This document shows positions 1 through 64,000 of a stretch of 64,000 bases of DNA, piece after piece. Each line of letters starts with the position of its first letter. The first letter of the stretch is position 1. The translations under genes and the position numbers were made by a program. Source of the DNA: a virus (taxonomy: Duplodnaviria; Caudoviricetes); the IMG/VR virus record IMGVR_UViG_3300020472_000021, positions 3,145 through 67,144 of that record; one strand, written 5' to 3'. The notes beneath the pieces were generated by a model, which was not told the origin of the DNA, searched no databases, and worked only from the letters and a program-made list of their open reading frames with translations.

Positions 1-190
1 GTGCAACCTCTAACGCTCCTCTGACTGCCTCCTGACCCTGATCTATAAGACTATAGAGTTCTCCTCTAGTATATGCATAGTCCTTATCCCTATCTTCTAC
101 ATCATCCTTAGATTCTTTCTTGACTACTTCAGGTTCTGGTACAACATCAAGATTGAGAATATTCTCCATATTGTCTTCTAGGTTATTCAT
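1..190 (-). CDS. gp16: terminase small subunit (runs off window edge, N-terminal part only)
   Basis: Own translation from ATG at 190: MNNLEDNMENILNLDVV...DKDYAYTRGELYSLIDQGQEAVRGALEVA, resembling cyanophage gp16; directly follows gp15 as in T4 gene order. Confidence 0.75.
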   Translation of the reverse strand, partial: MNNLEDNMENILNLDVVPEPEVVKKESKDDVEDRDKDYAYTRGELYSLIDQGQEAVRGALEVA

Positions 191-192
191 AA

Positions 193-996
193 TTATAAGT
201 ATGTAATACCTTCATTAAATCCGAAATCATCATCTGCTGTTACTAGTATGTCATCAGCAGCATCAATGTTTCCGTCTTGGTTAATGTCAGTCTTTGCTTT
301 AGGTGTATATGTACGAGTAATGGTTCTTCTACTTACCGCAGCATCACCAATAGTCTCGTGAATAATTGCCTTGTTAATAACATCAGATGTACTGTAAGGA
401 CCGTACATGTATGTCTTAAGAGTGAAGTTAAGTGTATATGTAATCCACCTTCTGTTTAAGAAACTTTCATCCCACTCATCTTCGTAGTTAATATTATTTA
501 AAACGATTGCTATATCTCTCTTCTCATTCATATCGGGAATCATATTCAATGTTATTGAAAATGATGGTTGGAAATAAGGAAGAATTGATTCTAATATTTG
601 TAGGGCATCATCTTGTGACTGTGCAATGATACCTAATTCAAATCCAAGATTGTAAGGTACTGGTGTATACTGAACTCTTACTTCATCTTGATCATCATTA
701 ATAATAGTTTTATACTTCTGTATAGGAGAAGTCTTTCTTTGAGGATCATAATCAACACTGTTCATCTCAAAGTAAAGACGAGGAACAGTAATAGAAACCT
801 TACGTGTCGCAGACACCATCTGTTCTAAACGAACAAGAAACTTCTGTCTGGGACCATAAGCTAAAGGAACCTTACTCTCCTCAAGGACAGCTCCTGTGCT
901 TGGATCTTTCTTCTTTACACTAATGTTATTGAAGAGAGTACCAAAAGCAATAATTGATTTACGAGTTACCTCGTTATAAAAATGTGATCCTAACAT
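193..996 (-). CDS. gp15: tail sheath stabiliser / tail completion protein
   Basis: HFYNEVTRKSIIAFGTLFNNI, KVPLAYGPRQKFL, PVPYNLGFEL, QILESILPYFQP motifs; synteny gp13-14-15-16. Confidence 0.92.
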   Translation of the reverse strand: MLGSHFYNEVTRKSIIAFGTLFNNISVKKKDPSTGAVLEESKVPLAYGPRQKFLVRLEQMVSATRKVSITVPRLYFEMNSVDYDPQRKTSPIQKYKTIINDDQDEVRVQYTPVPYNLGFELGIIAQSQDDALQILESILPYFQPSFSITLNMIPDMNEKRDIAIVLNNINYEDEWDESFLNRRWITYTLNFTLKTYMYGPYSTSDVINKAIIHETIGDAAVSRRTITRTYTPKAKTDINQDGNIDAADDILVTADDDFGFNEGITYL

Positions 997-1880
997 CAGA
1001 TACTACCTGTAAAGTTACCAAATTCACCGAATGGATTACCTTCTGTCCAATCAATAAGATTGTCAGCAGCATCCTCGATTTCTCTATTTGCATCATACTC
1101 ACTGTTTGTATTATCTAGAGTGTCGAATGTAGACACTACCCAAACAGCACCACTACTATCACCAGTTAAAGATTCATTAGCAGAGAAGGTTCCTTTTCTA
1201 TTAATGACCTGAAGTATTCTTGTAGAATTATCCCAAGATTTAACTTCTGCTTCAACTCCAGTTGTACCACCAGTAACTATCTCACCAGCAGTAAAGTCTC
1301 CAGTTCCACCAACACCTAATGTTAATGCAATAGCACTAGAGTATATAGTTTCTATCTCATCAATTTCTGCAATACCAGTATTGATCTCGTCTGACTGACC
1401 AACGTATAGTTCAGCAGTTATAGAATAGAATTGAATCTTACCAAACTGATAGAATGGATTTTCTAATTGAACGTATTTAATCTCATACAAATCTTTTGTT
1501 AATGGGAAGTACAATAAGTCTCCCTCATTAGGTCTACCAGCAACTGTTAGGGTAGGAGTATTAGCTGCTACTGCCTCATCCCAACGTCTAGTAGATACTT
1601 TAAAAACGACTTCATCACTTATTGTTAATCCAAACTTACTGATGATCTCATTGTTATCACCCCAACCTGCTACGTTTTGTAGTAGCATCTCTACTTGAAA
1701 TTCATCTTGATACTTAGAATAGATGACATCATCCAATGTATTATCTTTTAGAATAGTTCTAGGAAGATAATAGATATCAGTTCCAAACAGCTTGATCTGT
1801 TCGTCGGCCAGATCCTGATATAGGTTCTGTTCACCGACGTGACCAGCGTAATAAGTTGGGAAGTAAGGACTAGTAGGCAT
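996..1880 (-). CDS. gp14: neck protein (head closure)
   Basis: EQIKLFGTDIYYLPR, SKFGLTISDE, RPNEGDLLYFP, ENPFYQFGK; synteny. Confidence 0.92.
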   Translation of the reverse strand: MPTSPYFPTYYAGHVGEQNLYQDLADEQIKLFGTDIYYLPRTILKDNTLDDVIYSKYQDEFQVEMLLQNVAGWGDNNEIISKFGLTISDEVVFKVSTRRWDEAVAANTPTLTVAGRPNEGDLLYFPLTKDLYEIKYVQLENPFYQFGKIQFYSITAELYVGQSDEINTGIAEIDEIETIYSSAIALTLGVGGTGDFTAGEIVTGGTTGVEAEVKSWDNSTRILQVINRKGTFSANESLTGDSSGAVWVVSTFDTLDNTNSEYDANREIEDAADNLIDWTEGNPFGEFGNFTGSI

Positions 1881-1881
1881 T

Positions 1882-2694
1882 TTATCCGATCATATCCATT
1901 GGTGGTATAGCATATTTGGAGAGAACTTCTCCTTCAATCATTCTAAGAGAGGTCACACCATCTTCATATATTTCTTTACCATTAAGATTCATACCGCCTG
2001 GTAGTTGAACATTTTGATACTTAATTAAGTTCTGACCCCACTGCTTCTTCATTAGAGCAGTAGCATATTTTTTAACAAAAGGATCGTTGTATGCTTCAGT
2101 AGCATCATTTGGATCAATCATCCTATGACACTCTATCAACAAGTTAGTTCCTACTTCTAAGAAATCCTTATCAATATCTAAGTATAAACGATCACGACGT
2201 TGTGTATATCTAAACTGTTGGAACGAACCATTGTTCAAAACCATATCTAATGTTTCAAGATATTGTTTAGTCATAAAATAATTTAAGATATCCAATGATC
2301 CAAATGCATATAAGTCATTTAAGAACATTCGATACTCTATACCAAATAAGTTAGAACGAATAGAGTTACCAACCAATCCATACACTTTACTAATACCAAC
2401 TACATGAGGTGGTATGGGAATATAATTTGTATCTTCTGACCATGTAGTTGTTACAGCACCTTCTACTTTAGTAGAATCAGTCTGAGCAGCAAGACGAGTC
2501 TTATCGTCAGCAGTTATTGCATGGTACATATAGCACCGTTCCTGACCATTATAGCAATTCTCATTAAAGAATTGAAACGTGTCGTCAATAACGTTGTTTA
2601 CTTGCTCATCGTCGATGTTAACCTGCAACACAGGTTCACCCAATTGCCTCTTGCAATATGTTATAAGATCAGCTTTAGATGCAGGTGATGCCAT
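1882..2694 (-). CDS. gp13: neck protein (head-tail adaptor)
   Basis: CKRQLGEPVLQVNIDDEQ, VKKYATALMKKQWGQNLIKYQNVQLPGG. Confidence 0.92.
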   Translation of the reverse strand: MASPASKADLITYCKRQLGEPVLQVNIDDEQVNNVIDDTFQFFNENCYNGQERCYMYHAITADDKTRLAAQTDSTKVEGAVTTTWSEDTNYIPIPPHVVGISKVYGLVGNSIRSNLFGIEYRMFLNDLYAFGSLDILNYFMTKQYLETLDMVLNNGSFQQFRYTQRRDRLYLDIDKDFLEVGTNLLIECHRMIDPNDATEAYNDPFVKKYATALMKKQWGQNLIKYQNVQLPGGMNLNGKEIYEDGVTSLRMIEGEVLSKYAIPPMDMIG

Positions 2695-2707
2695 TAGATA
2701 CTAAAAA

Positions 2708-2734
2708 TCCCTTCATACTATTTAGTAGAAGGGA
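2708..2734 (-). terminator. hairpin terminator with late promoter (CTAAATA, 2719-2725) embedded
   Basis: + strand TCCCTTC-A-TACTA-TT-TAGTA-GAAGGGA inverted repeat; T-run follows on - strand; upstream of gp13. Confidence 0.65.
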
Positions 2735-2742
2735 CTTTATGA

Positions 2743-2952
2743 TTATTCTGCTGGTGGATTTGCAATGTCTGGAGTGATTGCTGGAGCACCTTCTTCTGGT
2801 TTTTCTTCCAGTAATCCCAGTGTTTCTAGACCACCTGTTAATTTTAATTTATATTCTTTTGCCTTTGCGAGATTCTCTTCGAGTTCTCTTATCTGAACAT
2901 CAGTCTTTTCGATCTGTTCGGTGAAGTTCTGTTTCAGTTGTGCTGGATCCAT
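2743..2952 (-). CDS. small coiled-coil hypothetical protein
   Basis: 69-aa ORF with heptad-like EQIEKTDVQIRELEENLAKAKEY, tightly packed. Confidence 0.7.
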   Translation of the reverse strand: MDPAQLKQNFTEQIEKTDVQIRELEENLAKAKEYKLKLTGGLETLGLLEEKPEEGAPAITPDIANPPAE

Positions 2953-2958
2953 ATCTAA

Positions 2959-3501
2959 TCAAGGAATGAAGTTAAAGTTTATTACAAATCTTGGTTTCTG
3001 TGTAGGTTTGCTGCTTGCGTGAAAACGTAAACCATCAAAGAATACACATCTACCTTTCTCTGGTGATACGGTATTATTTATACCATATTCTCCCATCGGA
3101 TCTCCGTACCTCTTTTCACTGAAATACGTGTCTCCGTCACTATCGGTTGCATAATATAAGCATACCATATGATCCTCTGGTATGTCAACATGCATTTGAT
3201 CATATTCATTTTCCCTAACTCCAGGAGTTTGAAGAAAACATCTTCCACGTATGACTTTAGAAATACTCACATTAGCATTATGACATGCTTCAAATACTAA
3301 AGGAAGAAGTAATCCACTATACTTACTACAAGATTTTCCATCAAGTAGAAACATATGAGAGAATCCTACTAACTGACTATCACCATCTTCTACTAAGTTA
3401 TCATGATACACCCATCTAAAATCAGTATCAAACCTTAGAGTTTCTTCTATAAGGTTTTGATAATTTGGATTGATGCAATCATCTTTAATAATGCTCTTCA
3501 T
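2959..3501 (-). CDS. 2OG-Fe(II) oxygenase
   Basis: HVD...LYY..DSDGDT.F...FHASSKP....R.VINFN (HxD..H..R). Confidence 0.85.
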   Translation of the reverse strand: MKSIIKDDCINPNYQNLIEETLRFDTDFRWVYHDNLVEDGDSQLVGFSHMFLLDGKSCSKYSGLLLPLVFEACHNANVSISKVIRGRCFLQTPGVRENEYDQMHVDIPEDHMVCLYYATDSDGDTYFSEKRYGDPMGEYGINNTVSPEKGRCVFFDGLRFHASSKPTQKPRFVINFNFIP

Positions 3502-4153
3502 CTGGACCCTCTACATTCCAAGCAATATTTCCAGACACAGTTGTTCTTTCTTTATCAGTAGACCTGAATGGATATACAGCATGATAAGTTGTTGATGGAA
3601 ATAAAAGTATAGTACCGTTCCATGAATTATCTACTGGTAATACTTCCTTTTCTAATTGAAATGTTCCATCACTATGGAAGGAATTTCTTTCTTCTGGTCC
3701 ATATGGTATATCTACAAATATAACAAAACTAGCAATACCAGAATGGATATGCATTGGATTATATTCATTCTTTTTCTGATAGTTAACCCATAGATTATGT
3801 AACTTTAAAAATCTAGTTATATCTTTGCAACTATGGAACTCCCATGGACATGTAGTATAAACATCATTCCAAATTGGTCTGACTAAAGATAATAGATAAG
3901 GTTCTAATGTCGGACATTGTAATTTCCATTCACCTAAACTTGATTGTTGGTTTAAAGCACCAGCTAATCTATCATTCATATTCCATACTTTATCTTTTCT
4001 TCTTATCCTTGTATACTCCAAGAGAGGATAGTATACATCTGGTGGTAATTTTGTTGCAACAAAATTTAAAGTTGATTGACTATGAACCTGAGCATCACCA
4101 TAGTCTTTAACATGATGGTTAGGATTTTCTATATGTTTCTGTTGACTATTCAT
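3485..4153 (-). CDS. 2OG-Fe(II) oxygenase (HxH type)
   Basis: WVNYQKKNEYNPMHIHSG...FPSTTYHAVYPF...ERTTVSGN; start placed at ATG 4153. Confidence 0.85.
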   Translation of the reverse strand: MNSQQKHIENPNHHVKDYGDAQVHSQSTLNFVATKLPPDVYYPLLEYTRIRRKDKVWNMNDRLAGALNQQSSLGEWKLQCPTLEPYLLSLVRPIWNDVYTTCPWEFHSCKDITRFLKLHNLWVNYQKKNEYNPMHIHSGIASFVIFVDIPYGPEERNSFHSDGTFQLEKEVLPVDNSWNGTILLFPSTTYHAVYPFRSTDKERTTVSGNIAWNVEGPDEEHY

Positions 4154-4646
4154 AATACAAATCCGCACTTAAAGAATATCGTTTTTCATCTTCTGTTCCT
4201 TTACCTGCCATGTGTGGTAAGTTTGATGGAAATATAAACCATGTAAATAATTTCTTTGGTAAGTGATATGGATCATAATTTGGCATAGGAAACTCAGCAG
4301 TTCCAGATGATCCAGGTAGTCGTAAATACATTATACCAGATAGAGTGTATGGATTCTCTAAATTATGAGCGTGCATATATGGTTCTTTTGAATTTGATTT
4401 CCAATCAACATATATCCATGAACTTATTTTATAATCAAAAACATTCATATCCCAGTATCTAGAACATGAATCGTAATAAGATAATCTCAGTTTTTCAATC
4501 ACTGGATTTTGATAATCTAAAAAATTATCCTCAGTCTTTGCAACAATAGGATTATCTTGATACTCTATATTATCAATAAAATTTATAAGAGTATCTACCT
4601 CCTCATTATCTAGTTCACAAGAATATTCTCTAATACCTAATACCAT
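4146..4646 (-). CDS. 2OG-Fe(II) oxygenase (HxH type)
   Basis: MHAH...LSGIMYL...IFPSNLPHMAG...KRYSLSAD. Confidence 0.8.
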   Translation of the reverse strand: MVLGIREYSCELDNEEVDTLINFIDNIEYQDNPIVAKTEDNFLDYQNPVIEKLRLSYYDSCSRYWDMNVFDYKISSWIYVDWKSNSKEPYMHAHNLENPYTLSGIMYLRLPGSSGTAEFPMPNYDPYHLPKKLFTWFIFPSNLPHMAGKGTEDEKRYSLSADLYYE

Positions 4647-5218
4647 GTTCTTGACTGACGACTATTGATGTGTGCATGAATTTCAGGAACACAAAATGAA
4701 AATGCTACTGTAGTTCTGTAACCATTACCAATTAAACTATTTGGTGAATGACCTTTGTGTTCCCAATTAGATGGAATGAATACACCATTGTTAGGAATAT
4801 ATGGTGTGTAATGAAGTTTGCCATCTGGACTCTTACATACAAACTCACCACCCCACTCATGATTCCACTGCATTTGGTTAAACAATATAAATGTCCATAC
4901 CTCATCCAATGGATAATCTTTATGGAACAATGAGTTCTGTCCAGGAGTCTGTCCATTTGCATGAATCTTACACAACTGAATATCCTTTTTAAGAATCTTC
5001 ATCATCTTAAGTCTTACTGTGGTAGCACATTTAACAAAGAACAAATCAGTTCTTAAAGGATGTTGCCAAGATACAGGATCCCCTTTACCATATGATGCAT
5101 TGTTAAGTGTCCATATAGCTAGACTATTTACAGCAGGTTGAGTACGGTCAAAGTATTGCCAAAGACCTTCAAACTCTTCTCTACTTAAGACAGCTTCAAT
5201 GACTTTAGGTTCGTTCAT
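4637..5218 (-). CDS. 2OG-Fe(II) oxygenase
   Basis: NGQT...FHKD...W..EWGGEF...IPSNWEHKG..P...YRTTVAF; ATGA overlap with upstream stop. Confidence 0.85.
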   Translation of the reverse strand: MNEPKVIEAVLSREEFEGLWQYFDRTQPAVNSLAIWTLNNASYGKGDPVSWQHPLRTDLFFVKCATTVRLKMMKILKKDIQLCKIHANGQTPGQNSLFHKDYPLDEVWTFILFNQMQWNHEWGGEFVCKSPDGKLHYTPYIPNNGVFIPSNWEHKGHSPNSLIGNGYRTTVAFSFCVPEIHAHINSRQSRTWY

Positions 5219-5781
5219 TTGCCCCACCATAACCATCCTGTAATAATATATTTCTCATGTTCCTCCGATATTTGTCCTCTGTGTTTATGAGTTAATCCAG
5301 CAGGAAATAAAACTGTATTACCTTTCTTTGCTTGCACAGTATAATTCTGATAATAGAATTCAGTTCCACCATTAGGAACATCATTCAAATATGTAATAAA
5401 AACAAAAGCTTTATCACAACCATCTAAACCAGATGCATCTACATGCCATGTATAAAAACCTTCACCAGGTTTATAATACTGTATCTGTGGTAACTGCTTC
5501 ATTGTAAACTCTTGGTTTCCAACTTCTAGTAATTGTAAGTATTCATTTATAAAACCATCTAATGATTTTGAATATTCATCATATTTAAAGTCACTTGGTT
5601 TTCCAAACTTTCCAGCATCAGTTATAGAGAAATCGGTACTCTTCTTAATATCTGGAATGATACTTCCACCACCGACTCTACCAGCATATGTCATCTCACC
5701 TTTATCAGCTATGTGAAAAAGCTCTATGAGTTTATCACATACACTAGTATCTTCTAATTGATATTCGTTAATAAAATTCAT
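5215..5781 (-). CDS. 2OG-Fe(II) oxygenase (prolyl-hydroxylase-like)
   Basis: IQYYKPGEGFYTWHVD, ITYLNDVPNGGTEF, FPAGLTHKHRG, KYIITGW; ATGA overlap. Confidence 0.88.
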   Translation of the reverse strand: MNFINEYQLEDTSVCDKLIELFHIADKGEMTYAGRVGGGSIIPDIKKSTDFSITDAGKFGKPSDFKYDEYSKSLDGFINEYLQLLEVGNQEFTMKQLPQIQYYKPGEGFYTWHVDASGLDGCDKAFVFITYLNDVPNGGTEFYYQNYTVQAKKGNTVLFPAGLTHKHRGQISEEHEKYIITGWLWWGK

Positions 5782-6368
5782 TTGTATGGTGGACCTTGTA
5801 CCCATCCTACTAAGGATTTTCTACACCCAGAAGTAACTTCTCTTACTCTATGCGGTGTATCACTCATGAATATTATAGCATCCTTTTTCTTTAATGGAAT
5901 AATCTTTTTCTCATCTACTACCATTTCAAATTCACCACCTTCAAAATCATCATTCAATAGTATAGTAAAACTAAGTTTACGTATTCTATTATTCTGTCTC
6001 TTACCTTGCATCCAATTAGATTCATCTATATGCCAATCATAGTAACCACCCTTTTCATATACAGTATCTTGCATAGGTTCTATAAAATCAATATCATAAT
6101 TCCATTCACATTTTCTATTAGCAAAATCAAGAAACCCATCTACTAATCCATACAAACGTTCATCATCTATAAAACGAGATTTTGATTCTCTATTTACTTT
6201 ATCGAGTTCTCCTTTATTTTCTAAACCTTCTACTTTAGAAGATTCATAATCATCTATAGGTTTACTTTCACGATCTGTACCTTGACATTTTTTAAGTTGC
6301 CTTTCTATAAGATCAAAATATTCATCTTCCATATTGATGATTATATATTGGTGTTTAAATGAATTCAT
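5778..6368 (-). CDS. 2OG-Fe(II) oxygenase (PKHD/YbiX-like)
   Basis: YYDWHID, RKLSFTILLNDDFEGGEF, PHRVREVTSGCRKSLVGW; ATGA overlap. Confidence 0.88.
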   Translation of the reverse strand: MNSFKHQYIIINMEDEYFDLIERQLKKCQGTDRESKPIDDYESSKVEGLENKGELDKVNRESKSRFIDDERLYGLVDGFLDFANRKCEWNYDIDFIEPMQDTVYEKGGYYDWHIDESNWMQGKRQNNRIRKLSFTILLNDDFEGGEFEMVVDEKKIIPLKKKDAIIFMSDTPHRVREVTSGCRKSLVGWVQGPPYK

Positions 6369-8119
6369 TTTTGACACACCATTATATGTACACCATTCCA
6401 CCAACCATTAGGATCCTCTGGAACACCAGTTAATATCTTACGATCAAACATAACTTTAATATCATTTTCTTTAATCCATATATTTGCTGACTCTACCACA
6501 CCCATAAAGTTAGCATCATCTATTACTATTATAAACTGATCATCCATAATTGTATAGAGATAAGTTAGATTATCATATTGCTGTTGTGGATCATGATCAG
6601 CATCATAGAAAATAATATTTGCTTTCTTATTCTCCATAGTATGTTCATCACGAATAATATTAAAGTCTGCTTGAGTTAGATCTTGAATACTTTTCTCATG
6701 AAAAACTTGATTCTTTTTCATACCTTTAAAGAATGCACCTTTAGGATTATTCATCTTAAATCCTTTATGTCCATATACTTTACCACCACTATCCCAACTA
6801 TCTTCTTCACGGAAGGGAGCAATATCTTCTTCTGAATAGTTATCAACAGCAAACGCTGGTATATCTCTATCCATTGTTGCAGCAAAGAATGTACTACCAG
6901 CAGCAACACCCAATTCTAAATACACAGCATCTTCTTTAGAACATAAGTTATTAAGAAAATGTCTAATAATATTTGATGATAAACCTTCGTAATTATATCC
7001 TTCTGGATTGAACTTACTATCTCCTCTTGCTGCCTTATCAATAGAATTAAGAACTAATTCTATATCCTTGTCCATAGTTCTTTCATTCTTCTTCATCCTA
7101 GAATGAATAACTGAATCACAATAATTACAATCCCAACAATCAAACTTACATGTCTTAATCTTATCTCTCCAGATATCAATTGGTTTCTCTTGTAATGTAG
7201 TATCTTCAATATACTCATTGAACTGAGGAAATAATAATTCTTCATCACTATCCCATCGCTTAATGATCTCCATTGATTCCATTAAACGCATAGCATTTTC
7301 TCTACCATGCATCTTGAATACATCTATACCAAGATCAATAAACTCTTGCCAATCTTCTTTCCATGGAGGTAATGCTGCTTGCTTTAAAGCATTAGCTGGA
7401 TCTTTCTCATCCCAATTAGAACATGACACTCTACTAATAGAATCATTAAAATACTGAGGATCATCTTCTCCTCTTTCCATATTATAATGATAGTGTTCTG
7501 GCATGATCGGACATCCACCCCAACACCACTCATTAGCAAGGAGTGATATCTTGACTGGTTTACCTATCTCAGCACAATATTCTTTTGCTTTTTTAATTCT
7601 TAGTAATTGATCATGATCTCTCATTAGATCGCGATCTAAATTAATATAATTAAATCCTGCCTTTGCTAGATTAACTATCTCATTTGCTCTTGTTACTTCT
7701 CTGAGTATAGTATTTTTGATATAAAGTTCTGGAAACTCTTTCTGTATTTGTCCAGTCAACATCCATGTTGTATGAGGTAACGTAACAATACGAACACCCA
7801 TATCATATACTGCTTTAAAATTCTCAATAAAAAGATTCAAATTCTTTTGATTAGGAAGAACCTGAATATTATTAAATGTTGCTGATAATGGAATACCTGT
7901 TTCTTGAGAAACATAGAGAGCATTGAATGTTGTCTCTCTCATATCCCCATCAATAGTATCCCCCATTGCGTCTTGAACGAATGGAGGCATCCGACATGTA
8001 AAGTATATGTCGTAAATATGTTTCTTATACTGATTAAGGAACGGTATAAAAGTTCCTGTTACAAAATCTTCAGGAAGCTTTGTATTCAGTGGGATCGAGA
8101 ACCTTTGTACCATATTCAT
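6365..8119 (-). CDS. peptidase-U32-family (Fe-S hydroxylase-like) domain fused to class I SAM methyltransferase
   Basis: N-part: INLDRDLMRD, LLANEWCWGGCP, VSC, GIDVFKMHGRE (cf. U32 xKIEGR), CKFDCWDCNYC. C-part: YLELGVAAGSTF, AVDNY, IIFYDADH, IIVIDD (Methyltransf_24-like). Confidence 0.75.
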   Translation of the reverse strand: MNMVQRFSIPLNTKLPEDFVTGTFIPFLNQYKKHIYDIYFTCRMPPFVQDAMGDTIDGDMRETTFNALYVSQETGIPLSATFNNIQVLPNQKNLNLFIENFKAVYDMGVRIVTLPHTTWMLTGQIQKEFPELYIKNTILREVTRANEIVNLAKAGFNYINLDRDLMRDHDQLLRIKKAKEYCAEIGKPVKISLLANEWCWGGCPIMPEHYHYNMERGEDDPQYFNDSISRVSCSNWDEKDPANALKQAALPPWKEDWQEFIDLGIDVFKMHGRENAMRLMESMEIIKRWDSDEELLFPQFNEYIEDTTLQEKPIDIWRDKIKTCKFDCWDCNYCDSVIHSRMKKNERTMDKDIELVLNSIDKAARGDSKFNPEGYNYEGLSSNIIRHFLNNLCSKEDAVYLELGVAAGSTFFAATMDRDIPAFAVDNYSEEDIAPFREEDSWDSGGKVYGHKGFKMNNPKGAFFKGMKKNQVFHEKSIQDLTQADFNIIRDEHTMENKKANIIFYDADHDPQQQYDNLTYLYTIMDDQFIIVIDDANFMGVVESANIWIKENDIKVMFDRKILTGVPEDPNGWWNGVHIMVCQK

Positions 8120-8321
8120 CTAGAACTTTATTAATAAATAAACCTTCGTTGTCACTATGTTCTATCAAGAGATTCTTATTCTCCTTACAGATTTCTCTGA
8201 GTCTTACTCTATCTAAATCCTTGTCTTTATTTTCAAGATTATACTTTTCGTACATCATGAAATGTATGACAGGTAGAAGCTCATCATACCTCTCTGCATC
8301 AGCGTGCCAAACACCTGCCAT
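8070..8321 (-). CDS. hypothetical protein
   Basis: 83-aa ORF abutting upstream stop, GGAG-type RBS just upstream. Confidence 0.65.
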   Translation of the reverse strand: MAGVWHADAERYDELLPVIHFMMYEKYNLENKDKDLDRVRLREICKENKNLLIEHSDNEGLFINKVLDEYGTKVLDPTEYKAS

Positions 8322-9200
8322 CTATTTCTCCCCCTCTTTAAATTGTAGCTGTCCTGTATATTTATGCGCCTCGAACTTAGGCATTGTTATACCTTCCGAT
8401 TCTATCTGTTGTTGTATAGCAGGAGCGAATGTTTTATTTAACTTATCCATACCACCACCAACGAGAGCAGAGAATTGTATTGCTACTTCTAAACATTTAA
8501 CTTGATCCTGTTCTGGCATATCCAAAATAGAAGTCATGTTACCAGTAGATATTCTACCATAGGATACAATATCCATAGCAGCCTGTTTGCCCATACGAGC
8601 AATCCAGTATACTCTTTCTTCATCTTCTTGTTCTTCCAAGAAATACTCTAATGGATGTTCATCATCAACATTCTCATTAACAGTTTTCAAGAAATGTGTC
8701 ATTTCAATTTCTGATTGACGTAGTTTCCTTTTCCAGATACCTATGTCATAATCATTCTTTTCTAAATCAATCTGGATAAATCCAGCATCAATTTCATCTC
8801 CACCATCTGCCTCTAAATTTTCAAGAGTACGAATGAATTTCTTTCTAAGTAATTCTGCTTTTCTAAGACTATGCCTATTTTCCATATAAGCATGATACCT
8901 TGTTTCTAGTTCCATCAATGCTTGACGAACCTTTCTCCATGGAGTCAGTTGCATATCAATAACAAAATGCTTGCTTTGATATTCAGTCATACCGCTATTG
9001 AAGCGCATACTCCCTTCTAAGATATCAAAATCTTTCTTTGAGAAATTAAATTCCTCAACGAAAGACTTAGCTAGATTTATCTCTCCAGTATCAGAACTGA
9101 CAATGTTATTAACATCAGCAATAATATCAGACAACTCTGCGTTGTAAGATAATCTTGAATTTTTTGGATCAGTGTTAACTAATTCAGAACTTAAAGACAT
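8322..9200 (-). CDS. coiled-coil hypothetical protein
   Basis: 292-aa ORF, helical, overlaps upstream stop. Confidence 0.8.
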   Translation of the reverse strand: MSLSSELVNTDPKNSRLSYNAELSDIIADVNNIVSSDTGEINLAKSFVEEFNFSKKDFDILEGSMRFNSGMTEYQSKHFVIDMQLTPWRKVRQALMELETRYHAYMENRHSLRKAELLRKKFIRTLENLEADGGDEIDAGFIQIDLEKNDYDIGIWKRKLRQSEIEMTHFLKTVNENVDDEHPLEYFLEEQEDEERVYWIARMGKQAAMDIVSYGRISTGNMTSILDMPEQDQVKCLEVAIQFSALVGGGMDKLNKTFAPAIQQQIESEGITMPKFEAHKYTGQLQFKEGEK

Positions 9201-9999
9201 ATGCGTCTACCTCATACTCTGGTTTTCGATCCCAGTCAGTATCAGATTTAGTGCGACCCATTTCAATTGCCTGAAATTGAGGCATCATAATACCGATGTG
9301 ATCTTCATATAATGTATTTAGGTCCCATACAGAGTCGGCATCTTCAAACTTTTTCTTAAGTTTTTGATACGTAACAAGCATAGTAGACAGTTTATCTTCA
9401 TAAGATTCTGCCTTAGTTAAAATTTTATTGGATAAATCTGTTTTGTCCAGACTTCTTTCTGTAGCAAGATAGTCAAGGAATGGAGTCTTACTTCCATTCT
9501 TACCTTTTTCTCTCAACCATTCTCTTGCTTCATGCTTCTGTATTTCCCAAGAAGCAGTTTCTAATTCTGTTGTGTCTGTTAGATTTTTAATTCTTACATT
9601 AAATTCATCATCAATAATCTCTACAGCAAAGATAGTCATGAAATCAGTAATTTCTTTTTTGATTTCATCTGTCAATTCTACTGGTACTTTAAGAACACCA
9701 CCAGCAGGAGTCCATGCTTGAGCAACACCTTGATGGTTAACAGTTGCCATAACCTTACCAAAAGGTCTGACTTCTGAGAAGAAGTTAGATCCATTAAGTG
9801 CTTGCTTTTTAGTAACTTCTTTATACTTATGTTCCCACTCTTTAGAGATAACTTGGAAGATGTTTTCACTTACTTCTACACATGCAAAATGCATCAACGA
9901 AAATATTTCGTTGTAATGAAGTCTTGAATCAGCTGTCTCAGCAATATTGACATACTGCTCAGGCTTGATTTCTTTTTCGTTGACGATTAAGTATCTCAT
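9184..9999 (-). CDS. probable tail-fibre assembly chaperone
   Basis: E..SWEIQKHEAREW...TPFLDYLATER...LSNKILTKAESY pattern resembles phage fibre assembly proteins; follows a fibre-like gene. Confidence 0.55.
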   Translation of the reverse strand: MRYLIVNEKEIKPEQYVNIAETADSRLHYNEIFSLMHFACVEVSENIFQVISKEWEHKYKEVTKKQALNGSNFFSEVRPFGKVMATVNHQGVAQAWTPAGGVLKVPVELTDEIKKEITDFMTIFAVEIIDDEFNVRIKNLTDTTELETASWEIQKHEAREWLREKGKNGSKTPFLDYLATERSLDKTDLSNKILTKAESYEDKLSTMLVTYQKLKKKFEDADSVWDLNTLYEDHIGIMMPQFQAIEMGRTKSDTDWDRKPEYEVDAYVFKF

Positions 10000-10002
10000 T
10001 GT

Positions 10003-11289
10003 TTATTGTGCGTATCTAGCTGTAACAGATGCTGCTGCTGAACAGCAACCACCTGATGATTGTCCATAATGTCCTTTAGGTCTTGTAGAAGCACCCATAT
10101 TAGTCTCAACGTCAGTTGAATAATCCCACTTAGTAGTGTGGTTGTTCTGCTGACCATCATATTGTCCCATCATATAACCCCAGTCCTGACCCATCATCAT
10201 GTTCTCTTCTCCATAAGAACGAACCTTAGATCCATTCTTAATACCAGATCCTGAAGAACCATTGTACTTAGTCCAAGGAGTTGTAACGTTGTTACCAGTT
10301 CCGCAATAGAAGTGACCCCATTTAGAAGGAAGTGGTTTACAAACTCCGTCAGGAGCAGCAGATGAAGACCAACCACCCCAACTATCGTTAGAATGATTAC
10401 AGTAATATCTGTTACCTGAGAATGAAGCCCATGTTTTATCTTCATCAGCACATGAAGCAGTATGGTCATTACCAGAAGGTGAGTTACCTGCCTGATACAT
10501 GATTTCTGAAGGGAAGTGTAACTTACCTACAGCAGAGTTACCTCCACCCAAGTTGTATCCATGCTGTTGTTTTTGTGCAGATGCACATGAGTTTCTGTCT
10601 CTGTTAACAGGCATGTTCCAACCACCAACAGTACCATAACCCATGATTCCTCTTGGGTCATCTCCTTCCCAACCGTAGTTGTGAGGTGAATATGTACCAC
10701 CACCAGGGTTACTACCTGATGTACCAAACATTCGTCTCATTCCAGTATGGAGGTTGATCGAAGATGTGTGGTTTGATGATCCAGTAAATGAGTTAACACA
10801 TCCATGACCATACCCAAAGTAATCACTCCAAGTAACATCAGCATATGTTAATGCACGGTCAAGTTGTTCACCACAATAGAAAGTAACGTCTGTAGCGTGC
10901 CAAGTTTTGTTTACTGTTCTCCAAGGATTAGATCCTTTGTATCCAGCAATCAGATAACCATGTGTTATCAAACTTCTATATCTAAACCCAGTCAAGGGTG
11001 AAGAAACAGCATTGTTCTGGCCAGGATATGCCCAGAAAGTTCCGTTCTCTCCATCAGATACTAAGTAAGCACCTCTAGTTTCTTCAGTTGTGCCTGGTAC
11101 ACCACCTCCTACATCATCCCATTCAGAACCACTCCAAATTTGTGCTTTCGCATCTGTGGAGTTCCAAATCATCTGACCTATATTAGGAGATGCAGGTCTA
11201 CTGCCAGCAGCAAATGATGGCAACTTCAAACCTTGTGTGGCTAAAGATGCATTACCTGTGACAACAGTTCCAACTGTTAACTGAGACAT
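10003..11289 (-). CDS. virion fibre / receptor-binding-like protein with beta-propeller-like repeats
   Basis: N-terminal LKLPSF...RPASPNIGQMIWN...QIWSGSEW module shared with the 1818-aa protein; Gly/Ser/Trp-rich GY..GG repeats; own late promoter. Confidence 0.6.
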   Translation of the reverse strand: MSQLTVGTVVTGNASLATQGLKLPSFAAGSRPASPNIGQMIWNSTDAKAQIWSGSEWDDVGGGVPGTTEETRGAYLVSDGENGTFWAYPGQNNAVSSPLTGFRYRSLITHGYLIAGYKGSNPWRTVNKTWHATDVTFYCGEQLDRALTYADVTWSDYFGYGHGCVNSFTGSSNHTSSINLHTGMRRMFGTSGSNPGGGTYSPHNYGWEGDDPRGIMGYGTVGGWNMPVNRDRNSCASAQKQQHGYNLGGGNSAVGKLHFPSEIMYQAGNSPSGNDHTASCADEDKTWASFSGNRYYCNHSNDSWGGWSSSAAPDGVCKPLPSKWGHFYCGTGNNVTTPWTKYNGSSGSGIKNGSKVRSYGEENMMMGQDWGYMMGQYDGQQNNHTTKWDYSTDVETNMGASTRPKGHYGQSSGGCCSAAASVTARYAQ

Positions 11290-11311
11290 GACTACCTATC
11301 TTTCTTAATTG

Positions 11312-11318
11312 TATTTAT
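11312..11318 (-). promoter_or_regulatory. T4-type late promoter ATAAATA
   Basis: Matches gp55 late consensus TATAAATA core, ~22 nt upstream of ATG 11289. Confidence 0.7.
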
Positions 11319-11671
11319 GACTTAGGATATTTATCTTTAACAGCAGCGACAGATTGATACCACTGACCGTCTTTTCCAGGAACTAAGCCTAATTCCATAT
11401 CATGCCAAAGTTTATCTAGTTGTTCTTCAATTTGTTCATATTCAAATTTTCTTTTGAAGTCATAAGTGGCTTCAGTTATGACACGTTTAACAACTTGCTG
11501 TTGTTGAGTATCCCAAACAAAATCAGGAGCCTGCGTGCCATCATCCTGTACCTTATCATAAGGTCCATTTACCCATTCAAAATCTTCATGAGTTTCAAAC
11601 GTAGGTTCGTTTGAATCTTGTATCTGTTGTACAGTTCCACTTTTTTTATGTACTAATGAAATATATGCCAT
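11315..11671 (-). CDS. tail-fibre chaperone-like protein
   Basis: RKFEYEQIEEQLDKLWHD...WYQSVAAVKDKYPK, a motif typical of small fibre-associated proteins; start at ATG 11671. Confidence 0.65.
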   Translation of the reverse strand: MAYISLVHKKSGTVQQIQDSNEPTFETHEDFEWVNGPYDKVQDDGTQAPDFVWDTQQQQVVKRVITEATYDFKRKFEYEQIEEQLDKLWHDMELGLVPGKDGQWYQSVAAVKDKYPKS

Positions 11672-11676
11672 TTTTA

Positions 11677-12432
11677 TTAACTGTAATTGTATACAATAAC
11701 GCAACCGCCACCGCCGTTGCTATTATCATGAGCAAAACTATTCTGTGAATAGTATCCATGACCACCACCAGAACCCCACTGACCATGAGTAATTTCCTCT
11801 TGGTTGTTATAATAATGGTGTGAAGAACCAGCTTTGTGCCAGAAACTAGAACCAGCAACTCCTTCATTGTTTGAACCGTGAGTCATTTCACCACCACCGC
11901 CAGGTAAGTTTATATCACCACCTGAAGCATTTCCACCAGGTCCGCCCTGATGAGGTACATCTGATTGACCACCTTGTCCACCACCAGCAGTACAGTAAGA
12001 TCCAAAGGAAGATGTACCTCCCGAACCACCTCTACCACCGTTACGAGCATAACCTCCTCCACCACCATATGTGTAGCTGACAGAGTTTACACTAGAAACA
12101 TCAATCCATTTGATAGCAGTAGCTCCACCGCCACCTCCAGCACCACGATAAGTGTTATCATTGACTCTGGCCCCGCCACCACCACCAGTTACATAAACTA
12201 AGACGTGACTACATCCAGAGGGTTTTGTCCAAGTACCAGAACCACCACTGGTGGATTTAGAGTTCCAAGTACCATTCTGTGAAGTATAAACATTCATACC
12301 CAACAACGATCCAGTAGATGCCATTGCAGTATAACCGCTTCCATTCCACAGTCTCAAATCATCATTTTGCAGATCCATTATATTAACTCCTGCGGAGTTT
12401 TGGATCTGGTCTACTTTTAATATTCCAGCCAT
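11677..12432 (-). CDS. glycine-rich distal tail fibre protein
   Basis: MAGILKVDQIQ N-terminus; GTWTKPSG..VLVYVTGGGGG, GGTSSFGSYCTAGGG Gly-rich domain. Confidence 0.75.
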   Translation of the reverse strand: MAGILKVDQIQNSAGVNIMDLQNDDLRLWNGSGYTAMASTGSLLGMNVYTSQNGTWNSKSTSGGSGTWTKPSGCSHVLVYVTGGGGGARVNDNTYRGAGGGGGATAIKWIDVSSVNSVSYTYGGGGGYARNGGRGGSGGTSSFGSYCTAGGGQGGQSDVPHQGGPGGNASGGDINLPGGGGEMTHGSNNEGVAGSSFWHKAGSSHHYYNNQEEITHGQWGSGGGHGYYSQNSFAHDNSNGGGGCVIVYNYS

Positions 12433-12441
12433 ATTTCCTCG

Positions 12442-15400
12442 TTATACGATAGCCCAGTTACCACCACTATTTATAGTGACCGTGTAACCGTTTGCAATTG
12501 TGATCGGACCTGCACTGACACAGTTTGTGTTAGCAGGTATTGTTACGTTTTCAGAAACTGTGTTTCTGTTAGACTTAAAGATTCCATAAGTATCAATCCA
12601 CATCGTATCACCATTGATATAACCAATGCCTTCAAAGTTAGAAGTACCACCAACATGTAAATCATATGATGGGTTTGCTTTGTTTATACCAACCTTAGAT
12701 ATTCTATGGATATCATTTCCGTTAGAAGATTCTGTCCAACGTGACGTAACGAATTCAGCATTGTTCTGGAAGAACTGACCGTTAAGGTTCATATCACCTT
12801 GTACGGTTAACTGATAAGTTCTTGCAGTGTTGTTGTTTGGATCAGTACCAGAGTTTGTAGTAGTGTTAATAGAAACTCTATTATTACTACCATCAACAGC
12901 AATTGCTGGTGTAGTATTCCAAGTTGTTCCACCGTTATCAGTAGATGCTTGAATTGCAAAGAAATGGTTACCTACTGTCTGGTTACTAACTCTGAAGTTT
13001 CTATAAGAAGAAGAACCACGTAGGTTTATTCTTGCACCAGAGTTATCATCATCCTGATCAATGTTAAGTGTACCAGTAATCATTGCAGTACCAGCAACTT
13101 CTAATGCGAAGTCTGGTTCACGGTTGATACCAACACCTAAGTATCTAGATGCAATAACATCACCAACAACACGTAAATACAGATCTGATTCTGTACCTTC
13201 CATGGTGAATCCTTCACCATACTCACCAGCTGGTGATGCTGAATCTGCATGGTTGTATCTAAGAGTACCAATTTGAGAGTAACCACCAGTATGGTCGGAG
13301 AATCTAATTCTTGCACCTGTAGCAATAGCATTGGTTGCTGATTTAAGGAATATACCTTCATCACTACGAAGATCAAGAGCAGCAGAAGGAGAAGTACCTA
13401 CGTTAATACCAACTCTATTAGCACTTGCATCAACAAATAGAACTCCAGCATCAACATTCAAATCATTACTTAGAGTTGTAACTCCAGTAACACCAACTGT
13501 ACCACCGATACTTAAGTTAGAAGATCCACCAGCAAGTGTTAGTGAACCAGTCATGGTATCACCAGTCTTCAATACGTTAAGTGATGCAGCACCTGATAAT
13601 GAACCAGTAATAGTACCAGCAGAGAAGTTACCTGAACCATCTCTCTTAACAGCAGTATTGGCAATGTTATTAACTTGGAAAGTAATATTACCTGCGTTCC
13701 ATACAGTAGCACCATTAACTTCTAAACCATCAGCATTAGCAACTTTAACTTCTAATGTACCAGAACCATCAGTTGTAGTACCACCAGCAGCAATCAAAGC
13801 AACGTTGTAGTTTGATGCAGCAGATGCAGAAGAGTTGAAGTAAACAGCAGGACTAGATGCTTGACCATCCTTTCTACCAAGTCTTAGTTTTGCAGTACCA
13901 GAATCACTCTCAAGTCTAGTTACCTCGAAGGTGTTATCATCTTCAATAGTAAAGTCTTGGAATGGAACTCTGTTACTTGCAGTACCAATTGTCAGAGCAC
14001 CAGTAAAGTTACCAGAAGTTAATCTACCAATTAGAATACTGTAATCATTGAAGTTATCATTAACATCATCGTTAATAGTAATAGCATCAATTGTGTAACT
14101 ACCAACTGCCTGTGCGTTAGCATTGTATAGGTTAACTGGGTTACCTGGTGTGAATGGTGAACTGTTAAGGATTAAACCTTGTACATAAATCTGATACTTA
14201 GCATCACCATTAAATGTCTTGACTACTAATCTATCTTGATAAGATCTAGGACTAATGAATCCTGGTAGTCTGTTATCAGACATAATACCAGAGTTCAAGT
14301 TGTAAGCATTCTGATACCAATCACCTTGTCTATTATCTAATCTGTCAGCATCAAGATCTGAATCTACACCATCGTTAAGTGATGTCCAAACCTTACCCCA
14401 TGAACCGAATGTAGAAACACCTGTACCAGAACCTCTCATCCACATGTTGTCATTATCTGTGAATGCAAGTTGTCTAATACCACCGTAAGTAGCATCGAAA
14501 CCAGAACCACCATTTCTGATAGTCATAACTAGGTTTCTAGTACCACCATCTGAAAGACTGTTAGCACTGTTGAATACTGTGTTAGCGATAACACCTTCAA
14601 CGAAGTTGTTTGGAGCAGGGTTTGATGTGGGGTTGTTAGTACCTGTGATCAAACGAATTGTATTCTGAGATGAACCAGAAATACTAATGTTATATGTACC
14701 AGATAATCTATCAGTAGGTAATGTACCAGAGTTCTGGTTACCAGAGTTTAGATAGAACGCACCTTGAGCACCGTCAAGAAGGTCAGCATCTAATCCACTG
14801 TCAGCACCAGTTTTAAGTACAACAGAACCATTACCTGCTAAACCAATATCAAATTGTGATTTCTTATATCTCGAAACACCAATAGTACCGTAGAGGTCAG
14901 CAGAAATTGTTTGATCTGTAACTCTCTGAACGTCAATAGCAACGTTAGCATACTGTCTATTAACAGTACTTACCTTAGCCTCTAATACAAGACCAGATCC
15001 AGTACCTATTGCTGTTGGAGCAACTGTAATTGAGAAGTCAGCACTATATCCTGAACCACCGTTAGTTACAGTTACATCAGTTACTGCGTTACCAGATACA
15101 ACAAAGTTTGCCTTTAGATCAACACCTGATCCACCTGTTAGAGGAATATCGTAGTATTGACCATTAGTGTATCCAGAACCACCATTAGAAATGATGACAT
15201 CATCAACAAAGTTACCTTGAGTATATGTTGACTCGAAGGTCACTGGGGAAGCACCCCTTTCAAATTCAATAATCGTACCAGAAGCAATAGTCTGGTTGAT
15301 TGGATTGTTGATTGCAACTGTAGTTAATCCACCAGCAGTTACAATACCTGTAATATTTGTGTTTGCCTGTATTCCATTAACAGTATTCTTAACCTCGTGA

Positions 15401-18400
15401 CCAATCAGAGCATTCTGGTTTGTTTGGAATATCAGTGAGTTAGTTCCACTAGTTGCCTGTGAATATAATTGAGCAAAGTATCTATTTTCTGCACCTTTCA
15501 ATGATTGCATTGCAAGTGCATAGTTCTGGTCACCTCTTAAGAATGTGAAGGAGTTAGCAGCACCACCTGATGCCAATCTGTCTGTTTCAATAACACCAGA
15601 TGTAATATCAGCAGCAGCAATTTGGTTAGTAGATAGTGATACCCAGTTAGCAGCAAGAGAACAAGATGTGTTAACAACACGGTTAATATTAACTGTATTA
15701 GCAGTTGGTGTTGTACTATCGTCGAATGTATCGGTATCTTCAATCTTAAGCTTGTTAACAATAGTACCATATACTCTACTTTCAATTAAGCAGTTACCTT
15801 GTGCTTGTGTTCCAGCTCCTGGAGGAGCAGCGAATGTGATTGTTGGAGCAGTAGTATATCCTTTACCACCAACATATCCATTAAAGTCAATAATGGTAGC
15901 AGTAACAACTTCACCGTTAGCAATAGTACATGTAACAGAAGCAGCAACCGCACCACCACCAGGATTACCTCCTGAAACTGTGACAGCAGGAGCAATTGTA
16001 TATCCAGAACCAGAGTTAGTAACGTTTACTGTATAAACAACACCAGTTCTATATTCAGTAGACTGAATACGACCACCAGATACACTACCTTCAAATATAT
16101 CTCCAATAGTAAATGCTAGGTTGGAATCAAATGCAAATCCTAAGAACAGACTTGTTAGGTCATTGTTCAAGATGAAGGACTGTGAAGTATCCTGCTGAAT
16201 CGCAATGTCACCAGCAAGTGCTCCCTCTAGTGCCAATCTTTCTGGTTCGTCAGCAACAGTGTAAACACTGAATGGTCTCAAAGCAGGAATCTGGTCAACA
16301 GATATCTTACCTGAGTCTGTTAGTTCAACCAATGCTCTTGGAACAGCGTTCGTAGAGTATGGCTTGTTAATGAATGGACCTAAGTTATTTGTAATGTAAT
16401 CTTTAACTGCCTTCTGAGTAGGTAGTTTAGAGTCAGATGCGTTTGCACCACCCAATGTGTTGGAGTCATCGAATCCAGTAACAACAACGTCACCACCTTT
16501 CAGTTTCAAGAATTCAACTTCAGAGATCGTAACCGTACCAGTGAAGGTAATGTTACCAGTTCTGTTCTCAATTCTAGCGAATGTACCAACCTTGAAGTCT
16601 CCTAGTTCGTCAGTACCAGAAACATATACACGACCATAATTCTGTGATACCTGTTCGTTTGCTTCGATCTTAGTACCACCGTTCTCAGGTAGAGCAAGGT
16701 AGTTAGTACCAGATCCAGCAAATTCCCATGTATGAGATGATGAGTTAACAATAGATGGTCTGTGTAGGTTGATAGTCTTACCAAGTAATACACTTGTTGA
16801 AACTGCGTTACCAGTAGATACATCAGTCAGATCCATTCCACCACCAGTACCATCATCAATGGTTAACTGAGCAGAGAAAGGAGGACCAACGGTAACTGCT
16901 GAAACTACATCAACAAAGTATTCAATTTCAGTATTAGTATTGGTATAACCATTAATCTTAACAACGTAGTGCTCTAGTGGTTCTCTTCCTAATCCACTAA
17001 CTGTAAGAATTGTTCTACCAGTAGGTGTAGAAGATACGTTAGAGATAGTTGCAATATCAAATACGTATGGAGTAGCACTAAATCCAACACCTCTTAATGC
17101 ATACTGACCGAAGTTAGTAGCAGAGTTAGTAATAGATGCATAACCACCAGACTCACAAAGAACACCATCTGCACAGAAGATAACGAATACAGAAACCAAC
17201 TGAACATAACCATCATTGATAATCTTGTATCCAGTACCACCAAAGGAAACGATAGTGAATGCAGATGCAACCATCGACTTACCCTGATTAGGATAAGTTG
17301 CACTACCATCTAACTCTAGTCCAGTAAACGGACAGTTAGGTTGCTTAACCTTAGCACCATCAATAAATGCACCATTACCACCTAAGAAGGAGATAACAGA
17401 AGAGTTCTGAGTATATGGAGATGCCTCAATGATTGGATATTCATCATAGTCAGAACGAACAGCAGATCTAACATTGTTAGAATCATAGATGTAACTATCT
17501 GGATATGATGTTAATAATGCAGTATCATATAAAGTACCTGTTGTTTGTGTAGTTGCACCAGGAAGGATTGTTCCATCTAAGATGTCTTCTAACAGATCCA
17601 TTTCTGTAGCAATAGAAGAAGCAATGTTAGCACACTTAGGAGTACCACCTGTGTATAGAGTAATGTTCCAATCTTCGTACTTAGGAATTGGAGAAGTAGT
17701 TACAACCTGATCGTAAACGATAACAATACCATTTGCTAATCCACTTACGAATGCGTGTGTAGAAGCACTAGCAGATCCAGCAGCACCTACGTTACATGTA
17801 ACAGTGGTATTACCACCAGCAGATGATACGTTAGTAATTTCAAGTGATTTACCATATGCTTTCTTATCAGCAGCAACTCTTCTTGGATAAGAGTGCTCAG
17901 TAGCATTACTATCTACATCACAAGTAAACTTAAGTGCGTTCTCTCTAAATGCAATTCTATGTGATGTCTTAACTGCCTTAGAAGGATCTGGGAATGTTAC
18001 TGTTAAATTACCAGTAGATGCTGTGTAAGTAGCAGCATTTGCTGTTCCAACATGAGGAACATTTGAAGCAGCACCAACGTTAACAGTAATAGTTGTTGCG
18101 GTTACTGCACTAATAGCAAGAGTTGCTCCAGATGCAGGGTCAGTTGCTCTTGGATAAGCATGGTTTGTAGAGTTAGCATCTAAGTCACAAGTAAATGTAA
18201 CAGCACCATTTGCGATCTGTACAGTGTTACTTGTTGTTAAACTATGAGATCCAATCTCCAATACCATATCACCAGATGTAGCATTGTAAGTTGTTCCAGC
18301 AGCTGCTGTGACAGCACTACCAGCATTAGGAGTAATTCCTCCAGCAGTTCCACTTACGAATGTATGAGTTCCAGCATATCCAGTCCAGTTAGAAAGTGCG

Positions 18401-21400
18401 TTGATTGCGTACTCTTTGACCTTCTGATAAGCGTAAAGGGTTTGAGCAAGCATTGATGGTTGAATACCAGTTAACGCTGTTCCTGTGAAGTATAACTCTG
18501 CTCTAGAAACGATACCAGAGTTACCACCAAGTACAAGGTCACGAACCAATCCACCAAGAATCAATCCAACGTCTCTACGACACTTTCTTTGATTAAGATC
18601 GGATAGATTTGCATTAGGATATTTCTTCTCTACATCTAACAATACCTGATCAGCAATGAGATCTTTGTTACGTGCAATTAAGTATGCACCATCAAGGTAT
18701 ACGTTAGCAGCATTATTTGATAGAACATCTACGAAGAGATATGAAAGAGTATCAATAGCAGCTCTTACATCATCACAACGTGGGCTACCAGCAGTAGTGT
18801 TGATAATTGTTGTATCTCTATACTGGGTTAAAGCAGTATGCTCTGCGACATATAGAGGATCTGTAGTCAATCTACTATCACCAGTATGCCAGTTACACAT
18901 AGCATAGATTGCTAATTCTCTAGCATATTCTATACCACGTACAGTTTGAATAATTTCATTCTCTACATATTCTACTTTTGCTCCAACAATATATTTCTTA
19001 GCAGCTTCTATAACGTTATGGTTAGAACCATACTCTAAGTCTCTTATAACAGCATTCAAGAAATGTCTAATGTCCTGCTTACACTGTTCATCACCATTAG
19101 GTTGATTGTTATTACCAGAAGTAGGAGGACTGAATGATGGATATGTCTTTTGTCCAGAAGAACAAGACATTAAAATACTATCAAGTTTTATAGTAGCATC
19201 TTCTGCAATATTTGGAACAGCAGCAGTTACAGTAACTGTAGCAATACCAGTTATAGCATTATCATATACAAAGTCTGAAATATTATAAGAACTACCACCA
19301 AAATCTACAGTACCACCACTAACATAAGTGTGTACTTCGGGTGTTTGTCCTAAGTATACTTTAAATGTTGTACCACCAGTAGATAGACAATTTGAAGCAG
19401 CTCTTACAAATGTATGAACAGTTTGAGGTCTGTTCTTAACACAATTTGTGTCAGCAGTAACAAATGTATGAGCAGTACTTGGTCTAAATTTAATTCCGTT
19501 AGTTGATCCACTTATAAATGTGTGAGCATAAGATCCACCACTAACAAGACCACCAGATGTAGCACTAACAAATGTGTGTGAATAGTTACCACCTGAAACT
19601 ACGAATCCCTGATTAGCAGATACGTATACGTGTGCGGATGTATCAGAAGATGTACCAACATTAACTGTTATAGTAGTTGCTGTTGTTGCAGTGATAGAAA
19701 CAGATGTATTGTATGCTGGATCGTCAGCAGTTGCACCACCTTGACCATTTGCACGAGGATAAGAGTGCTGTGTAGCATTACTATCTAATCCACATGTAAA
19801 TGTAATACCTTCATTTGTAAGGCTAACACCTTGTCCAGTGTTTAAATTATGAGTACCAATGGTCATCTCAAGAAGACCAGTAGCAGGATCGTAAGTAGCG
19901 TTAGTTGGTGTGTACTCTACAGATGGAGAAGCACCTACATTAATTGTTATATCACCAGATTGATGAGTTAATCCACCAGTAATAGCAGAAACAAATGAGT
20001 GTGTAGATGTATCACTTGAAGTACCAACATTAATTTCAAATGTATCTGTAGCAACTTGTGATACTGCTAACCAATCACCACCACCGCCAGGATCTGAAGT
20101 TCTTGGATAAGAGTGCTGAGTAGCATTATTATCTAAACCACATGTGAATGTTAAAGAGTTATTTCCTAATCTAACTCTATCACCATTAGAGAATCCATGA
20201 CCAGCAATAGTTAATTGCATTACACCTGTTGAAGGATTGTAAGCAGCACCTGTTACAGTGTGGGCAGTATTACCAACAGCAATAACTTCTAAAGAAGAAT
20301 CATATGCTCTATCTCTCTTTTGTTTGATTCCATCAGTAGTAGCAGAAACAAATGCGTGAGTAGTCTGGTTTGTAGAAGGAACTGTGTCAAGAACTTGAAT
20401 TGTATATGTGTTAAGAGTTACATTCTGTACAGGAATCCAATGACCGCTGATTGGGTCAGTTGCTCTTGGGTATGTGTGGTTTGATCCGTTATTATCTTCT
20501 AAACAAGTGAATGTTAATGAGTTATCATCAAGTTTAATAAGATCCCCATTTGACATTCCATGATTAGGAGTTGTTAATGTTAATAGACCAGTTGAAGGAT
20601 TGTATGCAGCGTTAGTTGCTGTATGAGTATCAATGTTTGTTCTTGGATAACTCTTATTAGCAGTATTACCATCCATTGCACAACTGAATGTTAGAGCACC
20701 ATCAGCAAGTTTGATGTTATCTCCAACTTGTAAATTGTGAGCACCAAGAGTAAGAACCATATTACCAGTAGATGCTGTGTAAGAAGCATTAGTTGGTGTG
20801 TATGTTACCTGTGGTGATGTACCAACGTTAACAGTTAAAGTACCGTCTTGTCTCTTTAATCCGTTAGATACAGCAGAAACAAATGTATGAGTTGAAGTAT
20901 CCTGAGATATACCAACGTTAATATCAAAAGTATTTGTCGTTATATTACCAATCTGTAACCATCTTCCACTTGCTTTATCATATCCAGCACGAGGATAGTC
21001 ATGATTAGAACCATTACTGTCTAATGCACAAGTAAGTCTTAATGAATCATCATCAAGTTTAATATAATCTCCATTACTAAATCCGTGACCAGAAACAGTT
21101 AATTGTAAAACACCTGTCGCAGGAGTATATGTTGCATCAGTTACTGTGTGTTGTGTCTCTCCAACTGCTGTAACTCCAATTGCTTGGCCAGAAGTAGGGT
21201 CAATATCTAGTCTAGGATAACTATGCTTAGTCGCATGACCATCCATAGCACAAGTAAATGTCAATGCATCATTGTCTATCATGATGCTATCGCCTGTGCG
21301 AATTCCATGCTGCCCAACTGTCAATACCATGACACCTGTAGCAGGATCATATGTAGCACCACTTGCTGTAAAGTCTCTATTAGTACCAGCAGCACCAACG

Positions 21401-24348
21401 TTAACAGTAACACTAGTTGATGTAGAACCAGTAATAGCAAGAGATCTACCAGAAGCTTGATCTTTTAATGCACGAGGATACTTCTTAGTAACCTGATTAC
21501 CATCCATTGCACACTTGAAATGTAATGAATCATTGTCAATAGTGATACTTTCACCAGTTGATAAGGAATGAGTTCCAAGTGTTAATGTTAAATCTCCAGT
21601 TGTAGGATCATATGCAGCAGCAGTAGGTGTCCATTCATCATTTGCAGGTGACACACCAACATTAACAGTAAATGTATCTGTAGTTGTTGCTGTAATAGGA
21701 AGTGCTTTTGAACTAGCAGGGTCTGTTGCTCTAGGATATGCGTGCTCGGTAGCATTACTATCCATAGCACAAGTAAAGGTTAAACCACTATCAGCAATTC
21801 TAATACCTGTTCCTTCTGAGAATGAGTGACCTGCTATTGTAAATACTAAATCTCCAGTTGCAGGATCGTATGTTGCATTAGTTGGTGTGTAGTTTGAAGA
21901 TGCTGTACCACCAATTTCATATGCAGCATAGTAACTTTTTGCAAATTGTGAGTTAAGTCTACCAACTGCTTCTTCTGCAATATACTCTCTGTTATTTCTA
22001 ATCAACAAAGAAGCATCCTGATATCTTCTATTAACAGGAGTTGCTATAGGGAAACTGTTTGGAGAGTTTAGTAGTGATAATGTAACAGTTTTAGAATATG
22101 TTTTAACTGTTGCAAATTGACCAGGACTGAGGTTAGCATCAACAATCGCTGGCATCTTCTTAGGAATAACAAATCGTCTGCAACGACCATCATTATCTTC
22201 TAAGACTTTATAAATTCTTTGCTTACCATTTAATTCTGATAAGTCTGGACTTGAAGTTGGAAGACCTTCAATTAAAATTTCTTGACCGTCTTTATATTCG
22301 TGAGTGTTAGTTCTACCAACAAGAGCATTAGTGTAGAATATAATACCACCCACATCTTCAGCATTACCAAACTGTGAGTTTTGGAAACCACCTGTAGCTA
22401 TAGCAGCATCTCCTTGTTGTGAGAAGTCAATTCTAGAAATAGGTAACGTTGAAGTATAATCTTCATCTACTGATACAACTTCACCTTCTGCCCTGATTGA
22501 CTTAATGGCAGTGGTATCAACTGTTTCAATTTGTGGTGTTGCTGCATTAATCGTAAAGGAACTAGCACTAGAAGTATCCCAACCAGGAGAATTAAGAATA
22601 GGAACGAATGTTACATCCCAGTAAGTAGGAGCATTTGTAGTATCAATTGCTATTACTTGATAATAACCTTGAGTAAAGTTAGTATCATTAGTATCATCAA
22701 GGAAAACATATGTACCAGCAGGGGCAGCAGTTGAAGGATCCTGTGTAAATCTTAATTTGTTAGTACCAGCAGCCTGTGAAATATTCAGACTTATAGCACC
22801 ACCAGTACCAGCAGATATAATATATTCAAATCGTTCACCTTCAACAAAGGAACCACTTGTTAAGTTAACATCAATAGTACCATTAATATATGCACTAGCA
22901 CCAGTTGTTTGAGCAAAATCTACAGCAATAATTTTTGCTCTAGCACCAGTGTTAACACCAACCACTTCTAGGTTGTTTACTAGATTTACTAGACCTGTGT
23001 TCTGTTGGAATGTAACACGGAACTGATCTGGACCAAAGATTTGGTGACCTATAGGATAACTCGTTCCAGCATCACCATTAGCATCAACATCAATAGCAAC
23101 ACGCTGCTTGTCATCAAAGACCATCGCGTAGTCCCAAGTAGCAACTGGGTCACCATTGGAGTCAATCTGGTCTCTAAATGTTACACCAATAACGTAGTTC
23201 TTATCACCAAACTTAAATACGTGCTTACCTGGATTAGAAGGACGGATAATAACCAAACGTAGGTTGTCACCAACGATTGATGCATCAGGTGGAATTGATA
23301 TTGGGTTGTCTTCTACATAGTCTCCACCCGAAACAATAATTGTTTCTTTAACACCAGGAGTAGCCCATGCTAACTGACATGCTTTTTTAATAGTTCTTAC
23401 AGGGTTTACCGCAGATCGACCATCGTTAAGGTCAGAACCAATCTGTGATGAAACATAAACACGACCACCAACGTCATTCGTTGCTAGGTTAAGTACGTAT
23501 TCTGTAGTTGCAATCTTATCTGATCTATCACCTAACAGTGGTGTAATAGATCTTGGGAATATACCAGCTTCTCCAGTTTCTCCATACTTAAATTCTAATT
23601 GGTCTACAACGTGGAAACCAATATGTTTTAGATCAACATCACCATTTTTTACAATTCCATCAGCGTGTGTTGGAGCATCACTACCTGTTTGTCCAGCAGT
23701 AACTGCTTGATAAACGTTAGCACCAAAATATCTGTAAGAATCCTTCTGGATAATAACATTAGCTGCCCATGGAATACCAGTATTATTTTGATACGTCTTT
23801 AAATTCGGTCCCCTTAAGTTTGCATCAGGAGTAACGAAGTTATCAATATCAAGGTTTAGAATTCTAGCAGTATCAGAAATGATAGATGTAGAAGTTCTAA
23901 TAGCACCGTTGATATCAAGTTCGTAATCAACTGTGTCAAGAACAGCATCAGCAGTTGCACCAGCACCGCCTCCACCACTTATAGTTACCGCAGGAGCAGT
24001 TGTATATCCGTAGCCTGGATTATTAACAGCAATAGAAACGACTTTACCGTTGAAAATAAACGCGGAAGCAAGCGCATTAATTCCGTCAGAACCACCAGGA
24101 GGCGCAACTGTTACAGACGGTTGAGTCGTATAACCAGCACCACCATTAGTGATATCAATGTTGTTAATTCTTTGTCCAGTTCTATTAATACCTACACGAG
24201 GTAATCCAGTTGCTGTATCGAGTTCTGTACGAAGAATCTCTCTTTCTAGAGCTCCTGTACCCCCTCTAATTGTTAATTCATTATCACCGATAAGTTTCGG
24301 GTTGACACCCCTAAACTTCTCTTTATCGGAATTAATATGCAAACTCAT
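12442..24348 (-). CDS. giant (3968 aa) tail fibre / virion structural protein
   Basis: GxGYT.AP.V repeats, VYVS..GSDLNDG..P.RTIKKA pectin-lyase-like start, ten ~90-aa YxPxTG/TFTC/YPR repeats, SGLDADLLDG fibre motifs, C-terminal SAGPITI...W.IV connector. Confidence 0.85.
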   Translation of the reverse strand: MSLHINSDKEKFRGVNPKLIGDNELTIRGGTGALEREILRTELDTATGLPRVGINRTGQRINNIDITNGGAGYTTQPSVTVAPPGGSDGINALASAFIFNGKVVSIAVNNPGYGYTTAPAVTISGGGGAGATADAVLDTVDYELDINGAIRTSTSIISDTARILNLDIDNFVTPDANLRGPNLKTYQNNTGIPWAANVIIQKDSYRYFGANVYQAVTAGQTGSDAPTHADGIVKNGDVDLKHIGFHVVDQLEFKYGETGEAGIFPRSITPLLGDRSDKIATTEYVLNLATNDVGGRVYVSSQIGSDLNDGRSAVNPVRTIKKACQLAWATPGVKETIIVSGGDYVEDNPISIPPDASIVGDNLRLVIIRPSNPGKHVFKFGDKNYVIGVTFRDQIDSNGDPVATWDYAMVFDDKQRVAIDVDANGDAGTSYPIGHQIFGPDQFRVTFQQNTGLVNLVNNLEVVGVNTGARAKIIAVDFAQTTGASAYINGTIDVNLTSGSFVEGERFEYIISAGTGGAISLNISQAAGTNKLRFTQDPSTAAPAGTYVFLDDTNDTNFTQGYYQVIAIDTTNAPTYWDVTFVPILNSPGWDTSSASSFTINAATPQIETVDTTAIKSIRAEGEVVSVDEDYTSTLPISRIDFSQQGDAAIATGGFQNSQFGNAEDVGGIIFYTNALVGRTNTHEYKDGQEILIEGLPTSSPDLSELNGKQRIYKVLEDNDGRCRRFVIPKKMPAIVDANLSPGQFATVKTYSKTVTLSLLNSPNSFPIATPVNRRYQDASLLIRNNREYIAEEAVGRLNSQFAKSYYAAYEIGGTASSNYTPTNATYDPATGDLVFTIAGHSFSEGTGIRIADSGLTFTCAMDSNATEHAYPRATDPASSKALPITATTTDTFTVNVGVSPANDEWTPTAAAYDPTTGDLTLTLGTHSLSTGESITIDNDSLHFKCAMDGNQVTKKYPRALKDQASGRSLAITGSTSTSVTVNVGAAGTNRDFTASGATYDPATGVMVLTVGQHGIRTGDSIMIDNDALTFTCAMDGHATKHSYPRLDIDPTSGQAIGVTAVGETQHTVTDATYTPATGVLQLTVSGHGFSNGDYIKLDDDSLRLTCALDSNGSNHDYPRAGYDKASGRWLQIGNITTNTFDINVGISQDTSTHTFVSAVSNGLKRQDGTLTVNVGTSPQVTYTPTNASYTASTGNMVLTLGAHNLQVGDNIKLADGALTFSCAMDGNTANKSYPRTNIDTHTATNAAYNPSTGLLTLTTPNHGMSNGDLIKLDDNSLTFTCLEDNNGSNHTYPRATDPISGHWIPVQNVTLNTYTIQVLDTVPSTNQTTHAFVSATTDGIKQKRDRAYDSSLEVIAVGNTAHTVTGAAYNPSTGVMQLTIAGHGFSNGDRVRLGNNSLTFTCGLDNNATQHSYPRTSDPGGGGDWLAVSQVATDTFEINVGTSSDTSTHSFVSAITGGLTHQSGDITINVGASPSVEYTPTNATYDPATGLLEMTIGTHNLNTGQGVSLTNEGITFTCGLDSNATQHSYPRANGQGGATADDPAYNTSVSITATTATTITVNVGTSSDTSAHVYVSANQGFVVSGGNYSHTFVSATSGGLVSGGSYAHTFISGSTNGIKFRPSTAHTFVTADTNCVKNRPQTVHTFVRAASNCLSTGGTTFKVYLGQTPEVHTYVSGGTVDFGGSSYNISDFVYDNAITGIATVTVTAAVPNIAEDATIKLDSILMSCSSGQKTYPSFSPPTSGNNNQPNGDEQCKQDIRHFLNAVIRDLEYGSNHNVIEAAKKYIVGAKVEYVENEIIQTVRGIEYARELAIYAMCNWHTGDSRLTTDPLYVAEHTALTQYRDTTIINTTAGSPRCDDVRAAIDTLSYLFVDVLSNNAANVYLDGAYLIARNKDLIADQVLLDVEKKYPNANLSDLNQRKCRRDVGLILGGLVRDLVLGGNSGIVSRAELYFTGTALTGIQPSMLAQTLYAYQKVKEYAINALSNWTGYAGTHTFVSGTAGGITPNAGSAVTAAAGTTYNATSGDMVLEIGSHSLTTSNTVQIANGAVTFTCDLDANSTNHAYPRATDPASGATLAISAVTATTITVNVGAASNVPHVGTANAATYTASTGNLTVTFPDPSKAVKTSHRIAFRENALKFTCDVDSNATEHSYPRRVAADKKAYGKSLEITNVSSAGGNTTVTCNVGAAGSASASTHAFVSGLANGIVIVYDQVVTTSPIPKYEDWNITLYTGGTPKCANIASSIATEMDLLEDILDGTILPGATTQTTGTLYDTALLTSYPDSYIYDSNNVRSAVRSDYDEYPIIEASPYTQNSSVISFLGGNGAFIDGAKVKQPNCPFTGLELDGSATYPNQGKSMVASAFTIVSFGGTGYKIINDGYVQLVSVFVIFCADGVLCESGGYASITNSATNFGQYALRGVGFSATPYVFDIATISNVSSTPTGRTILTVSGLGREPLEHYVVKINGYTNTNTEIEYFVDVVSAVTVGPPFSAQLTIDDGTGGGMDLTDVSTGNAVSTSVLLGKTINLHRPSIVNSSSHTWEFAGSGTNYLALPENGGTKIEANEQVSQNYGRVYVSGTDELGDFKVGTFARIENRTGNITFTGTVTISEVEFLKLKGGDVVVTGFDDSNTLGGANASDSKLPTQKAVKDYITNNLGPFINKPYSTNAVPRALVELTDSGKISVDQIPALRPFSVYTVADEPERLALEGALAGDIAIQQDTSQSFILNNDLTSLFLGFAFDSNLAFTIGDIFEGSVSGGRIQSTEYRTGVVYTVNVTNSGSGYTIAPAVTVSGGNPGGGAVAASVTCTIANGEVVTATIIDFNGYVGGKGYTTAPTITFAAPPGAGTQAQGNCLIESRVYGTIVNKLKIEDTDTFDDSTTPTANTVNINRVVNTSCSLAANWVSLSTNQIAAADITSGVIETDRLASGGAANSFTFLRGDQNYALAMQSLKGAENRYFAQLYSQATSGTNSLIFQTNQNALIGHEVKNTVNGIQANTNITGIVTAGGLTTVAINNPINQTIASGTIIEFERGASPVTFESTYTQGNFVDDVIISNGGSGYTNGQYYDIPLTGGSGVDLKANFVVSGNAVTDVTVTNGGSGYSADFSITVAPTAIGTGSGLVLEAKVSTVNRQYANVAIDVQRVTDQTISADLYGTIGVSRYKKSQFDIGLAGNGSVVLKTGADSGLDADLLDGAQGAFYLNSGNQNSGTLPTDRLSGTYNISISGSSQNTIRLITGTNNPTSNPAPNNFVEGVIANTVFNSANSLSDGGTRNLVMTIRNGGSGFDATYGGIRQLAFTDNDNMWMRGSGTGVSTFGSWGKVWTSLNDGVDSDLDADRLDNRQGDWYQNAYNLNSGIMSDNRLPGFISPRSYQDRLVVKTFNGDAKYQIYVQGLILNSSPFTPGNPVNLYNANAQAVGSYTIDAITINDDVNDNFNDYSILIGRLTSGNFTGALTIGTASNRVPFQDFTIEDDNTFEVTRLESDSGTAKLRLGRKDGQASSPAVYFNSSASAASNYNVALIAAGGTTTDGSGTLEVKVANADGLEVNGATVWNAGNITFQVNNIANTAVKRDGSGNFSAGTITGSLSGAASLNVLKTGDTMTGSLTLAGGSSNLSIGGTVGVTGVTTLSNDLNVDAGVLFVDASANRVGINVGTSPSAALDLRSDEGIFLKSATNAIATGARIRFSDHTGGYSQIGTLRYNHADSASPAGEYGEGFTMEGTESDLYLRVVGDVIASRYLGVGINREPDFALEVAGTAMITGTLNIDQDDDNSGARINLRGSSSYRNFRVSNQTVGNHFFAIQASTDNGGTTWNTTPAIAVDGSNNRVSINTTTNSGTDPNNNTARTYQLTVQGDMNLNGQFFQNNAEFVTSRWTESSNGNDIHRISKVGINKANPSYDLHVGGTSNFEGIGYINGDTMWIDTYGIFKSNRNTVSENVTIPANTNCVSAGPITIANGYTVTINSGGNWAIV
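19372..21900 (-). repeat. eight nested ~90-aa repeat domains inside the giant fibre gene
   Basis: Repeated Y(D/N/T)xxTG..H..G..TFTC.MD..HxYPR..TVNVG...HTFVS; two further copies at ~17720-18380. Confidence 0.85.
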
Positions 24349-24384
24349 GGTGCTTCCTATTAGGCCGTCGTTTATCCTAAACTA

Positions 24385-24391
24385 TATTTAG
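24385..24391 (-). promoter_or_regulatory. late promoter CTAAATA
   Basis: Intergenic, upstream of 3968-aa gene. Confidence 0.7.
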
Positions 24392-24393
24392 CA

Positions 24394-24894
24394 TTAAGAC
24401 CAAGCAATAGTGTGAACCTTAGTGCATACAGCCCATTTAATTGTTTGTGTAGTACCAGCCCTTGTAGTCGAGTAACTAAATCTATTTGTTGCTCCCAGTG
24501 GAATTATACTCCAGGTCTCACCTGCTGGAATATCATCCTTAATAACTGTCTCGAATGTTGATAGAATAGTAACTTGACCAATATTGTCGCATTTAACAGC
24601 AGTCTCTAACTTTCCTGTATGAACAGTACCTGCTGGATTAACAGCAATAAAGTGACCATCAATAAAACTTAGTGTATTATTTGCTAATGTAATTTGAGTA
24701 CCAACATTATCTAATTGCAATACAGCAGTGTTGATACCTCGCATAATATATTCAACATGATGACTATCATCATAGTAACGATTTTTTACTTCTAAAGTAT
24801 TGAGATTCTTACAATTCTTATTTTCATCTATGACAACAGTCTTGTCTAACGAAAATCCACCTTGCGAATCAAATTTGTCTAGTGTTGTTGCCAT
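24394..24894 (-). CDS. virion structural protein (hypothetical)
   Basis: 166-aa beta-rich ORF packed between fibre genes. Confidence 0.7.
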   Translation of the reverse strand: MATTLDKFDSQGGFSLDKTVVIDENKNCKNLNTLEVKNRYYDDSHHVEYIMRGINTAVLQLDNVGTQITLANNTLSFIDGHFIAVNPAGTVHTGKLETAVKCDNIGQVTILSTFETVIKDDIPAGETWSIIPLGATNRFSYSTTRAGTTQTIKWAVCTKVHTIAWS

Positions 24895-24896
24895 TT

Positions 24897-27800
24897 TTAT
24901 TTCTTGGTAATGTTGGATACAATAGTAACCTTGACGGTATGAGTGTTAGTAACGTTAGTTGCTAAACTAAAGTTTAATCTAACTTTATTTTGTGCGGTAT
25001 ATTCAAAAGTAGAATCAATTAACTTACCACTTGTTTGCAGATTACCATATTCACTATGATAAACATTTGCTCCATCATCAGTAACACCAAATTCAACAAA
25101 TTCCTTATGATTAGTATTGGTATTTTCAGCAACTATAACAACCTTCGCACCTTTTTCTGTTGCAACTTCATAAATGTCAGTGTTACCAACGTTAATTGAT
25201 CCCTTGACCATTTGTACTATATCAGTTTTGATCTTTGCATCAGCAAGTTCAAAATCTTTAAGGTCGCTATCGAAGATTTTAACTCCATTATAGTTACCTG
25301 TACCGAATCCAGTATTTAGATAAACATCACCAAGATAATCAAGTCTAAGAACTGGTTCAGTGTATATACCACTAGCAACACCAATATCAAAGTTTTGCTT
25401 ACTGGTGTATAAGAATGTCTTAGATGCCTGAGTATTATCTAGGGTAGTTGCAGCACTATCAAATGTCATCATAGATGCTGTAATTTCAAACTCATCAGAA
25501 GTCTGACTTCTAATAGTATCTACAGCATAGAAATCTAATGCGGTAGTAGTGAGTCGCATAGACTCAGCACCATCGTTATAGAAGAATAAAGTATTCTCAT
25601 TAGATCCAGCAGATAGTTCTGGAATAATATATGTATTCTGATCAACGTCTCTTACACCACCCAGAGAACCCCAGTTAGTTCCATCATAACCTTCATACTG
25701 TGAAGTAGTGCTGTTATAACGTAGAGATCCTTGAACTGGTGTACCTCTTTCTGCTGTAGTACCAGCAGGAACAGCAAATGTTGTATTTGTATTAACAACA
25801 ACTTTCTTACCAGCATTAGGTTGAATAATTAAATCATTAGTATCTGTAGAAATCTTATTACCAGAGAATCTAAGATCATCATTGATACTAAGAGCAGTTG
25901 TACTGTTGTTAGGACCAATCTTAACAAGGTTAATATCTTCAAAGGTTAAATCAGCCACCGCCAATCTATCCCATAACATATCAGTAGTACCGTTTGCCTG
26001 AGTACCAGATGTATGAGTTGGTTCGTTACCTGAAGTAGCAGATGTACCAGCAGATGTTACCTTATACAGGTTGTTCTTATACTTAACATAATCATCAACT
26101 GCATATGGAGTATTAGCAGCCCATTCTGTAAATGCAGGTGCAGTAGTATTAATCGAACGTAATTTCTTAGTATTAACAAACTCTACGTAATTTGGAGAGA
26201 TACGAATAGAGTTAACATTATCGTTAATGAACCAGTGAGTGTTATCGTTAGCACCAACTGTTTCTTCTGCCAATAGATATGTGTTTCCATCAAGGTCTCT
26301 TACACCTCCAAGAGATGCCCAAGATGTTGTGTTTTGATTATAACCCTCATAAGAGTTAGAATCTGTGTTGTATCTAATACAACCATCCTTAACAATACCT
26401 GCTGTTGGTCTAGCTGCTGTATCACCAGAAGGAACTGCAAGAGCAGTGGTAGTAGCTACGTCAACAATTCTTCCTGTATCAGGTGATAGTTTAATATCGT
26501 AACCAGCAAGAGAATTGATAGATGCATCAGCAGCTAATATTTTTAAGTTATCACCCAATCTAATATCAGGAGAATTGAAGAAACCACCCATAGTGGTATC
26601 TCCAGTAGATACTATAGTACTCCAAGTAGTTCCAAACTTAACATTCTTTGATGTCAGAGTAATATCATGAGAGGCAGGATCATCAACTGCAATCGTCATC
26701 GAAGTTGCAGCAGTAATTGATGGGATTGCAGCAGTAGTTAATGTTGCAGTATCAGAACTTAAATTGTTTATAGTACCAGTTGTAATAGTACCTGTTGAAC
26801 TTTGTAAATCTACAGCACTGAAAGCACCTGTTAATACATTACCATTAATTATTTCTTGTACAACAACATCAGTAACTTGTAATTGGAATCCACTACCAAA
26901 TGTCTTAGGGTTAACTGTATTAATAGTAAATGATGCCTCATCATTATCATCGCCACCCTCATTGGCGTGAGTCGATTGCTCAGTACCACAATAGTAATAA
27001 AGAGTTGGTGTATTATCAGTAATTTTAATCGTTAGATCAGTTCCTGTTCTTGTTACACCTGTGATATATTCAGCACCAAAGATATTAAGAACTACAGCAC
27101 CAGCAGTTGTTGGACTCTCACTAAGAGTTATTTGTGTACCACTATCAACAGAAGCAATAACAGTCGTAGAAGGAATAATACCATCACCACTAACTTTAAC
27201 AACCTTCATACCTGCCAGCATTCCAGATGTAGAATTAAGAGTTACTTGTTTAGTTGTAGTTGCTAGTGTCGCAGATATATTCTCAAATCTGCTAGGAGCC
27301 CACTGACCATCTCTAAACTGTGATAGAGAGAATACGTGACCACCTAAAGTTCCCGAACTTAAATCAAACTTATAACTGTTACCAGCATAGAATGTCGCAC
27401 TAGGTGTATACTGAACACCATTACCATCTCCTTTGTCAATATAGAAACGATATTCATCAGTAACAGTTGCAATCTTATCTCCTGTAGTTGGAGTACCAAC
27501 ATCCTTTACCAAATAATCATTAGCATTGATTGATAACTTATCACAAATTATCTTCTGTATGAATCCACCATTAGCAACAATTTTTCTAATAATAACAGCA
27601 GTTTGAGCATTACCAACGCTACTAACTGTCATTACAATATCATCAGCAGGAGATGCACCACCAACTAAGTTACCAGTAATAGTGATAGTATCATTTGCTT
27701 GATAAAAAGCACCAGAAGAAGTTGTAGTTATTGTAGCAGATAACACTGCTCCAGTTGGACTACGACTAACATCAAAGGTAGCATCAACACCATTATTATT

Positions 27801-30353
27801 ACTTGTAGATGCAACACCAGAATAAACTCCATCAGCTGCAGCAGCTACTGTTGTAGATGTTGTGATTGTTGTAGCAACAACTGAACCACCAGAATCTCTG
27901 ACATTATCTCCTACAGAATATGCTGAATCTGCAATATTATTAGCAGTTGGTGTTAATACAGAAACTTCTCCATTAGTTACAATATAAGTTTCTGGTTGAA
28001 CAAGATCAAATGCTGAAACCTGTAATATATCCCCTACAGTATATCCATTACCTCCGTCAGCAACACTAACTGAACTAATAACACCTAATTTATCAATGGT
28101 ATATGCAAATCCACTACCAGCACCAAATTCAGGTTCAAAGTTAACAACCAATGCACCTGGTGCAGATGGTTGAATTGAAAGTGTTAATTCCGTAGCACTT
28201 TCAATACTTGATATGGTAGTTCCAGTGATTAGTACACCTGTACCACTCACTTTATTAACAAGCATTCCAGTTACAAGTCCAGTTGTAGAAGGAACAGTCA
28301 GTCTTGATGGGTTTTGGTTTGTAACTTTAATATCAGCAACACCTGGAGTTGGTGGAGCAATACTTAAAGTAAATTGAGTAGCACTGTCAACAGATTGAAT
28401 AACAGTACCTGCTGCTACTTGACCTGGATTATTAATATTTGGAATAATGTCAACAGTATCACCAACCATAACCCCTGTTGTACTAGCAACAGTAATCTGT
28501 GGGTTGCCTGGTTCAACTGTTTGAACAGAAATAGTTAAGTCGTTATTTGGAGTAACACCACCTACCGAAGTACCTAGAATAACAAGTTGATCTGATGGAG
28601 TATACCCTGTACCAATATTAGTAACTGTTACATTATCATATGATGCATTACCTCCAGCATATAAAACATCAACAGTAACAATACAACCATTACCAGTTCC
28701 ACCAGTAGGAGTTATGTTTGTATATGTTTGGGATGATGAACCTGCTGCAATACCACTCCATGTAAGAGTCTGTATACCAGCGTTAGAGACGAAGTTAACA
28801 CCTGTAAAGTCTAATTCACCTCTAGCGATAGTAGATACGTTTGTAACCGCTGCTGGAAGCGTTAGAACGTCTCCTCCAGTGTATCCACTACCATAGCTGG
28901 GAATATTATCAAGAGTTTGGACAGCACCCATTGTTGCGCCACCCAATGTGTATACAAATCCAGAACCTGTTACACCAGCACCAACATCAGATGAATTCAT
29001 CAAATCTGTAGCTGTTACACCACAAGCATCACCAGAAGCATAATTTTCACCAGAGTTAGTAACATTAACTTCACTAACTTTACCTGGAACCGTTGTAATA
29101 ACATATTGGAATCCAGAACCTGTAGCTACATCGGTTAATGTAATTCCTGCTCCCATATTATTATGAAGAGCACAACTAACAAAAAGATTATCTGTTACAG
29201 GAGCAGCAGGAACAACCCAAGTTATTTGTCTAGTCGTAGCAGTTGTATAATTAGCAAGCCAATCTGCTGTAGATACATTAGAACCATCTAATGTGTATGT
29301 AATTCCATCTGTACTAATAGTTGCAGTATCATCCTGTGTTGTAGAGAGAAATAGTGGATGATTTGCAGCAGTAGTATCATTCAAATCAAAGATATATGTC
29401 TTACCTTTCAATAAATTAAAATTATCAATTTGAGATCCATCAAGATAATATCTACCACTAGCAGCTTTAATTACAAATGTCTGTGTACCAGATACATCAA
29501 TTGTTGCAGATACTGTATCATTTGCTACAAATCCTGTACCAGATACCCATTCACTTGCTCCAACTCCTCCAGAGAAATCCTGAACAGAACCATTTTGTAC
29601 AACTAAATTAACAAGACCATTAGATCCAGTACCACCTGTCAGAGAAATACTTCTCCAAGTACCATTTGGATAGTTTGAACCAGCAGTAAGTGTACCGTCA
29701 ATAGCATCAACTACAAATGTTGCTGCTAAGTTTGTACCACTACCACCTGTAATAGAAATGTTACTATAAGTACCTGGCGTATAGTTATCACCACCATTTG
29801 TTACAGAACCAGATACTTCGGGAACAGTAAAATCAAATAATGCTCCAGTACCAGTTCCACCAATCAACGCAATGTTCTGATAAACACCAGGATCATATCC
29901 AGATCCCTGATTAGTTACTGATCCACTAAATCCATCAACTTCAATACCTAATAAAGCACCGTCACCAGTACCACCCAAAGCAGGGATACTAGCATACGTA
30001 CCACCATCATAGTTTTCACCAGCAGTAAGAATAGAAACATACTGACTATCGAGACTATTCTTCTCAATAATAAAATTTCGATAATACTTTGTCGAAACAG
30101 CAGATAGATCTGCTATTTTCTTACTGGCATGGGCAAAACCAAATACTCCAGCAGAAGGTCTATAGACACCTAACTGAGTGTCATTTGTAAACGCTAGAGA
30201 AGGAGCTGCTACAGTTCCATCTCCTAATCTTAATAGTCCTGTTGAGAGGTTTGATCCTCCTGAAGTAACAGAAAATATCTGGGTACTGATAGTATTAATT
30301 TTGACCCTTTGACTCTCAAAGGTGTCCGTTCTCGCTACATTAATTGCTGGCAT
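24897..30353 (-). CDS. 1818-aa fibre/baseplate-associated structural protein with cupredoxin-like modules
   Basis: INVARTDTFESQRVKIN N-terminus, DGTVAAPSLAF, many GxGY..G.Y....TGGTG repeats, HPLFL...CALHNNMG, two W.SLGGVRD.D.NTY repeats. Confidence 0.8.
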   Translation of the reverse strand: MPAINVARTDTFESQRVKINTISTQIFSVTSGGSNLSTGLLRLGDGTVAAPSLAFTNDTQLGVYRPSAGVFGFAHASKKIADLSAVSTKYYRNFIIEKNSLDSQYVSILTAGENYDGGTYASIPALGGTGDGALLGIEVDGFSGSVTNQGSGYDPGVYQNIALIGGTGTGALFDFTVPEVSGSVTNGGDNYTPGTYSNISITGGSGTNLAATFVVDAIDGTLTAGSNYPNGTWRSISLTGGTGSNGLVNLVVQNGSVQDFSGGVGASEWVSGTGFVANDTVSATIDVSGTQTFVIKAASGRYYLDGSQIDNFNLLKGKTYIFDLNDTTAANHPLFLSTTQDDTATISTDGITYTLDGSNVSTADWLANYTTATTRQITWVVPAAPVTDNLFVSCALHNNMGAGITLTDVATGSGFQYVITTVPGKVSEVNVTNSGENYASGDACGVTATDLMNSSDVGAGVTGSGFVYTLGGATMGAVQTLDNIPSYGSGYTGGDVLTLPAAVTNVSTIARGELDFTGVNFVSNAGIQTLTWSGIAAGSSSQTYTNITPTGGTGNGCIVTVDVLYAGGNASYDNVTVTNIGTGYTPSDQLVILGTSVGGVTPNNDLTISVQTVEPGNPQITVASTTGVMVGDTVDIIPNINNPGQVAAGTVIQSVDSATQFTLSIAPPTPGVADIKVTNQNPSRLTVPSTTGLVTGMLVNKVSGTGVLITGTTISSIESATELTLSIQPSAPGALVVNFEPEFGAGSGFAYTIDKLGVISSVSVADGGNGYTVGDILQVSAFDLVQPETYIVTNGEVSVLTPTANNIADSAYSVGDNVRDSGGSVVATTITTSTTVAAAADGVYSGVASTSNNNGVDATFDVSRSPTGAVLSATITTTSSGAFYQANDTITITGNLVGGASPADDIVMTVSSVGNAQTAVIIRKIVANGGFIQKIICDKLSINANDYLVKDVGTPTTGDKIATVTDEYRFYIDKGDGNGVQYTPSATFYAGNSYKFDLSSGTLGGHVFSLSQFRDGQWAPSRFENISATLATTTKQVTLNSTSGMLAGMKVVKVSGDGIIPSTTVIASVDSGTQITLSESPTTAGAVVLNIFGAEYITGVTRTGTDLTIKITDNTPTLYYYCGTEQSTHANEGGDDNDEASFTINTVNPKTFGSGFQLQVTDVVVQEIINGNVLTGAFSAVDLQSSTGTITTGTINNLSSDTATLTTAAIPSITAATSMTIAVDDPASHDITLTSKNVKFGTTWSTIVSTGDTTMGGFFNSPDIRLGDNLKILAADASINSLAGYDIKLSPDTGRIVDVATTTALAVPSGDTAARPTAGIVKDGCIRYNTDSNSYEGYNQNTTSWASLGGVRDLDGNTYLLAEETVGANDNTHWFINDNVNSIRISPNYVEFVNTKKLRSINTTAPAFTEWAANTPYAVDDYVKYKNNLYKVTSAGTSATSGNEPTHTSGTQANGTTDMLWDRLAVADLTFEDINLVKIGPNNSTTALSINDDLRFSGNKISTDTNDLIIQPNAGKKVVVNTNTTFAVPAGTTAERGTPVQGSLRYNSTTSQYEGYDGTNWGSLGGVRDVDQNTYIIPELSAGSNENTLFFYNDGAESMRLTTTALDFYAVDTIRSQTSDEFEITASMMTFDSAATTLDNTQASKTFLYTSKQNFDIGVASGIYTEPVLRLDYLGDVYLNTGFGTGNYNGVKIFDSDLKDFELADAKIKTDIVQMVKGSINVGNTDIYEVATEKGAKVVIVAENTNTNHKEFVEFGVTDDGANVYHSEYGNLQTSGKLIDSTFEYTAQNKVRLNFSLATNVTNTHTVKVTIVSNITKK

Positions 30354-30546
30354 TTGATACTAACTCTCGCAACAGGGATTTAATCTCAAGAATTTCTTCT
30401 TTCAACATATTTATGTCGTCCAATGCGGAACCTAAGTTCCGCGTCTTACGTCTAGCTTCTATAGCAGAAGTGTCCTGATTCAAGATGGCCCCTGTGTTTT
30501 CATCCCTTACGAGACCGTCATGACCCTTAACCTTGAGATATTCCAT
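30340..30546 (-). CDS. small hypothetical protein
   Basis: LKVKGHDGLVRDENTGAILN plus C-terminal coiled coil; overlaps next start. Confidence 0.75.
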   Translation of the reverse strand: MEYLKVKGHDGLVRDENTGAILNQDTSAIEARRKTRNLGSALDDINMLKEEILEIKSLLRELVSNASN

Positions 30547-30555
30547 TCGCGGAGT

Positions 30556-33500
30556 TTAGAACGATGCTACAGCTCTAAGATCCTGAATCTTAGACACATA
30601 TGCTGGATCAACTGATTTCATTACAACTTTCACAGCAAATGACGAGAATTCAGCGATGTCAGAAGCACTGTAACTCAGTTCTTGATAAGAAGATTGTTTC
30701 TCAACAACACCAGATATTGTATTCTCGCTATTAGCAACTTCACTCTGATCTGGTACACCTGTACTATTGAAGTATTGCCAATCAATATCTTCAAAGTTTT
30801 CTTGACTTGCTGCTTTCTTAATTCTATAAAGAACTTCAATATTTGAAATATCTTTGACATTAACTGTCAATTTAACATTGACATTTGTTGCTGGATTACT
30901 AATTCCAACTTCCTTAGTAACATACTTAGCAATAGATGATCCATTCTTAGAAGTATTCTCAGGAATGAAATCTAAACCATTGGTATAAGTTACCTTACCA
31001 ACTTGTAAATAATATGCTTCGTCATCTACCTGATCTGGATATTTAACTATATCTCCAACACGGAATATATCAGGAGTCTGACTAGCAATAATTGGATTTC
31101 TATTATAGTCAGCACTATCTATTATTCTATCAGTAAAGTTATCATTAATTGGTTGTGTGTCAGTTCTTACAGTAAGTTCCTTACTATTAGAATCCCACTG
31201 TTGACTAGTACCAAGTATACCGTAACTTGGACTATCATAAACCTGTGTTATAGTACTAGGATTACGTGCAACTATAGTTGCTGCATCAGCAATAGATGTA
31301 ATAACTTCTTGAGGATAAGTATTAACTGTAACAGTATTATTATCTGTTACAGTACTCTGAACACTTAAACGTATACGTTCTCCTTTCTGGAAATACTGAC
31401 TAGTTTTAACTCTTACAACCACTTCACTTGAATTTACTGCTGCAATAGTACCAGATGCTTTTGAAGTATCACCTGTAATTGTTTGATTACTTGTTATAGC
31501 AGTACCACCATTACCAGTAAGATTAAATTTATATACTGGATAGAATTCTAGTATTTGATCTTTTCTACCAAATCTATCTTCTTGACCACTTCCATTTTCA
31601 ACTCTGTTAGAAACCGTCTTAATAGATGCAGATGAAAGATCCACAACTGGACTCAAATGAGACACAGTAGATGTAAGAAGTAATTTATAAGTTAAAGACT
31701 CATTCAAACTATTCATTGTTTCATTAATCTTAGAAGCAATAAACTTCTGATTTGTGAAATAATGTGGTTCATTTAAGAATGTCTTTTCATAATCACTAGA
31801 TCTTGCATATGAAACATAATTGGTTGTAGTAGAATCAACTGGTACTACATTAGTAGTTTTAACTGATGTTTCTATCTTAGTTCCACCTGTAGTTAAATAT
31901 TGAACTTGTGGATATAATATCTCATATTTTCTGTTATGTGATGCATAAGTAGTAGTTCCACCACCTATAGCGTTACCTGATGCTTGAGAAGCACTAGTAA
32001 TAGTGTAACTATCAACACCTCCATTATCTACTTGGAATAAGTTAGTGTTGAGATTATCTGCGGTAATACCTGCTACTTCTGTTGCAGACCTATAGAATAC
32101 ATATGATTTTCCAGTATCTTCAAAACCATTATCTCTATGATTTACTTTAATAATCTTATTGTTATTCTTAAAGAGTTTAGCTGATGCTGAAGTTGCAGCA
32201 CTAGCATTAGTTTCAAATGGATTTTTACTTAATAATGTATATCCTAAATCACCATTCTTAAGTAACAATTCTGCTGGTCTAGTAACATTAAACTCAGCAC
32301 GATATAACTTAAACTTAAGATCCTCAAATATATCTTCTGTCCAGTTATCTACGTTCTGTGATTTATATACAGAACCTAATGATGGTTGAGAAGTAATAAC
32401 TGTGCTTGTAGAAACATCAGTATCACCTAATTTGGATGCCCAAAGTTCGTAATCAATTGAATCTGTTTCAACTGCGAAAGCATATTCAGTATCATTTTGA
32501 AGGTATACTGGATAATCAAACTCGAAGTATGTTGGTATGGTTGAATTAGTAACACCAGTTTGATCTGTTGCTACACCCATCCGTACAGCAGGAGTATCTA
32601 TTTCAATAGCAGTTGTTATTTCACAACCACCTGCTCCATTACCAATACCTTTAACAACAACTGAAGGTGCTTCAGTATATCCATAACCTGTAAGTAGTAC
32701 TTCTGTATTATAAACTTTACCTCCTGATACAAATATACTTGCAGTAGCAGTAGATCCACCAGGTAATTGAGGACTCTCAATAGTTAATAAAGCACTATCA
32801 TAATTCTGACCAACAGCAGTTACCTTAATTTCAGATAACTTACCACTATCCTTAGCAATAGTTAATTTTAATTCAGTAGCATTAGTATTATTTGCTAATG
32901 TAACTGAAGGAATAGTTAGATCTTCATTCTGATTAAATGATTTGCCATTATGGTTACTAAGAACAAGAGTATATACTTGTTCATTAGTTAATGTATAAAC
33001 ACCAGATGCTGTAGCAACTAAATCAACTCCATTTCTATCAATTACTTTTTGAATAGGTCCACTAGCAGCAGAACTTACACCAGTTGCACTCTCTCCTCTA
33101 GTTACATTAACATTTCCATTAGTGTATACTTTAATATATGTACTAGGTGCTAAAACTTTTTCTGTTCCTGGAACAACATTCTTTCCTGGTTTATCACCAT
33201 CAACATTACTAATATAAACTTTAACTGGAATATCACCACTCTTCTTACTGAAGAATAGATCAGCACCAGTTACAAATACACCACCATCAAAGTTCTCTAC
33301 TTTAAATGTCTGAGCAAGAGGATTAGGTCTTACTGGGTTATCTGTATTATTGTCTATTATTTGTACACCTTCATTTGCTTTGAAGTATGCTGGTCTAGTA
33401 GAAACAATACTTGATGGATTCTCTGGAAGAATACCAGTTGCATAGTACTTAACCTCTGCATATGTATCAACAGTTGACTTATCAGCATCAGTAGCACTAG

Positions 33501-36500
33501 ATGTAAATCTAAATGTCTTAACACCAGTTGTTACACGAATCTCTTCTGCAACAGTATCATAAGCTACAGTATCAACATCACCACTCCAAGTTGCATTCTC
33601 TCTTGGTGGTTGACCAGCAGGAAGTAAAATTATACCACTAGCATTACCATTATTATCTGTAACAACATCTCCATTAAATGCAGATGGGGAATTACCAGCA
33701 GCACCAGTAAATCTAAGGTCAGGGTTAACCCAACGATTAACATTTCTACCTTCTAAGAATACAGATATCTTTGTATTTGGTTTTAATCTATTAACAACAA
33801 ACTTAATTGCTTGACTTCTAGCAAAGAACTGAAGTGCAGTAGATACAATCTTTCCATCAACAGTCTTAGTTTGAATACCTTTACCAACCTCATTATTCTG
33901 AGGACTTACATTAGAAGAACTTGCAACAGATGCTGAATTAACAGAAGCAGCAGCTTGTTGTGTAGCAACTTCACCTAATGAATTGATAGCAGTAAATGAT
34001 GGTGATGTTCCAACCCAGTTACACACAAATGAATTATATAAACTAGAGAAACTTTCACTAACATGATCCTTAGCAAGGAATATACTATAAAGATTAGTAT
34101 TTGTATCTACAACTAATGGTTCAATACCCTGATCATACCATTGATCTATTGCTGGAGAAATAACACTATCTCCAACATATTGAAGAACAACAAATGGATT
34201 TGGATTTATTGTCTTGGATGCAAAATCATTTCCTAATAAAGAGAATGATGTATATGGAAGTGTAATAATATCACCAGACTTCTTATAACCAGAAACTGCT
34301 CTCTGATCTTCTCTTGCATTAACTTCTTCTAAAGATACAGAATCTTCTTTGGATTGTGGACGTAATACTGACTGTTGACTATCTATAGCACATTGATAAT
34401 CTAAAGATTTTAGATTACCTAATCCATGTGTTTCAAAGTTATCAACAAAGAATCCACTCTTAAAGCGATCCATACCAATTTCATCCTTGATCTGCATATT
34501 CAATGCTTGTTGCTCAAGAATACTTAATGTTGTATAGAACTCTAATCTCTCAACACGCTTCTCTAGTTTACCGATATCACGCATTGTATAACGTTTGTTA
34601 TCGACTGGAGTAATTCTTACATCTTTAGTTGTCTTAGTATATGCAGGAATATAAGCATAGAATAGAGGAACCGCATCTGCAATAGGATCTGGTTTAGATG
34701 GGTTAAGTGAAGAGTTACCTTGTTTGATAACAAACTCACCTTTCTTATTAAGGAATATACCATCAATACGATCTAAGTATTGAACAGTACTGAATGAGAA
34801 TGTATATTCTAAATTGCTATCTGGAGCAGGAGTAGATGTAACAACAGCACCAGCACCAGAGAATGCTCCACTAGTATTTGCTAGAGAAGATACATCTTGG
34901 AATCCAGCAATAATAGAAGTACTATCTACTTTAGGTCTAAAGTCAAGTACATTCTTAAGTTCAACCATTCCATGAACATTAGAATCAAAAGTAGGTATCT
35001 CATCTTCAGGAACACCTGCTTCATGTAAGTAACTATCAATAGTACAGAAATCTCCTTGTGATTGCTCAAAGTAATCAAAACCAATTACTAATTGTCCTGT
35101 TGTTGCCTGTGCTCCTGGTTTAATAACGATTCTTGAAACGTCATAAATCGTATCTCTTTGACCATTGTCGAAGGTAAACCTGTCAGTAACGTCAGTACCA
35201 ACAATGAGATTACCAGCACTATCAACTTCAGGTGGTTGTGATGAAGTTCCTTCGTAAACATATCTTAGTTTATATGCATCTGAATAAGATGTAATTGCAA
35301 TTACTTCAGTATCATAATCAGTTCCTCTGAAAGGAATAACACGATCACCAGAAGAAGGAACAATAATTCTCTTATTGCTAACTGATGTTTTAAGTCTTGG
35401 TTTAGCATTGCTAACTTCAAGAGTAGCAGTTAATTTTAATTTGGGGAATGTTCCATAATTATTTGGATCTCCACCAAAATAATTTGATGGTAGTTGTAAA
35501 GTAATACTACCAGATGTTAATCCACTAGCAGTGTCAGTAGCAGAAGTAATTTCTACACTATCAGGTGGAAGATATATGATATCTCCAGCAGCAATATCTG
35601 GAGCACCACCTGGATTTAATACAGTTACTATATAATTTTCTTCACTGAAAGCAGTAAACCTTTGTGTACCATAAGGTAATTGTGCAGCAAAAGTAATTAA
35701 ACCACCACCAGTAGATGTCTCTGCAACAAAATCTCTACGGAAGAAATATTTAATCTTAGTATCGTTACCACCAGCAGAAATTTTCTGTACTTGCTTACTA
35801 CCAGTAGGATATACTAATGTACCAGCAACAGTCTTACCTGCTTTAGGACGTAACCTAACAATATTTGTATTATTTACATCTGCTGGTAGAACAGTATCTA
35901 GATATATTCTAGTCTTAGCAGAACCTTTTGGTTCAGTTGCATATTGAACTATTGCACGAACTAAATCATTATTGCTATCAGAGAATTGAACTATATCTCC
36001 TTGTTGTAATTCTTTTGAAGCATCTGCACTGAAACTAGTAGATTCAATAAAGTTGTATCCATTGCTACCAAAGAATGTATATTCTGTTACATCTTTAATA
36101 TCTGAAAAAGATCTATCATTAACCACAATATCAGCAGTGAATTTATTAGCACCACCAGATCCATATTGACAACCAACAGACTTAACATTTGCTGGTGTAT
36201 AAGTTGTTACAGCATTTCTCACAAGTACAGGAAGAACAGCAGCAGCATCACCAGCAGCAGTTCCTGGTCCATTCTTAACTGTAACTGCTGGAGGTTGAGC
36301 ATATGTTACATTTAATCCAGCTCTATTCAGTACCTCACAAGAATATATCTTTCCACTACTACCAATTCTGTCTATGGTAATAACAGAGTTATCGTAATCA
36401 ACACCATTAATTGTTAATGCAGAATCATCATTATAACCAAGACCTCCTTTTTGAACTATAAAATGAGAGATAGTATTATCCTTAGCAATCTTTATTGTAT

Positions 36501-38682
36501 TTCCTGCTTCATCCTTAATAGTTTCACCAGATTCAAACTTTCCTGAAAGTGTTTTGATAAAGAGGATCTTTCCAGTTGAATAAACACCATTAGATGCTCC
36601 TTCAATGACACCATAAGACTCACTAGATAATCCAAAGATATATTTACCTATTTCAAATGTACCACCTGTTCTTGGTCTCTCAAGAATAATCTTAGTATAG
36701 AATTGAGGATCAAAATAAGAGAATCCAAAAGTAGTATTATATGCAGCACCACCTTGAGATAAACGTCCTTTAGAAAGAACAATATCAGAATCAGAATTGA
36801 ATCCTAATCCTCTTTCTTGTAGTACAAAGTTACTAGGCTTAGCAGTTCCTATTACAGGAGTAATAGTCTCGCTATAATCTACAATAAATCCTAAACCTAA
36901 TTCAGCAGCTACTTCATTTGAAGCATCAGCAGATGTAAAGAATATCCTTCTTTGTTTACCAGGATCACCTAAATCTTTCTCTGTTAATAATGCTTCAAGC
37001 TCATCCTTACTTCCACTAACAGTTAACTCTAAGTAGAATACTGAGGTATTAGGTTCAATAAGTGGTTTATTAACCTTAGCAAATGCTAATGATTTAATTG
37101 AACTAGTACCTGTTGGAGTATTAGCATCATCTCTTTTTTTAATAAAATAAAGAGTTCCTAATAAACTTGCAAAGTTAGAATCATCTATAGATGCAAGTGT
37201 ATTAGAGGTACTTGTTACTTGAATAGTAATAGTTTTTATACCATCATTAGAAGATAGTATAGTACCTCTCTTATTAGTAGTCTGTCTATGATCAGTTGCT
37301 GCTTCTGTACCATTTAAACCTACAGTACCATCATTAAATGAAGAATATAAAAATACTGTTGGGTATGAAGTTAGGTCGGAACCCTCTTGGTTAAGAGGAA
37401 CACTTCCATAAACATTGTTTATACTATAAGTAGGTAATCCTTTAGTCTTTAATGTTACATTATCACTAGCAAGACTTTCTTTTGCTTTATCAACTGTTAA
37501 ATATTTGGTTTCTTTATTAACAATTTCATATCCTTTAATATATGCTTTACCAGGTCCAATGCTGGCAACCATCTTCTTAGATGCATCAGCAGCAGATAAT
37601 CCGTTATAAAGTCCTAGATCATCAGCAGCATATATGCCCTGATTACCATCTTTCTGTGCATATTCTCTTATGTCAGTTGTAAAACTGTCTACTACATAAT
37701 CTCCACTCTCATCAAATGTTCTACGAGCAAGAGTTTGTTCTAATAAATTATAATCTGTTGGAGATACTTTCTTTTGTACAACTCCTCTAGAAACTCTAAG
37801 AAGTTCTATGAAGTTTTTATCTGTGATTGTATCAAGAGAAAATTCTTTTAATGTAAGACCAATCTTTAATCTATGAGCACCAGGTGCAGTAGCATTAGAA
37901 GATCCTATTGAATTATCATATAATGATGCATCTTCTTCAGGAGTTATAATATCTTCAACAATAGTAAATCCAATCTTTGCAGATGGTTTGTCGTAATATT
38001 CATCAATGACAAGAAGATTAGAATCGTTACGAACAAAATAACCATTAATGAAGTAAATACCTTCTTCTACTTTAACAGCAGAACCATATCCCATTGCAGG
38101 ACTTTCAAGTGAAGTAACCTCGCTAGTATCAGGGTTAGTTACTTGAATACTCGTAGGAAGTACACTACCATCTGTACCTACCACGAGTAAAGGAGTATTG
38201 ACACCATCAACAACTTCTAGAGTCTCACCTTGTCTAAAAGTAGACTCAGTATTGGAATTACCACTATTAAGATAATTGACAAAGACTGTATCAGCTGATG
38301 CTTCTGTTGCTAGTTTCGTTGCTAGTATCGTTCCTACAACACCAGAAGTTATCCCTTTCAGTTGTTGTCCAACTAATAGAGATATATCGTATTTCTTATA
38401 AACAATCTCTCCACCTTCGTTAATTGCTACTTCTGAAACAGAAGATAGTTTAACGTAATCTAATTTAGTGTTGAGACCGACCTCTCCAGGAATGACAAGT
38501 TCACCCTGTTTAAAGGCATACTTACCAAAAGATTCAATCTGATTCTGTAGAATAGATTGAACCTGCGTTAATTCTCTACCCTGTATAGAGTAACCAGGAC
38601 GAAATAGAATTTTATAAAAATTCTTGTTTACGTCAAAGTCCTCGTAATAAGGGCTTACATTTAAGTTCGTCTTTTGTGGCAT
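30556..38682 (-). CDS. VrlC-like / DUF4815-like large virion structural protein
   Basis: MPQKTNLNVSPYYEDFD...LFRPG..IQGRELTQ.QSILQNQ, APGAHRLKI, LARRTFDESGDY, RYTMRDIGKLEKR, FKSGFFVDNF, PLAQTF. Confidence 0.85.
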   Translation of the reverse strand: MPQKTNLNVSPYYEDFDVNKNFYKILFRPGYSIQGRELTQVQSILQNQIESFGKYAFKQGELVIPGEVGLNTKLDYVKLSSVSEVAINEGGEIVYKKYDISLLVGQQLKGITSGVVGTILATKLATEASADTVFVNYLNSGNSNTESTFRQGETLEVVDGVNTPLLVVGTDGSVLPTSIQVTNPDTSEVTSLESPAMGYGSAVKVEEGIYFINGYFVRNDSNLLVIDEYYDKPSAKIGFTIVEDIITPEEDASLYDNSIGSSNATAPGAHRLKIGLTLKEFSLDTITDKNFIELLRVSRGVVQKKVSPTDYNLLEQTLARRTFDESGDYVVDSFTTDIREYAQKDGNQGIYAADDLGLYNGLSAADASKKMVASIGPGKAYIKGYEIVNKETKYLTVDKAKESLASDNVTLKTKGLPTYSINNVYGSVPLNQEGSDLTSYPTVFLYSSFNDGTVGLNGTEAATDHRQTTNKRGTILSSNDGIKTITIQVTSTSNTLASIDDSNFASLLGTLYFIKKRDDANTPTGTSSIKSLAFAKVNKPLIEPNTSVFYLELTVSGSKDELEALLTEKDLGDPGKQRRIFFTSADASNEVAAELGLGFIVDYSETITPVIGTAKPSNFVLQERGLGFNSDSDIVLSKGRLSQGGAAYNTTFGFSYFDPQFYTKIILERPRTGGTFEIGKYIFGLSSESYGVIEGASNGVYSTGKILFIKTLSGKFESGETIKDEAGNTIKIAKDNTISHFIVQKGGLGYNDDSALTINGVDYDNSVITIDRIGSSGKIYSCEVLNRAGLNVTYAQPPAVTVKNGPGTAAGDAAAVLPVLVRNAVTTYTPANVKSVGCQYGSGGANKFTADIVVNDRSFSDIKDVTEYTFFGSNGYNFIESTSFSADASKELQQGDIVQFSDSNNDLVRAIVQYATEPKGSAKTRIYLDTVLPADVNNTNIVRLRPKAGKTVAGTLVYPTGSKQVQKISAGGNDTKIKYFFRRDFVAETSTGGGLITFAAQLPYGTQRFTAFSEENYIVTVLNPGGAPDIAAGDIIYLPPDSVEITSATDTASGLTSGSITLQLPSNYFGGDPNNYGTFPKLKLTATLEVSNAKPRLKTSVSNKRIIVPSSGDRVIPFRGTDYDTEVIAITSYSDAYKLRYVYEGTSSQPPEVDSAGNLIVGTDVTDRFTFDNGQRDTIYDVSRIVIKPGAQATTGQLVIGFDYFEQSQGDFCTIDSYLHEAGVPEDEIPTFDSNVHGMVELKNVLDFRPKVDSTSIIAGFQDVSSLANTSGAFSGAGAVVTSTPAPDSNLEYTFSFSTVQYLDRIDGIFLNKKGEFVIKQGNSSLNPSKPDPIADAVPLFYAYIPAYTKTTKDVRITPVDNKRYTMRDIGKLEKRVERLEFYTTLSILEQQALNMQIKDEIGMDRFKSGFFVDNFETHGLGNLKSLDYQCAIDSQQSVLRPQSKEDSVSLEEVNAREDQRAVSGYKKSGDIITLPYTSFSLLGNDFASKTINPNPFVVLQYVGDSVISPAIDQWYDQGIEPLVVDTNTNLYSIFLAKDHVSESFSSLYNSFVCNWVGTSPSFTAINSLGEVATQQAAASVNSASVASSSNVSPQNNEVGKGIQTKTVDGKIVSTALQFFARSQAIKFVVNRLKPNTKISVFLEGRNVNRWVNPDLRFTGAAGNSPSAFNGDVVTDNNGNASGIILLPAGQPPRENATWSGDVDTVAYDTVAEEIRVTTGVKTFRFTSSATDADKSTVDTYAEVKYYATGILPENPSSIVSTRPAYFKANEGVQIIDNNTDNPVRPNPLAQTFKVENFDGGVFVTGADLFFSKKSGDIPVKVYISNVDGDKPGKNVVPGTEKVLAPSTYIKVYTNGNVNVTRGESATGVSSAASGPIQKVIDRNGVDLVATASGVYTLTNEQVYTLVLSNHNGKSFNQNEDLTIPSVTLANNTNATELKLTIAKDSGKLSEIKVTAVGQNYDSALLTIESPQLPGGSTATASIFVSGGKVYNTEVLLTGYGYTEAPSVVVKGIGNGAGGCEITTAIEIDTPAVRMGVATDQTGVTNSTIPTYFEFDYPVYLQNDTEYAFAVETDSIDYELWASKLGDTDVSTSTVITSQPSLGSVYKSQNVDNWTEDIFEDLKFKLYRAEFNVTRPAELLLKNGDLGYTLLSKNPFETNASAATSASAKLFKNNNKIIKVNHRDNGFEDTGKSYVFYRSATEVAGITADNLNTNLFQVDNGGVDSYTITSASQASGNAIGGGTTTYASHNRKYEILYPQVQYLTTGGTKIETSVKTTNVVPVDSTTTNYVSYARSSDYEKTFLNEPHYFTNQKFIASKINETMNSLNESLTYKLLLTSTVSHLSPVVDLSSASIKTVSNRVENGSGQEDRFGRKDQILEFYPVYKFNLTGNGGTAITSNQTITGDTSKASGTIAAVNSSEVVVRVKTSQYFQKGERIRLSVQSTVTDNNTVTVNTYPQEVITSIADAATIVARNPSTITQVYDSPSYGILGTSQQWDSNSKELTVRTDTQPINDNFTDRIIDSADYNRNPIIASQTPDIFRVGDIVKYPDQVDDEAYYLQVGKVTYTNGLDFIPENTSKNGSSIAKYVTKEVGISNPATNVNVKLTVNVKDISNIEVLYRIKKAASQENFEDIDWQYFNSTGVPDQSEVANSENTISGVVEKQSSYQELSYSASDIAEFSSFAVKVVMKSVDPAYVSKIQDLRAVASF

Positions 38683-38716
38683 CTTACTATCGCCAATACT
38701 AGCATCTTGTCCTTAG

Positions 38717-38723
38717 TATTTAG
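38717..38723 (-). promoter_or_regulatory. late promoter CTAAATA
   Basis: Intergenic, upstream of VrlC-like gene. Confidence 0.7.
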
Positions 38724-38740
38724 CGAAGTAATTGAAGTGC

Positions 38741-40558
38741 TTAGAACTCAATTACTAGTTTAATATCTTCAATCTGGTCAGGAGCACGAGTAATTAGTCT
38801 TCTGTTCTCGATGTAGATTACATCACCAGAGTTGTTTGCAATCTCAGGATTAGCAAGACCACTGGAGAATGTAGAACCTAATAGAGAGTTACTATAACCA
38901 GTATCAACGTTACCACTAGCAGCAGATAAACCACCAGTAACAGCGTTAGAACCGTTACTCTCGAATGCTTCTACAACACCATTTGTAGTGTGAGTATCGT
39001 TAACTTGGATGTACTTAAGAACACCAGTTGTTGTTTGACCTTGATCTAATGTCCAAGAAACAACAGTACCCTTAGCAGTACCACCTGCTGCTGTTGATTG
39101 AGTAATTTCTTCATCAGGAACGAAATCAGCAGTCGCACCTGTAATCTTAACTGCTTTCAATCCACTCAATGTATCAGCAGTGGAGAAAGTTGTAGTTCCG
39201 AAGTTAAATGGATCCTTAATAATACCAATTCTACGGAAGTCGTTATCTACTGGGAAGTCTCCAGAACCTTCAGCGTAAGTTAGACGAATGTTCGTCATAA
39301 CTCTCTTACCATTAAGTTCTGTCTCAAAATCTGATCCGTGACCACCTTGTGAAGGAAGAATTACTTCTATTTCACCTTTAGCACCTGCACCAGTTGCTAC
39401 AGCACTAGAAAGTCCAGCATTACTGTATAGGTTACCATTTCCTAATAGTACGTTGCCATAAGTATAACCTGATCCACGTGCTTCGATCTCAGCAGATGTA
39501 ATAGTTCCAGAACCGTCTGTGGCGAATTTAACCTTACCACCTGTTCCGTCACCTTTAATACTTGTGTATAGAGTCTGTGAAGCAGGAAGACCTGATCCAG
39601 CATTCTCAATGATTGCAACATCAATAGCACCAGCGACTGCTAGAGCCTCAGTTGCTTGACGAGTTGCGTTTGTAGAAAGCACAACAGGAATGAAGTCAGA
39701 AGATAAGAACTTCAGAACATCATCAGTTGGAATGGTGAACATATACTTCCAAATATATCCAGCACCAGTAGTCTCTGTATAAAGACCTGTTGCGGAAGCA
39801 TAGTTAGCACCAGATGTGCTTGGTTCCTCAGTAGCGTTTTGTCCAGTAGCATTACCAGGTGCCTCTCCATTATAGAGACACTTGAACACTTCATATGAGG
39901 AGTTCATTACATAAAACTTTGCGGTAGAGATGCTATCTTGTCCTGTAGCAGTCTGCTTACCTATTTGACCACCGCCACCTGGAGTAGCAGAATAGTCGGG
40001 TTTCCAACTGTCAAACTTAGGGTTAGCAACTAAGTCCCAGTTGTAACGACGAATTACTGTACGAGCATAAGCACCAGTAACACGCTTGGCTGCGATAATC
40101 TCATCATAAAGATTAACTTTCTCTGTTGCGTTGTCGAGTGGTAGAGGTGGCACATCCTCTGTTGCATAACGATAAACGCCAGATACTGCTTCTGCACCAG
40201 TGTCAGATCCACCTGATCCACCAGTTCTACCCTTAAGAGTAGATCCTAGAGTAGGAACAGAGTTAACACCGTTACTTCCAAAAACGTCGGTAAGAAGTAA
40301 TGCATTGTCATACACTGCGGCTATTGTCGCACGAAACGCCGTGCTTCCGTAAGTACCGACATACACTTCTTGTCCTACTACAAAGGCAGTAGCATTCTGA
40401 GAGTGAACTTCAAGATTTGCTTTCCACGGTTGTGGTCTACCCACAAAGAAATACATCCTAGAACGTTCTGCGCTTGTGTCCGTTGCGCCCTCAGTTAGAG
40501 ATTCAAGGAATTGTTTCGCATTGAAAATCCTAAATTTATCAGATATAATAGCAGCCAT
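38741..40558 (-). CDS. gp8: baseplate wedge subunit
   Basis: MAAIISDKFRIFNA, YFFVGRPQPW, FYVMNSSYEVFKCLYN, GYIWKYMFTI, FRRIGIIKDP, IYIENR..ITRAPDQIEDIKLVIEF. Confidence 0.88.
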   Translation of the reverse strand: MAAIISDKFRIFNAKQFLESLTEGATDTSAERSRMYFFVGRPQPWKANLEVHSQNATAFVVGQEVYVGTYGSTAFRATIAAVYDNALLLTDVFGSNGVNSVPTLGSTLKGRTGGSGGSDTGAEAVSGVYRYATEDVPPLPLDNATEKVNLYDEIIAAKRVTGAYARTVIRRYNWDLVANPKFDSWKPDYSATPGGGGQIGKQTATGQDSISTAKFYVMNSSYEVFKCLYNGEAPGNATGQNATEEPSTSGANYASATGLYTETTGAGYIWKYMFTIPTDDVLKFLSSDFIPVVLSTNATRQATEALAVAGAIDVAIIENAGSGLPASQTLYTSIKGDGTGGKVKFATDGSGTITSAEIEARGSGYTYGNVLLGNGNLYSNAGLSSAVATGAGAKGEIEVILPSQGGHGSDFETELNGKRVMTNIRLTYAEGSGDFPVDNDFRRIGIIKDPFNFGTTTFSTADTLSGLKAVKITGATADFVPDEEITQSTAAGGTAKGTVVSWTLDQGQTTTGVLKYIQVNDTHTTNGVVEAFESNGSNAVTGGLSAASGNVDTGYSNSLLGSTFSSGLANPEIANNSGDVIYIENRRLITRAPDQIEDIKLVIEF

Positions 40559-40588
40559 TTAATTTACCGACGTGTTTTGTGCCAAAGT

Positions 40589-40602
40589 TATTTATATTTA
40601 TA
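40589..40602 (-). promoter_or_regulatory. two overlapping perfect late promoters TATAAATATAAATA
   Basis: Exact T4 late consensus twice, upstream of gp8. Confidence 0.8.
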
Positions 40603-40606
40603 CGAG

Positions 40607-43600
40607 TTATGAAGGGTTATACGGAACCAACTCCTGCCCATTAGCAATGCTATTAGGTCCAGAGTAGAGTGTGCATCCTTCAAAAGTTGATGAAGTTTTA
40701 CTGGTGTACTGTATAACTGTTCCACCAGACGTAAATATGTAGCCATCAGATGGCCAATGAGTTGTGTCTTGTACGACAATATTACCTCCAATAGTTCCTG
40801 TGGAACTACTGATGGCCACTGGGTTCTGGGTAGATGGTCTACCAAGCATGAAGTAGTCACCTGAAAGCGTATAATTAGACAGTGGTCTTTCGATGAAATC
40901 TTTAATTGTCATAGAAGCAAAGATCCTATCAATCTCACCAATAGTAAGAGCAGAAACTCCAGACGCTCCAACATCAGTAGAAGATTGGTCATACATTCCT
41001 ATAGTAGAACCGATATTACCAATAATATAATCACCAATCAGTAGAACTTCTCTACCAAATACTTGGTTAACAACTTCAATTATAGTAGTATCTCTCTTAG
41101 TAACAGTATATGGTTCAGTAAGAACAACAAAATTACCATTTCTCTGTTCAACAGGATCGCTAAGGAAAGCAACCTCTAGATACTGATCAACAATACCAGT
41201 CTCAGGTGGTTTTACTACAACTTCAGTCTTACTATTAGATAGAGTATTAATTGGAGTCTGTATTTGACGCTCATACTCACTTTCTGTTACTGCACCAACA
41301 GAAGCATTTACTATTGATACATCAGATACTTCAGATTCAATCCTAACAATACCAACAGATGCGACAGAGATAAGTTCTGGAACTTGACGTAAATAAGTAT
41401 TCGCAGCATGGAACTGATCAGAAGTTCCATATAAACCACGATCAACAGCAAGGAATCTATCAGATAACTTCCTCCAATAACGAACACGTTCATTACCTAT
41501 TAATAAATGTCCATTAGAATTAAACTTGGAAGTATCTGGGATGTATATAATACTATCGCCAATATTAGTATCAACGTTAGTATATGCAGCATCCTCAAAG
41601 TAATTGATATTAGTTAATGCAGTATTGCGGATCTCATGAGTTAAAGTAGAAACTATATGTTTCTGAACTTTAGTAACAGAATTAAGAGATACAATATCTT
41701 GAAGTTCTGCACTTAGAACAGTTGCTTCGTATGAATTCTCTAATGCTCCACCTTTTCCTACAATCTCTACAGGTTCTGGTTCAATAAAGACAATTTTAGA
41801 TCCACCTGGTTGTTCAATTCCAGATGGCATATCAAATCCAGATTCACCTTCTGCAATATTATCAGTATCAATCTGAATCTCTGCTGTTATCTTCTTAGTA
41901 ACATCATGAGGACTGTTGAATAATGTACTTGTAAAAGTATCAACACCCTGAACCTGAGTACCAAGAATAGTAATCCTAGATGAAGAAACAGCACCTTGTC
42001 CTATTTCAACTTGAGGAACCATCTCAGCATTAATAAGAGATACACCAATATCTCTTTCAGTTAAGATATCAAATCTTCTAGCAACTACGATAATAGGTGC
42101 TTTAGTATATCCAGAACCACCATCAAGTAGATCAACACTAAGTACTTGACCTTTACTTACAATAACTTCTGCTTTTGCACCACCACCAGTACCATCTTCA
42201 GGAATGAATTCTAGAACAGGAGGTGTAAAGTATTGATATGCAGTAGGTTGAGTTAATGGATCATAACTACGACGGTTCCATGTTAAGGCAGTAACCTCAC
42301 CACCACTAACAGTTGCAACAACACTAAGACCTTCACCTCTAGTAACACCATTAAAACCTTCTACAGAAATGTTACTATAAACATCATCTGTTAGTTGTTC
42401 TCCACCTCTACCATCTTTACTTGTAGTACTCTCAGGTACTTTCTTAATTCTTCTAAACTTATCTTCACCTTCTACTCTTACAAGATCTCCATTGGCCAAA
42501 TAAGCAAATGGATTTCTATATGTTGTACCTAATGTTGTACCATACCAAATAGAATTATCACTGTATAGTTGTTTTCTTCCAGTAGAATCTAATGGGAATG
42601 TTAGAGTAGGATTAGTAAATTGAGACTCTGGGAATGTATATGTCTTAGTATAATCTGTCTTAGTAGCAAAGACTAAATCTAATCCTGCTTCAACAGCAGC
42701 ATTCTGTGATTTAATACTAAAGGATAATGTAGTTGAAGTCTTATATGCACTACTTACTTCACCAATAATATTATAGGTTCCATTTGCTCTTACTTGCCAA
42801 CAATGTATTCCAGTACCTATCTTTTCACCCATCCATTGATATGTGAGGAAAGGATCTACCCAAGCAGAACTAGTTTCTAGTACAAATGTACCAACGGCAA
42901 AGTAAGTATCAGGAGAAAAGTCATATATGTTTAAAGTCTGACCTGCGTCTCTACCATAGAGATAACGCATATCAACCTTCATCTTCTTATTAATAGGAAC
43001 ATTAAAGAAGATATTTGGTCCTGCAATTGTATAACTATACCCTTCTCTTTGAAGAACTCCGTCTAAGAAGACATACAGATAATCTTTCTGTTCAACAGTT
43101 TGTGAAGTGCTATCTTCTACATCAAGAATTAAGAATGGACCAGACTTTACATTGTCTACTAAATCGTAGTCGATTGTAAGACGCTTGTAATTACCAACTC
43201 CAATACCTACTACTTTCTCAACTGCTGTTGCTTCACCTAAATTCTTAGCACCAAGATCTTGATCCCAAATAGGAGCAACACTAAACTTCAATACGTTAGG
43301 TACAGTAGTTCTATCAATAAAGTATGAATCGGGTGATATACCAGAACTATATTTTGGTGTTTGTAATACTGCGTTAATAGTTAAGAAGAAATCTTCATCA
43401 ACATTAGTATCTACAGCAGTACCATCTTCCCAATATAATTCAAAGTCTGTATTCTCTCCATCAACGTAATCTGGATTACTTCTAGTAACAGATCTTGCAC
43501 TTATTATATCTTGGAAACTATCGTATAAAGAATCTACAGCAGAAACTACATTGTCACAATCCTTAGCAATTAACTGAGGATCTTGAATAATATTATGATT

Positions 43601-46600
43601 TGCATAAGTTGTTGTGCTTGACCAATTACCAGTCTTATTAACATTAATAGATGTTGGTATAACTAAACCTTCTCCTTCTGTAAGAACTGTCTTAGTAATA
43701 GAACCAAATGTATCTAAGGCAGCTGCTACTTCAGCACATGCAGGTGCTAACTTATCAACTGTAATAGTATTATCTGGATTTGGATCTACTGTTGAATAAA
43801 CTTTTGGTTGCAATGAGTTTCTCATAGCAAGAGTCATATACTCAGATGCTTTAACAAACATCGAAGACATATCTCTTTTCCACTCATCTAATAAAGTATT
43901 AAATCCTACAGATGGATTACCTGTTATAGTTGTTGGTAGATTTTTAAAATCTAATCTCTTGTAAATCTCAGCAACTCTCTCGTTACCACCAAGACGTAAA
44001 TGATATATTACAGATTCGATATAATACTGTACATATGGATGGTAAGTAGTTGGGTTAGTTTGATAATCACTAATACTAGCAATAATTGCTTGTGTTGCTT
44101 CTTCTACAATATGCTGTTTATTCCTTTCAATTAAATATGCAGCATCATAGAATATACCATCTGTCCTACCAGTAAGATGGAATATAATTTCAGGTGATCC
44201 ACCAGGATCTTCACCTATTACAACAGTATCACCTAAAGAAACAGTATAGGTATCATTAAGAATAACTTGTCCTACACCAGATAGATTAACATCACCACTA
44301 GTAGTTCCAGTTAAACTGTTTGGAGATGTATTACTAGATGCAGTAGAATTACCAAGTATAGTTTTATCAACAGTTATTTGAGTTAAACTGTCTATAGAAG
44401 CAATTCTAGTATTTGTTTGGAATGCTCTACCAGATGTCAAATACATTCCAACTGTTAAGTTGTTAGTATCTGTTACTGTGACAGTTGTAGTATTGGTACT
44501 ATATGTCGCATTAGTCTCAATGTAGTCCCAATTCCTAATAGCAAGTCTCGCTAAGTTAGTAGCATATTTGAATATCTTAAAGGACTCATCTTTGTTATCT
44601 TTAATATAAGGAGTATCAGCAAATATAGTTGAATAGTCAACAGTTTTAACATTACCACCAAATCTTAAATCATGTTCATATGCATCAACAATAAATCCTA
44701 TATCCTTGATATAATCATCAGTCTTAGTAGCCCAATCTAATGATGGGTAAGTTGCTTTACCATATCCAACTGATTCAGATGTAATAAACTCTTTATTTCT
44801 TGCAAGTTGATTTGCAGAGTCTAACCATCTTCCACTACGTTGGAAAATATTTTTAACCTTCTTAAGATATCTTGTATTATAAGCAGCACCTGGTGCTTTC
44901 CAATAAAATACCTTACCATAGAAAGTAACACCACTATAAACAGCACCAGCTTTTACGCCTGGTCCTAATGGTGGTTGTGTAAAGGTAATATTATCACCTG
45001 ATACCGTGTATGCTACTTTTGGTTCCTGTAGAATACCATCAAGTGTTATAATAAGAGATTCTTCTTTAACTGGAGTGAATGGAACTCCGTTCTCATCCAG
45101 GACTTGGAATGTCTTTGTACCAACTAACTGACCATCACTATTATATGTTCCATCAAATGCACCATTGAGTTTAAATTCAAATGCACGAGTTTCATTGAAG
45201 TTAAAGTCAGATGTAGCAACAGATCCAATACCTCTACGAATTCTCTGACTCTCAACATTCTGAATAGTTTGAGTAACTACTCTTGAAGTATTTTCGACAG
45301 TAATCTTATTCTTTTCTGGATCCCAAAGTTGAATAATACTAAAATGATCTGCCTTAGCAACATCAGATGGCATTTTTGTACTAGCATCACTCTCTACATC
45401 AACCTGACCAAAGAGTTTAAATCCAGCAGGGTGTGTAGTAGACTTGATTAAGTCTCTCCATTGCTCTATAGAGGTCTTAGACTTAATAACATACGAATAA
45501 TCTTGGTAGAAGTTGCTATCAATCAGTTTCTGATTAGATACACCTAACTTACCTTTATCAGATTTAGAGAATCCTTGATTGTCAAAGAAACTACTAATCT
45601 CTTCAGTGAAGGTAGTAACAAATACAGCAGTAACAACACCACTAGATGTTGATGATAATCCAGTAATAGAAACATCTTCCCTCAAGATCCCAGTCAGGGA
45701 CTGGAGTTTCAGGAGGTTAGATCCTAGTCTCCACTCATAAACCTTTGCTCTTGCAATTTCTGTATTACCAATCTTTTGTACTACAGTTTCGCCCTTTTGG
45801 AAATTTCCATTAATATCTTTTAATGATACTGTATATGGAGAACTAAAAGTAGAAGAAATAGACTTATCTAAATGGAAAGCACTTCCATTATTAGTAAATC
45901 TAACACTTTGAGGTATGCCTATTGTACTACTATTAACATATGCTTTAACATCTCCTTCCACTATCTCTATTTGTGGTGCAGATTCATATCCTTCACCAGG
46001 AGAAGTTACATTTATCTGATAAATTTCTCCTACCCTAGAAATAACTTCAAATGAAGCATTTCTTCTTGTTACTGGATCATTAACAATTATAACTTTAGGG
46101 TTAACATAATTAGAACCCTTATTAGTAATATTAACACCAGTTACAACTTTAGTTGCAACATCAAATAAAACTGTGGCCTTTGCTTGATAATCAGATCTAG
46201 GTTCTACACCTACAATTACAGGAACCTTAGTATAATTAGATCCTAAATTAACAACTTTAAAATCGTTAATCTTACCAGTTGCAAACTGACCTGTAGTTGT
46301 ATATGTTATTGTTCCTGACCCGTCCCAGAGAGGAGGATCGCCAACCAAATCATATACAAAGCGATTGCTAGTAACATAATTGATAACCTTTGTACCTTGT
46401 AACGGATCAGTAATGATTTTTAATTTTCCATCACCACTATTGACAATATTGTTATTATCAAAGTAATAGAAATTAGTAAAATCAGTTCCTACCTTAGTTG
46501 TGTAAGTATTAGTCTTTAATCTTGATCCAAATCCAAACTTAACATCTGTATATGCACCATCATTACCAGGTAATGTTGTTGATGCTGATTTCTCTACAGT

Positions 46601-49600
46601 TATTAAGTTATAATTCTTACTAGGACTGAGATCAAAGTAAGTCCCACTGAGACTACTATGAGACGTATCGAACTTATACTTATAAAATTCTTGTATATGT
46701 AATTCTGGGTTTGGTACAAATGTACTATTATCCTCTGAGAATTCAAATTTATACTCTATAGAAGAGAACTGACTGACAGAAACCAATCTCTTAGGATTAC
46801 TAGAATCAAAGAATGTAGTACTTACATCTACAGAACTAGCAGTTGTTTTCTCTATACCATAATCAAATACAACAGTTGCTTTCTGTGTTGTGCTATCATA
46901 TGACTTAATATAACCAGAACCAGCAATAGATCCTATCTGGAAATTGTTAGTAAAATTATATTGTGCTTTATGTAAAGCAATTTCCTTGTTATCGTAGTGG
47001 TCAACAGCAGTTGTACCTTCTTGACCTCTAATAACAGATAAAGTATTACTATTAATAGCAGTAACTTTAATTACTTCATTTCCTATCAATAGAAGATCAT
47101 CTACAGCAAATCCTGTAGCATCATCAACTGTAACAGCAGTATTACCAAATGCAAAACCTGCATGGTCAACGAAAATAGTCAATCTTGATGTACTTAAAGA
47201 TCCACCAGACCTTACAAGACTTTCATCAGCAACTCCTAATTGATCACCGAACTTATATCCACTTCCAGCATTCTGTATTGTAACATTTGATACAACACCA
47301 GCAGCAGATACAGTAATAGAGGCAGTAGCACCTGTACCACTACCACTAGTTAATGGAATATTAGTATATGAATTTTCTGTATAATCTGCACCACCATTTA
47401 AGATAGTAAATCTACCAATACCACTGTCATTGATCTTTGTTTTTTTAGATGGTGTTGTGAAAGTAACTTCTTGATATAAACGTTTTCTTAAATACCAAGT
47501 TTTAGTTTTAATCGAATCATCTGGATTAATATCAATATCTACCTTATCACCAATACCCAATCCATGTTCAGATGTTGTTTCAATAAGAGCAACACTTTGA
47601 TTAACAATAAAAGGTTCTAAGTTATCACTTAATGATGTAAGTGTTATTATCTTAGATCCTGAAGTATTGAATAGATCACTTGATTGTATATAATAATTAT
47701 CATCAATAATCCATGTCCCTGACAGAACTTTGATCTTAAGTACGTTCTGACTTGATGTACCTTCTAGTACTTGAGCAGTAGCTATAGGAGTATTAACACC
47801 ATCAGTAAGGCTTAAAGTAGCACCTTCAGAGTAAGAACTGTTCTGATCAACTAAAATACTGAAAGTCTTAATGTCTGCGGAGAATGTTCCTGTATTATCA
47901 AACGTTCCTTGTACGTTTTTCAACACAATATCATTATCACTTGCAACTGTACCTACTATTTCACCATAAGCACTTGAAGATGGTTGCCTTAATGTATCAT
48001 TAGCAAACAAATATGCAGTCTGAATTGTTGTTAATTTAACTACCTTATTTTCTTTTGATTGTAGATAACTAACTGTTTCACCTTTAACAGACTTAACTCT
48101 TGCTTCTGCTTCTGAACCATCTGTTCCTACTTCATCAAAATAAACTTTTGAATTAACAGAGAAATTACTAGATGAACTTTCTATAGAAACATTATCAATA
48201 GAACCAGGAGTAATGTCAGAGATACTAGCAATTACACCTTCACCATTTATAGGTGTAGCATCAACATAAAATCTTTTAGCATTCTTAGGAAGATCATTCT
48301 GATTAATCTTAGAATTATAGTTACTGTCTACAGGTAATGAATAGAAATTGTCTCCTAAGACATAAGGGAACTGTGGTACTTGACTACTATTAATAGTTAA
48401 GAAATAAGCATACGTTCCTTTTGGAAAATCTGGAGTGATACAGAATCTACCATTATTCTGATCTAATGTTCCTGACTTATGATTGTAAGTATAATCATTA
48501 TTAAATGTCCCTAGAGGATAGGTTACCTTAGAAGGACCATCTATACGATCACCATTAAGAGAATAACTAGATGTCATTCTGATTATTGATGATGTTGCAT
48601 CTAGTGGGTCTTCATAACCAAAAGCACCATATATGGGGTTACCATCATAAGCAAAACCTATGATAGGTGAGTGTGTCTTAGTTGATGGTTCACTACCAGT
48701 ATTACTTAAATTATCATTGAGAGAAACTCGAAGTGCTTTCGGGTTTGCTACATGTGCATATCCGTAGAAAAGATTATTGTCAAAGTTCTCAAACAGATAA
48801 CCATACTCGGTATCTAAATTATTTTTAACCTTTTCAAATCTATTATAGTTCCATTCTTTAAGTAGTGGAATTCCTGTAGCATTCTCCCCAACAGGGATAA
48901 TATCTACATTTACATTCTCTTGTGTATAGAAGTTACCACCATCTACCTTTTCAAATTCTTTGAGTTTACCATCAGTATCAAGGACTGCATTAAATTCAGC
49001 AAATCTACCTTTACCTGCATTGTCACGAATTCTTACGATTGGTGGAGAACTGTAAAACTCTCCTTTGTTAGCAATTGTAAGGCTTGTAACCTTACCTTGT
49101 GTTATTACAGCATTTACTACACCATTCCTACCAGATGTAATAACAATATCTGGCGTTCTTGGAAATATATCAGTAGTATCAACTACAATACTCTCTACAA
49201 CTTCTCCTGATAATATTGCTCGTGCTTTGCTTGCAACACCATCTACAAGAACAAAGGGCGGTTTAACGTACCCTCTTCCTTGTACACTAACATTAATACT
49301 TTCTAGTTTACCGAACCTTATACTTTCTGTATCCTTGTAACCGTAGACAGGGACACCGTTTAGAAGGATACCAACATCTCTCTTAGGAGTCTTATATACT
49401 TCTGTAGTTCTTGTTGCTTGTTTTCTTATAAGACGAAGTAATCGTTGATCCTTTACAGTTTGAGTAACAGTAGATCCATCTAATATATCATATGATGGAT
49501 AACTTGAACTAGTAATATAATAATACTGATCGTCTTCGTGTATAGAAGAGACATTAGTCTGAACTTGGTCTAATGCAGTTTCTACAGCAGATTGTGTAGA

Positions 49601-50923
49601 TGCATTAACATCACCAGTAGTAAGAAACCAACGTGATTGACCATTAGACATGATCTTAGTATCATTAGTCTCAAATCCTGGTTTAGATACTTGTATGTTA
49701 TCTCCTGGACTTGAATATGCTGCCGTATCAGTAGCATTCAAGTTGTATATTACACCAAGGCTTAAAAGGGTAACATTAGCTCCTTTAAGTAGTACTGGTT
49801 TATACACAGATGATCCAATTGCGTGAGTCAATGGATTATCACGTTTAGAAATGATGAACTGAGAAACTGTACTCTCACCAAATGAGATAGTTTCGTCACC
49901 TATTAGAATTTCTCCAGTATCATCCCAACCTTGAGTGGAGAATACATTAATACGCTTACCTACACCATCAGTGTTAGGAAGGTTCTTCTCAAGACGAGTC
50001 TTAGTTGAGACAGAGAAGAGACCATTAACAGTTTCTGGTGCTAGAACGATATTCCATATTACTTCATTATCAGAAGTACCTTCTGCATATACATTGTCAA
50101 CAGTAGCAGAAGCATATCCATATTCTTCAGTAGCAGTCTGGACAATAGTCTGTCCTATTAAATCTTTTGCATTACCACTAACAACTTTTGCTTTTACAGC
50201 ATATACATTGATCCAATCAGCATTGGATGCTTTGTAAGTAAAATCTCTTGGTTTGTAAACTTCTGGTTTATTTTCTACATCTTTCGCAACAATAGTATTG
50301 AAAATAAACTTAATAGAACTATCAGTTCCTTTTGCCTTATAAAATTTCTGTATATTCTTAATAAGGGTTCTCTTATCAACTTCACCTCTGAGATACTTCT
50401 CAGGGAAAGAACCCAAATACTGATTCTCAAAACTCTTTATAAACGCATAGATGAAAAGGTTACTAACGTTGTATACCTTCTCTCCTGAGTTGTGAGGGGC
50501 AGCAGTAGTAGTTTTATAGTCTGATTCAGAATAAAGGTCACCTAATGTTGTATTGCCACTGACACCCCTTACACAACCACTTAGTGTTGTAGCAGTACGA
50601 GTATCATAGAATACAATCTCATCACCAATTCTTACGTATCCGTTTTTCTGTGGAAAACTCGACGCATCTTGTAATACAATTGTATCATCACTAGCAGAAA
50701 CACTAGTGTCCAAGATATCAGACTGTCTAAGAAGATTTTGTTCATAATAATCTATATCTCTATATTTTTGTATATTAGAGATAATGTCTAAAGGACCACC
50801 TTGTAATTCCTGTGCTTCATAATACTTCTGTATGAACTTGGTAAACAGTTCATACTCTGAAGTTATAAAATCAGGTATCTGTGACTCAATAAGAGTAGAT
50901 ATTCTTTTGGTCTTAACTGCCAT
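40607..50923 (-). CDS. gp7: baseplate wedge initiator (3438 aa) with YHYH-like insertion
   Basis: LIESQIPDFI, LIKNIQKFYKAKGT, DSNFYQDYSYVIKS, HPAGFKLFG; HSPIIGFAYDGNPIYG...GTYAYF; lies between gp6 and gp8. Confidence 0.85.
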   Translation of the reverse strand: MAVKTKRISTLIESQIPDFITSEYELFTKFIQKYYEAQELQGGPLDIISNIQKYRDIDYYEQNLLRQSDILDTSVSASDDTIVLQDASSFPQKNGYVRIGDEIVFYDTRTATTLSGCVRGVSGNTTLGDLYSESDYKTTTAAPHNSGEKVYNVSNLFIYAFIKSFENQYLGSFPEKYLRGEVDKRTLIKNIQKFYKAKGTDSSIKFIFNTIVAKDVENKPEVYKPRDFTYKASNADWINVYAVKAKVVSGNAKDLIGQTIVQTATEEYGYASATVDNVYAEGTSDNEVIWNIVLAPETVNGLFSVSTKTRLEKNLPNTDGVGKRINVFSTQGWDDTGEILIGDETISFGESTVSQFIISKRDNPLTHAIGSSVYKPVLLKGANVTLLSLGVIYNLNATDTAAYSSPGDNIQVSKPGFETNDTKIMSNGQSRWFLTTGDVNASTQSAVETALDQVQTNVSSIHEDDQYYYITSSSYPSYDILDGSTVTQTVKDQRLLRLIRKQATRTTEVYKTPKRDVGILLNGVPVYGYKDTESIRFGKLESINVSVQGRGYVKPPFVLVDGVASKARAILSGEVVESIVVDTTDIFPRTPDIVITSGRNGVVNAVITQGKVTSLTIANKGEFYSSPPIVRIRDNAGKGRFAEFNAVLDTDGKLKEFEKVDGGNFYTQENVNVDIIPVGENATGIPLLKEWNYNRFEKVKNNLDTEYGYLFENFDNNLFYGYAHVANPKALRVSLNDNLSNTGSEPSTKTHSPIIGFAYDGNPIYGAFGYEDPLDATSSIIRMTSSYSLNGDRIDGPSKVTYPLGTFNNDYTYNHKSGTLDQNNGRFCITPDFPKGTYAYFLTINSSQVPQFPYVLGDNFYSLPVDSNYNSKINQNDLPKNAKRFYVDATPINGEGVIASISDITPGSIDNVSIESSSSNFSVNSKVYFDEVGTDGSEAEARVKSVKGETVSYLQSKENKVVKLTTIQTAYLFANDTLRQPSSSAYGEIVGTVASDNDIVLKNVQGTFDNTGTFSADIKTFSILVDQNSSYSEGATLSLTDGVNTPIATAQVLEGTSSQNVLKIKVLSGTWIIDDNYYIQSSDLFNTSGSKIITLTSLSDNLEPFIVNQSVALIETTSEHGLGIGDKVDIDINPDDSIKTKTWYLRKRLYQEVTFTTPSKKTKINDSGIGRFTILNGGADYTENSYTNIPLTSGSGTGATASITVSAAGVVSNVTIQNAGSGYKFGDQLGVADESLVRSGGSLSTSRLTIFVDHAGFAFGNTAVTVDDATGFAVDDLLLIGNEVIKVTAINSNTLSVIRGQEGTTAVDHYDNKEIALHKAQYNFTNNFQIGSIAGSGYIKSYDSTTQKATVVFDYGIEKTTASSVDVSTTFFDSSNPKRLVSVSQFSSIEYKFEFSEDNSTFVPNPELHIQEFYKYKFDTSHSSLSGTYFDLSPSKNYNLITVEKSASTTLPGNDGAYTDVKFGFGSRLKTNTYTTKVGTDFTNFYYFDNNNIVNSGDGKLKIITDPLQGTKVINYVTSNRFVYDLVGDPPLWDGSGTITYTTTGQFATGKINDFKVVNLGSNYTKVPVIVGVEPRSDYQAKATVLFDVATKVVTGVNITNKGSNYVNPKVIIVNDPVTRRNASFEVISRVGEIYQINVTSPGEGYESAPQIEIVEGDVKAYVNSSTIGIPQSVRFTNNGSAFHLDKSISSTFSSPYTVSLKDINGNFQKGETVVQKIGNTEIARAKVYEWRLGSNLLKLQSLTGILREDVSITGLSSTSSGVVTAVFVTTFTEEISSFFDNQGFSKSDKGKLGVSNQKLIDSNFYQDYSYVIKSKTSIEQWRDLIKSTTHPAGFKLFGQVDVESDASTKMPSDVAKADHFSIIQLWDPEKNKITVENTSRVVTQTIQNVESQRIRRGIGSVATSDFNFNETRAFEFKLNGAFDGTYNSDGQLVGTKTFQVLDENGVPFTPVKEESLIITLDGILQEPKVAYTVSGDNITFTQPPLGPGVKAGAVYSGVTFYGKVFYWKAPGAAYNTRYLKKVKNIFQRSGRWLDSANQLARNKEFITSESVGYGKATYPSLDWATKTDDYIKDIGFIVDAYEHDLRFGGNVKTVDYSTIFADTPYIKDNKDESFKIFKYATNLARLAIRNWDYIETNATYSTNTTTVTVTDTNNLTVGMYLTSGRAFQTNTRIASIDSLTQITVDKTILGNSTASSNTSPNSLTGTTSGDVNLSGVGQVILNDTYTVSLGDTVVIGEDPGGSPEIIFHLTGRTDGIFYDAAYLIERNKQHIVEEATQAIIASISDYQTNPTTYHPYVQYYIESVIYHLRLGGNERVAEIYKRLDFKNLPTTITGNPSVGFNTLLDEWKRDMSSMFVKASEYMTLAMRNSLQPKVYSTVDPNPDNTITVDKLAPACAEVAAALDTFGSITKTVLTEGEGLVIPTSINVNKTGNWSSTTTYANHNIIQDPQLIAKDCDNVVSAVDSLYDSFQDIISARSVTRSNPDYVDGENTDFELYWEDGTAVDTNVDEDFFLTINAVLQTPKYSSGISPDSYFIDRTTVPNVLKFSVAPIWDQDLGAKNLGEATAVEKVVGIGVGNYKRLTIDYDLVDNVKSGPFLILDVEDSTSQTVEQKDYLYVFLDGVLQREGYSYTIAGPNIFFNVPINKKMKVDMRYLYGRDAGQTLNIYDFSPDTYFAVGTFVLETSSAWVDPFLTYQWMGEKIGTGIHCWQVRANGTYNIIGEVSSAYKTSTTLSFSIKSQNAAVEAGLDLVFATKTDYTKTYTFPESQFTNPTLTFPLDSTGRKQLYSDNSIWYGTTLGTTYRNPFAYLANGDLVRVEGEDKFRRIKKVPESTTSKDGRGGEQLTDDVYSNISVEGFNGVTRGEGLSVVATVSGGEVTALTWNRRSYDPLTQPTAYQYFTPPVLEFIPEDGTGGGAKAEVIVSKGQVLSVDLLDGGSGYTKAPIIVVARRFDILTERDIGVSLINAEMVPQVEIGQGAVSSSRITILGTQVQGVDTFTSTLFNSPHDVTKKITAEIQIDTDNIAEGESGFDMPSGIEQPGGSKIVFIEPEPVEIVGKGGALENSYEATVLSAELQDIVSLNSVTKVQKHIVSTLTHEIRNTALTNINYFEDAAYTNVDTNIGDSIIYIPDTSKFNSNGHLLIGNERVRYWRKLSDRFLAVDRGLYGTSDQFHAANTYLRQVPELISVASVGIVRIESEVSDVSIVNASVGAVTESEYERQIQTPINTLSNSKTEVVVKPPETGIVDQYLEVAFLSDPVEQRNGNFVVLTEPYTVTKRDTTIIEVVNQVFGREVLLIGDYIIGNIGSTIGMYDQSSTDVGASGVSALTIGEIDRIFASMTIKDFIERPLSNYTLSGDYFMLGRPSTQNPVAISSSTGTIGGNIVVQDTTHWPSDGYIFTSGGTVIQYTSKTSSTFEGCTLYSGPNSIANGQELVPYNPS

Positions 50924-52719
50924 TACTCTTTATACGCAACGAAACTGGAATTTGCTATATCAACATCAAGATACATCTCTCGAAGTGCCTTAATGTCGTT
51001 AGAAAGGGGTTTAACCGTTAGGGAAATACGATTATCAAAATAACTACCTTTAATGATAGTCATGTTGTATAACATAATCTCACCTTTCACATAATCAATA
51101 TCACCAACTTCCTTGTCCAGGACTACCTTATCGCCAGTCACAGGATCTAGTCTATATAGGACAATTTTCTTATCCCTGTCCTCAAGATAGACATCATAAG
51201 TAGGATGTTCTGTCACCCTAAACCCAGTAGAGGAAAGAACTGGATCATCACAATCACTATCAAATGCATTTTGATAACATACTTCATAGAAGAAAGTAGA
51301 ATTTAACTGAGGATAGAAATCTCTCCTCATAGAAAGAGATGTCAAGTTAGAATTAATACTACGATCCGCATCATCTATCACTCCAATAAACTTACTGTAA
51401 CGGAATGTACCCTTAAACTTCTCAGTATCAGAGTTGTCAACATAGTTTTGTATAGATCCAATAACCTTATCTCTTATTTGAGAAGGAGTTTGATCTGTTT
51501 GCAAACTGTTATAATAGATCTTACTATTCATTTCAACATGAAGAATAGCAGGATCTATAATTACTGGTTCAACAGATGCCACAACATACTTTTGTAACTT
51601 AGAAACTATATCGTTCTTAGTTAGAGAAGTAAGATAGGAAGCATCTGATGGTTTTAAAACTATAAAAACCTTTCCATAGTCGGGTGGTTGTTGCTCTTCT
51701 CCACCGAATATGATTATATCGCTAGTAGCAGGATAAATGTTTCTTACAATTGCACCATAGTCATCAGCAGTCACTGCACGATCCTGTGACCCATATGTTT
51801 TTGGTGCGTTATATTTGATCTTATCAGTCGTTTCTATCTCCTCTCCACCTGCTGAAGCGATAGTAGAGTCTATATTAACAGTGAACTGATTAGGTGAAAC
51901 ACCATTAGGGTTCTCAAGAACACCAGAAAAGACAAAAGTCTTTACTCCATTGGACTCTGGACCAGTTGTTGTGATGTAAGAAACATTAACAACAGCGTTA
52001 TTATCCAGTTTTTTACCTAATACACCATCACCAAAGATCAATTCATACCTTTCATCTGCAATTTCATCAAGGAAAAACACCTTAGAGTTAGCATCTACCC
52101 CTAAAATGTTCTCTGCAAGTAGGTATGGTTCGTTAAATGAAGCTCCTGTTGGGTAAACTCTAACGCTAATAGTGTTAGTATCAATATTTCTGTTCGTTAA
52201 TATGAACTTCTGTGACTTATTATTGGTATCAACTGTGAAATTCTGTACAACTTGAGTGCCTTCTCTTATAGGAATGTTCGTAAACACTGCTGCATCATTA
52301 GAAACTTGTGCTTTTGTGTCCTCTGCTGTCACATAATTGTAAAGAACGTTGTCATATGACGCAGTAAACCCTGTTCCCTTCCTAAGAATCAACTCTGTGT
52401 CAGTTGTAGGGTTAGAATAATTGACCGTAAATGAAATATAAGCAGTAGGAGACGTAGCAGACTTGGGTCTGTAACCCAGTTGCTTCGCAATTGCTATTAC
52501 ATTGTCTCTCAGTGTGGCAGAATCAATGTATAGTTCATTGACTACCATGTTGGTATTGAACGCCGTGTAGTACGTATTATACGCAAGTACGTCCAGCATG
52601 TTTGATAGTGCCGAACCATCAAAATCATAATCAGTAAAATCAGTCTGTGCTCTCATGTATTCTTTGAGAGAACTCTTGATTTGATCAAAATCTAAATTAG
52701 CGACCTGTGTATATGGCAT
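50923..52719 (-). CDS. gp6: baseplate wedge subunit
   Basis: LDFDQIK..L, FTDYDFDGSALS.MLDVLAYNTYY, IFGDGVLGK, QDRAVTADDY, YGKVFI. Confidence 0.92.
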   Translation of the reverse strand: MPYTQVANLDFDQIKSSLKEYMRAQTDFTDYDFDGSALSNMLDVLAYNTYYTAFNTNMVVNELYIDSATLRDNVIAIAKQLGYRPKSATSPTAYISFTVNYSNPTTDTELILRKGTGFTASYDNVLYNYVTAEDTKAQVSNDAAVFTNIPIREGTQVVQNFTVDTNNKSQKFILTNRNIDTNTISVRVYPTGASFNEPYLLAENILGVDANSKVFFLDEIADERYELIFGDGVLGKKLDNNAVVNVSYITTTGPESNGVKTFVFSGVLENPNGVSPNQFTVNIDSTIASAGGEEIETTDKIKYNAPKTYGSQDRAVTADDYGAIVRNIYPATSDIIIFGGEEQQPPDYGKVFIVLKPSDASYLTSLTKNDIVSKLQKYVVASVEPVIIDPAILHVEMNSKIYYNSLQTDQTPSQIRDKVIGSIQNYVDNSDTEKFKGTFRYSKFIGVIDDADRSINSNLTSLSMRRDFYPQLNSTFFYEVCYQNAFDSDCDDPVLSSTGFRVTEHPTYDVYLEDRDKKIVLYRLDPVTGDKVVLDKEVGDIDYVKGEIMLYNMTIIKGSYFDNRISLTVKPLSNDIKALREMYLDVDIANSSFVAYKE

Positions 52720-53115
52720 TTATCTTGTACGATCTAAGAAGAACTCAACGGCCACTGCTGATTCATCCTCTCTTCCTACAATTGTATAGAAGACTTCTAC
52801 TTCAAACCCATTATTTTGTTCATCGGGAACACATCTAATATCAGTTAATGCTATACGTGGTTCGTGTGAAAGAATAGTCTCGGCAATTTCTGCTTTAATT
52901 AATGCAGCAGTACCATAATCCAGTGGTTCAAAGAGTAACTCTCTGACACTAGATCCTATTTTAGGTTGAAATGGTCTCTCACCCTTATTAGTAAGGATAA
53001 GATTCTGTAATGCTTGTACAATCGCAGCTTTATCCTTCACACAAACGAGATCATCCGTAACTGGATGTGTCTTGAATGTGACGCTTAGATCTTTAAACGT
53101 CTGGAAGGTGGGCAT
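52720..53115 (-). CDS. gp25: baseplate wedge / sheath initiation protein
   Basis: FKDLSVTFKTHPVTDDL, NLILTNKGERPFQPKIGS, EPRI; start at ATG 53115. Confidence 0.9.
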   Translation of the reverse strand: MPTFQTFKDLSVTFKTHPVTDDLVCVKDKAAIVQALQNLILTNKGERPFQPKIGSSVRELLFEPLDYGTAALIKAEIAETILSHEPRIALTDIRCVPDEQNNGFEVEVFYTIVGREDESAVAVEFFLDRTR

Positions 53116-53139
53116 ATGTAGATACAGCAAGGCTGTTTT

Positions 53140-53146
53140 TATTTAT
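53140..53146 (-). promoter_or_regulatory. late promoter ATAAATA
   Basis: Upstream of gp25. Confidence 0.65.
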
Positions 53147-53431
53147 CTACTCAACGCTATAGAACGTATACCGTAACGTTAGTTCTTCCTGTGGTTTTAT
53201 GGGTTTGATCGTCTTAATATAATATCTGTCACCTATTTTGTATTTCTCACAGTTAGGTGTATTACTGTGATTGATGAAACCACCAAGCGGAGTTCTGATT
53301 ATTTCATCCTCTATAATAAGATGTGACATGCCAAGTTCCGCACCTACTGCAAGTAGTAAGCGCGAAAATAAACCTTGACCTGCTATAGAACTATAGTCTA
53401 TATAACAGCCTCTAGGTAGTGCTTGGTACAT
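53147..53431 (-). CDS. minimal SET-domain protein (lysine methyltransferase-like)
   Basis: S.IAGQGLF, GFINHSNTPNC, EELTLRY are the three SET signature motifs; probable start ATG 53431. Confidence 0.85.
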   Translation of the reverse strand: MYQALPRGCYIDYSSIAGQGLFSRLLLAVGAELGMSHLIIEDEIIRTPLGGFINHSNTPNCEKYKIGDRYYIKTIKPIKPQEELTLRYTFYSVE

Positions 53432-53594
53432 CGGTTGTCTCACGGCAGCATTCATGTTCACCATCTTCTTGTCTATGCATGTGTTCTAGAACGTGCTCTA
53501 ATTTACCCTCTATCCTTTCCAACACATCTAGTATTGGATCATCATAATAATACATATTTCCATTCTCAGGTGCTCTGGTCTCGTCAGTAGTCAT
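53412..53594 (-). CDS. small hypothetical protein
   Basis: ATG 53594 with GAGG RBS, behind late promoter CTAAATA at 53624-53630. Confidence 0.6.
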   Translation of the reverse strand: MTTDETRAPENGNMYYYDDPILDVLERIEGKLEHVLEHMHRQEDGEHECCRETTDVPSTT

Positions 53595-53666
53595 AGTCCT
53601 CACTCCTTTATTGAATAATACAATATTTAGTCGGCGACTCGCGCTCGGCGTTTTCGGCGGTATTAA

Positions 53667-53816
53667 TCAGAACTGTTTAGGATGGGTTACTACATCACCA
53701 TGTATCTCTCCAATGTCATCTATATGTGCATGATCAATCTTCTCAATATGAAGATGCTCTAATGCACTTGCTATTCTTTCAAGAGAATTAGCAATACGTG
53801 TAAATTCTTCGCTCAT
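53667..53816 (-). CDS. His-rich 49-aa protein (not in ORF track)
   Basis: MSEEFTRIANSLERIASALEHLHIEKIDHAHIDDIGEIHGDVVTHPKQF; ATGA overlap with upstream stop. Confidence 0.7.
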   Translation of the reverse strand: MSEEFTRIANSLERIASALEHLHIEKIDHAHIDDIGEIHGDVVTHPKQF

Positions 53817-54001
53817 TTTAAATGTGATGTACCTGTGTCCATAAATTCTGCCATCTTCTGATTGATAGCATCCATCTTTGCCTCCACAGACTCTGGCGTT
53901 GCCATAACCCTGTATAAGACTTCATCTCTCGTTGAGAGTTCTGATAGCATTGTCGATACTTGATCCCACAAATGATCAGAACCCACGCCTTTCATGCTCA
54001 C
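53813..54001 (-). CDS. small hypothetical protein
   Basis: ORF coupled to neighbours on both sides. Confidence 0.65.
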   Translation of the reverse strand: MSMKGVGSDHLWDQVSTMLSELSTRDEVLYRVMATPESVEAKMDAINQKMAEFMDTGTSHLK

Positions 54002-54132
54002 TTGCCCTGCCCTCTGTATCTTTTACGAGCACCATTGCGAGAGGATGCTGAGAGTTTTGTGTTCTTACTATTACCCTGCCTAGTTACCTTAGCAGGTGGT
54101 TTGATGTAAGTGTCGTTGTTATAAAGTGCCAT
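53998..54132 (-). CDS. basic 44-aa protein (not in ORF track)
   Basis: MALYNNDTYIKPPAKVTRQGNSKNTKLSASSRNGARKRYRGQGK; fills the gap between neighbours exactly. Confidence 0.7.
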   Translation of the reverse strand: MALYNNDTYIKPPAKVTRQGNSKNTKLSASSRNGARKRYRGQGK

Positions 54133-54133
54133 G

Positions 54134-54547
54134 TTAGCCTGATCTACGTGTTCCTATGTGTATTGTAGCACCAATACCAGGTACTTGGCAAGTCCTTTGT
54201 TGGGAAGTGTTACCACATACACTATAATCCCCGACCTGTGCTATAGGTCTTCCATTAAACTTAACCTTCTGACATTTCAGATCATCATCATTAAATGTTC
54301 GTGATGTTGCAGTACAACCTGCTAAGGTTCTCGGAACTCCTGGAACTGCTAGTGGGGTTGCAGCACTGTTATATGCTTGTAATGGTTGTCCTTCAATAGA
54401 AATCTTACCACCTGGAACTCTACCAATTCCTGTGGTTCTAGCAACATTAGGTGCAGGTGTACCTCCTAATGCAAGAGGGTTATAGAAACAATTAGCGTCA
54501 AACGACTGCGTATCTAAAGTTCCTGGATGTACTATCTGTAATGCCAT
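54134..54547 (-). CDS. PAAR-like baseplate spike tip protein (gp5.4-like)
   Basis: KISIEGQPLQ and KVKFNGRPIAQVGD...C repeats resembling PAAR; baseplate context. Confidence 0.55.
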   Translation of the reverse strand: MALQIVHPGTLDTQSFDANCFYNPLALGGTPAPNVARTTGIGRVPGGKISIEGQPLQAYNSAATPLAVPGVPRTLAGCTATSRTFNDDDLKCQKVKFNGRPIAQVGDYSVCGNTSQQRTCQVPGIGATIHIGTRRSG

Positions 54548-54780
54548 TACCTTATTCTATGTCCGAATTTTACTAAGTCTGTTTTAAGTCCTTCGACATT
54601 ATTATGCAAGTAATCTAAAGTATCAGAGAGACTCTCGTGTTCATTCGACGTTGGTCGTCGGTATAGTAACGACGGCTGCTCGAGCTGGGATATCCTCTGC
54701 TCTAGTGTGATGCACTTCTCTGACAGCATCAGGAGTGCCTGTTCCAATTTCTTCTGATTTGCTAATAACTCTTCCATCAT
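54547..54780 (-). CDS. coiled-coil hypothetical protein
   Basis: MMEELLANQKKLEQ...YRRP...TLDYLHNNVEGLK; GGAG RBS before ATG 54780; stop overlaps next ATG. Confidence 0.65.
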   Translation of the reverse strand: MMEELLANQKKLEQALLMLSEKCITLEQRISQLEQPSLLYRRPTSNEHESLSDTLDYLHNNVEGLKTDLVKFGHRIR

Positions 54781-54889
54781 TTTGATCTCCACGTAAGAAG
54801 GCGTTTGCGGCACGACTCTCGAATTCATCACAGAAGTTATCAAAGTCATTCAGAATGCCTTCATAATCTAGCTCAGGTTTTTTAGTCAT
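54641..54889 (-). CDS. acidic hypothetical protein (overlaps next gene)
   Basis: First ATG after late promoter CTAAATA at 54947-54953. Confidence 0.6.
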   Translation of the reverse strand: MTKKPELDYEGILNDFDNFCDEFESRAANAFLRGDQNDGRVISKSEEIGTGTPDAVREVHHTRAEDIPARAAVVTIPTTNVE

Positions 54890-54946
54890 TTTTTACCGCG
54901 GAAATTTTTTTCAAATTTATGGTTTTAAAAAAACCATTTTCAAATT

Positions 54947-54953
54947 TATTTAG
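54947..54953 (-). promoter_or_regulatory. late promoter CTAAATA heading the structural region
   Basis: At the early/late boundary. Confidence 0.65.
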
Positions 54954-55046
54954 CTGTCGTCTGGATACTTTTGTAGGTTAGCTCTTTTGGATTTTCGCTC
55001 GGGCTTAAGGGGGTAGGGGGCGCACACCCCAATCACTGCAAATCTG

Positions 55047-55748
55047 TCACCGTGTTGCGATCCACTGTGGATCTGTGGTGACACATCCGACAGGTGCAAA
55101 TCCTGTGAGTGTGCGATAATCCCAAATGAATTTCAATTTCTGTTCCTTAATCGGTCCACCTCTGCGTCCTGTCATGTCTGCGGTTGGTTGGTCTATGGCG
55201 TTCAATTTGAATTTAACAGGTGAATTCTTTGCAGTCTCACCGACCCAACCTGATTTCCATGCGTCTGGTTTGCCGTGTCTGTCATATGATTTTAATGCAA
55301 GGCGTGTCATAAATTTGTCTAGCATGGCACGTGTCATTACAAACCACTCATTGCCACCTGCCTGTTCAGAATAAAAATGCTTATAACGCTCAGGCACTTT
55401 ATGGTCATGTCCATGTAGTGTTGAATATCCTTGCTTACGCAGTAGCATGTGAATCCACTCTTCGGACCAACCACAATTATTCACTGCGAGCATGTCAATA
55501 ATAATTTGGTCACCAGCGAGTTTAGTCCGTGACCCCTGCATGATTTCCCATGCAGCAGATTCGCCACCAGCAGCAAGACCAATTTTGACAGCGACGTATT
55601 GTGACTTGTCATTAGTCACGGCGTTGTCCTTTGATGTCCAAACGTAAATGCTGCCTGGTGCGAACTTAAGATTTCCAGGTTGCAAGTGTGAAGGATCTGC
55701 TACGCTTCCGAACTTGTGACCTTTGGGGAGTTCTGTTCTTGTTGGCAT
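55047..55748 (-). CDS. T5orf172/MUG113-like GIY-YIG family nuclease
   Basis: GSIYV...VKIG...E.WIH.LL...NEWF pattern; probable start near ATG 55748. Confidence 0.65.
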   Translation of the reverse strand: MPTRTELPKGHKFGSVADPSHLQPGNLKFAPGSIYVWTSKDNAVTNDKSQYVAVKIGLAAGGESAAWEIMQGSRTKLAGDQIIIDMLAVNNCGWSEEWIHMLLRKQGYSTLHGHDHKVPERYKHFYSEQAGGNEWFVMTRAMLDKFMTRLALKSYDRHGKPDAWKSGWVGETAKNSPVKFKLNAIDQPTADMTGRRGGPIKEQKLKFIWDYRTLTGFAPVGCVTTDPQWIATR

Positions 55749-55784
55749 GATGTAGAGAGAAAGAGAGTTGAACGACAAAAAAAA

Positions 55785-55808
55785 TCAGACCGCTTAGTGG
55801 CGGTCTGA
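55785..55808 (-). terminator. intrinsic terminator
   Basis: TCAGACCGC/GCGGTCTGA 9-bp stem followed by T8 on - strand. Confidence 0.8.
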
Positions 55809-55961
55809 AATATACCAAGTTCCACCTGTGGGAACTTCGAGGGTTTCAAAATTGCGTCTTGCCATTGCGTCAAGGGCAGCACGTACAACTGGATCTTTAG
55901 ATGCGGTCTCGTTCATTAAGACCTGTCCGTTGTAGAAAGATTTGAGTTCTTTGTTGTTCAT
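55794..55961 (-). CDS. 55-aa early protein (not in ORF track)
   Basis: MNNKELKSFYNGQVLMNETASKDPVVRAALDAMARRNFETLEVPTGGTWYISDRH; ATG 6 nt after TATACT. Confidence 0.7.
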   Translation of the reverse strand: MNNKELKSFYNGQVLMNETASKDPVVRAALDAMARRNFETLEVPTGGTWYISDRH

Positions 55962-56009
55962 GTCTTAAGTATAAACAGAAAATGCCCCGAATGGGGGCAT
56001 TAGTGGACA

Positions 56010-56150
56010 CTATTCCGATTGGCATAGTGTGGGGTCAATCTTGCATAGTTGATCCATTTTATTTTGTTGGATGGTATCAACCTTTTTTATTGCAGTCGTT
56101 CCCACTTGGAGACCGACGACTAAGACAACGGCGACAAGAATAAATCTCAT
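56010..56150 (-). CDS. 46-aa membrane-anchored protein (not in ORF track)
   Basis: MRFILVAVVLVVGLQVGTTAIKKVDTIQQNKMDQLCKIDPTLCQSE; N-terminal hydrophobic helix; ATGA overlap. Confidence 0.65.
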   Translation of the reverse strand: MRFILVAVVLVVGLQVGTTAIKKVDTIQQNKMDQLCKIDPTLCQSE

Positions 56151-56302
56151 GCGTGGTTCAATGTGAATTCACAACGAATGCCAGCACCTTGATAAAATGC
56201 GAGCATGTCCTGTGCTTTCGCAAAACTGCTAAACGTTATATGCCTTGGTTGACCTTGGTCGAATGGCATCCAATAGCGAATAGTGTTTTTTGATGATTGC
56301 AT
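56147..56302 (-). CDS. small early protein
   Basis: MQSSKNTIRYW...; start moved to ATG 56302, downstream of -10 at 56326-56331. Confidence 0.6.
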   Translation of the reverse strand: MQSSKNTIRYWMPFDQGQPRHITFSSFAKAQDMLAFYQGAGIRCEFTLNHA

Positions 56303-56376
56303 AGAGTGATTTGCTGAACAATGTAAGTATAGGACATAACAGGCACGGCGCAAGGTCCTTAGTGCCAGTTTGAAAA

Positions 56377-56410
56377 ATGCCATACCTTCTGTCCTGGGAA
56401 GGTATGGCAT
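56377..56410 (-). terminator. 13-bp perfect hairpin terminator
   Basis: ATGCCATACCTTC-N8-GAAGGTATGGCAT then TTTT on - strand. Confidence 0.75.
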
Positions 56411-56421
56411 GGTGTATGATG

Positions 56422-56727
56422 TCAAGTCAGACTCATGTGAGTAAGGACCTGAGAGATCATGACGGCATCCTGTCTGAATTGTTTTTTGTATGCCGCTGCG
56501 ATGCAGTGAAAATTCACCAGCATGTCTTCGACTTCAGAGTCTGGAAGTTCGATGTAAAGGATTTTGCATTCTTCGCGCTCACCCTTCCAGAATCCTTCGC
56601 CGTCGATAAATGTTCCGTACTCAAGGAGTGGCATCACTTCGCGTCTGATGAAATCATCCATCATTGCATCGGTGACTCTGCCATTGTCGGGAATGTTGCG
56701 TCCCATTGTCAATTCGAGTCGGATCAT
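56422..56727 (-). CDS. DUF3574-like protein
   Basis: GRNIPD.G.V.....DF...EV.P....T..DG.G.WKG.RE...Y..QF.QDAV. Confidence 0.65.
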   Translation of the reverse strand: MIRLELTMGRNIPDNGRVTDAMMDDFIRREVMPLLEYGTFIDGEGFWKGEREECKILYIELPDSEVEDMLVNFHCIAAAYKKQFRQDAVMISQVLTHMSLT

Positions 56728-56798
56728 AGAAAGTTCGTTGGTACATTACAAGTCTAACAAAAAACCCTCACCGTGTGGGGCGAGGGTGTCCAGTTATT

Positions 56799-56957
56799 CT
56801 ATTGGCACATCTCCTCGAATCTTTTGATTGCGAGTTTTGCTGCCTTGTCTGCGATCTCATCCTCAGAATAGACACCTGTGTTTAACCTTGCTTCAAGTTC
56901 AGTTAAGCAGTCGTCGAAAATTCCTTCAAGGAGTGATTCGTTTGCAAGTGTGGACAT
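56799..56957 (-). CDS. 52-aa acidic early protein (not in ORF track)
   Basis: MSTLANESLLEGIFDDCLTELEARLNTGVYSEDEIADKAAKLAIKRFEEMCQ; GGAG RBS. Confidence 0.7.
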   Translation of the reverse strand: MSTLANESLLEGIFDDCLTELEARLNTGVYSEDEIADKAAKLAIKRFEEMCQ

Positions 56958-56979
56958 AAGGTCTCCGATTGAAAAATGT

Positions 56980-57028
56980 GTGAGGGGCGTAGTCAGTGCG
57001 TCCGTAGACCGTTGCTTAAACCCTTCAC
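56980..57028 (-). ncRNA. candidate structured 5' leader RNA
   Basis: GTGAAGGG/CCCCTCAC closing stem enclosing GTC-TACG-GAC (cUACGg tetraloop); begins at the predicted TSS. Confidence 0.4.
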
Positions 57029-57103
57029 TCTTTTAATATAAACCATTTTGAAACAGAATGGTGAAACTGTGTGCCAGTTTGTCAACTGGATTCGGGCCGG
57101 ATT

Positions 57104-57289
57104 TTATGCGAATAGAGGTCGCATAAAATCTTTGAATGCTTCGCGCTTGAAATCTGCAAGGTGTCGCATCTCATCTTCAGAGAGAATCAGGTCGTAACCC
57201 TCACCCCTCATCTCATCATAACATGCTTGAGAGATGGACTTGTCTGTGATGTCGTAATCAGCAAGCGAGACGTGTTTGAAAAATGACAT
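57104..57289 (-). CDS. small hypothetical protein
   Basis: MSFFKHVSLADY...; start overlaps upstream stop. Confidence 0.6.
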   Translation of the reverse strand: MSFFKHVSLADYDITDKSISQACYDEMRGEGYDLILSEDEMRHLADFKREAFKDFMRPLFA

Positions 57290-57534
57290 CAGCACATCCC
57301 CCAATATTGGAGGTCTGTGCCAGCGTGCATTTCGTTGAACATGCTTTGGATTTCGTAGTAGTCTGCGTCATCCCATAGCACGCCGTCCTCAGTACTCAAA
57401 AATCCACAGTCTTCTTTGATTACTGTTTTGAATTCTGTGAATCCACAGCACTCAAGAGCGAGACGGTAAAGGCACTCTGTATTCTGAATCCAGAGAGCGA
57501 CGTTCCAAGTCTCGTAATCTTTCCAACCGTTCAT
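57289..57534 (-). CDS. phage hypothetical protein
   Basis: NGWKDYETWNVALWI, a motif I recognise from other phage small proteins. Confidence 0.7.
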   Translation of the reverse strand: MNGWKDYETWNVALWIQNTECLYRLALECCGFTEFKTVIKEDCGFLSTEDGVLWDDADYYEIQSMFNEMHAGTDLQYWGMC

Positions 57535-57713
57535 AAAATGCTTTGATTTGTTTGACTCTTTAAATATAAACGATTTTGAGTGAGAATAGGAGAAGTGTGT
57601 GCCACTAATATAATTGGCACGAGGTCAGCCAGAATTTTGTTTCATTATGTAACGATATTGTCCAAATGGGTCGATCTGTGTTTATAATGAGTGAGTACAA
57701 ACGTAAATCACGT

Positions 57714-58043
57714 ATGCCAACCGCAACCGTCTCCAAGTCAACCGTAGCAAAACCAGCACGCAAGACAAGGACACGCAAAGCACCTGCTAAAAAAGCAGCA
57801 GTACGCAAAGTCACCGTCACAACCTTCAAAGGTGGCAAGGCAGTCGCAAAGGTCACAACCCTGAAACGTCCAAGCACTCGCAACCTCATTTCAGGTGATC
57901 GCTATCTCAAGGATTTTCAAACACGTTGGGCAATCCATTCATTTGAGATCCAAGAATTAGTCAAGGACTTTCGCAAGGGTTTCGATTTTGTCACTCCCTA
58001 TCACGCTCAACTCGTAAATCAAGTTAAGCAGTGGACAGTCTAA
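57714..58043 (+). CDS. Lys/Arg-rich (histone H1-like N-terminus) protein
   Basis: KPARKTRTRKAPAKKAAVRK; TATAAT at 57683-57688 upstream. Confidence 0.65.
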   Translation: MPTATVSKSTVAKPARKTRTRKAPAKKAAVRKVTVTTFKGGKAVAKVTTLKRPSTRNLISGDRYLKDFQTRWAIHSFEIQELVKDFRKGFDFVTPYHAQLVNQVKQWTV

Positions 58044-58112
58044 CAAGTTGCACACAAGCACCCCACAGGGTGCTTTTTTCATGTATTATTAAAGAGTAAA
58101 GCAATTCACCCT

Positions 58113-58262
58113 ATGATGACCTACAACACAGATTTCGTTGAAGCACGTGCAGAGGACATCTTCGATTCATGGGTCACTCAGTTTTTCAGAGACCTAACAC
58201 CTGCGGATGAGTCAGCACTCTACTCACTCGCTCTCGACACAGCAATCGAAGAGTCAAACTAA
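58113..58262 (+). CDS. 49-aa acidic protein (not in ORF track)
   Basis: MMTYNTDFVEARAEDIFDSWVTQFFRDLTPADESALYSLALDTAIEESN; box promoter upstream, terminator downstream. Confidence 0.65.
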   Translation: MMTYNTDFVEARAEDIFDSWVTQFFRDLTPADESALYSLALDTAIEESN

Positions 58263-58269
58263 AAAATCC

Positions 58270-58292
58270 ACCCCTCGAAAGAGGGGTATTTT
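58270..58292. terminator. hairpin terminator between convergent genes
   Basis: ACCCCTC-GAAA-GAGGGGT flanked by A/T runs. Confidence 0.75.
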
Positions 58293-58347
58293 AATGCAAA
58301 AAATTCGGGCCGGACCGATAGTACATATGCACTAAAAAACGGACTCC

Positions 58348-58530
58348 TTAGAGTCCGTTCATGAAATCTGAAATCGCTTCCAAATATTCTTCGTAAGTTG
58401 AATAACGATTTTTGAAATCGTTGGGAACCTCACGCTTTAAATGTGATTGGCAAGACTCGTTGATCTCGCGAACTGTGTAACCCTTTTCGAGGAGTGAAGG
58501 AAAGAACTCTTGAAGATTTGATTTATTCAT
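58348..58530 (-). CDS. small early protein (apparently leaderless)
   Basis: MNKSNLQEFF...; ATG 6 nt after TATAAT. Confidence 0.7.
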   Translation of the reverse strand: MNKSNLQEFFPSLLEKGYTVREINESCQSHLKREVPNDFKNRYSTYEEYLEAISDFMNGL

Positions 58531-58584
58531 ATCCTTATTATACACACGCAACCGACCCAAATAGGAAAAATGTGTGACAGTTCC

Positions 58585-58893
58585 TCAACTGTCTTGGGCG
58601 GCTGACTTTTGATGTACTGGAAATGATAGACTCTCACCAGGTTCTAGACCATATGTGACAGTAGTGACACTGCCCACTAGATCATCAAGCGTCTCTGTAT
58701 CAAATGTACATTCAATCTCATTCAGTAACTCATCCTCTGAGTAATTAGAAAAATCCTCCGTGAGTGTCTGAGATACAAATGAATACATGTCCTTATGATC
58801 CATGCTATCAATGCACAGTTCAACATAACGATCAATAAGATCTGAACACTGTGCGGTTGTGAGTTTGTAAGGCATTGAGTTTGAATCAGACAT
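58585..58893 (-). CDS. acidic early protein (apparently leaderless)
   Basis: MSDSNSMPYKL...; ATG 6 nt after TATAAT. Confidence 0.7.
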   Translation of the reverse strand: MSDSNSMPYKLTTAQCSDLIDRYVELCIDSMDHKDMYSFVSQTLTEDFSNYSEDELLNEIECTFDTETLDDLVGSVTTVTYGLEPGESLSFPVHQKSAAQDS

Positions 58894-58981
58894 GATACTA
58901 TTATAACACACCGTAGGCACATTGCAACAAAAATCCAGCTGACCGTGTGCAGTTTGTCTAGTGGCACACGGTGTGTTGATT

Positions 58982-59140
58982 TTATCTGTAACTCGGTGTA
59001 ATATAGTATTCTCCGTCGTAGTAATCCGATTCAATCCAATTCTTTATACCTACATCTTCTCCATAAGAGTTTATTAACTCTTCTCTTTGTTCATTTAACT
59101 CATTAATGAAAAATTGTTGATTCTTGTTAACATTTTCCAT
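58982..59140 (-). CDS. 52-aa protein (not in ORF track)
   Basis: MENVNKNQQFFINELNEQREELINSYGEDVGIKNWIESDYYDGEYYITPSYR; extended -10 TGTTATAAT near 59167-59175. Confidence 0.55.
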   Translation of the reverse strand: MENVNKNQQFFINELNEQREELINSYGEDVGIKNWIESDYYDGEYYITPSYR

Positions 59141-59227
59141 AATAGATTAGAGCGAGGTTAGTATTAATTATAACACAACATGTATTAAACACGTTCTGTT
59201 AAATCTTAAGTTTTTATAAAAACAAAA

Positions 59228-59263
59228 AAACGCACTTTCTGAAAAAACTCAAAAAGTGCGTTT
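59228..59263 (-). terminator. intrinsic terminator
   Basis: AAACGCACTTT/AAAGTGCGTTT stem followed by T-run on - strand. Confidence 0.65.
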
Positions 59264-59270
59264 CTTAAGT

Positions 59271-59618
59271 TTATGCTATTTCGAGACTTTCAGAATTATG
59301 TATTATCATACCATCAAAGAATGGTACAACTTTACCTCTGAAACTTACGAACCACTCAAATTGCTTTTGAAACACACCTGCACCGTATTTGACCTCATCA
59401 AGTAATGCATTTAGTCTGGACTTGGTAGTCACAGTCTCCCATCCGCATGATGATATCTTTAATGCTTGCGTAGTGTGGTCAAATGTAGCGATGTTGTGAC
59501 CATGTAGATAAACAGAACTGCAATTAGAAGCATCATTGTATCTGACCATTGTATTTGATCCAGACCAGTTGCCTTTGTTGCTAACTGCGAAGTTCATTTG
59601 TCTTTCAAGTTTACGCAT
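59271..59618 (-). CDS. cyanophage hypothetical protein
   Basis: MRKLERQMN.A....NW...NT.V...VYLHGH.IA...GW.T.TTKSRLNALL. Confidence 0.75.
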   Translation of the reverse strand: MRKLERQMNFAVSNKGNWSGSNTMVRYNDASNCSSVYLHGHNIATFDHTTQALKISSCGWETVTTKSRLNALLDEVKYGAGVFQKQFEWFVSFRGKVVPFFDGMIIHNSESLEIA

Positions 59619-59674
59619 GAATGTAAGAAGGAATAGGTTAATAAAAGTTTTCAACAGGGTGTGGAAAAACATCA

Positions 59675-59863
59675 CTAAACCACAGGGTCTAGTGATGCTG
59701 TAACAGATGCGTCAAGTTTGGCATTTAATGTCCAAAGATTTTGACACTCATCGTCATCCTGAATGAAAGGACAGTCAAGAGCACGATCCAAAGAGGCGAC
59801 GTATGCTTGTGCTTCTTCGATTGTGAGTTCAAGTGTGATCATGTTGGGAACTTTGTTTGACAT
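59675..59863 (-). CDS. small early protein (apparently leaderless)
   Basis: MSNKVPNMITLELT...; ATG 6 nt after TATAAT. Confidence 0.65.
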   Translation of the reverse strand: MSNKVPNMITLELTIEEAQAYVASLDRALDCPFIQDDDECQNLWTLNAKLDASVTASLDPVV

Positions 59864-60005
59864 GTTCTTATTATAGACGAGATTGGCAACAGTGGGGAGA
59901 ATAGTGGACAGTTTCTCAACTGGTCTACCTATCTCTTTGCCACTGCTGCTCAACCATATCTATTATATACGATCACCCTACCTAATCTACCTACTGTGTG
60001 CCAGT

Positions 60006-60161
60006 TTAATAACTGTCCTCCTCCCAACTCTTATATTCCTTGAACCGTGCTACCTTCTTTTTACCTTGTCTCTTGACATTCTTAATATTATATCCATAAT
60101 CCTCGATATCTTCGTCTAATTGATTGTACTTACTATGATCTAACTTAGTAGGTTTAGTCAT
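60006..60161 (-). CDS. 51-aa charged protein (not in ORF track)
   Basis: MTKPTKLDHSKYNQLDEDIEDYGYNIKNVKRQGKKKVARFKEYKSWEEDSY; ATAAATA at 60185-60191 upstream. Confidence 0.65.
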   Translation of the reverse strand: MTKPTKLDHSKYNQLDEDIEDYGYNIKNVKRQGKKKVARFKEYKSWEEDSY

Positions 60162-60183
60162 TGGTATGAGTAAAGATTGTGTA

Positions 60184-60423
60184 CTATTTATTTTCAGTTA
60201 GAGCACCAGATTTGATGCTTTGATGTAATAATTTCCCTACACTTTCCTTGTTTGATATACAATTAAGGAATGATTGTGTAAATTCTAATACATTTTCACA
60301 GTTAAATTCGTATTCTTTGTTTGTATTACTGTTATATGTTATTATAACACTTTTTTCAGTGAATTTAACTGTTTTTACGGCAGATGAGTTTAAATCATCA
60401 AAAATACCTGTTATTTTAACCAT
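60184..60423 (-). CDS. KTSC-like nucleic-acid-binding domain protein
   Basis: SSAVK.V......V.I.Y....EYEF...F...ESVGK.LH..IK resembles the KTSC pattern. Confidence 0.5.
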   Translation of the reverse strand: MVKITGIFDDLNSSAVKTVKFTEKSVIITYNSNTNKEYEFNCENVLEFTQSFLNCISNKESVGKLLHQSIKSGALTENK

Positions 60424-60609
60424 TTGTGATTAAATTGAAAGTTTTAAATTGTTAAAAAACTCAAAAAGTCAAAAATACAACTTTTTTAAAATGTTGAAAA
60501 ACTTAAAAAGTGAGATTTCCGAGTTTTTTGGATTTATGTGTTTATTATACTCCTCCTCAGAGGGATTTGGTGGGTTTCTGTGCCACTTTGAGAACTGTCA
60601 CACTACTCC

Positions 60610-60638
60610 TTGACTTTCGGTAGGATGCACGCTAAGAC
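60610..60638 (+). promoter_or_regulatory. sigma70-like promoter TTGACT-N17-TAAGAC
   Basis: Divergent from the box at 60580-60601 (31 nt box to -10); no ORF downstream. Confidence 0.45.
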
Positions 60639-60782
60639 AACAAGAAGAGAGCACGTTACCTATATTTTTTTAACCATTTCTAAATGATTCAGAGTTATCC
60701 ACAACCACTGTGGAAAACCCTAGTCATACCAATACACGGAAGGTTACTAAAGGATAGTATCCTGAGAACAATTCTCAACTGT

Positions 60783-61076
60783 TCACACTGACTGCTTTCT
60801 CAACCATTTTGGTACATATATTAACAACAATGCACCTCCCCAAAACACTCCAAGTAACCACAACTCCAATACCCTATGACCTACACTTATCCACAACCCT
60901 GCACCTACAAATACTATCCATAACCAATCCAATGTACTATGAATCTTTGTCCATGTACTACCAAAGTCTTTGATTAGTTCTTCTCTTATTTGTGCGAACA
61001 GTGGTGATACATGTCTCATCATAACAAATCCTTCATTTAGAACCATTATCACGTATCCTATTATGAATATTATCAT
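60783..61076 (-). CDS. membrane protein (about 3 TM helices)
   Basis: Three hydrophobic Trp-rich stretches. Confidence 0.75.
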   Translation of the reverse strand: MIIFIIGYVIMVLNEGFVMMRHVSPLFAQIREELIKDFGSTWTKIHSTLDWLWIVFVGAGLWISVGHRVLELWLLGVFWGGALLLIYVPKWLRKQSV

Positions 61077-61153
61077 TTGGTTTAATTCTATCTCTCTTTC
61101 TTAGGGGTGTTTTATAACCATATTTCAGGTCATTCTTTAATTGTCTTAAGTAT

Positions 61154-61540
61154 TTAAGATGATCCTTGATCTCTTTGCTTGATATCATATTCTATTATTA
61201 TTTTCTTTGATGATCGTCCCACTGAATTAAGTGTTTCTTTTCTTTCCATTTGTCCTCCTAATAATGATGTTATTGTTAACAGTTCAGATATTAAATCTCC
61301 TTCATCGTTTGTGTTTGATGTGGGCATTGTTGCCACTAGATGATCAACACAATCCTTATAATCTGTACCATCAGTGATACATTGTTCTACATCTTGTGCG
61401 GTGAATTCTTGTGATATGTCACACTCTTGGTATTCTGTAACACATTCTTCAACACATTCACTATCTTTTGGATCACACTCAGTAGTACATTCCATCAGTT
61501 CATCAGTACAATCTTTCTTTTCTTCAGTCATAGTAGGCAT
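61154..61540 (-). CDS. Cys-rich acidic hypothetical protein
   Basis: CTDELMECTTECDPKDSECVEECVTEYQEC. Confidence 0.7.
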   Translation of the reverse strand: MPTMTEEKKDCTDELMECTTECDPKDSECVEECVTEYQECDISQEFTAQDVEQCITDGTDYKDCVDHLVATMPTSNTNDEGDLISELLTITSLLGGQMERKETLNSVGRSSKKIIIEYDIKQRDQGSS

Positions 61541-61667
61541 TTATGCATAGTTAAGTATATTAAATATATGTGTTGAAATGGGGTCAATTTATATAAATAA
61601 TATTGTAATCTGTAAGGTCAATGTAACCAAATCTAATTATATTATATGTACATTTATAGAGAGGGTC

Positions 61668-61835
61668 ATGCATAACATCGTATCACAAAATCAATTAAAA
61701 GGATGGAATCATTCATTAAATGCATCAAATACACGAGATGATAATACCGCAAGATTAAATGATTACTATGCCTGTATGGTAGCGAGTGAGCAAGACCACA
61801 CCAGTAAACAAATATGTAAGGACATACTGCGATGA
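61668..61835 (+). CDS. small protein behind late promoter
   Basis: MHNIVSQNQLKGW...NDYYACMV...ICKDILR; GAGG RBS; TATAAATA at 61592-61599; hairpin terminator 61857-61882. Confidence 0.7.
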   Translation: MHNIVSQNQLKGWNHSLNASNTRDDNTARLNDYYACMVASEQDHTSKQICKDILR

Positions 61836-61888
61836 ACCCAAATCAATAACTGTCACAAGCACCTCGTAAGGGGTGCTTTTTTATTGTA

Positions 61889-61978
61889 TCATACATGTGG
61901 GTCATACTTTCTGAGTATGTACAATGCAAGGGCAACACCTATTGATGTTGAACCAAGTACGATAATCACTAAGGGCAT
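61889..61978 (-). CDS. 29-aa single-TM peptide (not in ORF track)
   Basis: MPLVIIVLGSTSIGVALALYILRKYDPHV; overlaps upstream stop. Confidence 0.5.
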   Translation of the reverse strand: MPLVIIVLGSTSIGVALALYILRKYDPHV

Positions 61979-62292
61979 TTGTCACTCCTAATTTTTAATG
62001 AATAATGTTGGGGTTTGAGATTATGCTTTATTATGTGCTCACATGCATCATAATAATATCTGAACCATGCTATAGGCAATGGATCTTTCTTTCTTTTATC
62101 ATCGAAACGTATCTTAAATGTGTTCCCATGTGGAAACAGTTCTAATTTACGTGATGCTGGACACTTGGGTGCATCAGGATGATTTGAGATCACGTCAGGA
62201 TTATAGGGATCATTCTCCCATTTCTTCCTTCGTGATGATGTAGTAGTTAGTTTCTTTAAATTAGCATCTAAACTCTTTTGAGTGCGTGCCAT
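61969..62292 (-). CDS. basic hypothetical protein
   Basis: 107-aa ORF, TAATG coupling with upstream gene. Confidence 0.7.
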   Translation of the reverse strand: MARTQKSLDANLKKLTTTSSRRKKWENDPYNPDVISNHPDAPKCPASRKLELFPHGNTFKIRFDDKRKKDPLPIAWFRYYYDACEHIIKHNLKPQHYSLKIRSDKCP

Positions 62293-62414
62293 TAAGTTTT
62301 CTGCTCCATACGTAGAATGTTGATCTCTTCAAGTAATCTTTCTGCATCCTTGTCTTGACCCTTATTCTTTGCGTTAATGTAGTCCAGTATTAAGTTTTTA
62401 AGATCTTCCCTCAT
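62292..62414 (-). CDS. 40-aa helical protein
   Basis: MREDLKNLILDY...; start moved to ATG 62414, just after upstream stop. Confidence 0.55.
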   Translation of the reverse strand: MREDLKNLILDYINAKNKGQDKDAERLLEEINILRMEQKT

Positions 62415-62415
62415 G

Positions 62416-62655
62416 CTATCGTTCAAGGGAATGGAATAATTCTTTGAGTTCATCCTCGTTATAGAAGATTGTCTGCTCCTTATGTAGCATACTTTCTTCC
62501 ATCCATTCCTTGTATTCTTGGCATAAACAGAGTGCATCATCATACTTTTCCTCCGCAAATAGCGTCAACAGACGACTTACGACACCCTCACATATCTCAT
62601 CCCTGCGGTGAGATATGCGGAAAGAATCGTTATCATCTATGTTCCAAGTAGTCAT
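62416..62655 (-). CDS. hypothetical protein
   Basis: ATGA-coupled ORF. Confidence 0.7.
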   Translation of the reverse strand: MTTWNIDDNDSFRISHRRDEICEGVVSRLLTLFAEEKYDDALCLCQEYKEWMEESMLHKEQTIFYNEDELKELFHSLER

Positions 62656-62903
62656 TTTGCTTTTAATTGGAATACATTATTTAGATGGTCGTAGGATACG
62701 AACTCTACATCCTTCGGTAATGATTTAACTGCGGATGCTGCAAAGTCATTGGGATACCTAGAAAACAGTCTCCAAAACTTCTTTACACCATCATAGTCTA
62801 AACTATCTTTTGGTACTGGACGGACTACTGCATCACCATTTGAGTAGTCAAAGCGGAAGTCAATGAACTCCGAGATGTATTCGTGGAATAGATTCTTTTT
62901 CAT
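62652..62903 (-). CDS. hypothetical protein
   Basis: 83-aa ORF in operon. Confidence 0.7.
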   Translation of the reverse strand: MKKNLFHEYISEFIDFRFDYSNGDAVVRPVPKDSLDYDGVKKFWRLFSRYPNDFAASAVKSLPKDVEFVSYDHLNNVFQLKAK

Positions 62904-62918
62904 GTTAGTAAGAGAGAA

Positions 62919-63179
62919 TTAAAGTACGTGCTTAGATGTTGCCTGTATCTTGGCAAGATCATTCAAATGCTTACATATTACTGCTACTTCCTCAACATCA
63001 TCTTCATCCATATCTTCCCATGCTATCTCTGTTGCTGAATCCCAATCAACACCCAGTTTCAATGATCCTGAGAGTTGTGAGTTGTAATCATCATACGTTT
63101 GACATACGTATGGTACTCCGTCTGGTTTGTCCACTACAAATGCAGTGCCAGATACTACGATGTAAGTTGCTTGAGACAT
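62919..63179 (-). CDS. acidic hypothetical protein
   Basis: MSQATYIVV...; start at ATG 63179 avoids overlap with upstream gene. Confidence 0.65.
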   Translation of the reverse strand: MSQATYIVVSGTAFVVDKPDGVPYVCQTYDDYNSQLSGSLKLGVDWDSATEIAWEDMDEDDVEEVAVICKHLNDLAKIQATSKHVL

Positions 63180-63229
63180 GAATAAAAGAGGTGATACATT
63201 TAATAGTTTAGCGTATTTAGATATGATTG

Positions 63230-63685
63230 TCAACCATGTGGATACATGTATAAGTATCCACCTGCCCAGTCTGCACGACCAAGACACTCTGTTCTTGATC
63301 TCTCATCTAATAAATTATATCTTACATGCTCTGCTGGTTTTGCCCAACCTGCTGGTTTGTACACGTCACCAGTCTTCTTATCTACAAATGCATTAACACT
63401 TCCATCACGATACTCATTTCTATCTCTGAATGTATCATACTCTTGTGCTACAATCTTATAATATCTTCTACCACTATACACTTTGAACTTCATTAGATTA
63501 GCAGTACCATTCTTTGTTGCTTCAATCTCTTTACGTGAATACTCTGATCCACTCTCAAGATTCATACGCTCCATTGATCTTAAATGATTGTCTCTGTACT
63601 GTGCTTCTAATGCTCTACATAGATCTTCTGTATATTGCTCCACCGCTACTTCGTCTGCTGTTTTTGTTTTAACTGCGGATGGCAT
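63230..63685 (-). CDS. phage hypothetical protein
   Basis: GRRYYKI...SVNAFVDKKTGDVYKPAGWAKPA.HVRYNL...ADWAGGYLY; GGAG RBS before ATG 63685. Confidence 0.8.
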   Translation of the reverse strand: MPSAVKTKTADEVAVEQYTEDLCRALEAQYRDNHLRSMERMNLESGSEYSRKEIEATKNGTANLMKFKVYSGRRYYKIVAQEYDTFRDRNEYRDGSVNAFVDKKTGDVYKPAGWAKPAEHVRYNLLDERSRTECLGRADWAGGYLYMYPHG

Positions 63686-63707
63686 GTTGAACTCCATAAA
63701 TGTGTAG

Positions 63708-64000
63708 TGTGGGGTGCGACTTCAAAACCGCAGTTGGTACAAGAGGTCTCCAAACATAAAGAGCAAAGGAAAACAGTGCGATCACCTCGTTCAATACAAG
63801 GTCATTTAAGATCCTTCTGAATTGTCGCTCACCCCTGCCTTGCGTCACACCTGACCCACGATTGGACTTACAGGACGTAATTTCTCTGCTGAACAGAGAC
63901 AACCATAGATCCTTGCCAAATGGTGAGGGAAAACAAAACTGAGGGGAAGTCAATTACCTCAACGTCATGTGTCTGCTTCTCTTAGTAGGATGAACCCCAC
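63708..64000 (-). ncRNA. candidate cluster of structured non-coding RNA modules
   Basis: Several nested stems with G-U pairs on the - strand (GGTGTGAC/GTCGCACC, GCAAGG/CTTTGC, ACCTTGT/ACGAGGT, TCTCTG/CAGAGA, TGAGG/CCTCA); no credible ORF. Confidence 0.5.

Follow-up and report, generated by a model that had tools for sequence, protein, structure and literature searches.

A recursively nested tree of small β-barrels predicted in a tail-fibre-like protein of a T4-like cyanomyovirus

A predicted tail-fibre-like virion protein of 3968 aa (P0001), encoded in the 64,000-nucleotide stretch of viral DNA analysed here (the window), probably contains a tree of six-stranded β-barrels of about 100 aa each, in which barrels are inserted recursively into loops of other barrels. 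Motif positions and a domain profile locate eight copies of the domain (D1 to D8) within aa 818-1657 (window 19378-21897). The last strand is missing from D1, D2, D3 and D5, and orphan H-x-F-V strands, exactly four in number, come after. The nesting grammar, its conservation and its variation are established computationally, as is the placement of the distal strands in barrels of predicted models. Nested domain insertion past two or three levels is rare.

The fibre protein and the order of its domains

By similarity and gene neighbourhood, P0001 is a predicted tail-fibre-like structural protein of a T4-like cyanomyovirus (Kyanoviridae). The family phrog_5342 ('tail fiber protein') matches its aa 2174-3968 (E=0), and a tblastn search matched 444 phage records, with S-CAM4/ACG-2014j showing 69.7% identity and covering 70% of the first 2896 aa. 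Its N- and C-terminal parts share 63-73% identity with S-CAM4, S-RSM4 and Sf-CH1b, whose orthologues are annotated as tail fibre or structural protein; such annotations in phage records are themselves predictions. In the window and in these three phages alike, the gene for a 166-aa virion protein lies upstream of the fibre gene and giant structural genes flank it. Baseplate wedge PHROGs 219 and 438 are also present in the window. A megablast search of the nested region against phage genomes gave no match.

Each barrel would consist, in order, of elements A (Y.P.TG ... F.C ... YPR), A', B (..VNVG) and C (H.F.V.A and a short second strand). Along the chain the parts run D1 body, D2 body, D3 (A, A'), D4, D3 B, D5 A, D6, D5 A', D7, D5 B, D8 and the four closers, which begin at His1591, His1609, His1627 and His1645 (a period of 18 aa). 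Of the eight tree domains, four are split along the chain and the order is nested, so this is not a tandem array of beads on a string. The interruption pattern A1-B-A2 is present in D3 around D4 and in D5 around D6 and D7: profile coordinates stop, then resume. Together with a base domain, D0, the window holds six levels (D0>D1>D2>D3>D5>D6/D7/D8). The opening elements of D1-D8 share 43-64% pairwise identity, and one 100-position profile matches all copies. At the DNA level, repeat copies are only 60-89% identical over 27-88 nt, and hence there is no sign of very recent duplication. The gene and the parts of the tree, in chain order, are as follows (ranges after 'model' are residues of the predicted window model described below).

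12442..24348 (-): P0001, 3968-aa predicted tail-fibre-like virion protein; ORF and translation, containing every listed part
21658..21897 (-): D1 body (A, A', B), aa 818-897, open; profile 1-81, 99.3 bits; model 42/43..883 pairs with C1
21397..21639 (-): D2 body, aa 904-984, open; profile 1-79, 80.5 bits; model 128-130..865/867 pairs with C2
21148..21378 (-): D3 A and A', aa 991-1067, cut before strand B; profile 1-53 and 56-75; long strand E282-293 continues into D4
20845..21147 (-): D4, complete, aa 1068-1168, in the A'/B hairpin of D3; profile 1-99, 126.4 bits
20821..20844 (-): D3 strand B resumed (GTLTVNVG), aa 1169-1176; from sequence; strand E390-400 continuous from the last strand of D4
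20629..20808 (-): D5 element A, aa 1181-1240, cut just past YPR; profile 1-53, 79.5 bits
20311..20622 (-): D6, complete, aa 1243-1346, after the YPR of D5; profile 1-99, 135.3 bits; PDB barrels on model 464-466..570-573
20260..20310 (-): D5 element A', aa 1347-1363; from sequence; strand E578-589
19957..20259 (-): D7, complete, aa 1364-1464, in the A'/B hairpin of D5; profile 1-99, 121.3 bits; best fold matches, model 585-590..688-693, Z up to 8.9
19933..19956 (-): D5 strand B resumed (GDITINVG), aa 1465-1472; from sequence; strand E686-696
19585..19911 (-): D8, complete, aa 1480-1588, in the B/C loop of D5; profile 1-98, 100 bits; model 702..812
19540..19584 (-): C5, predicted deferred closer of D5, aa 1589-1603; strands E817-822 and E827-829; three PDB barrels on 406/407..829
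19486..19530 (-): C3, deferred closer assigned to D3, aa 1607-1621; strands E835-840 and E845-847; by elimination and from the module pair 216/217..423
19432..19476 (-): C2, predicted deferred closer of D2, aa 1625-1639; strands E853-858 and E863-865; model ranges end at 865/867
19378..19422 (-): C1, predicted deferred closer of D1, aa 1643-1657; strands E871-876 and E881-883; model ranges end at 883

The tree is seated in the A'/B hairpin of D0, a ninth, circularly permuted domain of order A'-B-C-A (aa 806-813 and 1659-1739), and D0 is in turn seated in the loop of a helical repeat. The same order of D0 elements, without any tree, is found in S-CAM4 and S-RSM4. Further copies of the domain lie downstream of a second copy of the helical repeat.

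21934..22020 (-): first helix of helical-repeat copy 1, aa 777-805; model residues 2-31 helical by DSSP; aligns to aa 1885-1910
21910..21933 (-): D0 strand A' (YYAAYEIG), aa 806-813; strand E32-39; PDB barrels on model 30..950-963 join it to aa 1659-1739 (19 and 28 rows)
19132..19374 (-): D0 elements B, C and A, aa 1659-1739, permuted; weak profile match 8-61, 6.1 bits; model 30..950-963
18979..19089 (-): helix 2 of helical-repeat copy 1, aa 1754-1790; aligns to aa 1922-1958 with score 69, reached by 0/500 shuffles
18475..18696 (-): helical-repeat copy 2, aa 1885-1958, with an 11-aa linker, PNANLSDLNQR, at aa 1911-1921; from alignment
18058..18372 (-): D9, circularly permuted, closing strand first, aa 1993-2097; profile pieces 75-99, then 3-84
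17713..18045 (-): D10, complete, aa 2102-2212; profile 1-99, 81.4 bits

A first-pass annotation of this DNA, made from the letters, had described the nested order of eight domains, four orphan closers belonging to D5, D3, D2 and D1, and a tree held in a helical-repeat loop whose sister copy has only a short linker. Motif positions and profile matches reproduce that order over aa 818-1657. The orphan closers are indeed exactly four, but a fifth closing strand, HTYVSGG (aa 1673), had been missed; preceded by a B-like strand, FKVYLG, it forms part of D0, as does that strand. The helical repeat and its 11-aa sister linker likewise stand (score 69 for the second helix pair and 35 for the first, the latter reached by 2/500 shuffles), except that D0 intervenes between repeat and tree. 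Downstream, a permuted unit of the D9 type is also found inserted within another domain in a relative (L006), and D10 is the sole copy retained in S-CAM4-type orthologues, with a simple '()' at the same place in L070-L082.

Predicted structures and fold likeness

Two AlphaFold2 monomer models were obtained, one of a conserved 4-domain module (pLDDT 87.9, pTM 0.72) and one of the window's tree (pLDDT 81.4, pTM 0.60, with a shallow MSA of 6-9 rows under the D5-D8 half). The orphan closing units form β-strands in the window model (block pLDDT 79-90), and in both models bridging strands are continuous between host and inserted domains. Pairings were read from the first and last aligned residues of PDB superpositions on these predicted models. 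Single solved barrels superpose on ranges that begin in an open domain and end at the distal strand predicted for it, for D3+C3 in the module only. The ranges are 42/43..883 (D1+C1), 128-130..865/867 (D2+C2) and 406/407..829 (D5+C5) in the window model, and 42-46..460 (D1+C1), 129/130..441 (D2+C2) and 216/217..423 (D3+C3) in the module. Those of D5+C5 (window) and D3+C3 (module) had been predicted beforehand and were then returned by superposition.

Among the first 50 VIA-align matches listed for the module, 10 fell on D1+C1, 6 on D2+C2, 15 on D4 and 8 on D0; the second 50 listed gave 3 for D3+C3, 3 for D1+C1, 29 for D4 and 10 for D0. The corresponding counts for the window model were 2 for D1+C1, 4 for D2+C2, 14 for D7, 6 for D6 and 19 for D0 among the first 50 listed, then 3 for D5+C5, 1 for D1+C1, 2 for D8, 6 for D7, 1 for D6 and 28 for D0 among the second 50. 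The window-model D3+C3 range (expected at 217..847) and the window D4 were absent among the 100 window-model matches listed. Structure prediction, proposed in the first-pass annotation as the check on strand pairing, hence places D1, D2 and D5 with their deferred strands in the window, and the D3 pair only in the 4-domain module. Nine rows (7 window, 2 module) align to the D1 or D2 body without its distal strand, with 51-60 residues aligned and Z 2.8-4.8, so that these bodies still resemble some folds on their own; alignments of body plus distal unit cover 63-81 residues, with Z above the body-only rows.

The predicted fold resembles the endosialidase β-barrel, the FCCH domain of E1 and the I domain of P22. 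The best match is the phi92 endosialidase barrel (4hiz_A 256-340, PF12195 End_beta_barrel; Z 8.2-8.9, rmsd 2.1-2.2 Å, 81 aligned, 17-20% identity). Endosialidase is likewise a phage host-recognition protein; its barrel is an insert in the propeller and bears a sialic-acid site. It occurs in single copy and un-nested, whereas the fibre barrels are many and nested. The FCCH of UBA1 (PF16190; 4p22_B, 2v31), an inserted domain in E1, is likewise a small barrel, of matching topology (Z 7.5-8.6, rmsd 2.4-2.7, 73-77 aligned; for the top match on the window model, 4p22_B, Z 8.6, rmsd 2.5, 77 aligned); the likeness to this part of a eukaryotic enzyme implies no functional link to the fibre. For both 4hiz_A and 4p22_B the Z values are middling on the tool's scale and indicate likeness of fold only. 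I domains of P22-like coat proteins (8u10_B, 8i1t_A, 8skg_A, 7sp4_Y) are six-stranded barrels inserted in a phage structural protein, and they align to D3+C3, D5+C5, D4 and D0 of the models at low Z (3.5-4.2). They are single inserts in a capsid protein, and no sequence relation to the fibre barrels was found.

No Pfam family matched whole P0001 at E<=0.1, and PF12195 and PF16190 were absent at E<=10 for D4, D6, D7 and D8 searched singly. Matches of single domains to DUF7243, Crystall_2 and TIG were at chance level (14-16 bits, under the cutoffs) and were rejected. In three homologues PF16190 reached a marginal summed score of 26.3-29.6 bits, where the cutoff is 29.5 bits and no individual stretch passed it; PF12195 in homologue P0062 was sub-threshold (16.3 bits against 35). 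A search of the PDB by sequence with the tree segment gave only portal matches (E=0.38). A 25-sequence domain profile matched the iota-carbonic anhydrase 7c5x in the PDB (E=1.1e-5), which we treat as spurious because the score is summed from three stretches, each with an i-Evalue of 7.8-74. With the whole module model, Foldseek returned only generic multi-domain beta proteins from the PDB (TM <=0.12).

Bracket balance among relatives and alternative explanations

Orthologous fibres carry 0, 4, 8, 9 or 11 domains at the tree site, and wherever they were counted (4-, 8-, 9- and 11-domain trees) open domains equal deferred closers. The 4-domain modules of the Sf-CH1b type have 3 of each, the window's 8-domain tree 4, a 9-domain tree (P0018) 5 and an 11-domain tree (P0022) 6, the last two read by eye. 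S-CAM4 and S-RSM4 have no tree, aa ~815 being joined straight to aa ~1659. Tree differences among orthologues always amount to balanced units; for instance, the extra domain of P0018 is placed after the YPR of D8, with flanks as for D6 in D5. The piece returned after an insert is sometimes 'B+C' or 'A'+B+C', that is, just what the interrupted parent misses. In one relative (L011), a domain cut before B regains 'B+C' exactly behind its child's closer and ahead of its parent's. Inserts in the family use many barrel loops, circular permutants included, and larger relatives reach about 25-29 domains and are 9-11 levels deep by bracket parse, give or take one or two.

A domain profile built from complete copies was searched in 121 related proteins with a threshold of at least 4 bits. 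It found 2114 opening elements, against 0 in shuffled copies, and 1448 closing strands were found against 1. The commonest unit is a 4-domain '(((())))' module, found in 31 single, 20 double and 4 triple clusters among 238. The open count equals the count of orphan closers in 226 of 408 distinct clusters and differs from it by at most one in 327 (r=0.84), and by automatic detection only 94 of 238 clusters are perfectly balanced. When resumed pieces were required to continue the profile coordinates, a last-in-first-out stack parse accommodated 1268 of 1936 (277 clusters), against 895 for a first-in-first-out parse and 913.5±16.6 (maximum 976) for 200 shuffles of the order, statistics that overstate independence because the clusters are phylogenetically related. 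About a third of the resumed pieces (668/1936) are coordinate-inconsistent under last-in-first-out order; we assume that these failures reflect missed short pieces. Cys40 is kept in 2284 of 2293 distinct opening pieces, and His88 in 1711 of 1719 closing pieces, the latter figure being partly circular because closers were detected with a His-containing profile and motif.

Open and closer counts cannot tell completion in cis from completion in trans, phage fibres are commonly trimeric, and both models are monomers only. The closers might accordingly complete the barrels of a neighbouring chain, and inter-subunit strand exchange would then give a cross-laced bundle, not a monomeric tree. We regard this as improbable: the monomer models are confident, with pTM values indicating a defined global arrangement without partners; the ends of the tree meet in the D0 hairpin within the loop of a helical hairpin, as is typical of a lateral excursion; and last-in-first-out order with continuity is demanded by a knot-free closure in cis but unneeded in trans. 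There is only a small chance that D1, D2, D3 and D5 are complete without C and that the 18-residue H-x-F-V units form a β-solenoid or ribbon of their own, a case that the first-pass annotation had set against its own reading. Such a separate stalk would agree with the regularity of the four units, whose DNA shows a 54-nt direct repeat, and with the PDB folds that align to the D1 or D2 body alone. It is disfavoured by the longer, higher-scoring superpositions of barrels on body plus distal unit, by unit numbers that track open domains at 3, 4, 5 and 6, and by the relatives that return precisely the part missing from the parent.

We give next to no credence to an origin by repeat degeneration, in which a tandem array with deleted last strands would have been joined by an unrelated short repeat, the bracket match being coincidental and AlphaFold2 copying complete domains. 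AlphaFold2 can finish partial domains with any compatible strand, and the automatic parsing is imperfect, as the proportion of balanced clusters shows. However, shuffled sequence yields almost none of the elements, balance recurs across many different architectures, the last-in-first-out fit lies above all 200 shuffles by about 290 pieces, and interrupted domains restart at the profile position of the interruption. The original proposal of a chain that runs out and back, clamped by strands and grown by repeated insertion, is instead favoured by three independent lines, bracket balance, model pairings and orthologue variation; its suggested comparison of nesting among homologues bears it out, the balance holding at 3/3, 4/4, 5/5 and 6/6.

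Proposed architecture and known nested systems

In the nested tree as we picture it, the two ends of a barrel lie side by side, so that a whole barrel would fit into a hairpin or loop of its parent. The helical repeat would carry the permuted D0, whose A'/B hairpin would carry D1; the B/C loop of D1 would carry D2, and that of D2 would carry D3. D3 would have two children, D4 at its A'/B hairpin and D5 at its B/C loop, and D5 would have three: D6 would follow YPR, D7 would occupy the A'/B hairpin and D8 the B/C loop. The returning chain would then supply the last strands of D5, D3, D2 and D1, last in, first out, with D0 completed afterwards. Each link of parent and child would consist of two antiparallel chain segments, and the whole should therefore form a side-arm that is stiff and branched, some six barrels in length and bearing three leaves. 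Since both chain ends use one hairpin, the tree should carry no load along the fibre axis. It would enlarge or shrink by the gain or loss of whole balanced cassettes. The near-invariant Cys40 and His88, with His21 and Asp43, may form a putative metal site holding the deferred strand against its barrel.

The fibre barrels resemble that of endosialidase, and the tree belongs to a tail-fibre-like protein from the host-recognition region; on these grounds its likely role would be to bind glycans or proteins of the host surface multivalently, as a rigid lateral adhesion array. The earlier term 'antenna' is a functional guess. A bolder reading takes the barrel as a phage-specific, hitherto undescribed family that acts as a self-hosting cassette, with trees of ~25-29 domains on nine or more levels, metal-locked strands and host-range change driven by cassettes. 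Almost every barrel loop would accept another copy, circular permutants too; putative Cys40/His21/His88 and Asp43 metal sites would zip the tree shut from the inside out; the depth would exceed the six-level Si3 record; and gain and loss of cassettes at various fibre sites would be a main route of host-range change in marine cyanomyoviruses. As a whole, we find this reading doubtful, if possible.

Recursive nesting is known from Si3 of cyanobacterial RpoC2, which comprises eight hybrid-motif domains in a six-level recursive insertion; a survey of 2.7 million classified domains, in whose text 'phage' and 'viral' are absent, singles out this RNA polymerase case (PMC13114784, Protein Sci 2026). 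Si3 is like the fibre in that one small beta domain family is self-inserted (A1-B1-C-B2-A2 ...) into a multi-level, rigid, projecting arm whose domain number varies among lineages. The two probably differ in fold, Si3 being a hybrid-motif/sandwich-barrel and the fibre domain a predicted six-stranded barrel of endosialidase-barrel/FCCH type, and they differ in host protein, an enzyme for Si3 and a predicted virion protein for the fibre barrels. No RNA polymerase chain was found among the 200 superposition matches listed, the best matches being other barrels. The open-access literature searched gave no description of nested domains in cyanophage fibres. New here are the probably different fold, the setting in a predicted virion fibre and possibly a deeper nesting. 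The tandem Ig-like/FN3 decorations of phage fibres and bacterial adhesins also occur in many copies of variable number, but they are contiguous and joined by one linker, in contrast with the discontinuous, nested fibre barrels and their predicted two chain segments per link.

The fibre family would be a second, independent recursive-insertion system, with a probably different fold and hundreds of natural variants. Tree size, depth, insertion site and circular permutation differ even between close relatives, and whether inner or outer domains fold first, how mis-pairing is avoided, how stiff the tree is and how the virus uses it therefore become testable. For phage biology, the barrel cassette points to a concrete structural unit by which the host-recognition region varies in abundant marine cyanophages. 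According to a long-read metagenomic study, insertions and deletions are concentrated in one structural gene of that region (PMC12379486). For protein design, the tree could serve as nature's model for building rigid, branched scaffolds out of a single small domain. At 50% identity the family comprises 733 representative clusters. A scan of genome contigs with a single protein found one locus, on a metagenome-assembled 'archaeon' contig with phage-like DNA.

Nested order of barrel domains in the fibre

Our computational analysis shows that the fibre, a tail-fibre-like protein, carries a six-level tree of barrel domains in which no parent barrel is finished until every descendant has been completed, and that parts of this tree vary between relatives as balanced cassettes. 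The window belongs to a T4-like cyanomyovirus and covers part of its structural module. Over its C-terminal 1800 aa the fibre hits PHROG 5342 ('tail fiber protein', E=0), and neighbours of its gene match baseplate-wedge and virion-protein PHROGs. A tblastn search with the first 2896 aa retrieved 444 phage records. Going by their organism names, 342 refer to Synechococcus, 67 to 'Cyanophage' and 22 to Prochlorococcus; S-CAM4/ACG-2014j match best, with 69.7% identity but a coverage of 70% only. Near-identical DNA was not found when the phage genome collection was searched with the window region. The nested barrel domain is present in only one ORF of the window, the fibre, and is absent from all three other giant ORFs of the module:

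12442-24348, minus strand: fibre ORF, 3968 aa
24897-30353, minus strand: giant ORF, 1818 aa; PHROG match virion structural / baseplate-wedge
30556-38682, minus strand: giant ORF, 2708 aa; PHROG match virion structural / baseplate-wedge
40607-50923, minus strand: giant ORF, 3438 aa; PHROG match virion structural / baseplate-wedge

Directly downstream of the fibre gene lies a 251-aa ORF (11677-12432, minus strand) with a match (E 7.6e-75) to PHROG 863 'tail fiber assembly'; this ORF may encode a chaperone for the C-terminal part of the fibre.

A profile made from uninterrupted copies was divided into elements A (Y.P.TG ... F.C ... YPR, positions 1-53), A' (54-69), B (..VNVG, ~70-80) and C (H.F.V.A with a second, short strand; 84-100). 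Motif positions and profile both reproduced the nested order of eight copies (D1-D8) and four orphan closing strands read in the first-pass annotation. Over aa 818-1657, D1 and then D2 consist of A A' B; D3 runs A A', the whole of D4, then its own B; D5 runs A, whole D6, A', whole D7, B; a whole D8 follows, and four C units with a period of 18 aa end the stretch. This order is not due to chance: across 121 giant relatives, 2114 matches of at least 4 bits to the A profile compare with 0 in shuffled copies, and 1448 matches to the C profile with 1.

The eight copies and four closers thus stand, but three further copies, D0, D9 and D10, had been overlooked. The four C units are followed at aa 1660-1679 by a pair of strands resembling B and C (FKVYLG ... 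HTYVSGG), and at aa ~1690-1739 by an A-like element whose profile match is weak (6.1 bits). Joined by the strand YYAAYEIG that precedes D1, these elements form a ninth barrel, D0, circularly permuted in the order A'-B-C-A. The same fibre occurs in S-CAM4 and S-RSM4, with 70-73% identity over the N-terminal 820 aa, and there '...YNISG' is joined directly to 'SFDIYLG ... HTY/NTW..SGG', followed by the A-like element. Treeless forms of D0 therefore exist, and the window's tree is an insert of ~845 aa in the A'/B hairpin of D0. The tree had been placed in a loop of a helical repeat with a sister copy; that location holds, with D0 as a level between loop and tree. D0 is flanked by two helices, both of which recur downstream; in this second copy an 11-aa linker takes the place of D0. 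Helix 2 aligns to its downstream copy with a score of 69 (reached by 0/500 shuffles) and helix 1 with a score of 35 (2/500). D10, a further copy downstream of the tree, follows D9:

18058-18372, minus strand: D9, aa 1993-2097, circular permutant C-A-A'-B, beginning with the closing strand

Elsewhere in the fibre, a short repeat of the type G-Y-(G/T)-T-x-P-x-V-T-(I/V) occupies aa 56-203 (~23740-24183) and again aa 2767-2850 (~15799-16050), ~2700 aa apart; it gives self-similar BLAST matches across orthologues, matches PHROGs 2885/460 and is unrelated to the barrels.

Predicted pairing of the deferred strands

Two AlphaFold2 models were examined: a four-domain module that includes D0 and stubs of the helices (570 aa of the related locus L138; 27 sequences, mean pLDDT 87.9, pTM 0.72) and window aa 775-1775 (34 rows, mean pLDDT 81.4, pTM 0.60), the latter with an alignment depth of 31-32 over D1-D4 and only 6-9 over D5-D0. 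In the window model, numbered from aa 775, the orphan units are strands (817-822/827-829, 835-840/845-847, 853-858/863-865, 871-876/881-883; block pLDDT 79-90), and long unbroken strands (282-293, 390-400, 578-589, 686-696) link parent and child at hairpin insertions. Pairing was read from the model ranges over which VIA-align superposed single-domain PDB barrels (63-82 aligned residues); these ranges give the first and last aligned residue only, on predicted models, and so are indirect evidence.

Table. VIA-align ranges in the two models (C1, C2, C3 and C5, deferred closing strands; two counts refer to two match lists of 50 rows each)
Domain; module model; window model
D1+C1; 42-46..460 (one row 38..459), 10 and 3 rows; 42/43..883, 2 and 1 rows
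D2+C2; 129/130..441, 6/50 rows listed; 128-130..865/867, 4 rows in one list
D3+C3; 216/217..423, 3/50 rows listed; see text
D4; 291-293..394-398, 15 and 29 rows; see text
D5+C5; -; 406/407..829, 3 rows in one list
D6; -; 464-466..570-573, 6 and 1 rows
D7; -; 585-590..688-693, 14 and 6 rows
D8; -; 702..812, 2 rows in one list
D0; 30-36..527-541, 8 and 10 rows; 23-38..939-965, 19 and 28 rows

Structure prediction had been proposed as the check on whether each deferred strand pairs with its domain. Such pairing is predicted for D1, D2 and D5 in the window model and for D3 in the module model only. The ranges of D5+C5 (window) and D3+C3 (module) had been set down in advance and were then returned; in the window model, D3+C3 (expected 217..847) and D4 were not found among the matches listed. 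Some rows speak against the pairing or are neutral to it: body-only rows for D1 or D2, lacking the distal strand, numbered seven in one window list and two in one module list (51-60 aligned, Z 2.8-4.8), and a handful of rows had mixed ranges or very high rmsd.

Balance and variation among relatives

Bracket matching was followed through the relatives. In Sf-CH1b, two copies of A A' B are followed by A A', a whole domain and B; three C units come next and then the rest of D0, so open domains and closers both number three. P0018, a related giant protein (74-82% identical), has a ninth domain within D8, whose A', B and C are deferred (5 open, 5 closers); in P0022 there are eleven domains with six closers, one of them split by a further whole domain. 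The extra domain of P0018 is flanked by the same linkers as D6 within D5, which suggests cassette re-use. In other orthologues of the same fibre, such as L075 (ORF 3544-14616), the four-domain module follows D10 (aa 1161-1707; window site aa 806-1739) rather than lying in D0. This pattern, '()(((())))', was seen 20 times, and 23 of 62 extracted modules are at the D0 site; trees thus occupy different sites of one fibre between phages.

Across 238 clusters in 121 proteins, the commonest string was '(((())))' (31 single, 20 double, 4 triple). Balance was exact in only 94 of the 238 by automatic detection, which is imperfect: the unbalanced clusters inspected had missed weak closers, for instance H-T-F-V-R. 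Open domains equalled orphan closers in 226/408 distinct clusters and differed by at most one in 327/408 (r=0.84).

Order was examined by a stack test on 277 clusters, in which a resumed piece must start at the profile position where the top-of-stack domain stopped. Last-in-first-out order fitted 1268 of 1936 resumed pieces, first-in-first-out 895, and shuffled order 913.5±16.6 (200 shuffles, maximum 976); the clusters are kin by descent and the figures are not a clean probability, but the test clearly favours last-in-first-out. Individual cases follow the same logic: in L011, a domain is interrupted before B, and its 'B+C' piece comes between the closer of its child and that of its parent; in L024, domains interrupted at positions 20, 26 and 43 are taken up again at 21, 24-25 and 40. 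The sites at which insertions were seen are those after ~20-26, ~43 and YPR (53), the A'/B hairpin, the B/C loop, the inside of the C hairpin, and a further site between the invariant Cys and YPR, where L006 (8485-9972) has a D9-type permuted unit inserted in another domain.

Single clusters of about 25-29 domains occur in L024 (ORF 1-13581, aa 648-3700), P0006-P0009 and L020-L029; their parsed depth of 9-11 is uncertain, with 4 domains left open and 5 pieces inconsistent.

Fold, proposed working and known systems

Neither the whole fibre nor single domains gave a Pfam match to the barrel, and no solved structure matched by sequence when the tree segment and domain profile were compared with the PDB. 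The best fold match of the models is the endosialidase barrel of phage phi92 (Z 8.2-8.9), followed by the FCCH domain of ubiquitin E1 (7.5-8.6), a head-to-tail protein of phage FCWL1 (7.6-7.8), FNR-type FAD-binding barrels (5-6.6) and, weakly, P22-type coat I-domains. As these Z values are in the range that VIA-align calls common, they indicate likeness of the predicted fold only. Marginal summed E1_FCCH Pfam scores in three homologues and a sub-threshold End_beta_barrel match in one agree with the fold matches. The endosialidase barrel, FCCH and I-domain are inserted domains in their own proteins, which fits a barrel with adjacent ends.

The family is small and viral: 733 representative clusters were found at E<=0.001 among 1.84 billion, and 185,579 cellular genomes yielded one locus, on a metagenome-assembled contig. 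That locus (L163, PBPH01000042.1 3991-13851), with a 37%-identical tree, comes from a Red Sea assembly labelled 'Methanobacteriota archaeon'; the contig, 23 kb long, is probably cyanophage DNA that was mis-binned.

Residues that hardly vary are Gly12, His21 (93%), Cys40 (2284/2293), Asp43 (87%), Tyr51-Pro52-Arg53 and His88 (1711/1719, closer detection being biased towards His). The single invariant Cys, two His and Asp suggest, purely as a hypothesis, a putative metal site that would tie strand C to the body.

Since two antiparallel segments would make up each parent-child link, and both ends of the tree would meet in one hairpin, the tree would form a stiff lateral arm with D0-D1-D2-D3-D5-D8 as trunk and D4, D6 and D7 as leaves, shielded from axial load. 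Because the fibre is in the host-recognition region and its barrels resemble that of endosialidase, the analogy suggests putative multivalent binding of host surface structures.

In cyanomyophages, long-read metagenomics has revealed several structural variants in one structural gene between VrlC-like and neck genes (PMC12379486); these fit cassette gain and loss, although the available text of that paper does not describe the barrel domains themselves. Multi-level same-family nesting is already known: in the available text of a 2026 survey, the complex extreme is Si3 of Prochlorococcus RpoC2, where eight hybrid-motif domains are nested recursively to six levels (PMC13114784). The fibre tree shares such nesting but, compared with what that text describes, has what is probably another fold, another biological setting, more insertion sites, circular permutants, and relatives that have more domains, about 25-29, and are apparently nested more deeply (parsed depth 9-11, uncertain). 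The probably different fold and the virion-fibre setting are the new part; in the open-access literature searched, no description of nested domains in phage fibres was found.

Elsewhere in the chain, P0006, P0029, P0034 and other related proteins have precomputed Pfam matches to PF00502 (phycobilisome protein), PF14240 (YHYH) and PF13385 (laminin-G-like); a phycobilisome-like domain would be odd in a virion fibre.
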